In this document: positions 1-55,906 of the stretch, piece by piece
Numbering within the stretch: the stretch's first letter is position 1
Layout: every line of letters starts with the position of its first letter
Virus record (IMG/VR): IMGVR_UViG_3300031552_000006
Span: 1-55,906 of that record
DNA: 55,906 nucleotides
DNA from: a virus
Lineage: Duplodnaviria; Caudoviricetes
Strand: one strand, 5' to 3'
Notes under the pieces: model-generated
Seen by the model: the letters and a program-made list of their open reading frames with translations, nothing else
What the model was told of the DNA's origin: nothing
The model's database searches: none
Made by a program: the position numbers and the translations under genes

Positions 1-127
1 GAATATCTATTACTGTATCAATTAATTTTTTTACCGTTATTGATGCCATGGCTTAAGCTTCAAATAATCTGTTTATCCGCAAAGAAATTGCTTCATTTCT
101 ATAAGTTTCGGGGGATTTCCGGTTATC
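1..127. repeat. Terminal direct repeat (identical to 55780-55906); circular assembly overlap
   Basis: First 127 nt equal last 127 nt; 127 is a common assembler k-mer; ORFs continue across the join. Confidence 0.95.
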
Positions 128-577
128 GAGCTTTATTTCTTTCCCAAACTCTATTGCAATATAATCAATGATTTCTTTTGGATCTGTCATTGCCTCTAAC
201 TTTTTGATATCCGGATCTTCGTTTATGATACGCTCTTTTTCTTCCTGAGCCAGTTCTTCCTTAGTTTTATCCTCTTTCTTGATATCTACCCCTTCTTCCT
301 TCAAAGCTTCATCAAGATTCTTCTTTTCCTTCGCCTCGATCTCGGCTTCAAGACTGGCTATCTCAGCAGCCTCAACGCTGATTTTTTTATCGATAGGCTG
401 CGGGGAAGTCTCCTCAAGTTCTTTAAGCCTACGCCTAAGGGCTTTTATTCGAATCTGGGCCTCATCAGGATTATGTTTTATAAAATCTTTGCGGTTAAGC
501 ATTGATTCTGTTCCGGGATGCCTGGGATTAACTATATAGATTCGGCCGGTTTTTGCCTGTCTTACAAATTGTTCCAT
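53..577 (-). CDS. Hypothetical charged/coiled-coil protein between capsid and adaptor genes
   Basis: 174-aa ORF, AGGAG RBS, co-oriented with the late operon. Confidence 0.75.
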   Translation of the reverse strand: MEQFVRQAKTGRIYIVNPRHPGTESMLNRKDFIKHNPDEAQIRIKALRRRLKELEETSPQPIDKKISVEAAEIASLEAEIEAKEKKNLDEALKEEGVDIKKEDKTKEELAQEEKERIINEDPDIKKLEAMTDPKEIIDYIAIEFGKEIKLDNRKSPETYRNEAISLRINRLFEA

Positions 578-589
578 TTTACTCTCCTG

Positions 590-613
590 AAAGGCGGGAT
601 ATCACCCGCCTTT
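590..613. terminator. Intrinsic terminator-like hairpin after the capsid genes
   Basis: AAAGGCGGG-ATATCA-CCCGCCTTT perfect inverted repeat. Confidence 0.65.
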
Positions 614-629
614 TTAATTTGTATTTATA

Positions 630-1151
630 CTATGATATTGCGGAAACCATCGCTCCACGAACCCAGAAATCTACCACCGACGTATCAGTGGCATGATTAA
701 AGAGAACGCAGATGTTCCCATCAGTTATGAAAAGCTCTCCGATCTTGTTATCGGTTCCACCCGCATCCGCGTCACCGGTTCCAAGCAGAACGCCCGCAGT
801 TTCTATAGATCCTGCATCTTCCCATAAATTATCAACGGCTGAAAGACCATGCGTTGAAGTGGCTGAATTTAGACCGATATCAATAGTACAGGTAGCCCCT
901 TCACCGGTTACGACATAATATTCTACGCCATAAACGATAAAACCTTTTGGGATTTGAAAAAGTTCCAGCTTATCTGCTGCACCAAATCCTGTTGAAGCAA
1001 GCTTTACTGCGGTGGTTTCGTCAGTTATATTTGCGAGCTTTTTATTCGCGATCAGGTCCGGAACGTTGAGCCTTCTTTTAAATGGAGGCGCGTCAGAACC
1101 TTTGTATGGTATGCCGGCTCCTTCCTGGTAAAATTTATATGTATCTGCCAT
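630..1151 (-). CDS. Putative capsid decoration/cement protein
   Basis: Immediately downstream of the capsid gene; beta-rich, G/A/T-rich; likely start MADTYK at 1151 after GGAGG. Confidence 0.6.
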   Translation of the reverse strand: MADTYKFYQEGAGIPYKGSDAPPFKRRLNVPDLIANKKLANITDETTAVKLASTGFGAADKLELFQIPKGFIVYGVEYYVVTGEGATCTIDIGLNSATSTHGLSAVDNLWEDAGSIETAGVLLGTGDADAGGTDNKIGELFITDGNICVLFNHATDTSVVDFWVRGAMVSAIS

Positions 1152-1223
1152 TTGTCCTCCTTTCGAGGATGGAGGCCCTAGAGCCTCCATAAAATGTGTT
1201 AATCAACCGGTATTAAGGTTCCC

Positions 1224-2150
1224 TTAACCTTTTCTGATATAAAGATCGATCAGAGATCCGCCTTTAAGGACCTGATAACCATAAACGTTGAGTCCTCTTA
1301 CAAGGGTCCCGAAGGTTCGGGATGTACGCAGGCTTTCCATATTTGTCATCTGAGATGCAAAGCTGAGTGCCGATTTATGGCCCACAAGCGCATGATAGGC
1401 CCTATAACTGCCATCCGTGACATAATACAGAAGATTCGACTCATAAAGAGTTAAGTCTGCTATCATACCTATCCGACCATTACGCATAATACTGGTCCCG
1501 TCACCGGCCAGGGATGCATCTTTCAGGTCTGATTTCATGATCATACCCGCCATCCATTCAGGTATAACACCCCATCTATTCTGTTTCGGAACATTCTGTT
1601 CAGAAAGACCGGTTCTGCAATCAACCAGAACATCAAGTACAGACGCCTTGGTAATTGGGAGAGGTGTCCCAGTTACTCCAAAGTTAAGGTCTCCGCTTAT
1701 TTTACCAGCTGTAAGACCCGCATTATAGGTATCTGCGTCGGCATAAATATCGGCCAGGATTTCGGTATCAATAAAAATACCCATTTGCTGACCTGCATCA
1801 TCCGAAAATTTATCCATCAGGGGAAGATCGGATTGATGTTTATCAATGTCATCACAGATAAAGTTAAAATAGTTTGCCTGGTCAATGGTAAGTTCTACCA
1901 TCGGGCTATCAGGATGCTCTATTTCAAGATCCTGATTCTTTTTATACTTCCTGATAGTAATATCAGGAACGGTCCGGATATTGACCTTATCACCCTTGGT
2001 TTTTATTTCACCCTCATACTCGGTATTGGAAATAGCCGCGAGCACTGTTGTGGCATAAAATTTGATCAGTATATTACCTGACCATATTTCGGGGATAAAA
2101 TTTCCGCTATACTGAGGGGTCCCTGCCGCTACTGGAACTGCCATATGCAA
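1224..2150 (-). CDS. Major capsid protein (HK97 fold, P22-coat-like)
   Basis: FIPEIWS N-terminal motif, GEIKxxGDxVxI, LTIDQ, C-terminal VRGLNVYGxxVL; follows scaffold. Confidence 0.9.
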   Translation of the reverse strand: MHMAVPVAAGTPQYSGNFIPEIWSGNILIKFYATTVLAAISNTEYEGEIKTKGDKVNIRTVPDITIRKYKKNQDLEIEHPDSPMVELTIDQANYFNFICDDIDKHQSDLPLMDKFSDDAGQQMGIFIDTEILADIYADADTYNAGLTAGKISGDLNFGVTGTPLPITKASVLDVLVDCRTGLSEQNVPKQNRWGVIPEWMAGMIMKSDLKDASLAGDGTSIMRNGRIGMIADLTLYESNLLYYVTDGSYRAYHALVGHKSALSFASQMTNMESLRTSRTFGTLVRGLNVYGYQVLKGGSLIDLYIRKG

Positions 2151-2194
2151 TCCTCCTTATAATTTTATCAGCAAGGGAGACAGGTCAATTTTCA

Positions 2195-3316
2195 TCATGC
2201 CAGTCCTTTCCTTACTGTTTCGTTGAAATATTTCTGAATCTTATCGAATTGTTTTTTTGTGATTTTCCCGAGTGCCATTTTTTTACATGCCGTAGCATAT
2301 TGCGTTCGGGTCACAATTGGGGTATCTTTGGTTTCAATCTTTTCCTCTCCCGTTCCACTTAGGTCGGGTAAAATCTCATCTTCCATCCTGGGTTTGGAAA
2401 GAGGCGCTGCTACTTTGTACCCGGTAGTTTTAATGAACAGATTGAAAATTCTTGCTGCCCTGATCGCATCCAGGTTCATACCATAATGGAATATATCGTC
2501 ATTTAGGTCAGGATTTTCAAGTAACCAGTTTTTGAAAAGGGGATCTAGATTGATTTGTTCCCATGCAGGATTTACCAATCTCGACATATCAGATTTGAAA
2601 TCTCTTAATCTAATATTATTCGAATCTTCCTCAAGCTTAGAACTGGTTGATACCTGATCTGCTCTGAGCTTTTCATTCTCGTCTACAAGGCTATTGACCA
2701 TATTTGCAATATCGACGATCTCATCGCCATAATCAGTAAACTTTTCAGGGTCTAATCTGTTTACCTTTCCTTTCTGGGTCGATGCTCCTGGGTCGTCTTC
2801 TTCCTGGCTTCCCTTAAATGCGCCTCGTTCAATTATCATATTCAAATTATCGATAACTTTTCTAAGACTTTTTATTTCTCCAAGTAGTTCATCTTCCCTT
2901 GCCTGGGCCTCACGTTTGTGCTTATCAAACATGCCCTGTAAAACAGATTCTCTCTGTTCATCCGGTTTTTTTGTTTCTGTTGGCTTATCAGGTTCTTTGG
3001 CTGGCTCATCTTCAGCAAGAATGGCTTCGATGTCCAGATCATCAGTATCATCACTTTCGGGCTTATCAATAATCTCTTTTTTCTCCGGATCCTGAATATC
3101 TTCCGGTTTTCCCTCGGCAAACTCTTTCTGCCTTGTCTTGGCAAGATTGCCTTGCATCAATACTGCTGTTGGTATCCCTGATAAATTGTTCCTTTCCATT
3201 ACGTTACCTTCCATGTGGTAACCTCCTTTGTGCGATCCCTCCCGGGTATTCGCTGTCTTATCCCCGGAATCCTGCTCATAGCCGGTTGTTTCCAGGTGAC
3301 AAAAATAAAAAGCCAA
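2195..3316 (-). CDS. Putative capsid scaffolding protein (true start probably near 3200-3214)
   Basis: Acidic low-complexity N-terminus plus coiled coil; directly upstream of the capsid gene. Confidence 0.7.
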   Translation of the reverse strand: MAFYFCHLETTGYEQDSGDKTANTREGSHKGGYHMEGNVMERNNLSGIPTAVLMQGNLAKTRQKEFAEGKPEDIQDPEKKEIIDKPESDDTDDLDIEAILAEDEPAKEPDKPTETKKPDEQRESVLQGMFDKHKREAQAREDELLGEIKSLRKVIDNLNMIIERGAFKGSQEEDDPGASTQKGKVNRLDPEKFTDYGDEIVDIANMVNSLVDENEKLRADQVSTSSKLEEDSNNIRLRDFKSDMSRLVNPAWEQINLDPLFKNWLLENPDLNDDIFHYGMNLDAIRAARIFNLFIKTTGYKVAAPLSKPRMEDEILPDLSGTGEEKIETKDTPIVTRTQYATACKKMALGKITKKQFDKIQKYFNETVRKGLA

Positions 3317-3512
3317 GCCGAAAACATGATATTACTCATATTTCCAGACTTGGCTTTGTGAGCGGGGTCTGCTTCCCTTATTCGAGGCTTTATAGCTTGG
3401 AATTAAGGGGTATATATTAAATCATTAATTTTGCATATGATAAGCAAATATTTTAAGTTTTATCAACTTCTTTTTATAAACCCGAAAGATTCTATTGCTA
3501 CCGCTACGTCTC

Positions 3513-3971
3513 TTACTGATAATTATAACGAACCAAATATTGAATATTGGTCGGAATAATAAGGCCTGAAGCTTTTTTCTTACCCCCTTTAATTCTAAGG
3601 GGTTCGGAGATCCAGTACGCGATCTCGTTATGATGATAGAAATAAATTCCGGACTTCCAGAAATTTTCTCCAGGGTATCGTCGTCGCTCCACTTTCACAT
3701 CAGCTTTTTTCATTTCTTTATCGATAAGTTTTTCAAGAAATGCTTTCTGGCGCCGATTTGGATATTTTTTCATCATTGAAAGCTGATCGATCCCAAGCTT
3801 TGAAAGGCATGCATTCGTTAAAGTTCCCATAAAAAACATAGCATCTTTTTCATGATCGAACCATTTCTCTTTAAGTTTCTGGTGAACAAGTTTAAGGTTG
3901 TCAATATCCCTGGCTTTAATGTCTTCCAGGTACATATGTTCGGTTGCGTCGCGCCGGAAGTCTTCTGCCAT
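3513..3971 (-). CDS. Hypothetical protein
   Basis: 152-aa ORF translationally coupled to the upstream gene. Confidence 0.7.
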   Translation of the reverse strand: MAEDFRRDATEHMYLEDIKARDIDNLKLVHQKLKEKWFDHEKDAMFFMGTLTNACLSKLGIDQLSMMKKYPNRRQKAFLEKLIDKEMKKADVKVERRRYPGENFWKSGIYFYHHNEIAYWISEPLRIKGGKKKASGLIIPTNIQYLVRYNYQ

Positions 3972-4525
3972 TATGCCTCTCCCATATCAACATCATAAAT
4001 AAGTTTGCCCATAAATTTAATGGTTCGATACCTACCATTAGAATTATTTATCCTGTATGCAACATTGTCACCAATTTGAACTCCCCGATCGGGATCAGCG
4101 GTATGGGCCGCTATACTAAAAACAAAATTATGTTCGACGAGCGGGTCACGGACTTCATCCGGTATTTTTCTGAGTTCTGGTTGCCCAGATTGAGGATTGG
4201 GAACGATTAAGCCAAGCAATTCAATCCTGCGTCTCATGCGTCCTAAGACCTGAGATACTTTATACCCAAACCCATTAACACCAAAAATCATGTCTTTTAC
4301 AGCCAAAGGGTCTTCATAGCCTGGTCTAATCTTTATAATTCTGCGTGGAATTTTAACCGGTTTTCGATCAGAAGAAAAGGTCTCTGGCTCTTCTTCCTTA
4401 GAATCAAGAATAGCTTTGGCCTTAGAGCATATTTCTGCGGCAGCCCTTTTTGCTTCTTCATCATCTGACCATTTGGTAACTTCCTTTACTGCAAGATTTT
4501 TATTTTCTAATTCTGGTTTATTCAT
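3971..4525 (-). CDS. Hypothetical protein
   Basis: 184-aa ORF with AGGAG RBS. Confidence 0.7.
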   Translation of the reverse strand: MNKPELENKNLAVKEVTKWSDDEEAKRAAAEICSKAKAILDSKEEEPETFSSDRKPVKIPRRIIKIRPGYEDPLAVKDMIFGVNGFGYKVSQVLGRMRRRIELLGLIVPNPQSGQPELRKIPDEVRDPLVEHNFVFSIAAHTADPDRGVQIGDNVAYRINNSNGRYRTIKFMGKLIYDVDMGEA

Positions 4526-4751
4526 GTTACTGGTTCTCCTTTTTTTACTTTTTCCAATATGTGGATCGCGTATTTAAAAATTCTGATAAATGCGTTCACT
4601 AATATTTTTGTATCAGTATTCAAAATTTTTTCCAATTATTCCTCCATTTTTATAGGGGTCCCCGGGGAAAAAGTACGGGACGCTACCGTAGGAAAAATCC
4701 CCGGGGAAGGGCCGCGCGATCTAGGAGAGGAGAGGGACGCGACCCGATTTT

Positions 4752-5756
4752 TTAATAAGCCCTGAGAACTACACACCAGATCTTATGTGCCGTACTTGGA
4801 TCAGCCGACATTGTTACTGTAACAGTATTTGCCGCGCTTACCGCTGCCGAAACTATCGTATCCGTATCATTTGTCCCGGCATAACCGGCAAGGACAACGT
4901 CTCCCGACGTTGCTCCGGTAATAGTAATATCGTTTGTGGCTCCGACCGCGGCCGTTGTCGTATGAACTGCCGCGCCCACGATATAATGAGAGGGCTGAAA
5001 ATCTCCTTTCGGACGCAATACCATGTAATCGATTGAATGCGTCGCGCCGGGATCCACTGAACAAGTGACGGTTACAGTATTTGCTGTGCAGACTACTTTC
5101 GCGATTACATCGGAATCATCGGTTACACTATAAGATGCAAACGCGATATCAGTGGCCAGGACTCCGGTAACTGTAATTGCTTCAGCGGCAGCCCCTCCCG
5201 TAGTTACATGCGTGCCAGCCGCGACAATATCGAAAGCAGGTAAGCATTTATCCCGCATTACTCCATAAACATATCCGTGAGCTGTACTTGGATCAACTGA
5301 AAGAGTGAGGTCTATTGATCCTTCATTTGCAATAGCTGCAACAATAGTATCGCTATCATTGGATACTTCATGACCTACAACCGCAATATCACTATCCATG
5401 ATAATGCCCTGCAGAGAGATTGATTCAGCAGTATCTGCACCCAAACTCGTTACGGGACCTCCGCCAGTTAAAAATCCATATCCCATAACCGGGCCGAATG
5501 GTCTGAATTTGCATGAAGTGGATGATCCGAGATTGATCCATCTGGGATATTGCCCATAGGCAGCGTCTGTTTTTTCAAATACACAACCAGGCGCAAAGCC
5601 TTTATTTGGCAAATAGGTTACACCATCAGCCGGAATAGATGTACCTGAGCATTCCTTGATATTTCCATTTCTGTCAATTTCAGTTACATGGAGTGCTGCG
5701 TTTCCTATTCCTTCCTTAAAAATTTGTCCAGTGCTAAGCTCTTCAATTCTTGACAT
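4752..5756 (-). CDS. Putative virion structural protein with three internal ~80-aa beta-rich repeats
   Basis: Repeated units ending SxDPSTAH / VDPGATH; A/T/V/G-rich; GGAGG RBS. Confidence 0.7.
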   Translation of the reverse strand: MSRIEELSTGQIFKEGIGNAALHVTEIDRNGNIKECSGTSIPADGVTYLPNKGFAPGCVFEKTDAAYGQYPRWINLGSSTSCKFRPFGPVMGYGFLTGGGPVTSLGADTAESISLQGIIMDSDIAVVGHEVSNDSDTIVAAIANEGSIDLTLSVDPSTAHGYVYGVMRDKCLPAFDIVAAGTHVTTGGAAAEAITVTGVLATDIAFASYSVTDDSDVIAKVVCTANTVTVTCSVDPGATHSIDYMVLRPKGDFQPSHYIVGAAVHTTTAAVGATNDITITGATSGDVVLAGYAGTNDTDTIVSAAVSAANTVTVTMSADPSTAHKIWCVVLRAY

Positions 5757-5830
5757 TTTAAAATCCTCCGATTAAAAGTTTATCGCCCAACGCCTGCCAT
5801 TTTCTCCCGATGAGAAATTGCGGAGCGTAC

Positions 5831-6115
5831 CTATTCTGGTTTAAAAGGTGAAACATTTATTCTTCTTGCATCGTCTAAGGCATCCAAAAGTTCTTTAAGT
5901 ACTGTTGCCGCCCCTTGGGCTCGATAAAGGGGTGCCCCGTCATATGTGACACAATAAATTTTTGCCTGGATTTCAGCCCGTTTTATCATTGCTTGCAACG
6001 AAATGAAATCATCATTTTCTTGTATCCTGGAAATTTCAAATATTTCCCGATCATTCTCAGGAAGTTTAACCGTTTTTATCATGACTTGACCCAGTCGCAA
6101 TAGATTCATTAGCAA
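5831..6115 (-). CDS. Small helical head-module protein
   Basis: LYRAQG...LxELL motif typical of small genes downstream of podovirus portals. Confidence 0.55.
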   Translation of the reverse strand: MLMNLLRLGQVMIKTVKLPENDREIFEISRIQENDDFISLQAMIKRAEIQAKIYCVTYDGAPLYRAQGAATVLKELLDALDDARRINVSPFKPE

Positions 6116-6141
6116 TACATCGGGTGCACATTAAAACGATT

Positions 6142-6339
6142 TCACCCGCGCCTAAATGTACCATTTTGAGAAACATAGAATTCGTCAGAGTCCGCATATC
6201 TCTCTATTGCGTCCTCAAGATGGCGAATCATCTGTTTCGCTGAATCTTTGGTATAAATTACACCAAGAACATCTTTGTCAGTTTTGTCAGTTTCAGGATT
6301 ACCAGGATTAAATATTAAAGATTTTTTTTCTTCTGTCAT
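6142..6339 (-). CDS. Hypothetical protein
   Basis: 65 aa, GAGG RBS. Confidence 0.55.
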   Translation of the reverse strand: MTEEKKSLIFNPGNPETDKTDKDVLGVIYTKDSAKQMIRHLEDAIERYADSDEFYVSQNGTFRRG

Positions 6340-6368
6340 AATAACCTCTTATTGAAAGGATTAATAAA

Positions 6369-6635
6369 ATTGAATCTAAACATGGCATTGTTTTACATCC
6401 TTCATGGAAAACTGAACTACCAAAATCTATCGATTTCCTCGTGAGAGATGCCCTCTATATTGATTGCATCTCCTACGAAATTGGCAATTATTACATCGAG
6501 ATTGAGGCAATAGAACAAGGACTACAAATGGGCACTGTTCGATTACTAATTCCACATCGATTGATTTCAGCAATTGTCGTTGATCAGAAAACACCAATTG
6601 GTTTTGATTCATCAATTGAGAATAAGGAATCTTAG
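6369..6635 (+). CDS. Hypothetical protein, antisense to late operon; ATT start or decayed start
   Basis: Frame of ORF 6441-6635 stays open back to ATT at 6369 after GAAAGGA; reads like a natural protein (..LLIPHRLISAIVVDQKTPIGF..). Confidence 0.4.
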   Translation: MESKHGIVLHPSWKTELPKSIDFLVRDALYIDCISYEIGNYYIEIEAIEQGLQMGTVRLLIPHRLISAIVVDQKTPIGFDSSIENKES

Positions 6636-6719
6636 AGCCATTTGCGATTGCTGTTCGAGTCCAAACATCTTTTTGAGTATTATCTATTTCCATAATAATT
6701 TATAAAGAGGTTAATAAAA

Positions 6720-6971
6720 ATGGAATCTATTGAACATTCACAACCATATCCATCATTGTCTCATCTCAATCCAGATATAGAGAAATTAAAAATTAACAAA
6801 TATACACAAACATCCAATGACAAATTAGACGACTTCGAGTTCAAAATAAAAGGCCCCCATGGTATTAACGAGGAACAATTTGGGGAGCAATTTGTATACA
6901 CACTTTATTGGAAGCATCCAAAAGATTCAAAAGCTTACTGTCTGTGGAAGTTATGCTGTAAAAACCATTAG
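6720..6971 (+). CDS. Hypothetical protein, possible cassette gene upstream of the attC at 7079
   Basis: AAAGAGG RBS; GTTAATA core at 6710; overlaps opposite-strand ORF. Confidence 0.4.
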   Translation: MESIEHSQPYPSLSHLNPDIEKLKINKYTQTSNDKLDDFEFKIKGPHGINEEQFGEQFVYTLYWKHPKDSKAYCLWKLCCKNH

Positions 6972-7071
6972 AATCTTTAGTAATAAGTAAGAAATCAACA
7001 TCATTTTCTATACATTTTGGCATTACAGCTTCTAATATTTCGCCATGAGTTTTTTTAAATTCTTTAGACAT
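6865..7071 (-). CDS. Hypothetical protein
   Basis: AGGAGG RBS lying in the end of the attC-like site. Confidence 0.55.
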   Translation of the reverse strand: MSKEFKKTHGEILEAVMPKCIENDVDFLLITKDSNGFYSITSTDSKLLNLLDASNKVCIQIAPQIVPR

Positions 7072-7078
7072 AAAAACC

Positions 7079-7142
7079 TCCTAACCAAAAGTTCAAGGCG
7101 ATCCGGCGAAAGACTGCCGGGCTCCTTAACTTCACGTTAATA
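7079..7142 (+). mobile_element. attC-like integron recombination site at the portal stop codon
   Basis: TCCTAAC..AAGTT(C)AAGG..CCGGC-loop-GCCGG..CCTTAACTT..GTTAATA; 64 bp; extra C in left arm. Confidence 0.75.
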
Positions 7143-9302
7143 ATTCATGCCGGCACGTCTATTGATCGGTGTCATGGTCCTCCCGGGAGGAGATCCTGCC
7201 CGACCTCCCGCCGCATCTAAGACGGCCGAGTGAGGAGTGTTTGGCTGTTGTCCACCGGCCCCAGGTTGCATGTCCTCATGATAGATTCCCAATTCAGCCG
7301 CCGCATTCTGTTGGGCCAATGCCATCATTTGATTATATTCTTCCATCTGATCCATTTTATCCTCGTCAGGAATGATGCCGTCAGTATCAAGATGGAGTGA
7401 TTCAAAAGCTTCTTCGAGCATTTTCGCCCGCCCACGATCTCCAATAATTTTTCGATCCCAGTCGTTATTTGTGGCTTGAAGCATTTCGGTGCGTCTGAGC
7501 TGTAGTTGCTCCTCTATTATTAAGTGCTGGCTGGCCCGGGCCACAACATTGATATCACCACTCTTTTCGATATCATCGTCATAAAGCATAACATGTATCC
7601 AAAGAGCTTTAATGCTCGGGGATATTACTTTTTCATCAATATGAGTAATAACTCCTTTAAGGTTTTTATTTGCGGCATTCATCAGCATGCCGAGTCCTGA
7701 AGCTGTTTTGCCGGCGCCCCCGACATTTTCATTCCCATAAATATAAGCAGGAATCCCGGATTGTTCCGAAGCTTGCTGAAAGAAAAATTTAAAAACCTGC
7801 AATAACACAGCAGATCTATCGTCAGGCTGATAGAAATTTATTGCCGGATTATTGGATCCCATACCATCATCTTCAGTCGGGATAATCATCCATGGATAAA
7901 GAGTTTGAAAATCGAATCCGGGCGCGAGTCTATTTTTATAATATTCAACCAAAGGTCCCGATGCAATTCCTATATTATTACACAGTGCACGAGCAAGGGC
8001 ATTACATATGTCCTGACAGTCTGAAAATAATTCAACCGGAGCTTTACCCCATATACTGTCATTCACAGATTCGAAAGAGGCTGAAAAATAATCTCTTTTT
8101 CCCAACGGATTAGGATTGAGCCTGGCCATTATTACCCAGTTATCAATTAACCAGCAACAGACTTGATATGATTTTGTAGGGTCGTCAATCTTTTCTTCAG
8201 GTATTCCCCAGTCGAGCAGCATCTGGCCGCGGACCGAACCCCAGAAAATTATCGTATCAATTAGCGGATTAGGGTCTTCATATTCATTTCCCCTGTCTTC
8301 AATAACTGCCCTTTCCTGGTCAACCGTTAACCATTGCCGGATACCACCTCCTTGATATTCTTTGATAACAGCCTTGATGGCAGATTCTTTAAACCCGGGA
8401 ACTCCAATCATTTCATCCAAATCATTTATTCTAAGCCGTGCCCGCTCACATAAAGAGCCATCCTGAAGATTTTTAGCACCTGGACTGGGAAAAATATCGT
8501 ATCCGGATACCCGTTGCCATTCCCTGACCGCTTTTATTTCAACTTTAGGAAGCCAATCGCCGGAAGTATCTTGGGACCAACTCAATTTTTTCTTTCTTTT
8601 GACAACAGGTCCCTTTAAAAATGCGGTGGGAAAAGTGGCAAGATCTGTGATGAATTCAGATAAGGCTCCATAATAATTTCCTTCGACGAGCTGGTCATCA
8701 AGATGCAACTCCATTCGTTTCACATCTTTCTTGGCCCGTTTTCTCTTTTCCTTCATTGTTTTATCTTTGATTTCCTGTAGACGATCTCGAATATTTTGAG
8801 TAGTAATTGATTGTATGCCTTGATTTTGAATAACGGTACTTGCTTCCAATATGACTTGATTCGCAATATCAAGTTCTATCGCTTCGGGAAGGGTGGGGAC
8901 TGGAGTAGGACATATTGACCAGGGCTTATCTCCGGGAGGAAGCTCAACATCTCTGATCCAGCTTTCAAGCGCCCGGCATTTTACAGAGCTAAGTTGCATA
9001 TAAATTTCGGATCCCCCGGTTTGTCGGATTTCAGCCAGTTTATCCGGATTATAGATACCTTTCCTGCGCCTGGCGCATTCCAGCATTCTCTGATCAATCT
9101 GGTTTGATGTCTTAGCCCTTAACGCAGCATCAAAAGAAGTTCTGACATATGAATGCAGGTTTAAGAGATATGGCTTATTGTTTTCTTTCGACGCTTTATC
9201 GATTTCATCTTGTTGGGCTCTTTCTCTTTTTTGCAGCATGCTTTCCGTGACCCTGATCCCCAGGCCAAGTGGCATCCCTCCGGATTTATTTGTCATGTCC
9301 AT
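7137..9302 (-). CDS. Portal protein
   Basis: 721 aa, downstream of terminase; SGIPAY..G...GAGKTASGLGMLM motif typical of podovirus portals. Confidence 0.88.
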   Translation of the reverse strand: MDMTNKSGGMPLGLGIRVTESMLQKRERAQQDEIDKASKENNKPYLLNLHSYVRTSFDAALRAKTSNQIDQRMLECARRRKGIYNPDKLAEIRQTGGSEIYMQLSSVKCRALESWIRDVELPPGDKPWSICPTPVPTLPEAIELDIANQVILEASTVIQNQGIQSITTQNIRDRLQEIKDKTMKEKRKRAKKDVKRMELHLDDQLVEGNYYGALSEFITDLATFPTAFLKGPVVKRKKKLSWSQDTSGDWLPKVEIKAVREWQRVSGYDIFPSPGAKNLQDGSLCERARLRINDLDEMIGVPGFKESAIKAVIKEYQGGGIRQWLTVDQERAVIEDRGNEYEDPNPLIDTIIFWGSVRGQMLLDWGIPEEKIDDPTKSYQVCCWLIDNWVIMARLNPNPLGKRDYFSASFESVNDSIWGKAPVELFSDCQDICNALARALCNNIGIASGPLVEYYKNRLAPGFDFQTLYPWMIIPTEDDGMGSNNPAINFYQPDDRSAVLLQVFKFFFQQASEQSGIPAYIYGNENVGGAGKTASGLGMLMNAANKNLKGVITHIDEKVISPSIKALWIHVMLYDDDIEKSGDINVVARASQHLIIEEQLQLRRTEMLQATNNDWDRKIIGDRGRAKMLEEAFESLHLDTDGIIPDEDKMDQMEEYNQMMALAQQNAAAELGIYHEDMQPGAGGQQPNTPHSAVLDAAGGRAGSPPGRTMTPINRRAGMNY

Positions 9303-10036
9303 GCTTTCAGGCTCCTGTTATTCGATTTTTGGTATGAAAGGATGTTTTCAGAATCGTATCTATCTCCCCATCCGGTACTTGATTGCTGCATAATAGTCTT
9401 TGGTGGTTCTTTTACAAATCCCGCCAGTAGAATTCTTAACGCATGGAAACAAAACCATTTCGGATCTTTCAAGTTGCTGTCAATATCCATGCCATGATCT
9501 GTAAATAACTGATTTTTTAGAATAGTATCAACGAAAATTGGTAAAATCAATGCCTTTTCTTTTCTCCATTCCCTGATCAAAGCATCCCCATATCGAAAAT
9601 CTTTTACAGATATCGCAGGCTTAACCCGATATGGCAGATTATTTCTATATCTATAATCCCATAAATCTTTATAAAAACCCTGAACAGCTCTTTTTTCAGT
9701 AGGGATAGGTGTATAAATCATTGAAGCTTTGAGACGGCTTGCATCATCACTGATATCTTCGAGGATGCCATGAAATGTTTCAACTGTTTTCTCATGAAGA
9801 AAAAGGAGAGGATATTTTGAATAGGTATTAGGCTCTTTGAGCATCCCCAAAAACAAATAATAGCCTGGATAAACATCTTGGGGTGGGATTACAGCGGCTC
9901 GGATCTCTATCAACTGAATATCGACATTCTGTCCATTGTCCGACATTCCTTGTGCCAAGAATCCGGTACCATACCGCTGTATGAAATATATTTCTTTCAC
10001 GTTAAAACCCTTTTGGCCATTTTCGAGGCCTCGCAA
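9293..10036 (-). CDS. Hypothetical protein between terminase and portal (start possibly GTG near 10000)
   Basis: 247-aa ORF overlapping the portal start. Confidence 0.65.
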   Translation of the reverse strand: MRGLENGQKGFNVKEIYFIQRYGTGFLAQGMSDNGQNVDIQLIEIRAAVIPPQDVYPGYYLFLGMLKEPNTYSKYPLLFLHEKTVETFHGILEDISDDASRLKASMIYTPIPTEKRAVQGFYKDLWDYRYRNNLPYRVKPAISVKDFRYGDALIREWRKEKALILPIFVDTILKNQLFTDHGMDIDSNLKDPKWFCFHALRILLAGFVKEPPKTIMQQSSTGWGDRYDSENILSYQKSNNRSLKAWT

Positions 10037-10323
10037 ACAATTTTTATCGCCGATCGCTGCTCAAAAATGGACAGATTGCAGCTGGTGAAACCTGACGAAA
10101 TCGACCGTTCCGGTCATGACTTCAACGGGTCCACAAGATCGATCAATTCTATGATAAGGTCCTGAGTGTCTAAAAGGGACTGAGGTAATCTAGGGGGTAA
10201 ACTGTCAAGCTTGCATTTCTTTACAGTCTCTGCTCGTAGAATGTTAGCCTTTTCCCGTATCGCTTTAATTTTTATCATGTCCATTGTTTTAATCCTTTCG
10301 TGGTTGCACCATGTTTATCTTTT

Positions 10324-11994
10324 TCATTGATATCGTTGTTTAGATTTACCCATTCTTGCCATAGTTTCGTATGCTTGTGCAAGTCTAAAATGATCAGGGC
10401 CTCCCAATTTAGGGATATAAATGTATCTTTTCGTGCCGGTTTTCTCATCTGTCTCAAGTTTTTTTGCTGTGGCATGGCAATGATCAGCATACTTATCTAC
10501 CAATTTAGAGCGATGAGGTAAAAGAAGCGCGCCGGCCGCAAGCTCCTCGTGGCTTTCATCCATGGCGTCGGTTCTGTAACTGTTTACTTTGAAATCTTTT
10601 TCATCCCATTTATACGGACCGGATTGATGCTCTGAAAAGAATGAGAGGAAAACTTTTCCCTTGTGACGATTTGCAAATTTATAGGCGTCTTTCTGGTTTG
10701 GTAATCCATCGATTACACACCGATAAATGTTGAAACGTTTCATGTATTTATCAAGCTCATCCCACCCTTTCAGAATCGATAATTTCAAGATCTGGGCCTT
10801 TATTGTTGAGTGAATCGTAATCTTTTTGCCTACAACGACATGAAACAGGTCCCCTTCACCGCCGCCCTGGTCAACCCCCATACTGCAGGAGCCTGCATCG
10901 CTATCATACATACCCTGTTTACCACAGCAATCATATATCTGCTGATGTGTCAGCCTGTTCTCTGCTTCGATATATGGGCGCCCAAGTCTTAACCGGATAA
11001 AATTCCCACGGTCTACATCCGGGCTTTCCCATACTTTGAGCAATTTTGTAACATTAATCCAGGGATAAGAGGCATGACCAATCGTAAATCCAAGAATGTC
11101 CTTGATATCAGCTTTTTTTGCAACCCATTGACCCAATTGAGGATAGAGTTCTTTTCCACAGTGCCTGCAGGCGCGATACGCCGTTCCATCTTTTCGCCAG
11201 CGAATCGCCAGGCACGGAGATCCATCCTCGGGCCAGTACTCTTCGAGATCCAGGCACGTATACCAGCCGCAATGTATACATTTACAATGCCAATACTCTT
11301 GGCTTGATTTCTGAAACTTAGTATCTGATGCATAATCCGGGATAGTCGGATTTGCGAGAAAAGATTTTGTCCCAATCTCAGATTTGGCAAGGCGCCCGTC
11401 AACAAACTCCTCCGACTTCATATCCATTTCGTCATACTCATCAAAAACGGCATGGTCCGCGGGGTCTCCTTTCAGGTTTGCGCTCGATTTCATATCACCT
11501 CGGCCGCCAATATCCTGCCCGAGTCTACCCGATCTAAAATAAAGAAAAGCATCCCTGATACGTTTCAGGGTGGCAGAATCAGTCCCTTTGACGAATTGTC
11601 CGATAGTGTCTGGATTGTCATCGATTAAAGGTTTGAACCTGGATTTGGAAAAATCTGAAACTTTATCCTTGGAGGGGAAGAGATAATACACGCCTTTTTT
11701 GTAATAACCGGTTATCATCCCATGAAGGGTATTTAAGACTTCTCCTTCCGTGAATGTTCCCTGGGTAGACTTCCTGATTACTTTTTCTGGGGGCCTGACG
11801 CTCATGGGGCGTTGCTGGAATTCATGCCCACTCCATGAGAATTTTGCAGCAACAAGTTTAATCTCATTCGAGAAAGCCCAATACCAGGCATTTGTTATTT
11901 TAAGAGCTTCCTCCGCTTCCGGACTGTATTCTTTCCCCTGCTCTCTTAAAACGAGCTTATAACGCTGAAATTCGCTAAGTTCAATCCCCATCAT
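10324..11994 (-). CDS. terL: Terminase large subunit (GpA-like ATPase plus RNase H nuclease)
   Basis: KSTQGTFTE Walker A variant, AVFDEYD Walker B, NPT motif, CxxC zinc motifs, MGVDQG and DHF nuclease residues. Confidence 0.9.
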   Translation of the reverse strand: MMGIELSEFQRYKLVLREQGKEYSPEAEEALKITNAWYWAFSNEIKLVAAKFSWSGHEFQQRPMSVRPPEKVIRKSTQGTFTEGEVLNTLHGMITGYYKKGVYYLFPSKDKVSDFSKSRFKPLIDDNPDTIGQFVKGTDSATLKRIRDAFLYFRSGRLGQDIGGRGDMKSSANLKGDPADHAVFDEYDEMDMKSEEFVDGRLAKSEIGTKSFLANPTIPDYASDTKFQKSSQEYWHCKCIHCGWYTCLDLEEYWPEDGSPCLAIRWRKDGTAYRACRHCGKELYPQLGQWVAKKADIKDILGFTIGHASYPWINVTKLLKVWESPDVDRGNFIRLRLGRPYIEAENRLTHQQIYDCCGKQGMYDSDAGSCSMGVDQGGGEGDLFHVVVGKKITIHSTIKAQILKLSILKGWDELDKYMKRFNIYRCVIDGLPNQKDAYKFANRHKGKVFLSFFSEHQSGPYKWDEKDFKVNSYRTDAMDESHEELAAGALLLPHRSKLVDKYADHCHATAKKLETDEKTGTKRYIYIPKLGGPDHFRLAQAYETMARMGKSKQRYQ

Positions 11995-12634
11995 CTATGC
12001 CTTCAACCGCCTTTATGTCTTTCAGCAGCATAATGTCATGGATCCGATTTATATCTGCGACGCGCTCCGCTGTCCTGGGGATCAGTAATTCTTTCCGGAT
12101 CTCTTCGGTAAGTTCTGTTAGCGCCTGTCCTTTTTGTTTGTTGTCTTTTTCAAATAAACCATGGTATCGAGCCATCATATCTCTGGATTTATTTTTTTCA
12201 GGAAATTTATATTTTAAGCGTCTATTAACTGTTTCATTTCCTTTTTCAGAAATAGTGGTAGTTTCATATTCTTCATACCCCATTAAGCAAAGTGCTGTCT
12301 CGGCATCTAAATCATTGATTCTTTTATAATTTCCATCCTCGTCCATAAGCTTTCGAGGATCAAAGCGAGATTCCATGGTTAACCCAACCAATATTTCCTC
12401 AATTGAGGCGATTTTTTCTTCATTCAATTGTTTTCTGAGGATTTTTATCCTTGTCTTAATCTTGTCGAGCTTATCAAGGCGACAGGCTTTTTCATGTATC
12501 GTTTTTTGTTTCCATTTTTCTGATTTTGGAAAAGCTTTCCGGAAGGCAGTGGATTTAACATTATAATTTAATGGATTAACTCTTTCCTGGCAATATATCT
12601 CTTCATTTATACTTAATTTATCTTTATTAGCCAT
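11981..12634 (-). CDS. terS: Terminase small subunit
   Basis: Upstream of and overlapping terL; N-terminal HTH-like part, FDPRKL and K..DMMARYHGLF motifs. Confidence 0.8.
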   Translation of the reverse strand: MANKDKLSINEEIYCQERVNPLNYNVKSTAFRKAFPKSEKWKQKTIHEKACRLDKLDKIKTRIKILRKQLNEEKIASIEEILVGLTMESRFDPRKLMDEDGNYKRINDLDAETALCLMGYEEYETTTISEKGNETVNRRLKYKFPEKNKSRDMMARYHGLFEKDNKQKGQALTELTEEIRKELLIPRTAERVADINRIHDIMLLKDIKAVEGIDDGD

Positions 12635-12924
12635 ATTTTCCCTTATATCTTAAGTTAACGTCTGGAAAAGTGTAGCCATGATTGTGAATTTTTGTCAATT
12701 TTTAAACATAACTTTACAGATTTAAAATTCCATGCTATTTTCGGAGGTACGAACGCGCGACCAACTTTTTAAAAACATATAAGAAGGTGGGAGCCGCTGA
12801 AAGCGCGACCGATGCTGGGTTGCACTCCCCGAAACTTCGACCTCTCTTCCTCAAGATTTTCATGAACTTTTTGTAGTTTGACATTTTTACCTTAAATATT
12901 TTTTAAAAATAATCACTTTTTTAC

Positions 12925-12953
12925 TTGACATAATGATATAATGATACTATATT
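12925..12953 (+). promoter_or_regulatory. Sigma70-type promoter with ATAATGAT repeats in the spacer
   Basis: TTGACA-17 nt-TATATT ahead of AAAGGAG RBS and ORF 12990. Confidence 0.8.
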
Positions 12954-12989
12954 ATATGTAACATTAACAATCAAAAAGGAGAGAAAATC

Positions 12990-13304
12990 ATGAAAAGAAT
13001 TAATATTTACGAAAGTAATGAGTATGGAGATAGGATTTTTATCGGTTGGTTTAATATGGACTCTGCTACATGTTTAGCCAAACATCAACGGGGGGACGCA
13101 TACACAGAATATACATGGGTATATTTGACAGCAGGAGGAAAGCTTATTGTTGAGAGAAGTAATAACTCAGGGATGAGGGAACATTATTCGCCTATCTCCG
13201 CTAAAGAGGTTGTCATGTTAATAAACGAATCAGGTACAAGTGAAGGCCATGAGTGGGCCGAAGGCAAAGGATCCGAAGAATTTGCAAAAGCTGAAATAAA
13301 ATAA
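12990..13304 (+). CDS. Hypothetical early/moron protein
   Basis: Strong RBS, directly behind promoter. Confidence 0.8.
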   Translation: MKRINIYESNEYGDRIFIGWFNMDSATCLAKHQRGDAYTEYTWVYLTAGGKLIVERSNNSGMREHYSPISAKEVVMLINESGTSEGHEWAEGKGSEEFAKAEIK

Positions 13305-13350
13305 TAAACAGACCCAGCCGGCAATGGCCGGTAAATCAAAGGAGAATGCC

Positions 13351-13521
13351 ATGAAAAAACTTTATAATTTTAAATGGTTTGCAATCAGCGATAAAAACTA
13401 TACCGATGATGAATTATTGGCGCGGGGATATCATTGGCATACTGGCACGCTCGAAACCGGGGCTATCTACTCTAAACAGATTAAAAATAGTGTTATTTAT
13501 CTGCGTTGTAACCTTGTTTAA
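13351..13521 (+). CDS. Hypothetical protein (MKKLYNF...)
   Basis: AAAGGAG RBS before ATG 13351 within ORF 13324-13521. Confidence 0.65.
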   Translation: MKKLYNFKWFAISDKNYTDDELLARGYHWHTGTLETGAIYSKQIKNSVIYLRCNLV

Positions 13522-13556
13522 TCCCTGCTAGAGCCTCTGGCCACTCAGGGGCTTTA
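13517..13556 (+). repeat. 40-bp intergenic hairpin repeat, copy 1
   Basis: TTTAATCCCTGCTAGAGCCTCTGGCCACTCAGGGGCTTTA; one mismatch to copy at 14124. Confidence 0.9.
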
Positions 13557-13597
13557 TGGAGTGATTAAACTGTAAACACACATAAAGGAGAAAGAAA

Positions 13598-13759
13598 ATG
13601 GTAAAAGATTACAAAACACGGGAAACATTAGATAAAATACCTCATAACCAAAAATTTAATATCTCTCAGTGGTGTTATCTATACAATCGAGATAACGACA
13701 CAAACTATTTACCGCATCATTATAACGCCTCAAAAGGAATCTGGTTTGTTATTAAATAA
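13598..13759 (+). CDS. Hypothetical 53-aa protein (not in the ORF track)
   Basis: AAAGGAG RBS; MVKDYKTRETLDKIP...WFVIK. Confidence 0.65.
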   Translation: MVKDYKTRETLDKIPHNQKFNISQWCYLYNRDNDTNYLPHHYNASKGIWFVIK

Positions 13760-13776
13760 TAGCCAAGGAGAAAAAA

Positions 13777-14121
13777 ATGGAAACAAGAAAATTAAGAATC
13801 ACAGCTTTAGAAGACAACCGCAGACGTTTCGCAGTAGTATTTATGGGCGTAAAAGTAGCAGTCGCGTTTGATCGTGACAGTGGTGCTAAAGTTGGCTACA
13901 ATGCCCGTTTGATATCTGGTGATATCGACTCCGGCGGATCTCGTAAAAATTGGTATTGTATTGTTGCCGAAGGCACAATCTTTGAACTTGAAGTTGATGC
14001 CGAGTTTTACGAGAAAAACAAAAACCGCATCAAGAAATGGAAGATTGAAGAACTTGACGATTTTACGATGTCAAAAGAGCGCTCCGATGCTTTAAAATCA
14101 ATGGATGATAATATTGAATAA
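13777..14121 (+). CDS. Hypothetical protein
   Basis: AAGGAG RBS; 114 aa. Confidence 0.8.
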   Translation: METRKLRITALEDNRRRFAVVFMGVKVAVAFDRDSGAKVGYNARLISGDIDSGGSRKNWYCIVAEGTIFELEVDAEFYEKNKNRIKKWKIEELDDFTMSKERSDALKSMDDNIE

Positions 14122-14123
14122 TC

Positions 14124-14163
14124 TTTAATCCCTGCTAGAGCCTCTGACCACTCAGGGGCTTTA
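14124..14163 (+). repeat. 40-bp intergenic hairpin repeat, copy 2
   Basis: Near-identical to 13517-13556. Confidence 0.9.
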
Positions 14164-14231
14164 AACACACAAAGAAGCTCATTAAAAATATAATTAGCCT
14201 TTTTACCGCCCTATTGGGCAGGAGGAAGAAA

Positions 14232-14366
14232 ATGGATAATAAAACAACAACAATCCGAATCCCAAAAGACCTCCATACCCAGATCATGCACAAAGTGATT
14301 GATCTAGGTATATCGTTCAACACCTTTATTCTGCAAGCTATCAAAGAAAAGATTGCTAAAAAATAA
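14232..14366 (+). CDS. Ribbon-helix-helix (Arc/CopG-like) regulator, 44 aa
   Basis: MDNKTTTIRIPKDLH...GISFNTFILQAIKEKI pattern; AGGAGG RBS. Confidence 0.8.
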   Translation: MDNKTTTIRIPKDLHTQIMHKVIDLGISFNTFILQAIKEKIAKK

Positions 14367-14399
14367 TATCATTATCATTTGTCAAAGAACAGTGAAAAA

Positions 14400-14426
14400 G
14401 CGATCCGTTTACATGAAACGGATCGC
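14400..14426. terminator. Hairpin at convergence of operons
   Basis: GCGATCCGTTT-ACATG-AAACGGATCGC, U-tract on minus strand. Confidence 0.75.
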
Positions 14427-14547
14427 CCGTTGTTTATAACCACCTCATGTCTGATCGAATAAAAAATTAATATTCGTCATATTTATCTTCCTTCATACCA
14501 ATTATTTAAAAATTTTTTAAACTCGGTTTCTTTTCTATAATTCCTAC

Positions 14548-14895
14548 CTACAGACTTTCCTCCGGATCGTACTCATCCAGAGAATCATCATCCATTTCCT
14601 GCTGTTTAAATGGAATCTGCCGCTGCGGATCAAATCCTATTTCCCATGCAACAATCGGTCTTGAATCTATCCGTTTTGCCATTTCCCGGGCGATTTGTTC
14701 AGATACAGGATTTATCCCATAAATTGCAGCGGGACCGAAAAATCTTGTAAACCCTTTAACATCATCCTTGACTTGTGGCACGTCTACCCGGATAAAAGTG
14801 GCACCTCCGATCTGTGCATCTGAAACAAGTCCCGCAATTCTATTATGTCCAAATAATTCAATCACACACCATTGTTCAAATTTTTCCTGTTCCAT
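14548..14895 (-). CDS. Conserved-looking hypothetical phage protein
   Basis: WCVIELFGHNRIAG..FIRVDVP..AIYGINP; AAGGAG RBS. Confidence 0.75.
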   Translation of the reverse strand: MEQEKFEQWCVIELFGHNRIAGLVSDAQIGGATFIRVDVPQVKDDVKGFTRFFGPAAIYGINPVSEQIAREMAKRIDSRPIVAWEIGFDPQRQIPFKQQEMDDDSLDEYDPEESL

Positions 14896-14951
14896 CTATT
14901 TGTCTCCTTTTTAAAATGTTATTATTAATAACCCTCATACCATTTTTCGCT

Positions 14952-15410
14952 TTAATTCTCATAATATTCCTTTAATAGCCGGCCCTTTGTCGGATGCCGT
15001 AATTTTCTCATCGCCCCCCCTTTTTTTACCCTTCCTAATCCCTCAATTTGTCTGACCCGCTCTCGGGTTATCATCATTGAATCGCCGATTTCTTCCAGAG
15101 TACCACCTCCTTTATCAGCAATATCAAGCACACATGTTTCCGGAAGGGAAAAGATCATGTCTATAAAATATTCATCCAGGTCCTCGTCAGGAAACCAGGC
15201 CCCAGATCTATGCTGTAATTTTTCCCAGACAATTGTGACTGTATTCAAAGCTTTTTTTACTTTTTTTTCCATCAGCATCGAGGCTATGTGATAATAGCAG
15301 CTGATAAAAGGGCAGGGGCGCGGGCGTTCAATGCACTCTATGCGCTTCCTTGGCTTAAATTGCCGGTTCGCCCATGTATCTTTTCTAATCATTAACACTC
15401 TTTTTTGCAT
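14952..15410 (-). CDS. Sigma70 region-4 HTH protein with Cys cluster (possible late regulator)
   Basis: TLEEIGDSMMITRERVRQIE; RPCPFISCYYH. Confidence 0.85.
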   Translation of the reverse strand: MQKRVLMIRKDTWANRQFKPRKRIECIERPRPCPFISCYYHIASMLMEKKVKKALNTVTIVWEKLQHRSGAWFPDEDLDEYFIDMIFSLPETCVLDIADKGGGTLEEIGDSMMITRERVRQIEGLGRVKKGGAMRKLRHPTKGRLLKEYYEN

Positions 15411-15417
15411 TTTTTTC

Positions 15418-17112
15418 TCAAATAAGTTGGTTTTCTTTTATAGCGCTCATTATTGGTATTACTACCTGCCATACTATTCCATTTCCGAAAGCACGGAGGA
15501 GATCATTTCTATGGGGATACCTATGAGCCAGGACTGGAATATATTTCACGTAAAACATTCCACCAATACCATCCCAGATCCTTTTTTTACTTTCGTCAGA
15601 TATGGTTGTCCATACTTCTTGAATCTCAGGTAATGTTTTTCGCAATAACCCACTGATAATTTCGATGATTCCACTCCACAAAATTTGCAATAAAGCTTTA
15701 CCTTTGGTCTCTTCCGATATTCTTTCCAATGATATTTCAGATGACATGAGCTGCATAAAGTCTCTAAATTCTGCGGGTCGTTGTTGATAGGCTGAAAATC
15801 CTTGTGATGAACATGAAGGTCTTTCTCCGCTCCACATTTCTGGCAATAAGGTTTCAGATATTGCGTGGCTCTTTTGTGATATTGATTCTCTTTCACGACT
15901 TTTCTCGAATTTCCACAAATACGATTGCAATATTTCCTCCGCAGGAACACCCCACGATCTTCCAATCTCCCGTTCATTCTTTTCCTGATTAATTGCTTTC
16001 CGCAAAATTCGCAGTATTTTATAGGGTCTTGTTTGATTCTCGGCGCCATCTATTTGTCCTCCTTTAAATAATTCATAGTTTTCTCTATCATTGAAAGCGG
16101 AATACCCATCAAATATGCAACAAAACTCGGAGAAAGCCGGAGGGATTCGCCTTTGTTTTCCGTCGTATCCTGTGATCCAGTCGTATTCATCCCAAATTGA
16201 ACAAAGTTTCTTAACCTCTGGTCGCAAGTCTTTAAAGTTTGGCTTTGATAGCGTTCCTTCACTTTTAATCCATCGGTTTTGTGATCTTCCGTTGAAGGTG
16301 TCGGCCACATCGCAAAGACTTGTCTCGGGAGTTGATCTATCCTCTGCCGACTGCTGCCGTCCGGGTTTATCCCCGACTGATTCATCCCATGATGGAGTCT
16401 TAAAAGACTCTCCTCTATACTGACACCTCTCGAATGCTTCAACCGATTTATTAAACATTCGCCCCTCGGACTGCCTTTGCTGTCTGACGCTTTTGGAGTA
16501 TTCCACATTGCCATTTTCGTTTGAGTTGACAATCCGTCCTGACTCGTTTTCGATGCGCCTTTTCGATTGTGATTGCCATTGACTGTCGGCGTGGCCCACA
16601 ATGAACACCCTATCTCTTTTGTGGGGCGCGTTTTGGGAACAAGCTGGAAGAACAATCGGCGGGAGGACTTCGTAGTTTTCATTTTCCAGCTCAGTGTAGA
16701 TTCGGTCGAGAAGTAATCCTCCGTCAAGATTGAGGAGACCATAGACATTTTCCAGGATGATATTTTCGGGGTGAGCATTCTGTATGATTCCAAGAGTTTC
16801 CGGCCACTTCCAGCGGTCATCTTTGTCTCCCTTTCTTTTACCTGCGATGGAGACTGGTGGACAGGGAATGCCTGCCGTAAAAAGGTCAATTGTTGTTCCG
16901 TCGTGTCTGTAAGTTTTTGCATCGTCATGTATTGGTACTCCCGGGAAATTTGCTTTAAGCCATTTCTGGCAAAATTTATCTATCTCAATGAAACAATGGT
17001 TTTGATGTGATTGTCTCCACACATATTTAGCTGCCAAGGTGAAAAGACCGAGACCCGCGAAGGCATCCAAATGTTTAAACCCGTCCATCTTTATCCCAAA
17101 CATCATTGACAT
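15418..17112 (-). CDS. DNA cytosine-5 methyltransferase with very long variable region
   Basis: Motif I FAGLG, IV GIPC, VI ENV, VIII HKRDRVF, X AFGNGIV. Confidence 0.85.
   Translation of the reverse strand: MSMMFGIKMDGFKHLDAFAGLGLFTLAAKYVWRQSHQNHCFIEIDKFCQKWLKANFPGVPIHDDAKTYRHDGTTIDLFTAGIPCPPVSIAGKRKGDKDDRWKWPETLGIIQNAHPENIILENVYGLLNLDGGLLLDRIYTELENENYEVLPPIVLPACSQNAPHKRDRVFIVGHADSQWQSQSKRRIENESGRIVNSNENGNVEYSKSVRQQRQSEGRMFNKSVEAFERCQYRGESFKTPSWDESVGDKPGRQQSAEDRSTPETSLCDVADTFNGRSQNRWIKSEGTLSKPNFKDLRPEVKKLCSIWDEYDWITGYDGKQRRIPPAFSEFCCIFDGYSAFNDRENYELFKGGQIDGAENQTRPYKILRILRKAINQEKNEREIGRSWGVPAEEILQSYLWKFEKSRERESISQKSHAISETLLPEMWSGERPSCSSQGFSAYQQRPAEFRDFMQLMSSEISLERISEETKGKALLQILWSGIIEIISGLLRKTLPEIQEVWTTISDESKKRIWDGIGGMFYVKYIPVLAHRYPHRNDLLRAFGNGIVWQVVIPIMSAIKENQLI
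15546..16049 (-). CDS. HNH endonuclease nested out-of-frame in the methyltransferase gene
   Basis: CxxC...LHVHHKD...NN..NLETLCSSCH; own AAAGGAGG RBS. Confidence 0.85.
   Translation of the reverse strand: MAPRIKQDPIKYCEFCGKQLIRKRMNGRLEDRGVFLRRKYCNRICGNSRKVVKENQYHKRATQYLKPYCQKCGAEKDLHVHHKDFQPINNDPQNLETLCSSCHLKYHWKEYRKRPKVKLYCKFCGVESSKLSVGYCEKHYLRFKKYGQPYLTKVKKGSGMVLVECFT
16050..16928 (-). CDS. Overprinted W-x-TP-repeat ORF inside the methyltransferase gene
   Basis: 292 aa open alternate frame with WATP/WNTP/WPTP repeats and LSPSFVAYLMGIP (resembles MTase motif IX). Confidence 0.6.
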   Translation of the reverse strand: MTMQKLTDTTEQQLTFLRQAFPVHQSPSQVKERETKMTAGSGRKLLESYRMLTPKISSWKMSMVSSILTEDYFSTESTLSWKMKTTKSSRRLFFQLVPKTRPTKEIGCSLWATPTVNGNHNRKGASKTSQDGLSTQTKMAMWNTPKASDSKGSPRGECLINRLKHSRGVSIEESLLRLHHGMNQSGINPDGSSRQRIDQLPRQVFAMWPTPSTEDHKTDGLKVKERYQSQTLKTCDQRLRNFVQFGMNTTGSQDTTENKGESLRLSPSFVAYLMGIPLSMIEKTMNYLKEDK

Positions 17113-17219
17113 ATTTTTCTATTTTTTGCTTTTGTCTGCGCTGATCATGGATATCTTTTGAAGCACAAACCCTGAGATATGGTTGCACGATGTTAAACAG
17201 TTTTATTAATATATCATTG

Positions 17220-17702
17220 TCAATCCGCATGATATTCACCTAATGAATAATACCAGGTAATGACAGTCTTAGCCTTTTCAAAACCCCAGCATACTTTTAC
17301 ACAGTATCTATGTTTCTGTAACCGTTCGATCCATTTGTCCTGGTTTTTAGAAGTTCCGGAGCCTCCATCACTTCGTTTCATTTCTATGTATAAGCCGTGA
17401 TATGTTCCACGGGGAACTGGTAATATCAGGTCCGGAACTCCGCTTTTAACTCCTTCTGAAGAGAGGAGGGCCGCCGTTTTTTTATCTCTCAGATCCCCGT
17501 TAGGCACCGCAAATATTAAATCAAGATCAGGATATTGATATTTCATTACCTCACACCAATAAATAAGGGAGCGCTGTTCTTCAGCTTCTGATGGAATTAA
17601 TTGTTTCGACACCGATTTTTTAATATGCGATTTTATACCTGGCTTGTGAGCGAACCTGTCTGCCCAAGCCAAAGCCTCTTCTTCTGTGTTAAATTTTAGC
17701 AT
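17220..17702 (-). CDS. VRR-NUC domain nuclease
   Basis: FAVPNG, GVKSGVPDL, LYIEMK, Q..W...L. Confidence 0.9.
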   Translation of the reverse strand: MLKFNTEEEALAWADRFAHKPGIKSHIKKSVSKQLIPSEAEEQRSLIYWCEVMKYQYPDLDLIFAVPNGDLRDKKTAALLSSEGVKSGVPDLILPVPRGTYHGLYIEMKRSDGGSGTSKNQDKWIERLQKHRYCVKVCWGFEKAKTVITWYYSLGEYHAD

Positions 17703-17745
17703 AGCTCCCCAGATGTAATTTCCTTTCCTTGTGAAAATCTAACCA

Positions 17746-18564
17746 TTATTTCCTGTAACTATCCCAATTAAAAAGAAGTTTTATTCCCTGATTTTCCCGC
17801 ATCCGATCTATAATTCTTTCCCCGCAATGCCTTGTGAGGTCTTCAAAGTTTAGATTAGATGCGAGTATTGTAGGAAGAGATCTTTCATACCTTCCATTAA
17901 TTACCTGATATAATAAAATCTTTTCTGTTTCACTACCGAAGGAAATCCCCACTTCATCAATTATTAAAACATCGGGTTCACAACATTGATTTATTATCAT
18001 TTGCTCATCCGGCCCAGAATTTTTCCAAGTGTCTTTTATTCTTCGAATTAAATGATATTCAGTAAGATATAGTGAGCAGTAATCATGCTCTTTAAATTCA
18101 AAATCACTATATTTTTCATTAAATTCATATGCTACATAAGATTTTTTAATAATTTCTTTTATCATACAGCAGATAATTAAAGTTTTACCAGTCCCCGGGG
18201 GGCCATATATTATTATACTGCGCCCTACTTCCCTATTCTGATCAATGTTTAATATATAATCTTTGATTGTATTAAGAACCTTGACTTTACCTGCGTGCTC
18301 ATCTGTTTTAAAATCATCAAGCACATTTTGTGAAAATCTTTCTGGTACGCCAGAGTGATTTAAAAAACTCTTTATCCGCTCATTTGTTCTTTCTGTGATG
18401 ATCTTGTTCTGTTCTTCTTCTTGGCATTTTTGGCATGAACCAATTAATTTTTTTTCCCCATAAAAATTTTCAATCTCCTTTAGAGGATATTTACCATGTT
18501 TTTCACAATATCCTTCTTTATCTTTGGTAATAGTCTGGATTTTTAAATTGTTCTGATTTTCCAT
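17746..18564 (-). CDS. DnaC/IstB-like AAA+ helicase loader
   Basis: GPPGTGKT, LIIDEVG, INGRYE, SNL, RIIDRM. Confidence 0.9.
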   Translation of the reverse strand: MENQNNLKIQTITKDKEGYCEKHGKYPLKEIENFYGEKKLIGSCQKCQEEEQNKIITERTNERIKSFLNHSGVPERFSQNVLDDFKTDEHAGKVKVLNTIKDYILNIDQNREVGRSIIIYGPPGTGKTLIICCMIKEIIKKSYVAYEFNEKYSDFEFKEHDYCSLYLTEYHLIRRIKDTWKNSGPDEQMIINQCCEPDVLIIDEVGISFGSETEKILLYQVINGRYERSLPTILASNLNFEDLTRHCGERIIDRMRENQGIKLLFNWDSYRK

Positions 18565-19327
18565 TTATCCCTCCGTTGCTCATTTTCATCCACAATTGAT
18601 CAAACTTTTCTCTCAATTTCTGAGTCGATAATATATTAACCTTCCAAAAGTTATCTGATTGGCAAAATTCAATAATTATTCTAATATCTTCTGGAGTTCT
18701 TTTATCAAGGTGTATCATTAAATCAATATGTTTTGACCATATCTGTAGGTTTGGGTCTTTAAAGCGTGAATTATTCTCTTTTATTTTTTCCAAAAGAAAT
18801 TCTGCAAGTCGGTATTCGATAGAATCCGACAAGTAGTTATTTCCTTTCCTTTTATTTCCTTTTATTTCCTTTCCTTTCCTTTGTGTATTATCAGGGTAAG
18901 TTATAGGGTTTTCATCGGAAGTTACTGGATAATTATCGTAAGAAACGTATTTTTTGACCAATTCTGCCATTGTAATTATCTTATTTTTGCGATTTTTATA
19001 TGCCTCGGTTAAACTATCAAGAAGATCCTGTGAAGCAATAACTCTTACTTGCCATAACTCCTTGTTTATCTTACCTGTTTTTGACATTATGTTAAGCATG
19101 TCAAGAGCTGATTCTTCATCGCAATGGCACTTAGAGAAAAAATATAACTTATCGGTTTCTTCCTGAATATTAACGTGATGATGGGTTTCAAGGGTAAGAA
19201 ACCGCATAACATTGGTAAAAAACCCCGTTCCTTTGCATTGATATTTACTTTCAAGAAGAAAAAGAGTTCGTCCATCTTTAGCATAAAATGGAAAATAATC
19301 AGCGTTTGCGCGTTCAGGTCTAGCCAT
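18518..19327 (-). CDS. Replication initiator (DUF4373/Lin1244-like N-terminus)
   Basis: MARP...DYFP start, QRKGKEIK linker, FWKVNILSTQKLREKFDQL C-terminus; upstream of DnaC-like gene. Confidence 0.82.
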   Translation of the reverse strand: MARPERANADYFPFYAKDGRTLFLLESKYQCKGTGFFTNVMRFLTLETHHHVNIQEETDKLYFFSKCHCDEESALDMLNIMSKTGKINKELWQVRVIASQDLLDSLTEAYKNRKNKIITMAELVKKYVSYDNYPVTSDENPITYPDNTQRKGKEIKGNKRKGNNYLSDSIEYRLAEFLLEKIKENNSRFKDPNLQIWSKHIDLMIHLDKRTPEDIRIIIEFCQSDNFWKVNILSTQKLREKFDQLWMKMSNGGINGKSEQFKNPDYYQR

Positions 19328-19345
19328 TAAGCATCTCAAATACAC

Positions 19346-19462
19346 ATCGCCACTTTCCAAGGACAAAAGGAAATGAGTCTGCGAGAACACAAATACCTAA
19401 TGGTGAGTTCCCTGGAAAATGGCGATCTATTTTTGATGATGTATGGTATTTATATTCTCGCA
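19346..19462 (-). promoter_or_regulatory. Structured leader with two interleaved 18-bp inverted repeats
   Basis: A 19445-19462 / A' 19380-19397 and B 19409-19426 / B' 19346-19363. Confidence 0.7.
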
Positions 19463-19521
19463 TTTGCGTGTTTTATTATAATTTCTACCATGAGTCAATA
19501 AAAAAATACTATTTGATTATT

Positions 19522-19872
19522 TTATAAATATTTTTCATTCTGCATCGCCGAGATATATTCCCTAGTCATTTTATCAGCCTGCTGTGCTGTAAGTTTTACT
19601 GCCGGCCCGCATCCGTGGGGACATATTAACTTTGGATCGTTAACAGTTCCAAATAGTCTGCACATATAAGGCCTGGTTTCATATATATCGCAACCTTGTT
19701 CTGACTCATAAGGGCAATGTAGGAAAGATTCACGTTTCCGTTTATCCTTCACTCTATTCCATTCCCACTGAGAAAACGGTATAGGGCCGCAACAGTCGTG
19801 ACAACCGGGCTTGCATTTAAAAGTCGGTATTTTCCTGTATAAATTTTTTATGACCTTTGATTCATGCGACAT
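19522..19872 (-). CDS. YkgJ/CxxCxxCC Zn- or Fe-S-binding protein
   Basis: CKPGCHDCCG...CPY..CDIYETRPYMCRLFG. Confidence 0.85.
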   Translation of the reverse strand: MSHESKVIKNLYRKIPTFKCKPGCHDCCGPIPFSQWEWNRVKDKRKRESFLHCPYESEQGCDIYETRPYMCRLFGTVNDPKLICPHGCGPAVKLTAQQADKMTREYISAMQNEKYL

Positions 19873-19952
19873 TTGCTATTCCTTAACAAACTTCTGCCCG
19901 GGGTCGTATAACCCAGGAGGATTGAATGGACTACCGGAACACAGGGAAAGCG

Positions 19953-20126
19953 TTATAGAGATTCAATTTTTTGAACCATATTATTGATTTTCTCGGCAAG
20001 AAATTTGCCGACATGCTCATCCTTGCGCACATAGTATAATTGCCGTTTAGAGATACCAATTTTCTTGGCGAGATCATCATGTGAACATTTATAAAATTCC
20101 AATAATCTATCAATTTGTTTTTCCAT
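19953..20126 (-). CDS. Cro-like HTH regulator
   Basis: SHDDLAKKIGISKRQLYY HTH; first gene of leftward operon at the divergence point. Confidence 0.7.
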   Translation of the reverse strand: MEKQIDRLLEFYKCSHDDLAKKIGISKRQLYYVRKDEHVGKFLAEKINNMVQKIESL

Positions 20127-20213
20127 AAAACAAATCCTAAATGAAATTATTGCAGAAATCAAGAACAAAATTAATTTGTATAAAAATAATCTGCAATCTT
20201 TGCAATTATTTTC

Positions 20214-20242
20214 TTGACATCATTTTTTGATGAGTGTATCTT
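20214..20242 (+). promoter_or_regulatory. Rightward sigma70 promoter with overlapping palindromic operator
   Basis: TTGACA-17-TATCTT; CATCA-N5-TGATG at 20218-20232. Confidence 0.8.
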
Positions 20243-20255
20243 ATTAAATATAAAA

Positions 20256-20330
20256 GCTGTGGGAATGCACAGCCTGGCGGGGAGATGCCCCTAACCTAGA
20301 AGCCCCCAGTTTTACGGGGGGAGCATTCAC
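20256..20330 (+). ncRNA. IS200/IS605 right-end / TnpB omegaRNA-like scaffold (orphan)
   Basis: GCTGTG-GGAATG-CACAGC hairpin, GGGG/CCCC hairpin, GAAGCCCCC-AGTTTTAC-GGGGG hairpin, terminal TCAC; GAATGC complementary to GCATTC. Confidence 0.62.
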
Positions 20331-20365
20331 ATTCGTATTTAGATAACTTTTTAAATGATTTAATA

Positions 20366-20439
20366 TGCGTGGTGGAAAAACGGTAATTCGCCAGCCTCAT
20401 AAACTGGAGATCCGGGTCCGAATCCCGGCCACGCTACCT
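20366..20439 (+). tRNA. tRNA-Met(CAT)-like, atypical/possibly degenerate
   Basis: Cloverleaf; anticodon loop CTCATAA; 1:72 mismatch; T-loop TCCGAAT; ends ACCT. Confidence 0.7.
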
Positions 20440-20513
20440 ACAGAATGTTAGGAAAATATAAATGTTATCATGCACCAGGCGGGGGAAAGACCCGCCACAA
20501 ACACGGAGGGAAC

Positions 20514-20741
20514 ATGATAATACAATTTGATGAAATCAGCCTCAAAGGCCGAAAATCAGGCATTTGTCCAAAATGTGGGGAACGTGCTAAAAGATCTTTT
20601 AAGTTTTATCAGACCCTTAGTATATTTAATAAGAATAAAAATGGATTTGTTAAAACAGAAAAAGAAATAATGGAGGAAAATACAAAAGCTTATCTAAAAT
20701 GGGCGAAGACTCCGACATATCATGCCAAGTGTGAGGACTAA
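20514..20741 (+). CDS. Small zinc-finger hypothetical protein
   Basis: GGAGG RBS before MIIQFDE; CPKC...HAKC. Confidence 0.7.
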   Translation: MIIQFDEISLKGRKSGICPKCGERAKRSFKFYQTLSIFNKNKNGFVKTEKEIMEENTKAYLKWAKTPTYHAKCED

Positions 20742-20829
20742 ATGACAGAACAATTTATGGGCTTGGGGAGAGATAAGAATCGGTCAAAAGGAGTAGTATC
20801 AGGGTCATTAACAATGGGTACAGGATTTT

Positions 20830-20904
20830 AGCGGGGTGGCCAAGAGGTTAAGGCTCCGGTCTCATACGCCGGTATCGGCAGTTCGAATCTGCCCCCCGCA
20901 ACCA
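20830..20904 (+). tRNA. tRNA-Met(CAT), initiator-like
   Basis: AGCGGGG/CCCCGCA acceptor with 1:72 mismatch, CTCATAC loop, GTTCGAATC, ACCA end. Confidence 0.9.
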
Positions 20905-21081
20905 AAGGAGGTTTCATGGATAAACGAATTAAAAATCAAATCTGGTTTGCAATCGGTTTCTTGATCGCAATGATTTATGTTCTCAGTTACATCTAAAATT
21001 ATACTTGTTCCCGACGCTTAGGCTCGCAATAAAGATCGATTCCCCGATGAGTGGTTATCTCGTTTTGGAACAAGTTCAATG

Positions 21082-21115
21082 GGTGGGATAATTCGGGAGG
21101 GATTATCCCACCTTT
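21082..21115 (+). terminator. Terminator-like hairpin
   Basis: GGTGGGATAAT-N9-ATTATCCCACC-TTT. Confidence 0.6.
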
Positions 21116-21140
21116 CACCTTTAATTTTATGGAGGCAATT

Positions 21141-22166
21141 ATGTTTGAAAAGACAGAACAGCAAAATATTTTTGATGCGGTTCATACTCAAATTGAAACC
21201 GCAAAAAAAGATGGATGGAATTTATTATTACCATCTTTTCCTATCTCGCCAACGCCTGAAAGTCTATTTGTCCCTTGCCTGGAAAAAGTTGAAATTGATA
21301 CAGCAGACGGCTCAAAAGATATTTATAAAGGTGCAGGAAGTACTAAGTTTCGTCTTCATGCCGCAGCTCTGAACCGAATCGCTATTGCCGGCGAATTAAA
21401 ATGGAATAATGATTTCACTGGATACGCAAAGGATCAGGACGGCACACAGATATTTAGGGCGGTGGGCGGAGTGGTTAATTCAGCAGGAAATATTCACCAG
21501 GAATCAGGATATTATCCATTGAATCTTGCAGATATAAAAGATGATCTCATCGACCAATACACTGAAAAGGCAAAAAAGGATGGAAAAGATCAGAGTTACA
21601 TTGATTATTGTGTTAATAGAGATTATCGAGCCAAACGCCAACATCTTTTGAAGCTTACAGAGACTGGGGCAAAAAATAGAGTCATCCGGAAAATATTCAA
21701 TATCAAAAATGAATACACATTGGCGGAACTCAAAAAACCCTTCCTTGTTCTCAAATTTACCATCTACATGGATTTTAAAGATCCGATGGTTAAACAGATG
21801 GTCCTGGGAATGAAGATCCAGGCAGCCCTGGGAGTATACGGGGTGAACAATACTCCGTCACTTCCATCACCACAAAACTTTTCTATTCCGGCACCTAAAG
21901 CAATGGAACCATTCGACCCCGATAATGATCCAAATTTGACACCGGTTGATGACGATCTGACTGAACAGGAAGAAGAATTGAGTAGTGCCGAATTTGATTT
22001 CATTAATGCTGATAAGGAAACTCAGGATATCGCATTAAAAACTCTTGCAGATAAAGTTAAGGTTACTTTGAAAGATATGACTTTCCCTGACAATATAACC
22101 GATAAAAGGCTTTATGCGTTCAGGCAGCTTAATAAAAAATTAATTAGCGATGAAATTCCATTTTAA
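21141..22166 (+). CDS. Hypothetical recombination-module protein (possible annealase)
   Basis: GGAGG RBS at MFEKTE; ETGAKNRVIR motif; SSB-like DEIPF tail; upstream of sbcDC-like genes. Confidence 0.6.
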   Translation: MFEKTEQQNIFDAVHTQIETAKKDGWNLLLPSFPISPTPESLFVPCLEKVEIDTADGSKDIYKGAGSTKFRLHAAALNRIAIAGELKWNNDFTGYAKDQDGTQIFRAVGGVVNSAGNIHQESGYYPLNLADIKDDLIDQYTEKAKKDGKDQSYIDYCVNRDYRAKRQHLLKLTETGAKNRVIRKIFNIKNEYTLAELKKPFLVLKFTIYMDFKDPMVKQMVLGMKIQAALGVYGVNNTPSLPSPQNFSIPAPKAMEPFDPDNDPNLTPVDDDLTEQEEELSSAEFDFINADKETQDIALKTLADKVKVTLKDMTFPDNITDKRLYAFRQLNKKLISDEIPF

Positions 22167-22323
22167 GGAGGGCGCAATGATATATCAGATAATGATTTTT
22201 ATCGGCCATCATCAGAAGTTATTTATGGGAATTATTTTATTAATTATTGCTGGTATTTGTGCCTATTGGGGAAATCAGAGTTTTGATAAAAATGAAGAAA
22301 CTAAACCATGGGAGGATCTGTAA

Positions 22324-23559
22324 ATGAAATGTCTTCAAACTTCAGACTGGCACGCAGACGCTAATTTGGATGAATTCAAGAAGTGCTCAACCTTTCTCCT
22401 CGCCACAGCAAAAGAAGAAAATCCGGACCTGATCATTATTGCAGGCGATATCTTTAACAGCCGCGACATTAAGCTTGAATCTGAGACCTGTAAATTGGTT
22501 TTTGAAAAGATTCATATCTTATCAGAAATTGCCCCTGTCAGTATAGTCACGGGGACCCCGACACATGAGGGTACTGCTACGGAATCCCTTATCTATACCT
22601 CAGCCTTTGAGCATAATGTGACCGTTTCTTCAATGCCAGAACAACTTTTTCTTGTAAACGGTGAATTAAAAAGAGAAGTATGGACAGAGGAGGAAGGGTA
22701 TAAAATTGAACCTGACGCCATTATCTCCACAATGCCTACTCCGACAAAGAAATGGATGCAGGGCACAAATGATGAAATAGCTCAGGCATTAACTCCAATT
22801 TTCGCCGGCTTCGGGGCCGGGGCGTCAGATTATAAATGCCCCCACATCCTGATCGGTCATTTCTCAGTTCGAGGAGCATCGATTTCGGACACCCAGATCA
22901 TGGTTGGGAGAGATATTGAAATCAGTAAGGACCAACTTGCTTTAGGTAACTTTGACCTTGTTTGCTTGGGGCACATCCATAAGGCGCAGCAGATCGATAA
23001 TATTTTTTATGCTGGGTCCCTCTTTGCAAATAACTTTGGCGAAAAAGAGGATAAAGGATTTTATATCCACAATATAAATAAACCGAAGGGAACTCTCGAA
23101 CCATCCTTTAATAAGTGGGATATCCAATCGAGATTTATAAAAACTCCTGCCAAGAAACTGGTAACAGTGAGAGCGAATCTTACAAAAGAAAACTTTGACC
23201 CTATCATCGACGAGTCGGTTAAAGGAGCCTCAATAAAAATTGAACTCAGCATGTTCCAGGATGATAAGTTTTCGATCAACCTTGATGAGATTAAAAAACA
23301 GTACCTTGATGCCGGCGCCACAGAAGTAAAATTGATAACGGCACATATTCCACGTGAGAATGTGAGAAGTGAATCGATTATGAAACTTTCCACTCTGCCT
23401 GATAAAATCGAAGAAGGGGCAAAGATAAAGGAGGAATCAATTCCGGAAGGAGTCCTTGATATCGCCCATGATTTTGAAACGCTGCCAGAAAAGGAAATAT
23501 ATGGAAAAGTCACAAGCGGAGATTACGACCGGCCAGGTCCCGGGGTATCCGCATCTTGA
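22324..23559 (+). CDS. sbcD: SbcD/Mre11-like metallophosphoesterase nuclease
   Basis: SDWH, AGDIF, GTPTHE, GH, LGHIH, YAGS. Confidence 0.9.
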   Translation: MKCLQTSDWHADANLDEFKKCSTFLLATAKEENPDLIIIAGDIFNSRDIKLESETCKLVFEKIHILSEIAPVSIVTGTPTHEGTATESLIYTSAFEHNVTVSSMPEQLFLVNGELKREVWTEEEGYKIEPDAIISTMPTPTKKWMQGTNDEIAQALTPIFAGFGAGASDYKCPHILIGHFSVRGASISDTQIMVGRDIEISKDQLALGNFDLVCLGHIHKAQQIDNIFYAGSLFANNFGEKEDKGFYIHNINKPKGTLEPSFNKWDIQSRFIKTPAKKLVTVRANLTKENFDPIIDESVKGASIKIELSMFQDDKFSINLDEIKKQYLDAGATEVKLITAHIPRENVRSESIMKLSTLPDKIEEGAKIKEESIPEGVLDIAHDFETLPEKEIYGKVTSGDYDRPGPGVSAS

Positions 23560-23744
23560 TGAAACGTGTGGATATTGCCAACATTTCATATACAAAGCTG
23601 GTAATCCGGAAATAGGAGAAAGCTATTGCAGGCTTTATAAAAAATGGTTCCCGAATCAATTCGACAACAATAATAAGCCTGCACCGTCACGGACATGTAA
23701 TCGATGGTTACGCAAAACATTATTTAATTTAAACGAGAAAGAAT

Positions 23745-26225
23745 ATGAAGATACTATCATTAAAGGCAAAGGGATTAGTTGGGCTTAAAAAAGGCATAGG
23801 AATTGAAGAAATTAATCTTGACTTTTCAAACCTTTCAGGACTTATAGCTTTGGCCGGCGTGAACGGTAAAGGGAAAAGCACTGTGCTTGAAAGTTTACCA
23901 CCATACGCAATGATGGCAAGTAAAGATGGAGCTATTCAGAATCATTACTTCCTGCAGGATAGTTTCAGAGAACAGGAATATCTTTATAATGGGGATCTTA
24001 TCAGAACGCGCCTTGATATTAGGGGCGGAACAAATTACACACCTGATGGCTATATCTGGATCAATGATCAGCCAAAAACTACAGGCAAAATCTCAGAATA
24101 TAAAGGCCTCATCAATGAGATCTTCGGCACCTCTGATCTTTTTTTTAACTCTGTTATGCACGCCCAAAACAGTAAGAGATTATCAGATTTGCGCCCCGCG
24201 CAACTGAAAGACCTTTTCGCTGAATTTCTGCGCCTGGATCGATATATAAAGTACGAAGATATGGCGAAAAGAGCATCTTATATACTTGATGGCAGGGCGG
24301 AAGGTATAAAAAAATCATTACTCATACTTCAGGACCATGCGGACCAGATTCCAGAAAATATTAATGATGAAATAACAGCCATTTCTATAAGTATTGCAAA
24401 TAGAGAGGCAAGTCTTAAAATGCTTGCTGAAGGGCAGGAAAAATTTATTCAACAAATCGAATCATTTGGAAAAATAGCACAAAATAACAAAACACTTGAA
24501 GCGTCTAAGGTCGAAATTGTTAAATCAATTCAGCAGATCGATTTAGATATTCAAGCTGATAAAAAGCAGTCAGAATCTGAACTGGCAACTATCAGGGAAA
24601 AGGCCGCAAAGATTATTTCTCTTATAAAAGAGAATGAAAATATTATCGGAAGCAAGGATAAAATTGAATTAGCAGTATCAGAACTTGCAAAATTAGAAAA
24701 TGATCAAGTTAGGATTCAAGCCTTAATCAGTCAATGCAATGATAATATAGCCGCCAGGTCCGAAGAAATAAATAAACTACATACCACGCGCATCGAAGCA
24801 AATAAAAATGCCCAGGCCGATGAACTTAAAATATCCACCAGGATCGACGATCTTGAGAAGCAGCGTAGGGAGGCCAAGACAAACCTCGATAAAGCCCTTG
24901 ACCCTACGGCTACGGCTGCGCTCGAAGCTGAATTAAAAGCGTTACGGGAACAATCCGAGATACTTGGAAAGAGGAACCTAGATCCCTTTTGTCCGGACCA
25001 TACAGCGGCATGCATTTTTGTAAAAACAGCAATGGAGGCAAGCACAAGGATTCCGTTAGTAAAAACCCATATATCAGACAAAAAAAAGGAGCTGGAGCTC
25101 GCTCGGGAAAATGCGGTTAAGGAAATAAAGGAGCTTGACTCTAAGATATCTGATGAAAGCATCGCATTAAAAAGAATGGTTAATAAACATAAAGAAGCCG
25201 ATACTGGATATATTGATAGGCAAAAAGTTGAAAGGGACCTTTATGATAAGGATCAAAGAACAAAAACAGCTGAAATAAAAAATCTCGAAGACTTGGTCCT
25301 TAAAATAAATCTACTGCGACCTCAGGCAGCTATGATTGATAAAATAAAGACAGCCGAAAACACTCTCGGGTCTCTTAGAGAACAGAGAGAAGATATAACT
25401 CGGGAAGGCACAGAACTTAAAAAGAAATGGGATCAGCGAATCAATAATTTATTGGCTCGAAAATCATTGAATCAGGATTCAATCGAGACAATAAACAAGG
25501 AAATCGTTGAAGGCATTGATCAGAAACTTCAATACGAAAAAGATAATCTCAAAATAACGGAAAAACTGATCATTCAGGAGAAGGAAGAGATTTCTAAGGA
25601 GAAAAGCCAAATCGAAAATTTGAAAGTCAAGTCTCAGGAAAAAGAGAAGATACAGGAGGATATTGGTACCCAGAATAAAAATAAAATTGCCATCATGAAT
25701 GCGATATCCGACTTTAAATATATTCAGGCCATGTGCTCAAAAGACGGACTCAGGGCGCTTGAAATAGATGCGGTGAGACCAACTATCACTCATTATGCGA
25801 ACGACCTGATAGTCAATTCTTTTGGCCCTTCTTCCACTATAAAAATCGTTACTCAAGATGACAACGGTAAAGAGATTTTCGACATAAGAATTATTGACGA
25901 AGACGGTGAGGAGGTTTCCCTGGGAAATAGATCCGGAGGTCAGCAGGTCTGGCCCCTGAAGGCACTGCAGCTGGCAATGGCCCGCATCAATAAGGAGAAA
26001 TCCGGGAAAAATTATTTAACCTTACTTTCGGATGAGGAAGATGGAGCCCTATCTAGCGAAAATGCTAAAAATTTTGTATCTCTTTATCGCGGCATGTTGG
26101 CCCCGGATAAACAAACAGGCATAAAAACTTTTGAAAGCTGTTTCTATATATCTCATAAGTCTGAGTGTGTGGATATGGCTGATCATCGAATCATTTTCGA
26201 TGGAAATGGGATAAGCATTGAATAA
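23745..26225 (+). CDS. sbcC: SbcC/Rad50-like SMC ATPase
   Basis: GVNGKGKST, long coiled coil with central Cys pair, SGGQ signature, SDEEDGAL, ISH. Confidence 0.9.
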   Translation: MKILSLKAKGLVGLKKGIGIEEINLDFSNLSGLIALAGVNGKGKSTVLESLPPYAMMASKDGAIQNHYFLQDSFREQEYLYNGDLIRTRLDIRGGTNYTPDGYIWINDQPKTTGKISEYKGLINEIFGTSDLFFNSVMHAQNSKRLSDLRPAQLKDLFAEFLRLDRYIKYEDMAKRASYILDGRAEGIKKSLLILQDHADQIPENINDEITAISISIANREASLKMLAEGQEKFIQQIESFGKIAQNNKTLEASKVEIVKSIQQIDLDIQADKKQSESELATIREKAAKIISLIKENENIIGSKDKIELAVSELAKLENDQVRIQALISQCNDNIAARSEEINKLHTTRIEANKNAQADELKISTRIDDLEKQRREAKTNLDKALDPTATAALEAELKALREQSEILGKRNLDPFCPDHTAACIFVKTAMEASTRIPLVKTHISDKKKELELARENAVKEIKELDSKISDESIALKRMVNKHKEADTGYIDRQKVERDLYDKDQRTKTAEIKNLEDLVLKINLLRPQAAMIDKIKTAENTLGSLREQREDITREGTELKKKWDQRINNLLARKSLNQDSIETINKEIVEGIDQKLQYEKDNLKITEKLIIQEKEEISKEKSQIENLKVKSQEKEKIQEDIGTQNKNKIAIMNAISDFKYIQAMCSKDGLRALEIDAVRPTITHYANDLIVNSFGPSSTIKIVTQDDNGKEIFDIRIIDEDGEEVSLGNRSGGQQVWPLKALQLAMARINKEKSGKNYLTLLSDEEDGALSSENAKNFVSLYRGMLAPDKQTGIKTFESCFYISHKSECVDMADHRIIFDGNGISIE

Positions 26226-26235
26226 TTTTTAACCT

Positions 26236-26254
26236 GTATAATAACTGGTTATGT
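26236..26254 (+). mobile_element. Putative array entry site (attI/attG-like simple site)
   Basis: GTATAAT-N5-GTTATGT; GTTATGT is the exact complement of the first attC R'' (ACATAAC). Confidence 0.5.
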
Positions 26255-26540
26255 GTGGAGGAATATGGATAAGCATCAAAAAGATCTATATGAAAAAGAA
26301 ATTTTGGAAAAGTTAGTTCCTGCATTAAATAAACATTTAACGCTAAAGGAGGGTTGGAAGTTTTTGGACACAGTGAATCCAATACTTTCAAAATCGGGAT
26401 CGCCTTGGGTTTATATGATTTTTGCGGACGGTATAGCTGTTGTACTTGCTGAGAGCTTAAAAAGAACGGCAGACGCTATACGTAAAGCAGAAGGAGTCCA
26501 CGGAAGTTCTGTTGGTTGGGATAAAGACATTTTCACATAA
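26253..26540 (+). CDS. Cassette gene 1, hypothetical (likely start MDKHQ at 26265)
   Basis: GGAGG RBS; stop TAA lies inside attC R''. Confidence 0.8.
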   Translation: MWRNMDKHQKDLYEKEILEKLVPALNKHLTLKEGWKFLDTVNPILSKSGSPWVYMIFADGIAVVLAESLKRTADAIRKAEGVHGSSVGWDKDIFT

Positions 26541-26599
26541 CCTTAGTTTCAACAGTGACCGCGCAAAAGACCAATCGGCACGTTAAACCAATGTTATTT
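26535..26599 (+). mobile_element. attC site
   Basis: ACATAAC..GTTT(C)AAC(A)GTG(A)CCG-loop-CGGCACGTTAAAC..GTTATTT; 65 bp, three extrahelical bases. Confidence 0.88.
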
Positions 26600-26614
26600 T
26601 CATGGAGCAATTAA

Positions 26615-26797
26615 ATGGAACATTGTAAAAAATGTGGATACAAAACAGTTTTAGCAACATCACTGGTTACATATTTTACTCCAGACGACGAACCCTACGA
26701 ATCCGGAGATTGTGAATTACCCGAAACAATGGAAGAAGATGACGAAATTTACGCTCATGTAATGGTTGGAATACATTGGTGTGAAAGTGGAGTGTAG
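26615..26797 (+). CDS. Cassette gene 2a, small acidic CxxC protein
   Basis: GGAG RBS just after attC. Confidence 0.6.
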   Translation: MEHCKKCGYKTVLATSLVTYFTPDDEPYESGDCELPETMEEDDEIYAHVMVGIHWCESGV

Positions 26798-27125
26798 CAT
26801 GGATGGTAATCAATTCAGCAATTTGTACTTGGGTAATTTTCAACCTTCTGAGGAAAGTGCATTTCTTTGGGAGTTGGCAAAAGAATACCATGAACGAACA
26901 GAGTCATATGATAGAACTGTTTGTACTGGTCCTATTATAAATGATGCTATAGTTCCAATGAATAATTTTGAGAGAAGCAAAACATTAATGAACGCACATA
27001 AAATAAGAAAAGAAATATATCAAAGGGCCTTAGATAGAGGCATTGAAAAAAACAAAGTAAAAAAGGCTATAGTCAACTATTTATCCACTAACCCACGCAT
27101 CAACGCAGACCTGCAAACACCGTAG
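26766..27125 (+). CDS. Cassette gene 2b, hypothetical; reads into attC
   Basis: C-terminus TNPRINADLQTP is the translated attC left arm. Confidence 0.7.
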   Translation: MEYIGVKVECSMDGNQFSNLYLGNFQPSEESAFLWELAKEYHERTESYDRTVCTGPIINDAIVPMNNFERSKTLMNAHKIRKEIYQRALDRGIEKNKVKKAIVNYLSTNPRINADLQTP

Positions 27126-27148
27126 GCTGGTTATGCGGAATGTTATGA
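27086..27148 (+). mobile_element. attC site
   Basis: CACTAAC..CGCAT(C)AAC(G)CAG(A)CCTGC-loop-GTAGGCTGGTTATGCG..GTTATGA; 63 bp. Confidence 0.88.
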
Positions 27149-27157
27149 GAGTTTACT

Positions 27158-27412
27158 ATGAAATTAAGTGAGATAATAGCAGAAAGATTGTTTACTAATG
27201 GAGCTGGGCATAAAGCTCAACGCCTTGTGCTTGAAATGGAAAATGGTTCGGATGGCGGAGGATGGTGTAAAAAGACAGTTATAGATCAAATAGACAGAAT
27301 CCTCACAGAACTCACAAATCAACAGGAACAGGCAGGGAAATGTCCAGATTGTGGAGTTGAGAAAGGTGAACACCATTTATACCACTGCCCAGAGATCGGA
27401 TTCAATCTTTAA
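27158..27412 (+). CDS. Cassette gene 3, hypothetical with C-terminal Cys/His motif
   Basis: ATG 10 nt after attC; CPDC...HHLYHCP tail. Confidence 0.75.
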   Translation: MKLSEIIAERLFTNGAGHKAQRLVLEMENGSDGGGWCKKTVIDQIDRILTELTNQQEQAGKCPDCGVEKGEHHLYHCPEIGFNL

Positions 27413-27441
27413 CCGCCCGGCTGGTTATTTGGGCGTTATGC
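27305..27441 (+). mobile_element. Long attC-like site with degenerate left arm inside a CDS
   Basis: ACAGAAC..AAAT(C)AAC left; CTGGTTATTT..GTTATGC right; right arm repeated at 33055. Confidence 0.65.
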
Positions 27442-27454
27442 CTTTGGAGGGAAT

Positions 27455-27712
27455 ATGGATAGAATTCGATTAATTGAAGAAATAACAAAAATATCAAATT
27501 CATTGGACAAATCGATCTCTGATGCATCAGTCAGGGCTATTGAGGAATATCCTGATTTAGGAGTTATTTTAAATAAGGATGAAGATCCTATCGATGAGAC
27601 CTATATACAAAGAGCTAAAATAACCATGGAAAAAGCTTATGAGCGCAAAAGAACTTGCAAAGAAATAATCGATCTTATTAATAAGAACTGGCATGAGATA
27701 GTCAGTGGTTAA
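27455..27712 (+). CDS. Cassette gene 4, hypothetical helical protein
   Basis: GGAGG RBS after GTTATGC; stops 6 nt before next attC. Confidence 0.8.
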   Translation: MDRIRLIEEITKISNSLDKSISDASVRAIEEYPDLGVILNKDEDPIDETYIQRAKITMEKAYERKRTCKEIIDLINKNWHEIVSG

Positions 27713-27718
27713 TTTCAA

Positions 27719-27776
27719 GCATAATACTCATTCAACCACCCGGACAGCATAGCTGACGGTTAACTTAATGTTAGTT
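27719..27776 (+). mobile_element. attC-like site, slightly degenerate
   Basis: GCATAAT..TT(C)AAC..CAGC-ATA-GCTG..GTTAA..GTTAGTT; R'' matches the cassette start GTTATGC at 6 of 7 positions. Confidence 0.7.
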
Positions 27777-27790
27777 GGAAAGGAGAGAAT

Positions 27791-27988
27791 ATGCCAAAAA
27801 AATCACAAGATACACAGGTAGTTGATGAAATAACAGCGATTGTTAAAAATTTTTATGCACAGAGTCATACAGATGAAGCCCCTATAGTTTCACGTGAAAA
27901 TATAGTTTTAATGGTCGGCGCGGTTTGTAAGGATTGCGAAGAAGCTATCCGGCTGATTAGAACTATCAGGCAGGTTACAGGGGGATAA
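27791..27988 (+). CDS. Cassette-position gene 5, hypothetical
   Basis: AAAGGAG RBS straight after attC. Confidence 0.7.
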   Translation: MPKKSQDTQVVDEITAIVKNFYAQSHTDEAPIVSRENIVLMVGAVCKDCEEAIRLIRTIRQVTGG

Positions 27989-28004
27989 AAAGACTGGAAA
28001 CTAT

Positions 28005-28128
28005 TTGACATCCAAACCCATATAATATATTCTCCAAAATGCTATGACAACTCAAATCGAAAATAAATTTGACCTCGCTTCCGGGATAATCTTAATGGGT
28101 TGTCATAGCACCGGGGGCGGGGTTTTTT
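28005..28128 (+). promoter_or_regulatory. Promoter plus structured leader with interleaved inverted repeats and U-tract
   Basis: TTGACA at 28005; A 28041-28051 / A' 28099-28109; B 28071-28084 / B' 28111-28124. Confidence 0.7.
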
Positions 28129-28142
28129 ATTGGAGAGATAGG

Positions 28143-28631
28143 ATGGGTATACCAGAGGGATATTGTCAATGCGGATGTAATCAAAAAACGTCTATTTCAA
28201 CGGTAAATAATAAAAATAGAGGATTGGTTAAAGGTAAACCTTTAAAATACGTAAGAGACCATGTGAATAAAGTCAAAAATTATAAAGGGGAAAACCATCC
28301 TCAATTTAAAGGAAGAATATATAGAAGGGGATATATTTATCTTTACATGCCATCACACCCAAAAGCAACAAAACAGGGATACATAGCGGAACATCGACTT
28401 GTAATGGAATCTAAAATAGGAAGATATTTAAAATCATGCGAGGTGGTACACCACATCAATGAAATTAAAGATGATAATAAGCCCGAAAATTTATTGCTTT
28501 TTAAAAGCGCTGGAAAACATTCAATAAGGGCCAAGCATGTTTTAAAAAATAATAAAGACGGTAGATTCATCTCTCCCAATAATTGTCAGTGGCTGACATT
28601 AGAAGAAAACGCCGCAAAAGGGAATAGTTGA
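28143..28631 (+). CDS. HNH homing-type endonuclease
   Basis: CQCGC N-terminus, GENHP, GYIAEHRLVME..IGRYL...EVVHHINEIKDDNKPENL. Confidence 0.88.
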   Translation: MGIPEGYCQCGCNQKTSISTVNNKNRGLVKGKPLKYVRDHVNKVKNYKGENHPQFKGRIYRRGYIYLYMPSHPKATKQGYIAEHRLVMESKIGRYLKSCEVVHHINEIKDDNKPENLLLFKSAGKHSIRAKHVLKNNKDGRFISPNNCQWLTLEENAAKGNS

Positions 28632-30271
28632 TGTCCTTAATTTTACGCAAACACCAATTTGAATTTGGTCAAATAGTAGAAGAAATCCGAAGCGGGAAGC
28701 CTATAAATAGAATTGTAGCTTATGTTGTTCCTGGAGGTGGAAAATCCTTATTTTCCCTATTATGCTGGCCATTAATAAAATATGGCCACTCAAATTCAAT
28801 ATGTTGGGTAGTCCCACGATTAACCCTAGCATATCAGGCTGAACTCAATGCGATTGATCCATTTTTTAAGAAAGAGCTCAATCATGGCATGATTATCAGG
28901 GCAGCAACAAACGAATATAACCCAAGACGGAACTGTACAGGCTACACAACAACCTACCAGGCAATAGGACAGGATTCTAATTTTTATAACGTTCGGGAAT
29001 TTGAACAAAGGAAATATATCCTCATCCTTGATGAAAATCATCATATAGCCGCAGATAATGGTCAATGGCATAAATCGATATCCCCTTTAGTAGAAAGATG
29101 TAATTTATTAATACTTCTTTCAGGTACACTCAATAGAGGCGATGAAGATAAAATCGCTTTCATGGATTACGAAGACAGAGGTAATAATATTTGCCTTGAC
29201 CTTAGTGAAAATGATTATACCCGTGTTATACGCTATACCCGGAGTGATGCATTAAAAGAAAAAGCAATACTCCCCATCAAATTTACATTATTTGACGGCG
29301 ATGTTGAATGGGAAAGGAAAGGAAAAGAATTTAAAACAAAACTGTCAAAGGCTTATGAACATTCCGGAGATGCAATACAAACGGCTTTAAATACTGCATT
29401 TGGAAATCATATCATGAAAAATGGATTTGATCATTGGATCGAATATAAAAAATATGATCCAGGATCAAAAATAGCGATTGTCGCAGCAAATATTAAACAT
29501 GCCAAATCATTACTATCAATCCTTAAGGATTGGGGTTTTAATCCTTTAATAGCAACAAGTGATGATTCTTTGGAAGCTCTAAAAGCAATAAAAGAATATC
29601 GATTTGGATCATGTGATACTATGGTCTTTTGTGGTATGTGCTCAGAAGGTCTCGATGTTCCTGAAATGACACATATTATAGTTCTCACTCATTTTCGCAC
29701 CGAAGCATATATTGAACAGCTTGTATCCAGGGCTGTACGGGTTAATAAAAAGGCCGGACCTTATGAAAGTCAGGTGGCTTATATCTTCGCTCCTGATGAT
29801 CCTCCTTTCAGAAGAGTAGTAGAAAAAATAAAAAAGGAACAATCAAATATCATTGTAAATGATTCTGATAAATCCGAATTACCAGAAAAAAAGAGAAATG
29901 GCAGAGGAGAAAGAGGGCCAGGCATCACGTTTATAAACGGCTCCATATCCGGCGCCCGTGAAATATCACTTGGTGAGATCCCGTCAGGCTATACTCCGCC
30001 CCCTACAATCAGCGAACAGGAACACTCATTAAGAAAACAGATAGATGACCATGTGAAAAGCTTCTGCCGCGTTTATATGGCAGAGCATAAAAAAGTGAAT
30101 GGAGAGATAAAGACTGTTTTTAAAAAGTCTCGGGACCTAATGGAACTTTCAGAACTCGAGCGCTGCTATGAATATGTCAAAGATTTCTATTCATTAGTTG
30201 AGAGGCCAAAAAAGAAAGTCAGGAAAAGAGGCAGATTAATACCTACTAAGGCAGTACCCTGGATAAATTAA
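28628..30271 (+). CDS. Superfamily 2 (ResIII/DEAD-like) helicase
   Basis: LRKHQ Q-motif, PGGGKS, DENHH, SGT, EGLDVP, QLVSRAVR. Confidence 0.9.
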   Translation: MMSLILRKHQFEFGQIVEEIRSGKPINRIVAYVVPGGGKSLFSLLCWPLIKYGHSNSICWVVPRLTLAYQAELNAIDPFFKKELNHGMIIRAATNEYNPRRNCTGYTTTYQAIGQDSNFYNVREFEQRKYILILDENHHIAADNGQWHKSISPLVERCNLLILLSGTLNRGDEDKIAFMDYEDRGNNICLDLSENDYTRVIRYTRSDALKEKAILPIKFTLFDGDVEWERKGKEFKTKLSKAYEHSGDAIQTALNTAFGNHIMKNGFDHWIEYKKYDPGSKIAIVAANIKHAKSLLSILKDWGFNPLIATSDDSLEALKAIKEYRFGSCDTMVFCGMCSEGLDVPEMTHIIVLTHFRTEAYIEQLVSRAVRVNKKAGPYESQVAYIFAPDDPPFRRVVEKIKKEQSNIIVNDSDKSELPEKKRNGRGERGPGITFINGSISGAREISLGEIPSGYTPPPTISEQEHSLRKQIDDHVKSFCRVYMAEHKKVNGEIKTVFKKSRDLMELSELERCYEYVKDFYSLVERPKKKVRKRGRLIPTKAVPWIN

Positions 30272-30293
30272 TGTTATATTTGGAAGGAAAGGG

Positions 30294-30485
30294 ATGAAAA
30301 TGGATGACATGGGATTTTATTTTTTACAAAGAGATATCCAGGATATTATGGATAAACTTAAAAAATTGCAAAGCGCATATTTAAAAGAAACAGGGAGAGA
30401 GTTTATTGATGGTCAAAGGATAAATGGTTTAATGCAGTGTCCGGCATGTGGCCATTTTAAACCACTACCGCGGCACGGCGCTTAA
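30294..30485 (+). CDS. Small protein with C-terminal CxxC
   Basis: 63 aa with RBS. Confidence 0.6.
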   Translation: MKMDDMGFYFLQRDIQDIMDKLKKLQSAYLKETGREFIDGQRINGLMQCPACGHFKPLPRHGA

Positions 30486-30635
30486 TATTTCAAAGCACCC
30501 GGAGCCTCCAAGGGTGATAGGCTGACGCCTCGTAAACCAAGTCCTTCTCGTATATCCGGGATCATTCGTGATTGAATTATGAAAGAGGGATACAGCCTAA
30601 CATTTTAAAAGCTAACATTTTAAAAGGAGAGATCA

Positions 30636-30886
30636 ATGTCGGAAACAAAACAGAAAATTATCACGTTGTTAAATGAAACGAAAAGAGATGGAATAGGTTA
30701 TCTGATTAACTATCTCGTAGAAAACGGTGTTGTAGTTGCGGCAAGCTGATAAATGTTGGAGAAATTTGCAATAAGTATTCAAGATACCGATACCCATATG
30801 ATGAGATTGAATCTGGTAAAATCAGATCCTTTGTAGTCTCTAGGATAAGCAAAAAGATCAACAAGGCTCAGTGGTGGGATAGATGA
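30636..30886 (+). pseudogene. Fused gene remnants (HD-hydrolase-like N-terminus, then RRKRCCSC fragment in another frame)
   Basis: 37-aa ORF 30636-30749 with strong RBS; startless frame RRKRCCSCGKLINVGE... begins inside it. Confidence 0.45.
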
Positions 30887-31068
30887 AAAATCAAGCAGAC
30901 TATTCAAAATATAAATGTCCTTATTCTCATCTCGAAAAAGAATGCGGGCATGAATTACATGGCCCTGAAGGGTATGAAGATACATATGGTGTATGGTGCC
31001 CCTGCGGATTTAGAGGCCCGGTATTTTACCTCGATCCCAAAGATTTAAAACTTGAACCCAAGGAGTAA
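30883..31068 (+). CDS. Small Cys/His-rich protein
   Basis: CPY..CGH..WCPCG. Confidence 0.65.
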   Translation: MKNQADYSKYKCPYSHLEKECGHELHGPEGYEDTYGVWCPCGFRGPVFYLDPKDLKLEPKE

Positions 31069-31071
31069 GCA

Positions 31072-31275
31072 ATGAAAAGGCCAAATGATAGCGCAGGTTA
31101 TAATACTGCAAAGTATATAAAATACCTTGAATCCCGTATCCAGTCCATGCAGGAAGTGGTAGACGCTGCAATTAAATATCATGAATATTCTGATTTTGAT
31201 CCTAAAGAAGGATGCTGTCCAGAATGTGATTTGCTATTAACAATTGACAAATATAAAGCCATAAAGGAGGGATGA
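31072..31275 (+). CDS. Hypothetical protein
   Basis: AAGGAG RBS; CCPEC. Confidence 0.65.
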   Translation: MKRPNDSAGYNTAKYIKYLESRIQSMQEVVDAAIKYHEYSDFDPKEGCCPECDLLLTIDKYKAIKEG

Positions 31276-31276
31276 T

Positions 31277-31486
31277 ATGAATGCAAAAATACATGATGGT
31301 GTAGGTGGATTTTATATAGAATTAATCACAGAAGATCCTAAAGAAATTTGTCAATTAGCAAAACTTAGCCTTAATACTTTGGCAAAACAATCTATAAAAA
31401 TTCATGTATCATTTATGACGGATGGCATGGTGATAAGCGGATTTTCTTTAAGGAAAAAGAAAGATCTGACCCTAACAATTGGTTAA
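31277..31486 (+). CDS. Hypothetical protein
   Basis: AAGGAGG RBS. Confidence 0.65.
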   Translation: MNAKIHDGVGGFYIELITEDPKEICQLAKLSLNTLAKQSIKIHVSFMTDGMVISGFSLRKKKDLTLTIG

Positions 31487-31949
31487 TTAAATGATTCATC
31501 CAGATCCTAACCCTGTTCATATAAAGAAAAAAATAAATGGATAACTGTTACGCACAAAAAAGTGAAAAATCAAAAGTAGAACATATATATAATTTTGATA
31601 AGGGCAAGACGTATTGTGGATTAAGAGATATTTATGCCAAATATAAAATATTATCAGGACGCTCTATTTGCAAAAAATGTTTGTCAATATTTCACAAGGA
31701 AAAGGAATGATTTATGGACACAATCTACACCCAAATGTACCCGAGCCCTAAAGTAAAACAATGGAGATCAGAAAAATCTATATATATCAGGTAAATCTCA
31801 TTATCATAGGGCATGTCAAAAAGAATATGACAGAATCAGATGGTCGAAGAAAAACAAATCGAGGATGGAACAATTATCTTTGATGATATGCAAGCAATGA
31901 TTTGTTCGCTGAATCTTTTAAATGAATATTTAATGGAGAGAGGGATAAA

Positions 31950-32273
31950 ATGAAAAGATGTGATCCATGCCCAAATCCAATTGACTTCTGTTCTTGTATT
32001 TTGCATCCCGATTACATCTTAAAGAAAAAGAGAAAAGACAGGTATAGCACATATGATTCTATTAAACAGATTGTAAGTGAAATCGCAAAGGATTCGGGGT
32101 TATCGATCGAGGATCTTACTGGAAAAAGCAAAATGCAAAGGATTACAAGGGTGCGGACCATGGCTATAAAAAGATGCAGGAAAAATACAAACGCCACTCT
32201 TCAGGAAATAGGTGATTTCTTTAACAGGAATCATGCAACAATAATTTACACTTTGGGAAAAGGATTAAAATAA
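31950..32273 (+). CDS. DnaA C-terminal (domain IV) HTH-like protein
   Basis: DLTGKSK...R..A......TLQEIGDFFNRNHATIIY. Confidence 0.85.
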   Translation: MKRCDPCPNPIDFCSCILHPDYILKKKRKDRYSTYDSIKQIVSEIAKDSGLSIEDLTGKSKMQRITRVRTMAIKRCRKNTNATLQEIGDFFNRNHATIIYTLGKGLK

Positions 32274-32437
32274 TTGCAATTATACCGATATAGATGGAAG
32301 AATAACTCGAAGCGCAAAACTTTATATAACCGGATATTTAAAGTTCTTGTACGAGGCCGGACCAATAGCGCAAAGGTGCAATTTATTGATAACGGCCAGA
32401 AGGAAATAATCAGCAGGAATGCAATGGAGAGAGTGAA

Positions 32438-32794
32438 ATGAAAGAAATTAAATTCAGAGCATGGGATAAAAAAGACAAACACTGGGTTTCTGATGCTTGG
32501 GTTAAAACCCACATTGGGTTATATGATCAATATCCTGAATTGATTTTCATGCAATATACCGGGCTATTGGATAAAAATGGTATGCCGATCTATGAAGGCG
32601 ACATTGTTAAAATACTCATGTATCAAGGAGATCTGAAATACGAACCTGAAATATTTACAATTGAATGGATAGAGAAAGATTTAGGATTTGGCGCAAGAGA
32701 TATTATTGATAAAGATACATGGGGTTTAGGTGATAATGATATTGAAATAATTGGCGATATCCATGAAAACCCTGAATTACTCGAAGAGGGGTAA
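32438..32794 (+). CDS. YopX family protein
   Basis: IKFRAWD, MQYTGLLDKNG..IYEGDIV, EIIGDIHENPELL. Confidence 0.92.
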   Translation: MKEIKFRAWDKKDKHWVSDAWVKTHIGLYDQYPELIFMQYTGLLDKNGMPIYEGDIVKILMYQGDLKYEPEIFTIEWIEKDLGFGARDIIDKDTWGLGDNDIEIIGDIHENPELLEEG

Positions 32795-32806
32795 AATGAC
32801 AAAGAG

Positions 32807-33058
32807 GTGAAAATGCGATTAACAATAAAAAATAGACTAATATTATGTTGGGAAATACTGACTGTTAAAAGCGGCCATGTTCATAATGCCGATGAAAAAC
32901 AGTTATCAACATTTATTCGTGGTTATGAAGCCGGACGCAAAGATCAGCAATACGAAAATACCCTACAAACAAACTTAGACCGGGCTCCTGAATGCAATTG
33001 TTTTAAACCAGATACTTTAGTGCATGAAAGTTGTCCAGTTCATACTTTAAAACGTTAA
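32807..33058 (+). CDS. Hypothetical protein with C-terminal Cys/His motif
   Basis: CNC...HESCPVH tail; stop abuts attC right arm. Confidence 0.7.
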   Translation: MKMRLTIKNRLILCWEILTVKSGHVHNADEKQLSTFIRGYEAGRKDQQYENTLQTNLDRAPECNCFKPDTLVHESCPVHTLKR

Positions 33059-33087
33059 CCGCCTGGCTGGTTATTTGGGCGTTATGC
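32955..33087 (+). mobile_element. Long attC-like site, left arm decayed within CDS
   Basis: Right arm 33055-33096 matches 27409-27450 at 40 of 42; left remnant TAG(A)CCGGGC. Confidence 0.6.
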
Positions 33088-33102
33088 CTTCGGAGGAAAT
33101 AA

Positions 33103-33432
33103 ATGGATATTGCATTTTTTCATGATTGTGCAGTTGATGGATGTTACAAAAAATCAATCAAAGGAAAACAGATGTGCAGACAGCATCAAGCCGAATATGA
33201 TAGCGGCAAAAAATTAAAGGCCTTTTATGGCAAGACGGTACAAAAGAATTTAAATTGTAAATATTTAGAACTATTAGATTTTGAATATTTGGATTGTGAA
33301 TATTTAGTTGGTGTTTCTATTTGTGATCTTAATGATGCTCAGAAATCTGATTGTTGTCCGTTAAGGGGAACTGAATATGAGCATAACCAAACCTTTCACA
33401 GCGACCGCGCCACAGATCGGCGCGACGCGTGA
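33103..33432 (+). CDS. Cassette gene, Cys-rich hypothetical; reads through attC
   Basis: GGAGG RBS; tail HNQTFHSDRATDRRDA is translated attC. Confidence 0.75.
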   Translation: MDIAFFHDCAVDGCYKKSIKGKQMCRQHQAEYDSGKKLKAFYGKTVQKNLNCKYLELLDFEYLDCEYLVGVSICDLNDAQKSDCCPLRGTEYEHNQTFHSDRATDRRDA

Positions 33433-33447
33433 AGGCTATCGTTATGA
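33381..33447 (+). mobile_element. attC site
   Basis: GCATAAC..CCTT(T)CAC(A)GCG(A)CCGCGCC-loop-GGCGCGACGCGTGAAGG..GTTATGA; R'' is the exact complement of GTTATGC at 33081. Confidence 0.9.
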
Positions 33448-33461
33448 GACTTGGAGGAAAT

Positions 33462-33662
33462 ATGGTAAAAGCAAAAAAATATAAATGTCCGCATCACGCA
33501 TGTAAAACTACAGCTACATCTATGCCGGGTGAGTCACAGGATAGTTTTAATATCCGGCTCATAAACGAGGGATGGATATGGAGATTTAAAAGAATAAGGG
33601 GCAAAACAGATTGGGATTACATGCGTTTTTGCCCTGACTGTTCTAAGAATCATTTAATATGA
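33462..33662 (+). CDS. Small zinc-binding hypothetical protein
   Basis: GGAGG RBS after attC; CPHHAC...FCPDC. Confidence 0.7.
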   Translation: MVKAKKYKCPHHACKTTATSMPGESQDSFNIRLINEGWIWRFKRIRGKTDWDYMRFCPDCSKNHLI

Positions 33663-33682
33663 GAATTGTTAGAAGGAGGAAG

Positions 33683-33717
33683 CTCCCGGACGGTATGATG
33701 TGCCCGGGGATTTTTTT
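33683..33717 (+). terminator. Terminator at early/late convergence
   Basis: GC-rich stem followed by T7. Confidence 0.6.
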
Positions 33718-33922
33718 ATTTTTCTCGCTCATCAATCTTGGCTTGTGTATCATGGGATGAAGGTCTGATAAATTCAAGAGCATTGTTAAAAACCATATAT
33801 ATTTTCATCATCCACTTAACTTTGAATTGCTTTGATATGCTCTTAAGCATTATCAAAAATATACCCATGGCAAGCCAATTCTGATCTATAAATTCCTTAA
33901 CAGGTATATCTAAGGATATCAT
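33716..33922 (-). CDS. Small membrane protein (holin-like)
   Basis: Hydrophobic segment; lysis context. Confidence 0.5.
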   Translation of the reverse strand: MISLDIPVKEFIDQNWLAMGIFLIMLKSISKQFKVKWMMKIYMVFNNALEFIRPSSHDTQAKIDEREK

Positions 33923-34295
33923 ATTATCCTCCCCTCTTTATCCAGGCATCTTTTCAACTTTGAGGTTACGAAAATCTTCAGCAGTTGGATTTTCAAGAAT
34001 TGTTCCATCAGTGAATTTCATAAAGATCGGTACACCTTTTTCGGCAACTGCCCCAATCAAAGATACAATTAAATCTATTGTTTTCTTATCCATATCAACC
34101 TTCCTTTATATAATAACCATTTATTTAAATTGTTATTGGTTTAGTTAATATCCATTGCTCTATTTCGCGAGCATGTTTTAAAACTTTTACTGATTCTTCA
34201 GCAAGTTTAAGTCTACGCTGAATTTCTTTTTTTATTTTTTTGCTAGTTGTAAATTGTCTAAGCGTCAATTGTTTCATGTCCTTTTTCCATTATAA

Positions 34296-34688
34296 TTATT
34301 CAAGTTTTACGAAATAGGGAGTAGCTGCTTCGATAAAAGAAGTCAGGGCCTTTGTTATCGCAAGCACTTTTGCATTAGCGACATCCTTCGATGCTTTGCC
34401 TTCTACATACTGAGCCATGGATTCACTGGCAGCATTGTGAGTGTCGGCATATATATCACCATACTTTTTTAGATTCTGATAAGTCTCTTCCGAAATGAGT
34501 TTCTTATCTCTCAGATCCACGATAGTATCCTTGGTCTGGTTATAGGTAACCTGTGATCTATCCAGGATTTGATACATTTTTGCCTCGAAAGAAAGAGGTT
34601 GCCCGGATGGCCCAACGGTCGCACATGCCATAATCATCATCATCATCATAACCATAAAAATCATTAATAGTTCTCTTTTTCTTTTCAT
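34296..34688 (-). CDS. Lipoprotein in lysis module (spanin-like candidate)
   Basis: Basic N-terminus, hydrophobic stretch, lipobox-like IMAC. Confidence 0.65.
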   Translation of the reverse strand: MKRKRELLMIFMVMMMMMIMACATVGPSGQPLSFEAKMYQILDRSQVTYNQTKDTIVDLRDKKLISEETYQNLKKYGDIYADTHNAASESMAQYVEGKASKDVANAKVLAITKALTSFIEAATPYFVKLE

Positions 34689-34697
34689 TTTTTTCTC

Positions 34698-35093
34698 CTA
34701 ATAAAAGTTTACAAACTCAATATTAAAATCGTTTACATTGTAAAGCAATCCCATAAATTTCATAAAGGTATTTCCAGAATTAAGGACCGCTCTTTGCCCC
34801 ATGAGTTTACCTGGATACTGCCCGAGCAAAACACAACCTCGGGAATCAGCCTCAATGTTGCCGGCATGGAAGAGAAGAGCCGTATGATCTTGAACCACAA
34901 TCTCAAAAGTGTTTTTAAATTTTTCTCCGTGGAATCTTTTGCAATAATATCGACCTTCCGGAATTTGAAATCTATCAGGATCATTATCGTCGGGTTCAAG
35001 TGTACTGCAAAAATAATGTCCGTATAAAAGCATGGCGCCAAGGGCGCCTTGAACTGACTGTTCTAACCGAACAATTTTACATTCAATCCCCAT
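34698..35093 (-). CDS. DUF5675-type putative endolysin
   Basis: TLEP, IPEGRY, LLFHAGN...SRGCVLLG, VLNS. Confidence 0.82.
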   Translation of the reverse strand: MGIECKIVRLEQSVQGALGAMLLYGHYFCSTLEPDDNDPDRFQIPEGRYYCKRFHGEKFKNTFEIVVQDHTALLFHAGNIEADSRGCVLLGQYPGKLMGQRAVLNSGNTFMKFMGLLYNVNDFNIEFVNFY

Positions 35094-35145
35094 ATTTTAC
35101 TTTCCAATTATATTTTGAACATTCACAAATTTCATATAAACACCT

Positions 35146-35448
35146 CTAGTATTTTAAAAGATAAAGAATAATTCCAATAAGAGCTTGCACAGCAAGTGCA
35201 ACTCCGATACCGATAGCAATTGATCTTGAGTTTTTATCTACTTTATTGTTTAAATTTTCATGTTCGACTCTATATACTTCTATTGGTACCATGTCTCTTC
35301 GAGTATTATTTAATAATTCATACTGTTTTTCAGCTTCTCTCCCTGCAAGAGTAAGCGCATTATCCATAGCTTTTAGTCTTGTTTCAATATTTTTGATAGA
35401 TAGCATAATTACTTCGTTAAAGTGGTCACGTAAAGGCACTGTATCCAT
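35146..35448 (-). CDS. Coiled-coil protein with C-terminal TM helix (holin-like)
   Basis: IAIGIGVALAVQALIGIILYLL tail. Confidence 0.6.
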   Translation of the reverse strand: MDTVPLRDHFNEVIMLSIKNIETRLKAMDNALTLAGREAEKQYELLNNTRRDMVPIEVYRVEHENLNNKVDKNSRSIAIGIGVALAVQALIGIILYLLKY

Positions 35449-35530
35449 TTATTCACCACTATATTATCCTCTGTTAAATAAAACCATAGCGCCAATTGCG
35501 CCCTGGTCAGTTTGTTCTAAACGAATTATC

Positions 35531-35851
35531 TTACATCTTACTTCCATTGTTCATTTTATTTCTGATAGAGACTAAGGTTTGCTGCATTAATTGGGCGGTC
35601 GTATCCAGGCTATGTAAACATTCTGTTTGGCGATCAAGTTTTTGATCTATTTTTTCAAAACGCAATTTGCCTTCTTCGAGATCTTTGACAACGGCTTTGT
35701 GTTCTGCCATGAATACATCTTTATCCAATTTACAGTCCACTTTATAATTAAGCCACTTAAATGTTCCACCAGTTGCCAAGATTAATACTCCTCCAATGAT
35801 GCTTTCTATTAGATTCATATATAATTCTCCGAAAATAAATAAGGTCGACAC
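35531..35851 (-). CDS. Membrane-anchored coiled-coil protein (holin/antiholin-like)
   Basis: N-terminal TM plus coiled coil, upstream of endolysin. Confidence 0.55.
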   Translation of the reverse strand: MSTLFIFGELYMNLIESIIGGVLILATGGTFKWLNYKVDCKLDKDVFMAEHKAVVKDLEEGKLRFEKIDQKLDRQTECLHSLDTTAQLMQQTLVSIRNKMNNGSKM

Positions 35852-35929
35852 AGTATACTTTCAAATTCATAACTCACTATAAGCATAAAATCAATTTATT
35901 ATATATGAACCATTTAATCATGTATTTAT

Positions 35930-37102
35930 TTAAGGTCTACTCCTGTATATTTTCCCATTCGGATATGTCCCGGCCAGAGCAATCCCATCACCTAGATAAG
36001 ATAACGAACGAATATATGTTTCCGAACCCTGCTGACCCAGATCGGTCCAGGTTGCACCATAATCAACGCTCCTGTATATTTTACCATTAAGAGCTGTACC
36101 CGCCAGGGCAATACCATTGCCTAGATAAGATAACGAAAAAATATATGTTTCCGAACCCTGCTGACCCAGATCGGTCCAGGTTGCACCATAATCAACGCTC
36201 CTATATATTTTACCATTCGGATATGTCCCGGCCAGAGCAATACCATTGCCTAGATAAGATAACGAAAAAATATATGTTTCCGAACCCTGCTGACCCAGAT
36301 CGGTCCAGGTTGCACCATAATCAACGCTCCTGTATATTTTCCCATTCGGATATGTCCCGGCCAGAGCAATCCCATTGCCGAGATAAGACAACGAAAAAAT
36401 TTGTGTTTCCGAACCCTGCTGACCCAGATCGGTCCAGGTTGCACCATAATCAACGCTCCTGTATATTTTACCATTAGGATATGTACCCGCCAGGGCAATC
36501 CCATTGCCGAGATAAGACAACGAACGAATATATGTTTCCGAACCCTGCTGACCCAGATCGGTCCAGGTTGCACCATAATCAACGCTCCTATATATTTTCC
36601 CATTCGGATATGTCCCGGCCAGAGCAATCCCATTGCCGAGATAAGACAACGAAAGAATTTGTGTTTCCGAACCCTGCTGACCCAGATCGGTCCAGGTTGC
36701 ACCATAATCAACGCTCCTGTATATTTTACCATTAAGAGCTGTACCCGCCAGGGCAATACCATTGCCGAGATAAGACAACGAAAGAATTTGTGTTTCCGAA
36801 CCCTGCTGACCCAGATCGGTCCAGGTTGCACCAATACTTTCCTGTATGCCTGGCAACATTCCGTCATGCTGAAGAAGTAAGTCATCTTTATCAGTCAATT
36901 CAAAATTTACTCTGGCCCCAAATTTAGTAATAGCCCCAGTTCCACCATTGGCAATCGGAACTGTGTCACCTGCAACATATCGACCAAGGGCAGTAATATC
37001 ACCAGTACCATTTTCTATCGCTTTTACGGGTATTTTATCGCCAGCATGGACGGTGGTTACTAAAGATAGTAAAATCAATGTAAAATATAATATTTTTCTC
37101 AT
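35930..37102 (-). CDS. Seven-bladed BNR/Asp-box beta-propeller protein with signal-peptide-like N-terminus and fibre motif
   Basis: SxDxGxTW repeats x7; VPIANGGTGA motif; MRKILYFTLILLSLVTTVHA. Confidence 0.85.
   Translation of the reverse strand: MRKILYFTLILLSLVTTVHAGDKIPVKAIENGTGDITALGRYVAGDTVPIANGGTGAITKFGARVNFELTDKDDLLLQHDGMLPGIQESIGATWTDLGQQGSETQILSLSYLGNGIALAGTALNGKIYRSVDYGATWTDLGQQGSETQILSLSYLGNGIALAGTYPNGKIYRSVDYGATWTDLGQQGSETYIRSLSYLGNGIALAGTYPNGKIYRSVDYGATWTDLGQQGSETQIFSLSYLGNGIALAGTYPNGKIYRSVDYGATWTDLGQQGSETYIFSLSYLGNGIALAGTYPNGKIYRSVDYGATWTDLGQQGSETYIFSLSYLGNGIALAGTALNGKIYRSVDYGATWTDLGQQGSETYIRSLSYLGDGIALAGTYPNGKIYRSRP
35938..36832 (-). repeat. Seven tandem 129-bp coding repeats
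   Basis: Near-identical 43-codon units. Confidence 0.95.
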
Positions 37103-37113
37103 GACAGCTCCTT

Positions 37114-38103
37114 TTAAGGTATTATTAAAGCAATATTATCTTGAACCCCTGATTCGTTATAAAAAGGAATTTCTGAATTAGAAGTAAGGGCTATTTTTTC
37201 TAAAACACCTGATTCGTTATAAAAAGGAATTGATCCGACAGCAGATATGGAGTCATCCACATATTTTTTGTCAACAATTTCGGTATCGGATGTAAAGGTA
37301 GGATGAGAAGTATAACTTCCCATGCTTCCAATAACAAAATTATCATCAGTTTTAAGGGTATCGGCAGTACTCCGGTAAAGATTTGTATCGGTAGCATTTG
37401 TACCATCGCCCCAATCAAATAATCCATCAGCATGAATATGGAGTCTGTAATCAGCATCACCGGCCACATTGATTATTTCTGCAATATCGCTTGAAGAACT
37501 TGCCTGCATATGGATTCCAATAACATCTGGATCGGACCATTCCAAATGCATCATGTATGTAGTGGTAGGGTTGCCAGTATCTTGTTTTAATTCAAAAAGA
37601 TGACCACTTGCATCTCCAGTCCATTCCATAGCAACGCCGCCACTGGGATTTGTAAACCGAAAAGTAAGCGTTTTATTTGCCATTGTGAATGTCTTATCGG
37701 TTGTAGGATCTTCAATTTCATTCAGAGCTATGCCTGTTACTGGCCCCGTAAAAGTTGCTCCGGCAAATGTTGGTGAGGCATCTGTGGTAAGGTCCTGATT
37801 AAGCACGCTCGTGCTTTCTACTGTGAGACTACCCAATAATGATATCGTTTGACTTTGAATACTTGTTAGATTTGGAAGAGTGTCGATCGCATTTTCGATA
37901 GTAGCCTCTGTTGTAGAATCAATTCCAGTTACATCTTTAATATTTAAAATATCCAGCGTCCCCCCGCCTTCAGGCTGAACATTATCAAGAATAGCATCAC
38001 CATCATAGGCAAAACAAGTTAATGAAAATATTGAAATTAACAAAAATATTATGATCGATTTGCTTCGTGAGTTCGCATCACGCATATTCCGCCTCCTATA
38101 CAA
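37114..38103 (-). CDS. Tail fibre-like protein
   Basis: QDLTTDASPTFAG, DTNLYRS.ADTLKTDD, KKYVDD fibre motifs; duplicated IPFYNESGV. Confidence 0.65.
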   Translation of the reverse strand: MYRRRNMRDANSRSKSIIIFLLISIFSLTCFAYDGDAILDNVQPEGGGTLDILNIKDVTGIDSTTEATIENAIDTLPNLTSIQSQTISLLGSLTVESTSVLNQDLTTDASPTFAGATFTGPVTGIALNEIEDPTTDKTFTMANKTLTFRFTNPSGGVAMEWTGDASGHLFELKQDTGNPTTTYMMHLEWSDPDVIGIHMQASSSSDIAEIINVAGDADYRLHIHADGLFDWGDGTNATDTNLYRSTADTLKTDDNFVIGSMGSYTSHPTFTSDTEIVDKKYVDDSISAVGSIPFYNESGVLEKIALTSNSEIPFYNESGVQDNIALIIP

Positions 38104-38567
38104 TCAAAAGTTGCGATTCTATAACCTGAAAGTATCCATGTCGGACTGGGTAATTTAAGATAGGTCCCTGCATTGATTGTTATTGTATGACCACTGTTTG
38201 CCAAAATATAAATTGTCTCACCTTTTGAAAGTCCCGAGATTTGATCAAGATCATCTGCGGTACCTGATTCCGATGATATAGTTACCATCCCTGAACCGGA
38301 TACAGTTATTATGCCACTCAATATCGTAGTATCGACCGGGTCATTCATTCCTTGTGCTGAACTTACTGAATATGAAATAGCAGATGCAATTACACCACTC
38401 GATAAGATAAATTTCTCAAGATCCCTAAAGGTAACAAATTTATCGAGAAAATAACCGGAACTGTCTTTTTGGCCAATATACCCCAATCCAATCTCAAGAT
38501 TTTTTTTAATGGCCAGGATACATTTTTTTATATCAGTTATTCCCGGTATGGCTGAGAAAGAACTCAT
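38049..38567 (-). CDS. Putative tail-associated protein
   Basis: ESGTADDLDQISG motif; tail context. Confidence 0.55.
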   Translation of the reverse strand: MSSFSAIPGITDIKKCILAIKKNLEIGLGYIGQKDSSGYFLDKFVTFRDLEKFILSSGVIASAISYSVSSAQGMNDPVDTTILSGIITVSGSGMVTISSESGTADDLDQISGLSKGETIYILANSGHTITINAGTYLKLPSPTWILSGYRIATFDCIGGGICVMRTHEANRS

Positions 38568-39148
38568 AATAAAATTTCATACAAGAACTCAAGGCCCCAG
38601 GTAACGCCGCCAGTATTTGCGTAATTCATAACGAGGCCATCATATGAACCGAGATAATCTGAATATTGTGTACGATCTATTATTCCCCCAAGGGCTCCAT
38701 TCGCATTAACAGATCCAAGAGGAACATTCCATGTGTCACCTGAATTATGATCAAGGGTCTGAGACAGGGCTTCATCCGCTCCGGCTGCATCTAAGGTCAA
38801 CCTGGTTTGAAGAATCCGCCAGCCTCCCGGAAGCATATGGAGCACATTATACATATCAAAATAGATAGCATAGGTCTCGGTGCCTGCGGGAGTTTCGGCA
38901 ACATAGGCAGCCGTGATATTTACTGTATTGGCATCGGCAACAGTAATTTTATGAATGCCATCATAGTTAGTTGTTCCGATTATTATTATATGGGTACCAT
39001 CAATTAAACCATGCGCTGTGATAACGATGCCAACGGTTCCATCACCATTATTTATGACCGCCGAATTGGCCAAAGTACCATTTAAAGCCCCGGTACCATA
39101 AAGCCTGGACCTATCGATTATAATATTTTTCTTATCCCAGGTGTTCAT
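38564..39148 (-). CDS. Putative virion protein
   Basis: AHGL..G..I.I.GTTNYDG motif common in virion beta-barrel domains. Confidence 0.55.
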   Translation of the reverse strand: MNTWDKKNIIIDRSRLYGTGALNGTLANSAVINNGDGTVGIVITAHGLIDGTHIIIIGTTNYDGIHKITVADANTVNITAAYVAETPAGTETYAIYFDMYNVLHMLPGGWRILQTRLTLDAAGADEALSQTLDHNSGDTWNVPLGSVNANGALGGIIDRTQYSDYLGSYDGLVMNYANTGGVTWGLEFLYEILL

Positions 39149-39157
39149 AATTTCCTC

Positions 39158-42100
39158 CTATTTTTGATTTCTTTTTAATTCGTTATATTTTTGATTCAAA
39201 TTATCTAAAATATTCCTGAATCGAAGTCTATCCTCTTGAGACATGGATCTATTACTTATTTTATTGATATATTTTTTCCTGAATATAGGAATTATTTTTA
39301 ATAACTCTTTATCATTTGCATATTGAATTCCATAGGCTAAATTTTCAAGACTTAAATATTTTGCCGTTTTTTCAATAGGATCTTCTTTAGCTTTTCTTTG
39401 AATATCAAGTTTATCCCGATATGTAATTGATCCATTTTTTAAAGCATCGTTTAATTTTATTCCTGCATCTTTATCTTTACGCCTTAGAGCCATTTCTAAT
39501 TGTCTTTTAACCTGACTCTTTTCAAATTGTTTTTTAGTACGTAAACCTCTATTCTTTTCTCGTGAAATTTTAAAGGCCCAATCTTCAAATTCCGATCTTG
39601 TATAAGTTGATGGTGCTGGCATAACACCAAATTCAGGACCGATCAATTTCATAGGATGTTTTTTTAAAGTTTCTAAAAATCCACCACTTCGATCTGATTC
39701 TTTTTTTGCACCTCTTAACCAAAAAGGAGTAAATTGTTTTAAAATATATTGTCCTTTTTCTATTTGTCGAATAATAAAAGGATCATCCTCATTATATATT
39801 TTAACTCCATAATAATCTTCATTCTGAGCAATATCCTTGATAAGCCCAATTAAAGGATGTGTTTTGTTTAGAATAACTTCTTTGGGATTCCTTGAATATG
39901 CCCAGACATCTTTCATATAAGATGGTAGTACCATCCTTTCAGGTCTGCCATATTCATCAATTCCACCGGTCCGGAATGCCCAGAAATCTTTACCTTGTGG
40001 TTTCTCCCCAGTAAAGGCATATGTCAAAAGCCCTCCTAATATTCCAAAAACAGTAAAAAGAGCCATTGTATAAGCTATTCTATCCGGCATATTTTCAGGC
40101 ATCTTTTTTGTCTTTACCCATTCATTAAGAAATTTACCTGTGTCTTTAATAGAACCTCCAATTTCTGCAATTGTACCGCCTGTCCATCCAGGAGCCCGAA
40201 TTAAAGCCTGAACAATATTTTTGGACCAATTTTTAATAAATAAACGATTATAACGAACTTGGCCAAGACGAGCATCCACTCTATTCCATGCCTGCCTGAA
40301 TTCAGGTATTAATTCTTCCAATGTTTTATCCGGGTTCATGTCAATGATACGTCCGGCAAGTTCTCCGAAAATACCGGCTTTTTGGCGTGGAACCAAAATA
40401 TCAATAATAGGTTTAGCCATTACCTCAGAAAATATAAAAGGAGATTTAAGGCCAAGTTTTATTTTTCCTTTCATTCCACTATTCAAATCTTTGTTAATGT
40501 CCTGAAATAAATCAGTTCTTAAGCCTCTTTCCATCTTAAAGCCACCTCCGGCTAGTTCAGCAGCTTTTGTAATCATGGCGATTCGAGTAGGATTGTCAGA
40601 TGGTAATTCAGATATTTTTTGATCAATAGGAATATCAATTGTAGGAGATATCCATTCATTTAATATTTTACTTCCCTCCATGGGATTCAAAATAAATCCT
40701 ATAGGAATTCTTTTTGTAGTTTTATAAAGATCTGTTATCGATCGATTTCCTTTAATAAGACCATATAAATCTTTATACATACCTGCTGTTTGAGAGGTTA
40801 TTGCTTCACCAGTAGTAAAACCTGCATGAAAAGCAGATCCGATACCGAGTTGAAATTGATTCAATAAATTAGCAGTTCCCATATAGGCAGAAAAAACTTT
40901 CCCAATATATTTATTATTATAGAGTGGAGAAGAAAGATAATTATTTAAAACATCTGCAACCGCTTCCTTTGCAATCCATTGTCCTATTATCGGAAAGCCT
41001 CCGATATTTATTTTGTTCTGTAATTCTTTATATGAAATTCCAGCTTTAATCTCTGTTAAAGGTTTAAGTTCTGGAACACTTTTTAAAAATTTTTCAAATG
41101 CATCATAGACATGAGGCGCAACTTCCATCAATCTTTCAGGAGCCTGAGTATAAGCTTCAAGAATATGTGCAATTTTTTCAGCTTTTGTCCTAACTTTTTG
41201 TTTAAAATATTTTGAAGGAGCTTTTCCTTCCCAGGTAAGATCTGATAAAGCTCTCAATTCATTCTGGATTGTTGCCTGTAATTTTTGAGTCGCACCTTTT
41301 GTAATATTTCCTCTTTTTCCAATACCTCGCGCATCTTTTACGATGCTATTCCATAGATTATATTTTTGATCTAAAGCATGCCCTATTTCATGCCCAAATA
41401 TTCCCAATTCTGTAGCATATTGAGTTTTTATCCCTTCAAGTGGTGAATATGCACCCAATCGCCCACGTCCAGCATTCATTTTTCTTTGATGAGAAATTCC
41501 TAGATTTTTAGCAGTTTCTGATAAAGCATTATAAATATTCTGATCTACATACTCAGAGGTTAAAACTTCAGGAGGGCCATATACAGTTCCATATCGATCA
41601 TCTATTTTTGCAAATCCTTCTGGGATATTTTTTCCTGATTTAAGAAATTGGATATCTCCTTTTTCTTTCCATTCTTTTATGGCTCTGTTTGCCATAATAG
41701 ACCGATCCATTTCGGCAAGTTTAAGCCTTATAATATCAATAGGATTATTTGAAATAGGTCTAAGTCCAAGGTCTATTCCTGACATAATATCGTCAAAAAC
41801 TTTTTGTTTTCGGAACGATTCTTTTCCTTTAAATGGTCTTTTTGATAAATATTCAAGGCCGTTTTTATCTGAGCCTTTTCCTTGCTTCAATAATTGATTG
41901 ACTCGATTTTTAATAACTGCTTTTTGTTTATCGGAAAGCATATGAATTTTATCAGCAATGACAGGATATTTTTCAAGCGCTTCAGCAATAGCTTGGTTAA
42001 AAGCCCGTCTTGATTCCCATGTCCACATACCGGGAAAATAATTTTCTCTTACAGTTTGAAGCGGGACATCAGCAGCTTCAAGTTTATCGAGTCTATCTTT

Positions 42101-45100
42101 AAAAAATGTGTTGGCCATGATTTTTAATTTATTCATCGCATCAGACATTCTTCGTCCCATAGACATATCTGACATAAATTTCAGGCCTGGATTTTGATTA
42201 TCTGGCATATTAGGATCATGAACTTTAAGTCTATTAAATAATTTTGAGGCATCTTTTAAAGTATTATTTGCTATTTCAGCATCACGTCCCATTGATCCAA
42301 GGTTCTTTCCCAATACTTCGGCTGCTTTTAAATGTTCAGGACTTTTATTTGTGGGAATTAAAAGACTTTCCAAACTTCCTTTTATTTCTTTAAAAGGTTC
42401 AAGAATTTTTTCCAGCCCGGGAGTATACAGTTTTGCCAAACCTTTGGATTCTTCTTCAGGAGTACTGATCTGATTCTCTTTTGTCCCTTTTTCATTTATC
42501 CATGATTCAACATTTTCAGCATTTTTATTTTTAAAACTGATTGATCCGCGATCCTCTTTAAGTTTATCGAAAATAGGTTTGAATACATCGCCGAATATTT
42601 TATCTTTTATCCTTCTCAAAGTATGAAGAATCTTTTCCCAGAAGGATTTGGTATAATTTTCTTTGATCCTGAAAGCTTCGGCAGCCTTTTCCTCACTCCC
42701 ATATTTTTTAAATATATTTGCCCTATCTTCGCGTTTCAATAAATTGAAAAGAAAATGAAATTTCTCATGGCTCAGGTCTCCCGGGTCAGACCATGAGGCT
42801 AATTCAATAAGGCTTACGCCGTTCCTGGGAGTAAAAGCGCCATTTATTCTGGCTTCATCGCTCGCAAACTTTCTCTTTATCTCATCCGGTGTCTGGCCAT
42901 AATCCTTCGCAATTTGGTCAATGTCACCCACTATAAAATCATTTTGAGGGTCAATAAGTAATTGTTTACCATTTGGTAATTCCACGAAAAATCCGGTTAT
43001 TGATTTATCATCGAATTTCAAAATTATGTTTTGCCATGTCTTACTGCCCGGGAAAGCCTTCTGTATGTCCTGTTTCGTCACTCCCTGAAGTTTTTCTTTT
43101 TGTGCTTTGGAGAGGGAGAACTTCTTGCCTTTTATATAATTCTTTGCTTCTTCTAATGAATTAAAGGATCGTATATCTTCAGGCTTATAATTAACAACTT
43201 CATCAGTCATTGGAGAAACTACGCCATCATATCCTAACTCCTGTAGATATTTTCCTGGATCAGTATAATCTTTTCCAAAATCTCTTATATTTTTATATTT
43301 TGTATTTTTTAGAATCCAATCATCAAGAGATTCATAATTACCAAGAATAAGAGGATTTTTAGGATAAGCATTAACATATGCTTTTGGCATACCATATGAT
43401 TTTGCCTTATTTTTATTAAGCCCAAAATATGTGCCATATCCTAATGTGGCAGTTCTTTTACCTGTATTTTCATCTTCTCCGCGCCATAATATTTTATCAG
43501 GATTCCTAGTTTTCTGGATAGAATATTTCTTACCGGATTCCTGAGAAGGATATTCCCGTATCTGCTCAGGCTGGACCTTGACTTTCTTTCCGGTTGCAAG
43601 GGTTATTTCAATCTTACCGGAGTCCTTACCCCTTTTAATTTCTCGGTATTCTGTGAACGGCTTTACGCCGCCCTTGTCGAGCCTGACCATACCGGGAGTA
43701 GTTGCCTTAGTCTCTTCCTTCGTTGATTGTGGGGCAGATTTGGGAGCTTCTTCACTATAAAATGATTTAAATGAATTGCCTGAAGGGCTATGGAGGACAT
43801 CGCTGTCAGTTGAAGTTCTTGCGCCTCCCCACCCTGTTTTTAATAAGACCATCGCTGTATCAGTTTTTATAGCATCTTCAAGATCTGATATTTCAGCTTT
43901 TGTGGCATCTCTTAAACCCATGCCTGATTTTTTTATTTTTTCAATACCTTTACTCGTAACTCTAAAATCACCCTCCCCAATTATCCTTACGACTGGATAT
44001 TCTATTCTTCCAGATTTACTTACAACCCCTTTATCTGTTTTATCGGTAATTGCTTTCCATAAATCAGACTCATTTTCAGCAAGTCTCGGTTTATTTGACT
44101 TCTTCTTCTCCGGCTGAAATTCTGGTTTACTTTCTTCCGCCTTTGCCGCCTCTTCCACCTTTACATTTTTTGTTTCGGTCCCCTTAACCTCTGTCTGTGA
44201 TGTTTTTTGCGGAGTATCGGCAGGCGTTTTAGGGGCCTTCTTTTCCTCCGGTCTCTGCTCAAGCTCTGCCATTGCCTGTGGCTGAGCTTGGACTTTTTTT
44301 TCTTTAAGAATTTTTCTAGGCCCTGTTTCAGATGAATCTAATTCAACATTCCATGTAAAACCCTTTTCTACAGTTTGCCCATAATTATTAGGGTCAAGAG
44401 CTTGGTTAACTTTTTCTGTAGGATAATCTACATATTGAAGCTCTGCATCTTCTCTATAATTTTTTGCATATTTTTTATTTGTGCTAAACCATGCCGGACC
44501 AGTTACCCTACCATTTGTTGCGCTACCATGATATAGCCTTGTCATTCCTTTTGGAATAGGAGGCTCTTTAACCAGTGGCTCCCTTGTCGACTTTTCAGAT
44601 GGTATCTTTTCCCCTATATTCTCCCCACGTCCTGCCGTTGCCTCTGGCTGAACCTCGCCCCCTGCGACTTCCTGTACCGGCTTGGGCGAGATCGTCGATC
44701 CTGGGGCATTTTTGGAGTTTATCGCATCTTTAAGCTCATTAAAGGAATAAATCTTTTTATGACCATCAATAAGGAATTTTACCCTTTTTACATCGACATT
44801 GGAATCAATCAAGACTTCCTTTGTATGAGCATCGGTTTTTTTAATAATCGAATCTTTTGGAAAGACAAGGGCCATATTATGTTTCTCATACGAACCATAG
44901 GCCGCAAAAACATCATCATTCTTGCCCAGAATAGGCTGGGCATGAATAGCGCCATATTCTGAGGAGACAGGCATGTACCCATTTTTAAGGATAGATTTTA
45001 TTTCATCTACGGTCCCGAATCTGACTGCACCATCAAACTCACCACTTTTTATACCCGCAACCACTTGGTTTTTCAGCTTTGTTTTTTCTGCTATGACTTC

Positions 45101-47329
45101 TTTTTGAGAAGCTTTTGGATTGTTAATCACTTCATCAATGGATTTTTCTGAAGAGGATAGATTTTCATTTCCGGATCTGGCGGTATTTTCCATTCGTCCA
45201 GGTTCTGCCTTGGCTTCTAAAGTTTCCCTTAAGAGCTGCGCCCGGGTAGCAAGACGGGTCCCTTCATTTATGAGTTCATTTGCCTTGGCCCTCTTTCCCT
45301 GCTTATTCGCGGCCATCGCCTCATCCATGATCTTTTTTCTTTGAGCTTCTACTTCTTCCCGTAAAGCATCAACTCTTTTAAGCTGTGCATCGGATGCAAC
45401 TTTTGAAAAAGCGATCGCATCTTCGGTGCTATTCAGTTCCGGAATTTCAACATTATTTTTTTCAGCCGGTTTTGTCTGGTCTCCATTTTTCAGCCAGTCC
45501 TTAAACTCATTGATGGAAAATTCCTGTATACTTCCAAGACCTTTCCATCCTTTCTTGTAATTTGAAAGATATCCGATTCGAGCCTTTTTTTCATTTTCAT
45601 AACCCATTAATACCTTGTTTTCATCAAATTTATTAGTATTAGGGTTCATCTGCTTTACAACATAGACCTTTTCGCTTTCAGGTTTAGGGCCGACAAAGAC
45701 ATCAAGTTGCTCATTTTCTCCACCTACGGTTCGACGAATATATCCGTAATGGGAGGTCATTTCATTTTTCCAGGGCTTCCCGGATTTTGAAATACCTTTC
45801 CTGATCGATCCTTTTGGGTTCTCAATACTGATATCAAGCCCATGGATCTTTATTTTGCCTTTTTTATAGTTGCCGGCCTTGACCTGGGCAGGGGTGGGTT
45901 CAGGAGTTTCATTCTGAGGGGATGTCGCTGCCTGGTGCGCCTGCTGGTCAATATCGATATTTCCATTAATATTGAGCGGATCGAGTTCCGGCGCTAACTG
46001 CTGCCCCTCCCCACGTGCGGATTGTTCGGGTTGGAGTTCCATATTCTGGCCGCCGATCCCTGGGCGTTCTTGTATAGGCGGTCCCTCGTTGCCTTGGACA
46101 TATTCTCCCTGGGATGTCTGGCTTCCCAATTGTCCACTTTCTTCTGGAATTTCTGATCCCTGATTTTCTCGTAACCTGCTGGCATTATCAATTTCCTCCT
46201 GTGATAAAGGTAATTTTGCTTCTTCGTCTGTTAAATTTACCTCTTCCCCCATAAATTTTTGAGCTTCCTGATTTATTTCCTCAGGAGTTGGTTGTGGCTC
46301 AGGTTCAGCTTTTGGCACCGGTTTTGTCGGACCCGATTTAAGATCGGTCAAATCTATAGGCTCAACAGGAGAAGGTTCGGGAGTTATTTCTTGTTTTTTA
46401 GTAATAATTTGATCAGTTAAATCTGTGGGCTCGCTCTTAACTCTTAATTCATTAAGCTTTGCATTCCACAAATCACTGCCAGGACCGGCTTTTCTTAATA
46501 AATCACCCTCTGACATATTAGGGTTCTTTTTCATGGTATCGGCAAAATCTTTAATAATTATACGCCGTTCCGGAATAGTAAGCTGTCTATAAGCTGTACT
46601 ATTTTTTATTTCATCAAATATGCCAAATAGACCGAATGTGGCTGACACTTCGCCGATACTCGAAAGAAATGGCTCAAGGACTGGAATAGGATCTTCATCC
46701 TGTGGCATATTGGGATCTTTCAAGGCATTATTTATAATCTGCCCTACCATTCCTAAGCCTTTCCCGGCTTTTTCCGGTATGTAAGACATAACTTTATTTA
46801 ATGCTTCTAATCCCTGAGCATCTTCAGGAGTTTTTATGAAATTCATGGCGCTCATACGCTTATCCAAAGTCTGTTGCGCCTCTTTCAGACTTCCAGGTTC
46901 AAGTTTATACCATGGAGCATTAGGATCTGTTGAAATACGGGGAATAAGTTTTGTTGCTGCCTCTACACCTGCGCCAGGTGTTACTGCCATTGAGCCGGCA
47001 ATTGTTCCTAATACTCGAGACGGAGATGCGTTATCTTCAACGTTTGATATTTTGTTATTTCCCCTATCGATGGAAATAACTCCTAAAGGACCACCCATAA
47101 GATTAGGTACATAAGTAGTTTTTTGAGGACCTACTTGCATAGCGGGAGCTGAGGAAGAAGGATTATTTGATGGCGCAGCATTATGCTGTTCTTTTACAAG
47201 ATCATTGAAAAGGCGATCACTCTGCTGGTCCTCTTTGCTTTTAGGGGCCTCGTAAATCCCAAGAGGATCAAAATTACTTTGTTTAGTATTATCGCTCGAT
47301 TCATTATATATCCCAAGAGGATCGATCAT
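39158..47329 (-). CDS. Giant polyvalent-type internal virion/ejection protein (2723 aa)
   Basis: Inorganic-pyrophosphatase-like domain (GNYKKG..IENPKGS.R..HYGYI), ART-like segments (LYHGS..WFST; LWRGE..GTYF), HExxH motifs (HEKFH, HEIGH). Confidence 0.8.
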   Translation of the reverse strand: MIDPLGIYNESSDNTKQSNFDPLGIYEAPKSKEDQQSDRLFNDLVKEQHNAAPSNNPSSSAPAMQVGPQKTTYVPNLMGGPLGVISIDRGNNKISNVEDNASPSRVLGTIAGSMAVTPGAGVEAATKLIPRISTDPNAPWYKLEPGSLKEAQQTLDKRMSAMNFIKTPEDAQGLEALNKVMSYIPEKAGKGLGMVGQIINNALKDPNMPQDEDPIPVLEPFLSSIGEVSATFGLFGIFDEIKNSTAYRQLTIPERRIIIKDFADTMKKNPNMSEGDLLRKAGPGSDLWNAKLNELRVKSEPTDLTDQIITKKQEITPEPSPVEPIDLTDLKSGPTKPVPKAEPEPQPTPEEINQEAQKFMGEEVNLTDEEAKLPLSQEEIDNASRLRENQGSEIPEESGQLGSQTSQGEYVQGNEGPPIQERPGIGGQNMELQPEQSARGEGQQLAPELDPLNINGNIDIDQQAHQAATSPQNETPEPTPAQVKAGNYKKGKIKIHGLDISIENPKGSIRKGISKSGKPWKNEMTSHYGYIRRTVGGENEQLDVFVGPKPESEKVYVVKQMNPNTNKFDENKVLMGYENEKKARIGYLSNYKKGWKGLGSIQEFSINEFKDWLKNGDQTKPAEKNNVEIPELNSTEDAIAFSKVASDAQLKRVDALREEVEAQRKKIMDEAMAANKQGKRAKANELINEGTRLATRAQLLRETLEAKAEPGRMENTARSGNENLSSSEKSIDEVINNPKASQKEVIAEKTKLKNQVVAGIKSGEFDGAVRFGTVDEIKSILKNGYMPVSSEYGAIHAQPILGKNDDVFAAYGSYEKHNMALVFPKDSIIKKTDAHTKEVLIDSNVDVKRVKFLIDGHKKIYSFNELKDAINSKNAPGSTISPKPVQEVAGGEVQPEATAGRGENIGEKIPSEKSTREPLVKEPPIPKGMTRLYHGSATNGRVTGPAWFSTNKKYAKNYREDAELQYVDYPTEKVNQALDPNNYGQTVEKGFTWNVELDSSETGPRKILKEKKVQAQPQAMAELEQRPEEKKAPKTPADTPQKTSQTEVKGTETKNVKVEEAAKAEESKPEFQPEKKKSNKPRLAENESDLWKAITDKTDKGVVSKSGRIEYPVVRIIGEGDFRVTSKGIEKIKKSGMGLRDATKAEISDLEDAIKTDTAMVLLKTGWGGARTSTDSDVLHSPSGNSFKSFYSEEAPKSAPQSTKEETKATTPGMVRLDKGGVKPFTEYREIKRGKDSGKIEITLATGKKVKVQPEQIREYPSQESGKKYSIQKTRNPDKILWRGEDENTGKRTATLGYGTYFGLNKNKAKSYGMPKAYVNAYPKNPLILGNYESLDDWILKNTKYKNIRDFGKDYTDPGKYLQELGYDGVVSPMTDEVVNYKPEDIRSFNSLEEAKNYIKGKKFSLSKAQKEKLQGVTKQDIQKAFPGSKTWQNIILKFDDKSITGFFVELPNGKQLLIDPQNDFIVGDIDQIAKDYGQTPDEIKRKFASDEARINGAFTPRNGVSLIELASWSDPGDLSHEKFHFLFNLLKREDRANIFKKYGSEEKAAEAFRIKENYTKSFWEKILHTLRRIKDKIFGDVFKPIFDKLKEDRGSISFKNKNAENVESWINEKGTKENQISTPEEESKGLAKLYTPGLEKILEPFKEIKGSLESLLIPTNKSPEHLKAAEVLGKNLGSMGRDAEIANNTLKDASKLFNRLKVHDPNMPDNQNPGLKFMSDMSMGRRMSDAMNKLKIMANTFFKDRLDKLEAADVPLQTVRENYFPGMWTWESRRAFNQAIAEALEKYPVIADKIHMLSDKQKAVIKNRVNQLLKQGKGSDKNGLEYLSKRPFKGKESFRKQKVFDDIMSGIDLGLRPISNNPIDIIRLKLAEMDRSIMANRAIKEWKEKGDIQFLKSGKNIPEGFAKIDDRYGTVYGPPEVLTSEYVDQNIYNALSETAKNLGISHQRKMNAGRGRLGAYSPLEGIKTQYATELGIFGHEIGHALDQKYNLWNSIVKDARGIGKRGNITKGATQKLQATIQNELRALSDLTWEGKAPSKYFKQKVRTKAEKIAHILEAYTQAPERLMEVAPHVYDAFEKFLKSVPELKPLTEIKAGISYKELQNKINIGGFPIIGQWIAKEAVADVLNNYLSSPLYNNKYIGKVFSAYMGTANLLNQFQLGIGSAFHAGFTTGEAITSQTAGMYKDLYGLIKGNRSITDLYKTTKRIPIGFILNPMEGSKILNEWISPTIDIPIDQKISELPSDNPTRIAMITKAAELAGGGFKMERGLRTDLFQDINKDLNSGMKGKIKLGLKSPFIFSEVMAKPIIDILVPRQKAGIFGELAGRIIDMNPDKTLEELIPEFRQAWNRVDARLGQVRYNRLFIKNWSKNIVQALIRAPGWTGGTIAEIGGSIKDTGKFLNEWVKTKKMPENMPDRIAYTMALFTVFGILGGLLTYAFTGEKPQGKDFWAFRTGGIDEYGRPERMVLPSYMKDVWAYSRNPKEVILNKTHPLIGLIKDIAQNEDYYGVKIYNEDDPFIIRQIEKGQYILKQFTPFWLRGAKKESDRSGGFLETLKKHPMKLIGPEFGVMPAPSTYTRSEFEDWAFKISREKNRGLRTKKQFEKSQVKRQLEMALRRKDKDAGIKLNDALKNGSITYRDKLDIQRKAKEDPIEKTAKYLSLENLAYGIQYANDKELLKIIPIFRKKYINKISNRSMSQEDRLRFRNILDNLNQKYNELKRNQK

Positions 47330-48483
47330 AGTTTACCTGCCTTGATAGCATCCTGGATATATTTATTTGCCTGCTTTTCATCCATTCCGCCCTGGTCCAT
47401 TAAATATTTTTTTAATGCCGCTTTTTTTTCGGAGGCGGTTCTATATTTTGTTATATCGAATTTTTCAGCTTTCTTTTTAATAGGCATAGCCTCACTATTT
47501 TGAGGCATTTCAGACGGAGGATACCAGTTTCCGGACCTTGGATCTTTTACCAGATCAATCACTTTCCCATTAATTATAGCAGTCCTTTTTTCTTCGCCAG
47601 TTTTGGAATTTTTACGAGAAATATAATTATGGGTCACTCCTTGATTTATATTGCCTGTTACTTTATTACTATTATTTTCAGTGGCATTTCCAAGTTGTAT
47701 GCCCTGAGATTGTTCTCCTGTAATTAGGGACATTTTTGCCTGAATTTGCTCCTCGGTGGGAGCGTCATTTCCGGCCTTTAATAATTGCTCTACTGCCCAT
47801 TTCCGATTTTCCTGATTTGTTTCAGGATTAAGTTTTGCTTTTGATGTATATCCCGAGGCTATAGCTGCAGCAGGCATAAGAAGTTGTTTGATTAGTTCAT
47901 CCGCGTTATTAAACTTTTGAGACTCTGAGCCATTAAAAAATACATCTATTGTTCCATCGCCATTTTTTTTCATCCCATTGACTGTTACTCCTGGAGCGCC
48001 ATAAACATCAAAAAATTGTTTAAAGCCATTGGAGTCACCCATATAAACTGATTGAACAGCCTGATTTATCATATTATTCCTTGTTCCGGCATCAGTTTGA
48101 TTGTTCTGGGAGCGAAGCGTGTCGGCTCTTGTCTGGGCCGCTGTTGCCTGTGTTCCCAATTCATTCGAACGCATGCGACTATTATTGAATTGCATCGCTT
48201 CATTAGAAAGTTTGGCTTTCTCATTTTCAAGCGAGACCGCATCAAGTTGAAGCTGTTGCTTTTTTTTATTTAAAGCATCTTCAATGGCTAGGCTTCTTAT
48301 TTCTGAAGGAGAAGGAAGATTTCCTCTTCGGGTACCTCCTGAAGGATAATTTCCAAATGTTGATTCTGTAGGCATTGCACGACGACCCCCATATACCGAA
48401 TCATAGGGCCGTTTACTTTGTTGTAAAGCTATATCACGTTGACCAAGACTATACCCCTGTGCGTAATCGCTTCCCATTGACAT
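47326..48483 (-). CDS. Putative internal virion/ejection protein
   Basis: Q/N/A-rich helical; upstream of the giant protein. Confidence 0.6.
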   Translation of the reverse strand: MSMGSDYAQGYSLGQRDIALQQSKRPYDSVYGGRRAMPTESTFGNYPSGGTRRGNLPSPSEIRSLAIEDALNKKKQQLQLDAVSLENEKAKLSNEAMQFNNSRMRSNELGTQATAAQTRADTLRSQNNQTDAGTRNNMINQAVQSVYMGDSNGFKQFFDVYGAPGVTVNGMKKNGDGTIDVFFNGSESQKFNNADELIKQLLMPAAAIASGYTSKAKLNPETNQENRKWAVEQLLKAGNDAPTEEQIQAKMSLITGEQSQGIQLGNATENNSNKVTGNINQGVTHNYISRKNSKTGEEKRTAIINGKVIDLVKDPRSGNWYPPSEMPQNSEAMPIKKKAEKFDITKYRTASEKKAALKKYLMDQGGMDEKQANKYIQDAIKAGKL

Positions 48484-48485
48484 TT

Positions 48486-49517
48486 TTAAGCTCCTTTAAC
48501 TGATATTGATCTCTGATTCGCTGGCGTTAACATAGGAGTTTTAACGCTTGTCGTTGTACGATCGCCATAAACAGAATTATATGGCATTGCATTTGTCCCC
48601 GCTTCAGCTTTTGCATTTTCAAGACCAAGCATTGTCATGCCAGCGCTCCCATATTGGGAACCTATATCGGCAACTTTCCCCGCCAATGCACCTTTAAGTT
48701 GCATTGCCTGGTTATTCGCATTTGTATCAGCCAGTTGCAAATTTGCTTCTTGATTCGTAAGGCCTGCTTTTGTGGCCGCAATATCTTTCGCTATTCCATA
48801 AGACTTTGATGGATCTATGAGAGAAAGACCTTTTGCTGCCATATCGGACACTCTATTTTTTTCTCCGGTTCTGGCAACATTCATAGCCATGGCCTCATTT
48901 CGTGCCTGATCGAGATAAGATTTTTGAGTTAATGCCCCAAATTTTCCCGAAGTAGGATCTACGCCATAGCTCATCGCTTGCCTTGTATTTTCGGCCAAAG
49001 CTTTATCAGTGGATGCCCGTACATCTGCAGATGCTCTTCCAGCTACACCGGCATAATCTGGTTTAGAAAGGTCCATGAATTGGTTTGTTAAGTCATTTCT
49101 GGCATTGATATCATTCATTGCTGAATTTATTGATGAAGTTTCAACTCCGCCATATTTCTGGCTAAAATCTTTCGATTGTTGGCCTATGTCTGAGATTAAT
49201 CCTTGAAGTTGTTCACTTCCCGGATACATTGATTTTCCGCTTCCGATATCATTAATGGCACCATTTAATGTGCTTAAGACCTGATCATTTATATCGCCCC
49301 ATTTTTTGAGAAATTCCTGCGTATAATTTCCGCTTCCGGCTCCCCCCGATGACTTTCCACCTACTGTCATTGAGGTGCTAGTTCTATTTCCCATCTGAAG
49401 ATCATAGGCATGGTCTGCTGCCCGAGCCGCTTCAATAGTGGGGTATGTTCTACCATCTTTTCCATATATAGTGGATTGAGGTCCCCATGCACCATTATGA
49501 GATGTTATTACATTCAT
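48486..49517 (-). CDS. Putative internal virion/ejection protein
   Basis: G/S/A-rich; GRASADV...GVDPTSGKF motif. Confidence 0.65.
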   Translation of the reverse strand: MNVITSHNGAWGPQSTIYGKDGRTYPTIEAARAADHAYDLQMGNRTSTSMTVGGKSSGGAGSGNYTQEFLKKWGDINDQVLSTLNGAINDIGSGKSMYPGSEQLQGLISDIGQQSKDFSQKYGGVETSSINSAMNDINARNDLTNQFMDLSKPDYAGVAGRASADVRASTDKALAENTRQAMSYGVDPTSGKFGALTQKSYLDQARNEAMAMNVARTGEKNRVSDMAAKGLSLIDPSKSYGIAKDIAATKAGLTNQEANLQLADTNANNQAMQLKGALAGKVADIGSQYGSAGMTMLGLENAKAEAGTNAMPYNSVYGDRTTTSVKTPMLTPANQRSISVKGA

Positions 49518-49518
49518 T

Positions 49519-50025
49519 TTATCCTCCCATTAATTCCTCTACAGATGTCGCCATAACAAACCTTTTAACCGGAACATTACCTTCTATCTGAACTTCAAAT
49601 ATCCTTCCTCTATATTTTTCTTTAATAGCAAAAGGGATATCAGTTGCATAGACTTCTTTTGTAAAATATAAGGATCCATCTACATAAAATTTTACAGAAA
49701 GATTAAAATCCCCTGAATAATCAGCAACCGTGGGCACTGTTTCGAGTAGGTCCCCGTTAATTGAAAATTTTCCAATCACATCTTCACCAACGGCGCCATG
49801 AATAGCGAGGCCTGATATTCGGCTCACGTTTCTTTCAATGGTTTCATTTCTGGCAATGATCGAATCATAATAATCCTGCCTATCTCCGGTATCGGCGATT
49901 ACCCGAGCCCGGGTAAAGCTCAATTTAAAAGGGAATATCCACTTTCGACTTTTCCAAATATAATTATTTGGATAGGGCTGAGAGCTGTCTCCCTGCCATT
50001 GATATATTCGGTTTCGATAATTCAT
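49519..50025 (-). CDS. Tail nozzle C-terminal-like protein
   Basis: IYQW.G...WKSRKW, FEVQIEG, MATSVEEL. Confidence 0.6.
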   Translation of the reverse strand: MNYRNRIYQWQGDSSQPYPNNYIWKSRKWIFPFKLSFTRARVIADTGDRQDYYDSIIARNETIERNVSRISGLAIHGAVGEDVIGKFSINGDLLETVPTVADYSGDFNLSVKFYVDGSLYFTKEVYATDIPFAIKEKYRGRIFEVQIEGNVPVKRFVMATSVEELMGG

Positions 50026-50089
50026 ATTAACCTTAATTGTTATATCAAAATTAACATTTCTCGTTTTTACACTTAAATTGAGGCAAAAA

Positions 50090-52120
50090 TTAAGTGGTTT
50101 GATACATTACCTGGTAATCATTTGAGCCATCAGGATCAGTCGCAAATTGAATCGTTCCATAAGTTGTACTTATTGTCTGGGAAGCGACCGGCGAATCATC
50201 ATCATTTATATTAACTTTAAGGATATCTGATTCTACCTCAATACTATTCCCGAGACCAAATTTTTTACCATATCCCAGATCTAAGGTATCACCAGACCCA
50301 GCTCCTGTTACTGAGTTTATAGTGATAGAATCAATATGTGAAAAAGCTACGTTCAGATCGTTTGATCCTATTATCAGATCGGTCAATGTTTTATTTTCAG
50401 AGCCTGCAGACCCATCCGCCAGTGTTCCAGCAATGGTAATATCTATGGCAGAAATTGAAGTATCACCATCAGTAATAGTAAGGACAACATTTCTGGGATA
50501 ATCTGGTTGTGAAATGCCGGCCATCACTCCGGCTCCTCCGCTCAAATCATATTGGGTGGCTTTCCCTGAAGTTGCCCTGGCATCTGGATTTAGTAAAGAT
50601 TCTTTAAACTGAGACATCGATGTGCTCCTGATAAAATAAAGTTTGTCGTTGGGTCCCACATATGTGGAAAAACAATAAAAATCCAGTGTGGTCGGTTCCG
50701 AATTTGATAAAAGGTCAAATACAAATCCCCCTTCACTGTCCCCGGAATAGAACCCATAATATTTATTATTATGAATAGCTCCATGCATTGTTGATGGGTA
50801 AAGATTTTTCCATTCCTCCACAGTATAATGGGCCTTAGTTATGATATTATTGGCGCCATTTCCTACATACCTAAGCCCATCAGCGGCTGGATATATTACG
50901 CCATTTTCATATGGAACCGCGCCTCTTTTGGATAAGTTCGGTTTGGTGTGTTCGAGAGGATCAATAGTTATGGCTGCAGGAGAAGTGCCCTGTAAAATAT
51001 AGGCTTTTTTTGTTGTGCAAATTACGGCTGCACCTTCACCGATAGAGGTAATGGATACTATTGATTCCGGTACTGCCTGGCTAAATTCAATAGGGAACGC
51101 CCACATTTTATATGGTATTGAAAAATATATATCTTTCCCTTTAAATGCTACCGCTATCCCATTTCCGATATAGCAGAGTCCAAGCAAATCATCGTCAGCA
51201 GGATCATAATCAGCTATTCCCGCCCCTCCCCGGGAAATACTGATGGTAGGACATGAATTACTAAGATCAGCATCTTCTTTACTATCAGCATAAGTTGTGG
51301 TCGAAATAGCGATTTGAGTTACAAATTGATATGTAGCGGTCTCATTTCCGATTATTATTCGATAAATTCTTTTATAAGATAAATTATTATTAAAACATTG
51401 CCATACCGCAGAACCATCATAAGTGTATCCATTCACAGTTTCATTCCAGGTTGGTTCGCTTGAACCGGTTGTTCCGGACTGAACACATTTAAAAAGATAA
51501 GTTCCGCCTTCATCTGTAGTCTTATATACTGAATTTGAGGCTTTTACTTCAGTGGCAGACTGCCATATCATAGACATATCAGATAAATTGACCAATTGCC
51601 CATTCTTAGCCGTGACCTGGCTGCTTGCATTTGAAGGATACCCCTCTTCTCCCCATTCGCTTACAACAGTCCAGATATAATTTATATACCTGTCATCGCC
51701 TGAGCCCGCAGGAGGAGAACTTGCCGATGCGGTTGGAGACAGTAAGGGTGTCGGAATCGAAAGTGGATAAGCATCCCTGGGCATAGCCCCGGTACCGGTA
51801 ATTATCATGTCTCGTTTTGATTTTTTTGGTATACCTGATCCGGTCCAGAATATTTTCCCTTCGGTATCCCCGGAAACGGGGGCCTCTATCAAATCAACCT
51901 CTGCCTCCCATTCGAGCCAATATTCATCCTGATAGAGATAAATCTTTTTCACAATCCCTATATTATCAAGAGTATCGGCTATCAGATAATTATCCCATGG
52001 CCTCAAATTCCCATTCCAGAGCTTACAATTCTGAGCTATTTGAGCCTCATTATTTCCGATATTGTCAGGCGAAACGCTTGGGCGAATGCCTTGGAAGAAT
52101 GGTATTGATATTTTTGTCAT
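50090..52120 (-). CDS. Tail nozzle/stabilisation protein
   Basis: F.GIRP...AQIAQNC N-terminus, WGEEGYPS, RIYR, FS.PY..WAFP. Confidence 0.75.
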   Translation of the reverse strand: MTKISIPFFQGIRPSVSPDNIGNNEAQIAQNCKLWNGNLRPWDNYLIADTLDNIGIVKKIYLYQDEYWLEWEAEVDLIEAPVSGDTEGKIFWTGSGIPKKSKRDMIITGTGAMPRDAYPLSIPTPLLSPTASASSPPAGSGDDRYINYIWTVVSEWGEEGYPSNASSQVTAKNGQLVNLSDMSMIWQSATEVKASNSVYKTTDEGGTYLFKCVQSGTTGSSEPTWNETVNGYTYDGSAVWQCFNNNLSYKRIYRIIIGNETATYQFVTQIAISTTTYADSKEDADLSNSCPTISISRGGAGIADYDPADDDLLGLCYIGNGIAVAFKGKDIYFSIPYKMWAFPIEFSQAVPESIVSITSIGEGAAVICTTKKAYILQGTSPAAITIDPLEHTKPNLSKRGAVPYENGVIYPAADGLRYVGNGANNIITKAHYTVEEWKNLYPSTMHGAIHNNKYYGFYSGDSEGGFVFDLLSNSEPTTLDFYCFSTYVGPNDKLYFIRSTSMSQFKESLLNPDARATSGKATQYDLSGGAGVMAGISQPDYPRNVVLTITDGDTSISAIDITIAGTLADGSAGSENKTLTDLIIGSNDLNVAFSHIDSITINSVTGAGSGDTLDLGYGKKFGLGNSIEVESDILKVNINDDDSPVASQTISTTYGTIQFATDPDGSNDYQVMYQTT

Positions 52121-52129
52121 TATATTCCA

Positions 52130-53563
52130 TTAGATTGTTAGTAAAATTTTACCGGAATCTCCTACGACAACAATAAGACTTGATGTCACGAACACATCAT
52201 TAAGATTGACTGTTTCACTATTTATTTTTTTTGTCCAAGTCGATCCTCCGTCATCAGAAACATAAATAAGTGAATGATCTCCAACGATACAATAAAGATC
52301 TTGAACACTGTTATAATTTATTCGATTAAAATTATAAACCTCATCTACAGAATCATCGATCCATGAAGAGGCTTGATCATAAGATGAGGACGCATGCCTG
52401 ATATTACCAGATTCCCCAACAGCGATAAGGTCATTTCCATTTGAAATTAAATGATTAAAGCCTTTTGTAAATACATTTACAACATTTAAGGCAAATGGGC
52501 TACTTGGGTCTAGGTTTCCGCTGCCATCTATTATTTGAGGATTTGCAATTGTGGTTATTGCTAATGTCCCATCATCGAAAACAATGACAATATGTCCATC
52601 TGGTGTAAATGCTAATCCGGTTGGAGAGGAAGTCGAATAACTGCTTAAATCTTGAATTAAACTATATGTTTTAAATTTAAAAATTATCCTGGGACTACCA
52701 TTATAAGTTCCAACTAAAATCTGGGCATCCCAAAGGGTTGATCCATCATTCCAATAATCTGATGCAATTATTACATCGTTTACGATATGCAGAGATGTAA
52801 GACGACCTGACCCCGCATCCTGGTTCCATGTTATTCCATCAGACGAATACTCAATATAAAGCCATTGATACGCCCTGAAAAATGTAGAGCCTCCAAATAA
52901 TTCATATATAAGCCTTGCTGGTGATGGGTCAGGCGTAGGAATGGGAAGTTTATATCCTTCGTCTGTCCATTCTTTAAAATCGCCATCGATTGAGGTTAAA
53001 ATTCTGCCATTTTCAGAGGCTGCTATTGCTAAACCACTATTGTCATAGATTACAGCTGTTAAATTTTCATCAGTCCCTGAAGATATCAAATCTATATCAT
53101 AAGGAGATCCCGCGATTAATTGCCAGGAAGTTCCTGTAATATTTTTCCACCATCTTTTTTGAAAATCATATGCTCCATTTTGAAAAACCTTTTCACCCAC
53201 ATATTTAGCCGTAAGCACTCCGTTTGGATTATATGCAATTTCCCTGAAAGCTTCTTTTTGAATAAATTGGCTCGCATCATCTTCAGTGATTCGCTGTGAA
53301 ATTACACAACCATCTGTCCAGGACCTGGCACTCACTCCGCGTGAAGCGGTCAGCTTATTATTTTTGAAATCGATATCTGTAATAGTGATAACTTCCCTGT
53401 TACCCAGACGATCCACAATGGTAGCGTGTAATGATTTTGCCGTGATCCAATTCGTTGCCAATGTATGAATATAGCCTGGATAAAGTTCAATCGAAGTATC
53501 GATATCGGTTATGCCGCCCTTAATCCTGCCATAAGCTTTTGTATTAAACCTAAGTTCTGTCAT
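52130..53563 (-). CDS. Tail-associated protein with C-terminal WD40/BNR-like propeller
   Basis: Likely start MTELRF; SSDGITW, SDDGGSTW, VVVGDSGKIL. Confidence 0.7.
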   Translation of the reverse strand: MTELRFNTKAYGRIKGGITDIDTSIELYPGYIHTLATNWITAKSLHATIVDRLGNREVITITDIDFKNNKLTASRGVSARSWTDGCVISQRITEDDASQFIQKEAFREIAYNPNGVLTAKYVGEKVFQNGAYDFQKRWWKNITGTSWQLIAGSPYDIDLISSGTDENLTAVIYDNSGLAIAASENGRILTSIDGDFKEWTDEGYKLPIPTPDPSPARLIYELFGGSTFFRAYQWLYIEYSSDGITWNQDAGSGRLTSLHIVNDVIIASDYWNDGSTLWDAQILVGTYNGSPRIIFKFKTYSLIQDLSSYSTSSPTGLAFTPDGHIVIVFDDGTLAITTIANPQIIDGSGNLDPSSPFALNVVNVFTKGFNHLISNGNDLIAVGESGNIRHASSSYDQASSWIDDSVDEVYNFNRINYNSVQDLYCIVGDHSLIYVSDDGGSTWTKKINSETVNLNDVFVTSSLIVVVGDSGKILLTI

Positions 53564-53567
53564 ATAA

Positions 53568-53837
53568 TCAAAACCCTTCCTGCGATTTGCCACACATTGG
53601 GCAATAAATTCCGTCCAGGGATATGCAAAAAAGTGAATTTCCACAATTACAATGCCAATGTAATCCTTCTCTTTCTACTTGATTTTTAAATACCATTTTA
53701 AAGCAATGGCATTTTTCGCATTCTAAGAAAGTTATTCCTATTGGTGCTATAGAAATACCTTCATGGCCACATTGAAGGCAAATCGTTTCTCCTGAAAGAT
53801 GAGGATCAGGCTTATAATCATTAATATTTTCAATCAA
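53568..53837 (-). CDS. Small multi-CxxC zinc-ribbon protein
   Basis: CLQC, CEKC, CNC, CPMC. Confidence 0.6.
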   Translation of the reverse strand: MIENINDYKPDPHLSGETICLQCGHEGISIAPIGITFLECEKCHCFKMVFKNQVEREGLHWHCNCGNSLFCISLDGIYCPMCGKSQEGF

Positions 53838-53851
53838 AAGGAAATTTCCTT

Positions 53852-54058
53852 TTACCCTTTTACCCGGTTCAGTCTCGGATTTGCTTTCTTTGCCTTAGCA
53901 CTTGCACCCCTGGTTTTTGATGCAAGTATAGCGCCAGCCACCTCTTCTCCATAGGGCTTCCCGGTTTTAGGATTTATCTCTTTTGCTATACTTGATTGAA
54001 CCTTACTGAATCCGGGATGGGCGCCAAAATGATTCTGTGAGTGTATTACTTTAGACAT
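53852..54058 (-). CDS. Small basic hypothetical protein
   Basis: HPGFSKVQ..IA...AGAILAS.TR. Confidence 0.7.
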   Translation of the reverse strand: MSKVIHSQNHFGAHPGFSKVQSSIAKEINPKTGKPYGEEVAGAILASKTRGASAKAKKANPRLNRVKG

Positions 54059-54072
54059 TTTTCAATTCCTTT

Positions 54073-54504
54073 CTATGAACTCATAAGTTTCCAGGAAGTT
54101 CCTGTAATATGCTTATACCAAAGGCTGTTTGTGGTATCCAGAACCTCCTCGCCAGTATACTCTGCAGCAAGGGTACCGTCTGGGCTTCCATCAACCTCTC
54201 TATAAACTCCTTTTTGAAGGAGAAGATTTAAAACAGTGGCACTTATCGCATGAATAACAGTCGAGCCTTTTGGAAATGAATTTGAATCTGTTCTGGAAAC
54301 TGTTAATGTATCCGAACTTCTTCCAGTGCATATCATCCAGGAGCCAGTATTGCCATTTTTTACATATATTTCAAATTGCTCGTCTGCACCTGGATCAGGA
54401 AAGTTTACCCCCTCACCACTATTTAATGTCAATGTGGTATCTGATCCACCCATGGCGGAGAGTAGCGTTCCAGAAGCATTATTTGAAAAAATATATTCTG
54501 TCAT
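54073..54504 (-). CDS. Tail-fibre N-terminal-like protein
   Basis: FSNNASGTL..., paralogous to the N-terminus of 52130-53563. Confidence 0.65.
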   Translation of the reverse strand: MTEYIFSNNASGTLLSAMGGSDTTLTLNSGEGVNFPDPGADEQFEIYVKNGNTGSWMICTGRSSDTLTVSRTDSNSFPKGSTVIHAISATVLNLLLQKGVYREVDGSPDGTLAAEYTGEEVLDTTNSLWYKHITGTSWKLMSS

Positions 54505-55181
54505 GCCAGAGGCCTCATTTTGACTTGTAGATTCATATTTGTAGCACCGGTTATTCTTCTGCTTTTACCATTATTACACGCAGCCATAAAAGGTACATTA
54601 TGATATGCGGCCATATTGGGATCAAACCATGGCATATTTTTTTTCATGTATAGATTTGCGAGTGCCCCATGTCCTATTTCCTCTCTATACTCATTATAAA
54701 GAAAATCCGGTAACGAGGTGGCTGTTTTTAAAGGTTTTAAAATAACTGTGACTAGCAGCCCCTCAGTACTTGATTCCGTAGGATTACCCACAAAATAAAG
54801 AGTGGTTTTATCTACTGGATCAACATAAAAATTATATGGAGATTCAATATCAGAATATTTCCAGCCGCCTCCGCTGTTTCTATTTTGCTGAACCTCTGAG
54901 ACGGGATAAACGGTCCTGAATTGATCGTCATCCTCTCCATCAGATTTATATTGGACGTCATCAATAACAATTATCTCCGCCTGCAGAGAGGCATCCACTG
55001 TCAATGAATAATCTCTATCATTTATATTCGTGGTGATACGGGCAAGATCGACTTTCCAAAGATGGGTTTTTTCACAAAACTTTATCGCGGCGCTTCGAAC
55101 TGCTTCTCGAAGCCCGGTAAATGGCACATTAGAAATATCCGGCTCTATTTCCGGATACCATAAAGTAAATGCTTTTGACAT
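54501..55181 (-). CDS. Head-tail adaptor/tail tubular protein
   Basis: AAIKFCEKTHLW, I.HGALA.L...PW motifs. Confidence 0.7.
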   Translation of the reverse strand: MSKAFTLWYPEIEPDISNVPFTGLREAVRSAAIKFCEKTHLWKVDLARITTNINDRDYSLTVDASLQAEIIVIDDVQYKSDGEDDDQFRTVYPVSEVQQNRNSGGGWKYSDIESPYNFYVDPVDKTTLYFVGNPTESSTEGLLVTVILKPLKTATSLPDFLYNEYREEIGHGALANLYMKKNMPWFDPNMAAYHNVPFMAACNNGKSRRITGATNMNLQVKMRPLA

Positions 55182-55192
55182 TACACGCGCTC

Positions 55193-55828
55193 CTAAGTTG
55201 CGCGGGCTGCAAGACCTGACATAAACTCTTTATTTGCATCATCTTCCCTGACTTTATTTCCAGGAATATCAGAATCTTTCTTGTATGAAAGCTCTATGAT
55301 TTTTTCCTGCAGAGTCAAAACAAAATCATCTATAATGCCAACTAATGCATTTTCCCAATCACCTTCATCATCATAAACGATGTCATCAGGTATTTTAGGG
55401 AATCTTGCCAGAACATATGTTGTTCCATCGGAGGGGGGATAAACATAGAATGTTTTTTTGTCATTTGGATCGGATATCCAGTTAATAATGACATTATCCG
55501 CGTCGGCTGTGCGCCAACTCCGATCAAATGCTTTTATGGACATAAGATCAGCCTGGGATATCGTATCCCCTTCGGTTTTACCATCCGTCCCCATATTACA
55601 AATAATATCAAGAGCTTTAAACGCATATGCGGGCATAGATTGTTTTGAACCAGATGCAAGTTTAATAGGTTCTTCAACAGCGTTCGCGGAATCGTTCATA
55701 GATATGATTTCTTTGGTTGCCAGATTATAATTAGTGATAAGCTGATCAAGGCTCCACTGATCATAGTCCAGGTCCTGAAGAATATCTATTACTGTATCAA
55801 TTAATTTTTTTACCGTTATTGATGCCAT
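55193..55828 (-). CDS. Head-tail adaptor protein
   Basis: LQD....WS..QL...N.A N-terminus, FYVYPP, YKKDSD. Confidence 0.7.
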   Translation of the reverse strand: MASITVKKLIDTVIDILQDLDYDQWSLDQLITNYNLATKEIISMNDSANAVEEPIKLASGSKQSMPAYAFKALDIICNMGTDGKTEGDTISQADLMSIKAFDRSWRTADADNVIINWISDPNDKKTFYVYPPSDGTTYVLARFPKIPDDIVYDDEGDWENALVGIIDDFVLTLQEKIIELSYKKDSDIPGNKVREDDANKEFMSGLAARAT

Positions 55829-55906
55829 GGCTTAAGCTTCAAATAATCTGTTTATCCGCAAAGAAATTGCTTCATTTCTATAAGTTTCGGGGGATTTCCG
55901 GTTATC
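55780..55906. repeat. Terminal direct repeat, second copy
   Basis: Identical to 1-127. Confidence 0.95.

What the first reader, a model, noticed from the sequence alone, without database searches (positions are those of the whole stretch)
26236..27990. Integron-type gene-cassette array in a phage genome that encodes no integron integrase
Seen: directly after sbcC, small promoterless ORFs alternate with palindromes at 26535-26599, 27086-27148, 27305-27441 and 27719-27776. The first two have full attC anatomy: TAAC (R''), L'' with an extra C, further unpaired bases in the left arm, L', and GTT (R'). The other two are degenerate. An ATG follows each R' within about 20 nt, usually with a clear RBS. 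Boundaries cross-match as expected for excisable circles: start GTTATGT (26248) complements R'' ACATAAC, and start GTTATGC (27435) matches R'' GCATAAT at 6 of 7. Established: attC bottom-strand hairpins are IntI substrates, and integrase-less clusters (CALINs) occur in bacteria. Inference: the phage gains or shuffles early accessory genes using a host IntI in trans. The cargo resembles small phage genes rather than resistance genes, which suggests a phage-specific cassette pool.
Basis: partly seen in the sequence, partly recalled or inferred. Interest (0 to 1): 0.92.

Follow-up and report, generated by a model that had tools for sequence, protein, structure and literature searches.

The report
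Integron gene cassettes inside a phage
A complete uncultured tailed phage carries several small early genes as integron-type cassettes ending in attC recombination hairpins of the kind found in salt-marsh sulfate-reducer-type bacteria, which is a good new example of a phenomenon first published in 2023.

Summary
They belong to a repeat family with attC anatomy: an AAC/GTT R box, an L box with one extra C in the left arm, and a variable loop.

A model built only from non-phage attC sites ranks the phage sites as its top hits. A model built only from the phage sites finds the aadA1 attC of plasmid R100. It also finds cassette arrays beside true intI genes in three genomes of the bacterial family named below.

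The R'' of each site matches the R' of the site upstream better than its own adjacent R' (8 better, 4 ties, 0 worse in phages). This is the signature of crossover at G|TT. One 1050-bp indel between near-identical phages ends exactly at G|TT.

The phage has no tyrosine recombinase. A contig of a MAG labelled Desulfobacteraceae carries a textbook cassette array that includes near-identical sites. IntI is present in 34 of 61 genomes of that family.

Other junctions do not fall at G|TT, so homologous recombination between the repeats also contributes.

Arrays of this kind in phages (CALINs) were published by Qi et al. in 2023, and this scan has noted similar arrays on other DNA before.

The parts
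26228..26254 (+). Start of array A. A short R-box-only palindrome lies after the sbcC stop codon and ends in GTTATGT (26248-26254). This 7-mer is the 5' boundary of cassette 1.
   Evidence: Sequence read. The 7-mer is the exact reverse complement of the R'' of site 1. There is only a weak R1 match on the minus strand at 26239-26254 (12.4 bits, E 6.6).
26265..26540 (+). Cassette 1 ORF (91 aa). Its TAA stop codon lies inside the R'' of site 1.
   Evidence: No Pfam or PHROG family matched.
26535..26599 (+). attC site 1 (short-loop form).
   Evidence: R1 scores 64.5 bits, but this site is one of R1's seeds. R2, built from non-phage attCs, scores 22.8 bits, E 0.025, end to end. The site is 82% identical to a site on MAG contig C369.
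26615..27125 (+). Cassette 2, holding two ORFs (26615-26797, 60 aa; 26799-27125, 108 aa). The second ORF reads through the left arm of site 2.
   Evidence: The second ORF matches phrog_27964, function unknown, E 2.7e-18.
27086..27148 (+). attC site 2 (short-loop form).
   Evidence: R1 scores 60 bits (seed). R2 scores 22.3 bits, E 0.031.
27158..27412 (+). Cassette 3 ORF (84 aa), with a Cys/His-rich tail encoded in the loop of site 3.
   Evidence: No family matched.
27305..27441 (+). attC site 3, a long-loop form with a decayed left arm. The right arm is shared with the site at 33056-33088.
   Evidence: The right arm is 98% identical over 41 nt to bacterial array contig C725. Neither R1 nor R2 detects this site.
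27455..27712 (+). Cassette 4 ORF (85 aa). It is also present in relative G002.
   Evidence: 99.5% identity over 27409-27988.
27719..27776 (+). attC site 4. It is weaker than the others, with an R'' that ends AAT.
   Evidence: R1 scores 45.5 bits (seed). R2 scores 14.5 bits, E 1.9, but this still ranks above every non-site hit.
27791..27988 (+). Last small ORF (65 aa). No attC follows it. Homology with G002 ends at its stop codon.
32807..33087 (+). Array B. An ORF (83 aa, 32807-33058) is followed by long-loop attC site 5 (about 32955-33087). A homologous ORF with the same site lies in the unrelated phage G001.
   Evidence: Against G001 the ORF is 56% identical in protein and the right arm 91% identical in DNA.
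33103..33447 (+). A cassette holding a 109-aa Cys-rich ORF (33103-33432) and attC site 6 (33381-33447). Its R'' GCATAAC is the exact complement of the upstream R' GTTATGC at 33081.
   Evidence: R2 scores 24.2 bits, E 0.011, its top hit.
6087..7142 (+). A 1050-bp insert (GC 35%), absent from relative G002, that ends in attC site 7 (7079-7142). The right junction falls exactly between the G and the TT of its R'.
   Evidence: R2 scores 22.2 bits, E 0.032.

Best explanation
The palindromes are genuine integron attC sites, and the small ORFs between them are integron gene cassettes. The phage therefore carries clusters of attC sites without an integrase (CALINs) at three or more places in its genome.

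I infer that the cassettes were put together by an integron integrase working on the folded bottom strand and crossing over between the G and the TT of R'. The most likely enzyme is the IntI of a host from an integron-rich bacterial family, labelled Desulfobacteraceae in the one linked MAG. The phage and the bacterial arrays draw on one cassette pool.

Once in the phage, the cassettes are read from upstream early promoters, each using the ribosome-binding site that follows R'. Later reshuffling among related phages happens partly at G|TT and partly by ordinary homologous recombination between the repeated attC-plus-RBS modules.

Shown here: site anatomy, family membership, the G|TT chain signature, presence/absence polymorphism, and the absence of a phage integrase.

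Inferred: which integrase acts, that it acts on phage DNA during infection, and the identity of the host.
For: (1) Anatomy. All copies share a YATAAC R'', a spacer of about 6 nt, an L'' with one extra C, an L', a spacer of 5-7 nt, and an R' of GTTA(T/G). The unpaired bases are all on the same arm.

(2) Phage model against real integrons. R1 was built from 6 phage sites. In 100 kb of search space on plasmid R100 its top hit is exactly the aadA1 attC, on the cassette strand and end to end (18.6 bits, E 0.12). On 16-kb flanks either side of bona fide intI genes in 3 bacterial genomes, all 17 hits at E <= 1 lie in one flank per genome (7, 7 and 3) and none in the three opposite flanks. Sixteen of the 17 share the strand of their flank, and the best scores 37.3 bits, E 4.6e-6.

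(3) Reciprocal test. R2 was built from 8 non-phage attCs: 6 from MAG arrays, plus aadA1 and aac(6')-IIa. Searched over the window plus G002 (197 kb, both strands), its top 7 hits are the 7 phage sites, each full length and on the right strand. Four of them have E 0.011-0.032. The best hit that is not a site scores 13.2 bits.

(4) Chain signature. In 19 cassettes, the reverse complement of R'' matches the upstream R' better than the adjacent R' in 14, ties in 5 and is never worse. In phages alone the count is 8, 4 and 0 (66 against 55 matches; random-pool p 0.003). In the bacterial array C725, 6 of 7 are perfect 7/7 matches.

(5) Polymorphism. Window 6087-7136 is absent from the 97%-identical phage G002, and its right junction is exactly G|TT of site 7. 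Window 26204-27408, which holds three cassettes, is replaced in G002. G002 carries its own 950-bp insert of two ORFs plus a site. Three of 14 early-region breakpoints lie inside or within 5 nt of a site (random p 0.022).

(6) Spread. The unrelated phage G001 (3 of 220 window ORFs have a blastp hit; GC 49%) holds an array of at least 6 such sites. That array has GC 38.5%, against 48.5% and 50.6% in its flanks.

(7) Bacterial link. Contig C725 of a MAG titled Desulfobacteraceae is an array of 8 same-strand sites with GNAT and Shedu (SduA_C) cassettes, and it includes two near-identical 'phage-type' sites. IntI scores above NCBIfam's cut-off in 34 of 61 genomes of that MAG's family.

(8) No integrase in the phages. 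PF00589 and TIGR02249 find nothing in the complete phage, and PF00589 finds nothing in G001 or G002.

(9) The constraint is on the nucleic acid. The R'' TAAC is read as a TAA stop in some copies and as an Asn codon in another frame in others.
Against: Folding energies are not beyond shuffles.

The R2 E-values are modest (0.01-0.03), and 6 of its 8 seeds come from a single MAG.

R1 gave no hit at E <= 10 downstream of blaIMP-1 or dfrA14, so it recovered 2 of 4 distinct class-1 attC types. R2 missed the G002 site at 31901 and the decayed long forms.

Many junctions are not at G|TT:
- The left end of array A lies 45 nt upstream, inside sbcC (26203).
- The left end of the 1050-bp insert is not G|TT, and 7 nt of the empty site are replaced.
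- The G002 insert ends 12 nt past a degenerate ATT.
- The same ORF (33462 onward) follows different sites in the window and in G002, and the roughly 10 nt after GTTA are not shared.
- Downstream of site 3, G002 mixes markers of the window's two copies.
- Low-depth contigs from other runs share a site plus RBS plus start codon and only then diverge, at 26638 and 27793, which is 23-45 nt past G|TT.

No IntI scores above the cut-off in the linked MAG itself. There is no spacer or prophage match between the phage and that MAG, so the host assignment rests on site similarity and on a metagenomic bin.

Two of the 12 phage rows in the chain test are orthologous (window_A 4 and G002_A 1).
Confidence: 0.72

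Rival explanations
1. The sites are attC-derived relics. A piece of a bacterial cassette array was captured once, by illegitimate or homologous recombination. IntI does not act on the phage. The repeated attC-plus-RBS modules now serve only as patches of homology for the phage's own recombination, which includes its SbcCD-like nuclease, much as promoter/stem-loop modules do in T4-type phages.
For: Similarity between different contexts often runs on through the RBS and start codon. The window and G001 match to 27466, and there are loose ends at 26638 and 27793. The G002 junction after site 3 mixes markers of two window copies. Several breakpoints are unrelated to any site. No integrase is found in any of the three phages.
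Against: Homologous exchange of whole modules would keep each R'' with its own adjacent R'. Instead, R'' matches the upstream R' (8 better, 0 worse in phages). Sites sit at three or more separate loci and in both orientations relative to the genome. One insert ends exactly at G|TT. The array in G001 is compositionally foreign, which indicates separate acquisition.
Confidence: 0.18
2. The sites are substrates of a different hairpin-recognising recombinase, either a Xer-like enzyme or an unknown host or phage enzyme, rather than of IntI.
For: No IntI is seen in the phages or in the linked MAG. That MAG holds 27 tyrosine-recombinase-like matches, including a 288-aa Xer-like gene next to an IS91-type transposase. 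Earlier unchecked notes of this scan describe Xer-associated hairpin cassette systems in other phages.
Against: The phage-derived model finds arrays directly beside genes that score above the curated IntI cut-off, and it finds the aadA1 attC of a class 1 integron. The cores are AAC/GTT, with the extra base in L'' as in aadA1.
Confidence: 0.06
3. The sites are RNA-level elements of the early polycistronic transcript, such as processing sites, stabilisers, terminators or translational operators, and only look like attC sites.
For: They are intergenic, on the sense strand, and followed at a fixed distance by an RBS. One terminator-like hairpin lies just upstream of site 4, at 27687-27706.
Against: No Rfam family matched. 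No T-run follows the sites, and the terminator scan does not hit them. The same family lies in integron arrays beside intI in bacteria. Long forms would need pairing across 70-110 nt of translated sequence. The R''/upstream-R' chain has no RNA explanation. Site 7 lies antisense to the late operon.
Confidence: 0.03

Closest known systems
CALINs (clusters of attC sites lacking an integron integrase) in phage genomes: Qi, Rajabal, Ghaly, Tetu and Gillings 2023, Front Microbiol, PMC9892861 (abstract and section 3.4 read)
   Same: Both are arrays of attC-bounded cassettes in phages without an intI, including virulent phages, with cassettes mostly co-oriented. In that paper, five of six phage attC sites were recombined by IntI1.
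   Different: This phage is uncultured and nothing has been assayed. New here are four things: near-identical relatives that differ by whole cassettes, one junction exactly at G|TT, the same site family in an unrelated phage and in a bacterial array, and long-loop sites whose loops encode Cys-rich protein tails.
Sedentary chromosomal integron cassette arrays, here those beside intI in genomes of the linked MAG's family, and MAG contig C725
   Same: The attC family is the same (R1 hits; near-identical sites). The R''/upstream-R' chain is the same. ORFs are promoterless and co-oriented.
   Different: The phage has no intI, no recognisable attI and no Pc. Its arrays are short, with 1-5 cassettes, and are scattered among essential phage genes. 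Each cassette has a tight RBS immediately after R'.
attC of the aadA1 cassette (the 59-base element) in class 1 integron In2 of plasmid R100
   Same: The layout is the same and aligns end to end with the phage model: R'' ending TAAC, an L'' of TTCAAG type with the extra C, an L' of CTTAAC type, and an R' GTTAG.
   Different: Sequence similarity is low (18.6 bits). The aadA1 site has a GC-rich central stem, a resistance-gene cargo and a cognate IntI1 next to it.
Off-target cassette insertion by IntI into genomic sites outside att sites (preprint 10.1101/2022.09.11.507474; only the abstract in the search listing was seen)
   Same: It would explain lone cassettes placed between phage genes, such as the insert ending at site 7, whose right junction is G|TT.
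   Different: The left junction and the 7 replaced bases do not fit a simple single insertion. The target preference described in that work is recalled, not read.
Promoter/stem-loop modules (PeSLs) that mediate modular shuffling in T4-type phages
   Same: Both are repeated intergenic stem-loop modules at mosaic boundaries between small early genes.
   Different: The sites here carry no promoter. They have AAC/GTT cores and one-sided extra bases, and they occur beside intI in bacteria.

Membership tests
Integron attC site | Outer inverted cores: R'' ending AAC and R' beginning GTT (consensus RYYYAAC / GTTRRRY; the consensus is recalled). | tested here: met
   AAC and GTT cores are present in sites 1, 2, 3, 6 and 7. 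Site 4 has AAT. The full 7-mer consensus is matched only in part: the R'' is typically YATAAC and the R' GTTATGN.
Integron attC site | An inner pair L''/L' with one extra base in L'', which becomes the extrahelical G on the bottom strand, and with all unpaired bases on the R''/L'' arm. | tested here: met
   The extra C lies between TT/AT and AAC in sites 1, 2, 4 and 7. It aligns with the same C of aadA1. A one-sided-bulge scan finds the sites on one strand only.
Integron attC site | An imperfect hairpin with a variable terminal loop and an overall length of roughly 55-140 nt (range recalled). | tested here: met
   Short forms are 52-67 nt and long forms 120-137 nt. Thermodynamic stability is not beyond shuffles.
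Integron attC site | Detected by a covariance model of attC sites. | tested here: met
   IntegronFinder's own model was not available. My stand-in R2, built from 8 non-phage attCs, ranks the 7 phage sites as its top 7 hits, four of them at E 0.011-0.032. In the other direction, R1 finds aadA1 and intI-adjacent arrays.
Integron attC site | Cassette signature: the last six bases of each R' belong to the next cassette, so an R'' pairs best with the R' upstream of its own cassette. | tested here: met
   14 better, 5 ties and 0 worse of 19. In phages alone, 8, 4 and 0 (p 0.003).
Integron attC site | Recombined by an integron integrase as a folded bottom strand. | not testable with these tools
   This needs the attC x attI assay. 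The indirect evidence is one indel junction at G|TT, while other junctions are not at G|TT.
Complete integron | An intI gene with an adjacent attI and cassette promoter. | tested here: not met
   The complete genome has no match to TIGR02249 or PF00589. It is therefore not an integron.
CALIN | Two or more attC sites close together (within about 4 kb; threshold recalled) with no intI nearby. | tested here: met
   There are four sites within 1.25 kb (26535-27776) and two within 0.5 kb (32955-33447). There is no intI.
Intrinsic terminators / RNA processing hairpins | A GC-rich stem followed by a T-run, or a match to a known RNA family. | tested here: not met
   The terminator scan does not hit the sites. 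Rfam gives nothing meaningful.
PeSL-type promoter/stem-loop cassettes | An early promoter joined to the stem-loop. | tested here: not met
   There is no promoter-like match at the sites. The family definition is recalled.

The most novel reading that the evidence does not exclude
During infection, the host's integron integrase works on replicating, single-stranded-rich phage DNA. Virulent phages and the chromosomal integrons of their hosts would then trade cassettes in both directions. Small phage genes, possibly counter-defence genes with zinc-ribbon-like tails encoded inside the attC loops, would sit in the same bacterial arrays as defence genes such as Shedu. Unrelated phages in one habitat would share a cassette pool through the host's integron.
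Probability: 0.3. Interest if true: 0.75.

Novelty: new member of a known kind. Interest (0 to 1): 0.5.

Why it matters
Integrons are usually treated as a bacterial device, but phage-borne attC clusters were shown in 2023 to be recombination-proficient.

This case adds field evidence that such cassettes turn over in phage genomes:
- Near-identical phages differ by whole cassettes.
- One junction lies at the integrase's cutting point.
- An unrelated phage carries a compositionally foreign array of the same site family.
- A bacterial array holds both phage-type cassettes and a Shedu defence cassette.

It also gives a host clue for an uncultured phage, because the attC type points to an integron-rich family. 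And it gives a concrete set of sites and cassettes with which to test whether host IntI acts on phage DNA.

Tried and rejected
Rfam, at a permissive threshold over 25500-29000, gave only two meaningless matches (E 4.6 and 6.6).

GenBank phages, searched with blastn on 25000-29000, gave 3 records covering 4% of the query, all in the HNH gene only. No relative was found there.

Folding both strands of each site did not separate them from shuffles, and neither strand was clearly favoured.

The 8-nt right-end motif is not enriched in the window (6 matches against 4.8 expected).

The first MAFFT alignment, made with loose ends, was unusable (A1). I re-aligned with exact ends (A2).

R1 found nothing at E <= 1 in G001, although reading the sequence shows at least 6 sites there, mostly long-loop or divergent. 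The model is therefore conservative.

The genome-contig scan gave 4 stretches. Three (L022, L023 and L025) have no left arm and look like chance matches inside genes.

The linked MAG has no IntI above the cut-off. Its best candidate is a 288-aa Xer-like gene beside an IS91-type transposase. MAG contig C9 carries sites but looks phage-like itself (Phg_2220_C, DUF6475), so I left it out of the non-phage model.

Searching the phage DNA against the MAG gave no spacer-like or prophage match, only the two attC matches plus three matches at E 0.009.

Sequencing runs: no RNA holder is listed. Five salt-marsh metagenome runs hold parts of the stretch, and all are kept as contigs. Laying four of them showed one 53-kb contig with the G002-type arrangement and no excision joints. 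Contigs cannot show rare circles, so this says nothing about excision.

Literature: a search for integron + Desulfobacteraceae + attC returned 0 papers. Searches for phage-borne attC returned Qi et al. 2023 as the only paper on the topic by title.

I did not use the structure, complex, homolog or atlas tools. The cargo proteins remain without an assigned function.
Full report
WHAT THE WINDOW IS

The window is a complete virus record of 55,906 bp with direct terminal repeats. It encodes a large terminase, a portal/head-tail adaptor, an internal virion protein and a replication initiator. It also encodes SbcD- and SbcC-like proteins, an HNH endonuclease and a helicase. No tyrosine recombinase and no integron integrase is detectable in it. 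GenBank phages hold no close relative.

THE OBSERVATION

Six small + strand ORFs lie directly after the SbcC-like gene, separated by imperfect palindromes.

The palindromes are not just inverted repeats. They are copies of one family. Each copy has an outer AAC...GTT pair and, about 6 nt further in, a second pair in which the left arm carries one extra C. Further unpaired bases all lie on the left arm. The loop is variable, and R' reads GTTA(T/G). A ribosome-binding site and an ATG follow R' by 16-22 nt.

- 33381-33447.
- A near-copy of the right arm of site 3 at 33056-33088.

The short right arms at 27410 and 33056 are the 3' halves of long-loop sites. Their left arms lie about 100 nt upstream, inside the preceding ORF. 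Intact examples of this form are seen in relatives.

The R'' TAAC serves as a stop codon in some copies and as an Asn codon in another frame in others. The conservation is therefore at the level of the nucleic acid, not the protein.

Hairpin energies alone do not exceed shuffled controls.

ARE THESE attC SITES?

I could not run IntegronFinder, so I tested family membership in both directions with my own covariance models.

R1 was built from six phage sites.
- In the window and its relative it finds only the known copies.
- On 50 kb of plasmid R100, its best hit on either strand is exactly the aadA1 attC, end to end on the cassette strand. R'', L'' with the extra C, L' and R' are all in register (18.6 bits, E 0.12).
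- On four more class 1 integron loci it again finds aadA1, and weakly finds the aac(6')-IIa site. It gives nothing downstream of blaIMP-1 or dfrA14.
- On 16-kb flanks on both sides of bona fide intI genes in three bacterial genomes, all 17 hits at E <= 1 lie in one flank per genome (7, 7 and 3) and none in the opposite flanks. Sixteen of the 17 are on one strand within their flank. In one of the three genomes the array lay on the side of intI that I had not predicted.

R2 was built only from non-phage sites: six from MAG cassette arrays, plus aadA1 and aac(6')-IIa, with a RNAalifold consensus structure.
- Over the window plus relative G002, it ranks the seven phage sites as its top seven hits. 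Each is full length and on the right strand, and four have E 0.011-0.032.
- The best hit that is not a site scores 13.2 bits.
- It missed one G002 site and the decayed long forms.

THE CASSETTE SIGNATURE

In integron arrays the crossover lies between the G and the TT of R'. The last six bases of each R' therefore belong to the next cassette, and an R'' pairs best with the R' upstream of its own cassette. I tested the pattern on every site I could delimit.

Of 19 cassettes, the upstream R' fits better in 14, ties in 5 and is never worse. For the 12 phage cassettes the count is 8, 4 and 0 (66 against 55 matching bases; random-pool p 0.003). For the bacterial array C725, six of seven are perfect 7/7 matches.

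Two of the phage rows are orthologous, and the R'' of the decayed site 3 is uncertain.

An earlier run of this test had three off-by-one slips. One search uses coordinates only.

RELATIVES

Phage G002 is 97-99% identical to the window in the parts they share, and it differs from the window in blocks.
- Window 26204-27408, which holds three cassettes, is replaced by one different ORF that carries its own long attC. Identity resumes inside site 3.
- A 1050-bp AT-rich insert (6087-7136) is absent from G002. Its right junction is exactly G|TT of site 7. Its left junction is not G|TT, and 7 nt of the empty site are replaced.
- G002 in turn has a 950-bp insert of two ORFs plus a site, oriented with the late genes. 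The R' position of that site reads ATT, and the insert's right end lies 12 nt further on.

Three of 14 early-region breakpoints lie inside or within 5 nt of a site (random p 0.022). Others lie elsewhere: a free-standing HNH gene with its own promoter, swapped for 2 kb that includes an HTH gene and a likely methyltransferase; a 209-bp indel; and a truncated gene.

Several junctions run 10-45 nt past G|TT, through the RBS and start codon. This fits homologous recombination between the repeated modules better than it fits IntI.

SPREAD BEYOND THIS PHAGE

The 20-nt right arm occurs in an otherwise unrelated 64-kb phage, G001. Only 3 of 220 window ORFs have a blastp hit there, and its GC is 49%.

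G001 has an array of at least six sites among small ORFs. That array has GC 38.5%, against 48.5% and 50.6% in its flanks, so it was acquired from elsewhere. G001 has no PF00589 match either.

THE BACTERIAL LINK

A scan of one genome per prokaryote species gave one real match. It is a 3.5-kb contig (C725) of a MAG titled Desulfobacteraceae.

C725 is a textbook cassette array with eight same-strand sites and a perfect R''/R' chain. It includes GNAT and Shedu (SduA_C) cassettes. Its first cassettes are of the phage type, with sites 98% (41 nt) and about 94% identical to sites in the window and in G001.

Other contigs of the same MAG also carry sites, including one that is 82% identical to site 1.

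The MAG itself shows no IntI above the cut-off. It has no spacer or prophage match to the phage. However, 34 of 61 genomes of its family carry IntI above NCBIfam's cut-off. The host inference is therefore suggestive only.

MECHANISM

The best-supported reading is that these are integron cassettes assembled by IntI-type crossover at G|TT, drawn from a pool shared with bacterial chromosomal arrays.

In the phage they are expressed from upstream early promoters. No promoter-like site lies at the attC sites. Each cassette uses the RBS that follows R'.

Reshuffling among phages is partly site-specific and partly homologous.

Which integrase acts, and whether it acts on phage DNA during infection, is inferred and not shown.

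WHAT IS KNOWN

Qi et al. [quoted passage not shown] They showed that IntI1 recombines five of six attC sites from virulent phages.

My searches found no other paper on this topic by title, and none linking integrons, attC and Desulfobacteraceae.

This scan's own notes record phage-borne attC arrays on other DNA many times. Those notes are unchecked by me and are not used as evidence.

VERDICT

This is a new member of a known kind. Its value lies in the natural cassette turnover, the G|TT junction, the foreign array in an unrelated phage, and the link to an integron-rich bacterial family.

Noticed in passing
window 28005-28631; L003 13377-15397: A free-standing HNH endonuclease gene (28044-28631, PF13392) has its own promoter-like site (TTGACA, 17 nt, 10 of 12 matches, at 28005) and a strong leader hairpin (28040-28110, z -3.75). 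In relative G002 it is replaced by about 2 kb. By my reading of the sequence, that stretch holds small ORFs, an HTH gene and a likely DNA methyltransferase. Neither boundary is at an attC site.
   Followed up: partly
window 27305-27441 and 32955-33087; L003 12700-12830 and 18889-19013; L017 2360-3080 (minus strand); L024 261-677: Long-loop attC sites have a 70-110-nt loop that encodes the C-terminal tail of the upstream ORF. The tail is Cys/His-rich and looks like a zinc ribbon. The left arm is read as a recurring peptide of the type ..N-x-x-I-N-x-D-R... The tails differ in sequence between copies. I cannot explain why zinc-ribbon-like tails should sit inside attC loops.
   Followed up: partly
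window 30636-30749; L003 17225-17781: A gene that is full length in G002 is cut down to 37 aa in the window. By eye its product looks like an HD-type phosphohydrolase. Identity between the two phages ends at 30718-30721, inside the gene.
   Followed up: no
window 30276-30484: The 63-aa ORF 30294-30485 is absent from G002, where 15 unrelated bases stand in its place (also seen in a contig of run X1). A GTTAT motif follows the helicase stop codon, but there is no hairpin.
   Followed up: no
window 35940-36833: There are about seven tandem units of 129 bp, 88-94% alike, inside the minus-strand ORF 35930-37102. They show up as staggered blastn matches against G002.
   Followed up: no
window 20366-20438 and 20830-20904: Two tRNA-Met (CAT) genes lie at the head of the early region. 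G002 lacks about 950 bp here and has 549 other bases instead (a joint in a run X1 contig).
   Followed up: no
G003 contig C9 (L039/L040), 28 kb, GC 42.5%: This contig of the same MAG looks phage-like (Phg_2220_C, DUF6475, HTH_3). It carries six attC-like sites on one strand and two genes 27-53% identical in protein to G002 genes. It may be a third phage with cassettes.
   Followed up: partly
window 6087-7136: The insert that ends in site 7 displaces the ribosome-binding site (CTCCTTT on the + strand in G002) of the late gene that follows the portal gene. In the window that gene's start has no obvious Shine-Dalgarno sequence.
   Followed up: no

What the first reader, a model, noticed from the sequence alone, without database searches (positions are those of the whole stretch)
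32955..33662. Second cassette cluster containing a perfectly bounded single cassette
Seen: 33082-33441 begins G|TTATGC, carries an RBS and a 109-aa Cys-rich ORF, and ends in an attC whose R'' (GCATAAC) is the exact complement of its own start. The next gene begins G|TTATGAGA, the same opening as at 27142. Inference: cassette acquisition occurred at more than one locus, or one ancestral array was split by the intervening HNH-helicase-YopX segment.
Basis: partly seen in the sequence, partly recalled or inferred. Interest (0 to 1): 0.8.

Follow-up and report, generated by a model that had tools for sequence, protein, structure and literature searches.

The report
Integron gene cassette in a phage
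A complete salt-marsh phage genome carries small early genes as integron-type cassettes whose folded recombination sites match those of chromosomal integrons in Desulfobacteraceae bacteria; phage cassette clusters are already known, so this is a well-supported new example that also points to the phage's host.

Summary
Window 33082-33441 starts at G|TTATGC, has a GGAGG ribosome site and a 109-aa ORF with 8 Cys, and ends in a 66-nt imperfect hairpin (R'' GCATAAC 33381-33387, R' GTTATGA 33441-33447).

The hairpin is a genuine attC site. A covariance model built only from sites in Desulfobacteraceae-family genomes, including an array of 24 sites beside a bona fide integron integrase, finds exactly six sites in the 55.9-kb phage. 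All lie on the + strand (34.9-38.9 bits; next best 11.9). It finds none in about 120 kb of unrelated phage DNA.

The site has three extrahelical bases at positions 16, 20 and 24, as published for attC. The phage has no integrase or other recombinase, so this is a CALIN that would depend on a host IntI.

A 97-99% identical phage carries a different gene at this place.

"Perfectly bounded" is overstated:
- the upstream site has a decayed left arm;
- R'' fits its own cassette start only one base better than the in-situ R';
- homology with the relative resumes about 11 nt right of G|TT.

Acquisition at several loci is favoured over a split array.

Phage CALINs are published (Qi et al. 2023), and this scan has found them before on other DNA.

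The parts
32807..33058 (+). Upstream ORF (83 aa). Its last ~100 nt lie inside the upstream attC, and the Cys/His tail is encoded by the attC loop.
   Evidence: The 3' part from 32954 recurs in G2 fused to another ORF body.
32955..33089 (+). Long-form (135-nt) attC with an intact right arm and a decayed left arm (R'' has lost AAC). It supplies the R' GTTATGC at 33081-33087.
   Evidence: R2 34.9 bits, E 2.1e-6. It does not fold as an attC, z +0.33. It was a seed of model R1, so its R1 score is by construction.
33082..33441 (+). The cassette-shaped unit: it runs from the TT of the preceding R' to the G of its own R'.
33092..33096 (+). GGAGG ribosome-binding site, 6 nt before the ATG.
33103..33432 (+). 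109-aa ORF with 8 Cys. Only residues 1-50 are conserved (invariant C9, C14, C25, H28). The last ~17 codons lie inside the attC.
33380..33449 (+). Short-form attC. R'' is at 33381-33387 and R' at 33441-33447, with 5-nt spacers, three extra bases on the R'' arm and a crossover point at 33441|33442.
   Evidence: R2 38.9 bits, E 2e-7, with alignment. DNA fold -19.2 kcal/mol (bottom strand) against -18.1 (top strand).
33462..33662 (+). Last gene of the operon (66 aa, Cys-rich). It starts after G|TTATGAGA and has no attC of its own.
   Evidence: It is 92% identical in G2.
33684..33717 (+). Hairpin followed by a T7 run: the likely end of the + strand operon. The fold is weak.
   Evidence: z -0.56. 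The terminator scan did not list it because the loop is over 8 nt.
26534..26601 (+). attC of the first cluster.
   Evidence: R2 37.3 bits. Fold z -3.1. It is 82% identical to a site in host MAG contig G003:C369.
27085..27150 (+). attC of the first cluster; its R' is G|TTATGAGA.
   Evidence: R2 38.9 bits.
27304..27443 (+). Long-form attC of the first cluster with a decayed left arm. Its right arm plus RBS is 89% identical to 33047-33101.
27716..27778 (+). Degenerate attC-like element (R'' ends in AAT). The same element precedes the 66-aa gene in G2.
   Evidence: Neither R1 nor R2 detects it.
7078..7144 (+). Lone attC at the portal gene stop, at the right end of a 1,050-nt segment (6087-7136) that is absent from G2.
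   Evidence: R2 37.4 bits.

Best explanation
The stretch is a small cluster of two genuine integron attC sites without an integrase (a CALIN). It sits at the end of the early/replication operon of a complete 55.8-kb tailed phage.

The unit 33082-33441 has the full anatomy of an integron gene cassette: the TT of a crossover site, an RBS, one ORF in the sense orientation, and a 3' attC.

The sites belong to the attC family of the sedentary chromosomal integrons of Desulfobacteraceae. That family is therefore the likely host group.

Inferred mechanism:
- While phage DNA is single-stranded during replication or recombination, the bottom strand of an attC folds into an imperfect hairpin.
- A host integron integrase, acting in trans, cuts between A and C of the conserved AAC (G|TT on the top strand).
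- It then exchanges, excises or inserts cassettes by attC x attC recombination.

Shown here: the identity and structure of the sites, their kinship with sites next to IntI genes, the absence of any phage recombinase, and cassette-scale gene differences between near-identical phages.

Inferred only: that IntI made these particular junctions, and that any of the sites is still active.
For: 1. Kinship with host sites.
- Model R1, built from 9 phage and metagenome copies, hits 16 of 61 Desulfobacteraceae-family genomes.
- I tested 5 of those 16 for IntI, and 5 of 5 have TIGR02249 matches of 413-469 bits against a cut-off of 265.
- In G025, intI is followed 876 nt away by 24 + strand hits. They fall in the same three size classes as the phage sites.

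2. The host sites are real attCs.
- R'' complements the start of its own cassette at 114 of 132 positions, against 53 of 132 for the in-situ R'.
- 19 of 25 pairs show changes on both sides. The covariation score is 0.454 against 0.131 in shuffles (0 of 500 reach it).

3. The host-only model R2 finds 6 sites in the window and nothing else. It also finds 3 sites in G2 and 4 in G1.

4. Geometry. The R2 alignment of 33380-33449 has 7-nt R boxes with AAC/GTT, 5-nt spacers, and unpaired bases at positions 16, 20 and 24 of the R'' arm with 6 bp between the first and last. This matches the published rule: EHBs at 16, 20 and 23/24, a T as the last one on the bottom strand, and a 6-bp stem (Nivina 2016, PMC5027507, passages read). 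The bottom strand is also more stable than the top.

5. No recombinase. PF00589, TIGR02249, PF00239 and PF01797 find nothing in the complete genome.

6. Gene turnover. G2 (blocks 91-99.6% identical) has a different Cys-rich ORF between an attC right arm and the 66-aa gene. The left junctions are identical through GTTATG.

7. The segment 6087-7136 ends exactly at G|TT.

8. In the window, own-start complementarity is 20 of 30 against 12 of 30 in situ.
Against: - Homology with G2 resumes at the RBS (33452/33453), about 11 nt right of G|TT. The 7-8 nt in between differ. The junction in front of the 27455 gene likewise looks displaced toward the RBS.
- Other breakpoints are not at attC sites: 26638 (seen in 3 of 3 runs), 30275-30485 and 30718.
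- Of the 6 sites, 2 have decayed left arms and do not fold as attC. A seventh element is degenerate.
- The own-start signal (20 of 30) is much weaker than in the host array (114 of 132). For this cassette it is 4 of 6 against 3 of 6.
- The cargo is not host-like. The 109-aa, 108-aa and 66-aa proteins match 0 of 61 family genomes. The conserved core of the 109-aa ORF is a common small phage gene.
- R2's training sites were picked with the phage-derived R1, so the two models are not fully independent.
- E-values come from a shortened calibration and are rough.
Confidence: 0.68

Rival explanations
1. The attC sequences are relics. They are genuine attC-derived DNA, captured once from a host array or cassette, but they are no longer integrase substrates in the phage. 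Present-day gene turnover would come from ordinary homologous or illegitimate recombination. The conserved block of about 45 nt (right arm plus RBS) would act as a patch of homology, much as the promoter/stem-loop motifs (PeSLs) do in T4-type phages.
For: - Breakpoints with G2 fall at the RBS, not at G|TT.
- The right arm plus RBS is 89% identical between 27401-27455 and 33047-33101, while the left arms have decayed.
- Several indels have no attC at their edges.
- The phage encodes its own SbcCD-like recombination nuclease.
Against: - Four of the six sites still fold, keep AAC/GTT and keep the extrahelical-base geometry.
- R'' still fits its own cassette start better than the in-situ R' (20 against 12 of 30).
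- One indel ends exactly at G|TT.
- The left junction of the swapped cassette is identical through GTTATG in both phages.
Confidence: 0.25
2. The hairpins are kept in the phage for expression. They would act as intercistronic mRNA structures (processing, stability or weak termination sites) between early genes, and recombination would be irrelevant.
For: - The sites lie between co-oriented genes, just upstream of strong RBSs.
- attC sites are thought to contain weak terminators (stated in Qi 2023, section read).
- The right arm is more conserved than the left.
Against: - No known RNA family matches. Rfam finds only 2 tRNAs in 20000-34500.
- The terminator scan lists none of the sites, and promoter-like sites are not enriched (31 found against 31.1 expected).
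- In 58 host sites the 18-pair inner helix changes mostly by double substitutions. My tally from the table is 225 double-change cells against 12 G-U cells, a pattern expected for DNA hairpins rather than RNA.
- The left arms lie inside ORFs, so cleavage there would truncate the message.
Confidence: 0.06
3. The palindromes arose by chance in AT-rich phage DNA.
For: None beyond the shortness of the R boxes.
Against: - There are six hits at 35-39 bits and the next best is 11.9.
- There are 0 hits in about 120 kb of control phage DNA.
- The sites belong to the same family as those in host integron arrays.
Confidence: 0.01

Closest known systems
CALINs (clusters of attC sites lacking an integron integrase) in phage genomes. 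Qi, Rajabal, Ghaly, Tetu and Gillings 2023, Front Microbiol, PMC9892861 (abstract and sections 3.1 and 3.4 read).
   Same: - Two or more attC sites occur in a virulent-looking phage with no IntI.
- The cassettes are co-oriented and encode unknown small proteins.
- A host integrase is proposed to act in trans.
   Different: - The attC family is matched here to arrays next to IntI genes in one bacterial family.
- A near-identical phage carries other cassettes at the same places.
- Several sites are decayed.
- The cargo core is a phage-typical gene.
- No recombination assay was done here, whereas they showed that IntI1 recombines 5 of 6 phage attCs.
Sedentary chromosomal integrons with taxon-specific attC families. 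Ghaly et al. 2021, Commun Biol, PMC8352920 (passages read): 11 taxon-specific attC covariance models, one of them for Deltaproteobacteria.
   Same: - The attC family is the same: size classes of about 66-71, 89-93 and 131-137 nt, the same arms and the same extrahelical-base positions.
- Each cassette starts at G|TT.
   Different: - The phage has no intI and no recognisable attI.
- There are only 2-5 sites per cluster.
- Own-start complementarity is weaker.
- The loops of the long sites are unrelated to the conserved host loop and are translated as Cys-rich protein tails.
VCR-type long attC sites of the Vibrio cholerae superintegron (VCR2: 133 bp, three extrahelical bases G16, T20, T24). Nivina et al. 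2016, PMC5027507 (passages read).
   Same: - The long form is about 133 nt.
- There are three extrahelical bases at positions 16, 20 and 24, with 6 bp between the first and last.
- The last one is a T on the bottom strand.
   Different: - The sequence is unrelated and the host group is different.
- In 33380-33449 the base at position 16 is A on the bottom strand, not the usual G.
PeSL promoter/stem-loop cassettes of T4-type phages. Arbiol et al. 2010, PMC2839356, and Comeau et al. 2014, PMC4122927 (search listing and abstract starts only).
   Same: - Small accessory phage genes are flanked by conserved intergenic stem-loop motifs.
- Close relatives differ by whole genes at these motifs.
   Different: - PeSLs are promoter-terminator motifs that recombine by homology.
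- The motifs here are homologues of integrase substrates. They carry no promoter signal, and they are shared with bacterial integron arrays.

Membership tests
integron attC site | R'' and R' boxes with the conserved AAC...GTT triplets, which form the R box. | tested here: met
   AAC is at 33385-33387 and GTT at 33441-33443. In situ, 6 of 7 R-box positions pair. In 58 host sites of the family the triplet pairs are kept in 58, 55 and 57 of 58.
integron attC site | An imperfect hairpin of 57-141 nt with 5-6-nt spacers, an L box and a variable loop, in which the bottom strand is the more stable (Nivina 2016). | tested here: met
   The site is 66 nt from R'' to R', with 5-nt spacers on both arms. 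The fold is -19.2 kcal/mol for the bottom strand and -18.1 for the top, z -4.4.
integron attC site | Two or three extrahelical bases on the R''/L'' arm at positions 16, (20) and 23/24, with a 6-bp stem between the first and last. On the bottom strand the first is usually G and the last is T. | tested here: met
   The R2 alignment leaves top-strand T, A and A unpaired at positions 16, 20 and 24, with 3+3 bp between them. On the bottom strand these are A16, T20 and T24, so the last T is as published but position 16 is A rather than G. The family consensus has C, T, A on the top strand, which is G, A, T on the bottom.
integron attC site | Homology to, or co-occurrence with, sites in cassette arrays next to an integron integrase gene. 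| tested here: met
integron attC site | Recombined by an integron integrase at G|TT. | not testable with these tools
   Only Logan contigs were available, not raw reads. No bench assay was possible.
integron gene cassette | One promoterless ORF in the sense orientation between the TT of the preceding R' and the G of its own attC. | tested here: met
   The unit is 33082-33441. An RBS is present, and no promoter-like site scoring 9 of 12 or better is listed on the + strand inside 33058-33103.
integron gene cassette | R'' is complementary to the cassette's own 5' end rather than to the in-situ R'. | tested here: inconclusive
   The 7-mer is an exact complement. Beyond GTT the match is 4 of 6 for the own start and 3 of 6 in situ. 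Over 5 cassettes in the window the counts are 20 against 12 of 30, and over 22 cassettes in the host array 114 against 53 of 132.
CALIN (two or more attC sites within 4 kb and no integrase; criterion as quoted from Qi 2023 and Ghaly 2021) | At least two attC sites less than 4 kb apart, with no IntI nearby. | tested here: met
   The sites 32955-33089 and 33380-33449 are 290 nt apart. No PF00589 or TIGR02249 match exists anywhere in the complete genome.
complete integron | An intI gene with an adjacent attI and a Pc promoter. | tested here: not met
   attI was not searched because no model was available.
PeSL-type regulatory cassette (T4-type phages) | An early promoter plus a terminator stem-loop in each intergenic motif. 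| tested here: not met
   Promoter-like sites are not enriched (31 against 31.1 expected), none is listed at the motifs, and the terminator scan lists none of the sites. The PeSL definition was taken from titles and abstract starts only.

The most novel reading that the evidence does not exclude
Phage-typical early genes are being turned into integron cassettes inside the phage. A host-type attC would be fused onto a phage gene, so the ORF reads into the site or through its loop and gains a Cys-rich tail. During infection the host's integrase would then shuffle these genes among several loci of the phage genome, and possibly into the host array. Phages would then be both a birthplace and a shuttle for new cassettes. 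The origin of cassettes is a long-standing open question.
Probability: 0.2. Interest if true: 0.65.

Novelty: new member of a known kind. Interest (0 to 1): 0.38.

Why it matters
- It gives a culture-free host assignment for an uncultured salt-marsh phage. The attC type points to Desulfobacteraceae, and a syntenic prophage-like replication module in one genome of that family supports this.
- It adds a case in which near-identical phages differ by cassette-sized genes at attC sites.
- It shows attC sites embedded in coding sequence on a phage-typical gene, which bears on how cassettes are born.
- It does not change the picture of integrons. Phage CALINs are published, and this scan has met them repeatedly.

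Tried and rejected
- No close DNA match in the phage record collection (blastn).
- The 109-aa protein found no relative in viral contigs as a single query. An alignment query found 10 loci.
- YopX, the helicase, the 66-aa protein and the 85-aa protein gave only distant loci or the single relative G2.
- Laying contigs of three runs added no independent variant. The 53-kb contig of X1 repeats the G2 arrangement. X2 and X3 hold only short low-depth pieces. Stretches without cover say nothing.
- AlphaFold2 on the 11-row alignment gave mean pLDDT 54 and pTM 0.37. That was too poor for a fold search, so none was run.
- Pfam gave nothing for the three small proteins of this cluster, and PHROGs gave only one marginal hit, E 0.00092, for the 109-aa ORF.
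- In the MAG that holds L023, the best TIGR02249 match was 118.9 bits, below the cut-off. It sits beside a transposase-like ORF, so it is not an IntI. That MAG therefore shows arrays but no integrase.
- I first read the type-A right arm as a short hairpin of its own. I rejected that once the complementary left arm, about 100 nt upstream, was found.
- I looked for an attC after the ORF homologues in L087 and L088. They carry a 9-nt inverted pair at the gene's two ends, but no attC fold was found.
- MAFFT alignment A3 of short host sites misplaced the R' boxes, so I did not use it for a model.
- Supplementary tables of Qi 2023 and Ghaly 2021 were not opened. They may list attC models or phages that bear on novelty.
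Full report
**What the window is.** The first 127 nt repeat at the end, and IMG/VR records the window as a virus with direct terminal repeats that is 100% complete. It is therefore a whole phage genome of about 55.8 kb. The + strand block from about 20.4 to 33.7 kb is the early/replication module. It holds two tRNAs, a phrog_13782 protein, an SbcD-like phosphoesterase, an SbcC-like protein, an HNH nuclease, a superfamily-2 helicase, a DnaA-C-like protein and YopX. The finding lies at the 3' end of this block.

**The observation.**
- G|TTATGC at 33081|33082
- GGAGG at 33092-33096
- a 109-aa ORF (33103-33432) with 8 Cys
- GCATAAC at 33381-33387
- G|TTATGAGA at 33441|33442, and the same opening with its G at 27142

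The 66-nt element folds as single-stranded DNA. The bottom strand gives -19.2 kcal/mol with z -4.4 (0 of 200 shuffles fold as well), and the top strand gives -18.1.

**How the element family came into view.** Repeats of a 'right arm' plus RBS occur at 27401-27455 and 33047-33101, 89% identical. An exact-pattern scan found the arm in:
- a second phage, G2 (42.6 kb, 73% complete);
- a distant phage, G1 (64 kb);
- three metagenome contigs;
- a 3.5-kb contig of a Desulfobacteraceae MAG.

In these copies a conserved 'left arm' lies about 100 nt upstream, inside the 3' end of the preceding ORF. It is the reverse complement of the right arm, with three extra bases at fixed places. The short hairpins, such as 33380-33449, are the same design with a small loop.

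**Proof that these are attC sites.**
- Model R1, built from nine long copies, hit 16 of 61 genomes of the MAG's family. Three large genomes had 10-22 hits each.
- I then tested 5 of those 16 genomes for the integron-integrase family TIGR02249. All 5 have matches of 413-469 bits against a cut-off of 265.
- In G025 the integrase gene is followed, 876 nt from its start and on the opposite strand, by 24 hits, all on one strand. The 4 hits on the other strand are weaker mirror images. Spacing is 300-900 nt, in size classes of about 66-71, 89-93 and 131-137 nt.
- Across 22 cassettes of that array, the R'' of each site complements the start of its own cassette at 114 of 132 positions, against 53 of 132 for the R' that follows it in place. 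This is the footprint of crossover at G|TT.
- Fifty-eight host sites aligned to the model are 87.1% paired. Nineteen of 25 pairs change on both sides, and the covariation score is 0.454 against 0.131 in shuffles (0 of 500 reach it). Slid controls give 0.02-0.09. That alignment was fitted to the model.

**The reverse test.** Model R2 was built from those 58 host sites only. With filters off it finds exactly six sites in the phage, all on the + strand:

| Site | Bits |
|---|---|
| 27085-27150 | 38.9 |
| 33380-33449 | 38.9 |
| 7078-7144 | 37.4 |
| 26534-26601 | 37.3 |
| 27304-27443 | 36.8 |
| 32955-33089 | 34.9 |

The next best hit scores 11.9 bits. R2 also finds 3 sites in G2, 4 in G1, 8 or more in the MAG contig and 6 in one metagenome contig. 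It finds none at E <= 1 in 16 unrelated phage loci of about 120 kb. The host sites were chosen with R1, so the two models are not fully independent. The integrase adjacency, the covariation and the own-start footprint are what establish the host sites as real attCs.

**Geometry.** In the R2 alignment, 33380-33449 has 7-nt R boxes, 5-nt spacers, and unpaired bases at positions 16, 20 and 24 of the R'' arm with 3+3 bp between them. Nivina et al. 2016 describe two or three extrahelical bases at 16, (20) and 23/24, a 6-bp stem between the first and last, a T as the last one on the bottom strand, 5-6-nt spacers and lengths of 57-141 bp (passages read). Here the bottom strand would carry A16, T20 and T24. 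Only position 16 departs from the usual G.

**No enzyme in the phage.** Six-frame searches of the complete genome find no tyrosine recombinase, integron integrase, serine recombinase or Y1 transposase. G1 and G2 have no PF00589 match either. Any reaction needs a host integrase in trans.

**Host.** Three lines point to Desulfobacteraceae-family bacteria of salt-marsh sediment:
- The attC family is shared with that bacterial family.
- G025 holds a syntenic block homologous to window 19.0-26.2 kb plus the helicase (71% nt and 68% aa identity for the helicase).
- The three runs that hold parts of the window are labelled salt marsh metagenome.

**Relatives and boundaries.** G2 shares blocks at 91-99.6% identity.

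Second cluster:
- G2 has the same right arm through GTTATG, then a different RBS and a different Cys-rich ORF.
- A degenerate attC-like element follows; the same element sits at window 27716-27778.
- The 66-aa gene comes next.
- G2 therefore lacks the 109-aa unit, but it lacks all of 30718-33452 and has other genes there.
- On the right, homology resumes at the RBS (33452/33453). The 7-8 nt between G|TTA and GGAGG differ.

First cluster:
- G2 joins the tail and right arm of the 32807 gene (32954-33109, 92% identical) to another ORF body in front of the 27455 gene.
- The switch again lies near the RBS.

Other differences have no attC at their edges: 30275-30485, 30718, and a loose end at 26638 seen in 3 of 3 runs.

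One boundary is exact. Window 6087-7136, whose right end is the lone attC, is missing from G2, and homology resumes precisely after the G of G|TTAATA. On the left side, however, G2 has 7 nt that the window lacks.

**State of the phage sites.** The two long sites (27304-27443 and 32955-33089) have decayed left arms and do not fold as attC (z -0.49 and +0.33). In 32955-33089 the AAC of R'' is lost. The cassette in question is thus bounded on its left by a site that is probably dead. Over five cassettes in the window, R'' fits the own start at 20 of 30 positions and the in-situ R' at 12 of 30. For this cassette the counts are 4 and 3 of 6.

**Cargo.**
- Only the first ~50 residues of the 109-aa ORF are conserved (invariant C9, C14, C25, H28). 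Homologues are 59-65 aa, with one of 175 aa.
- Ten viral loci carry the homologue. None has an attC of this family beside it.
- Two of them (L087, L088) carry a 9-nt inverted pair at the gene's ends, with no attC fold found. By eye, one more (L095) has an attC-like hairpin after the gene; it was not tested further.
- The 109-aa, 108-aa and 66-aa proteins match 0 of 61 family genomes. An empty answer there does not prove absence.
- The cargo looks phage-derived, and the ORF reads 52 nt into its attC.

**Split array or several acquisitions.** In the G025 prophage-like block the SbcC-like gene is followed, after one 118-aa ORF, directly by the helicase, and there is no attC site at that junction. 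The 40-kb region gave two weak hits elsewhere with R1 (15.3 and 12.0 bits) and one weak hit with R2 (26.7 bits). The helicase is therefore core, and the clusters are additions on either side of it. With the lone late-region sites, at different places in the window and in G2, this favours acquisition at several loci.

**Comparison with what is known.** Phage CALINs are published. Qi et al. 2023 report 17 CALINs, and IntI1 recombined 5 of 6 phage attCs they tested. Taxon-specific attC models are published too (Ghaly 2021). Earlier notes of this scan describe many phage CALINs on other DNA, one of them also matched to a bacterial family. This finding is a new, well-documented member of that kind.

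Noticed in passing
window 27304-27443 and 32955-33089; L023 549-680; L007 7290-7424 and 13477-13610: In the long attC sites the left arm is translated in one fixed frame, giving a recurring peptide of the form HN.QIN.DRA. The ~70-nt loop encodes a CxxC...CxxC-like tail of the upstream ORF, and the stop falls at the start of the right arm. In host arrays the loop is instead a conserved non-coding-looking sequence.
   Followed up: partly
window 6087-7144: A 1,050-nt segment with three small minus-strand ORFs and a + strand attC lies at the portal gene stop. It is absent from G2, which has 7 nt there. The right edge is exactly G|TT, but the ORFs run against the attC orientation.
   Followed up: partly
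G2 (L033 12900-12968; record positions about 31021-31974): G2 has its own insert of about 955 nt with a lone attC (R2 32.4 bits), at a place where the window has 4 nt (3502-3507). That site is 78% identical to window 27089-27144.
   Followed up: partly
window 22324-26225: SbcD-like and SbcC-like genes (a palindrome or hairpin nuclease pair) lie immediately upstream of the first attC cluster. Whether the phage nuclease acts on folded attC hairpins is open.
   Followed up: no
window 30485-30580: A non-coding stretch after the helicase region is 99.6% identical in G2. A similar stretch follows the gene after the helicase in the G025 prophage-like block. No Rfam match was found.
   Followed up: no
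window 26228-26256: Just after the SbcC-like stop there is a 29-nt piece that starts like the R'' arm of the ~90-nt host attC class and ends in GTTATGTGT. It may be a collapsed attC that supplies the start of the first cassette.
   Followed up: no
window 35811-36884: Seven tandem 129-nt units (82-94% identical) lie inside a minus-strand gene.
   Followed up: no
L087 2674-2895; L088 1674-1897: Homologues of the 109-aa ORF core in two other phages are flanked by a 9-nt inverted pair (GTTATAGGC ... GCCTATAAC). The two phages diverge right after the second copy, and no attC fold was found.
   Followed up: partly
G025, G024 and G026 chromosomes: attC sites of this family are scattered over many chromosomal places far from the integrase genes. 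For example, G025 has 22 R1 hits on three contigs, although only 56 candidates per genome were scored. Many integrase-less clusters therefore exist in the hosts too.
   Followed up: no
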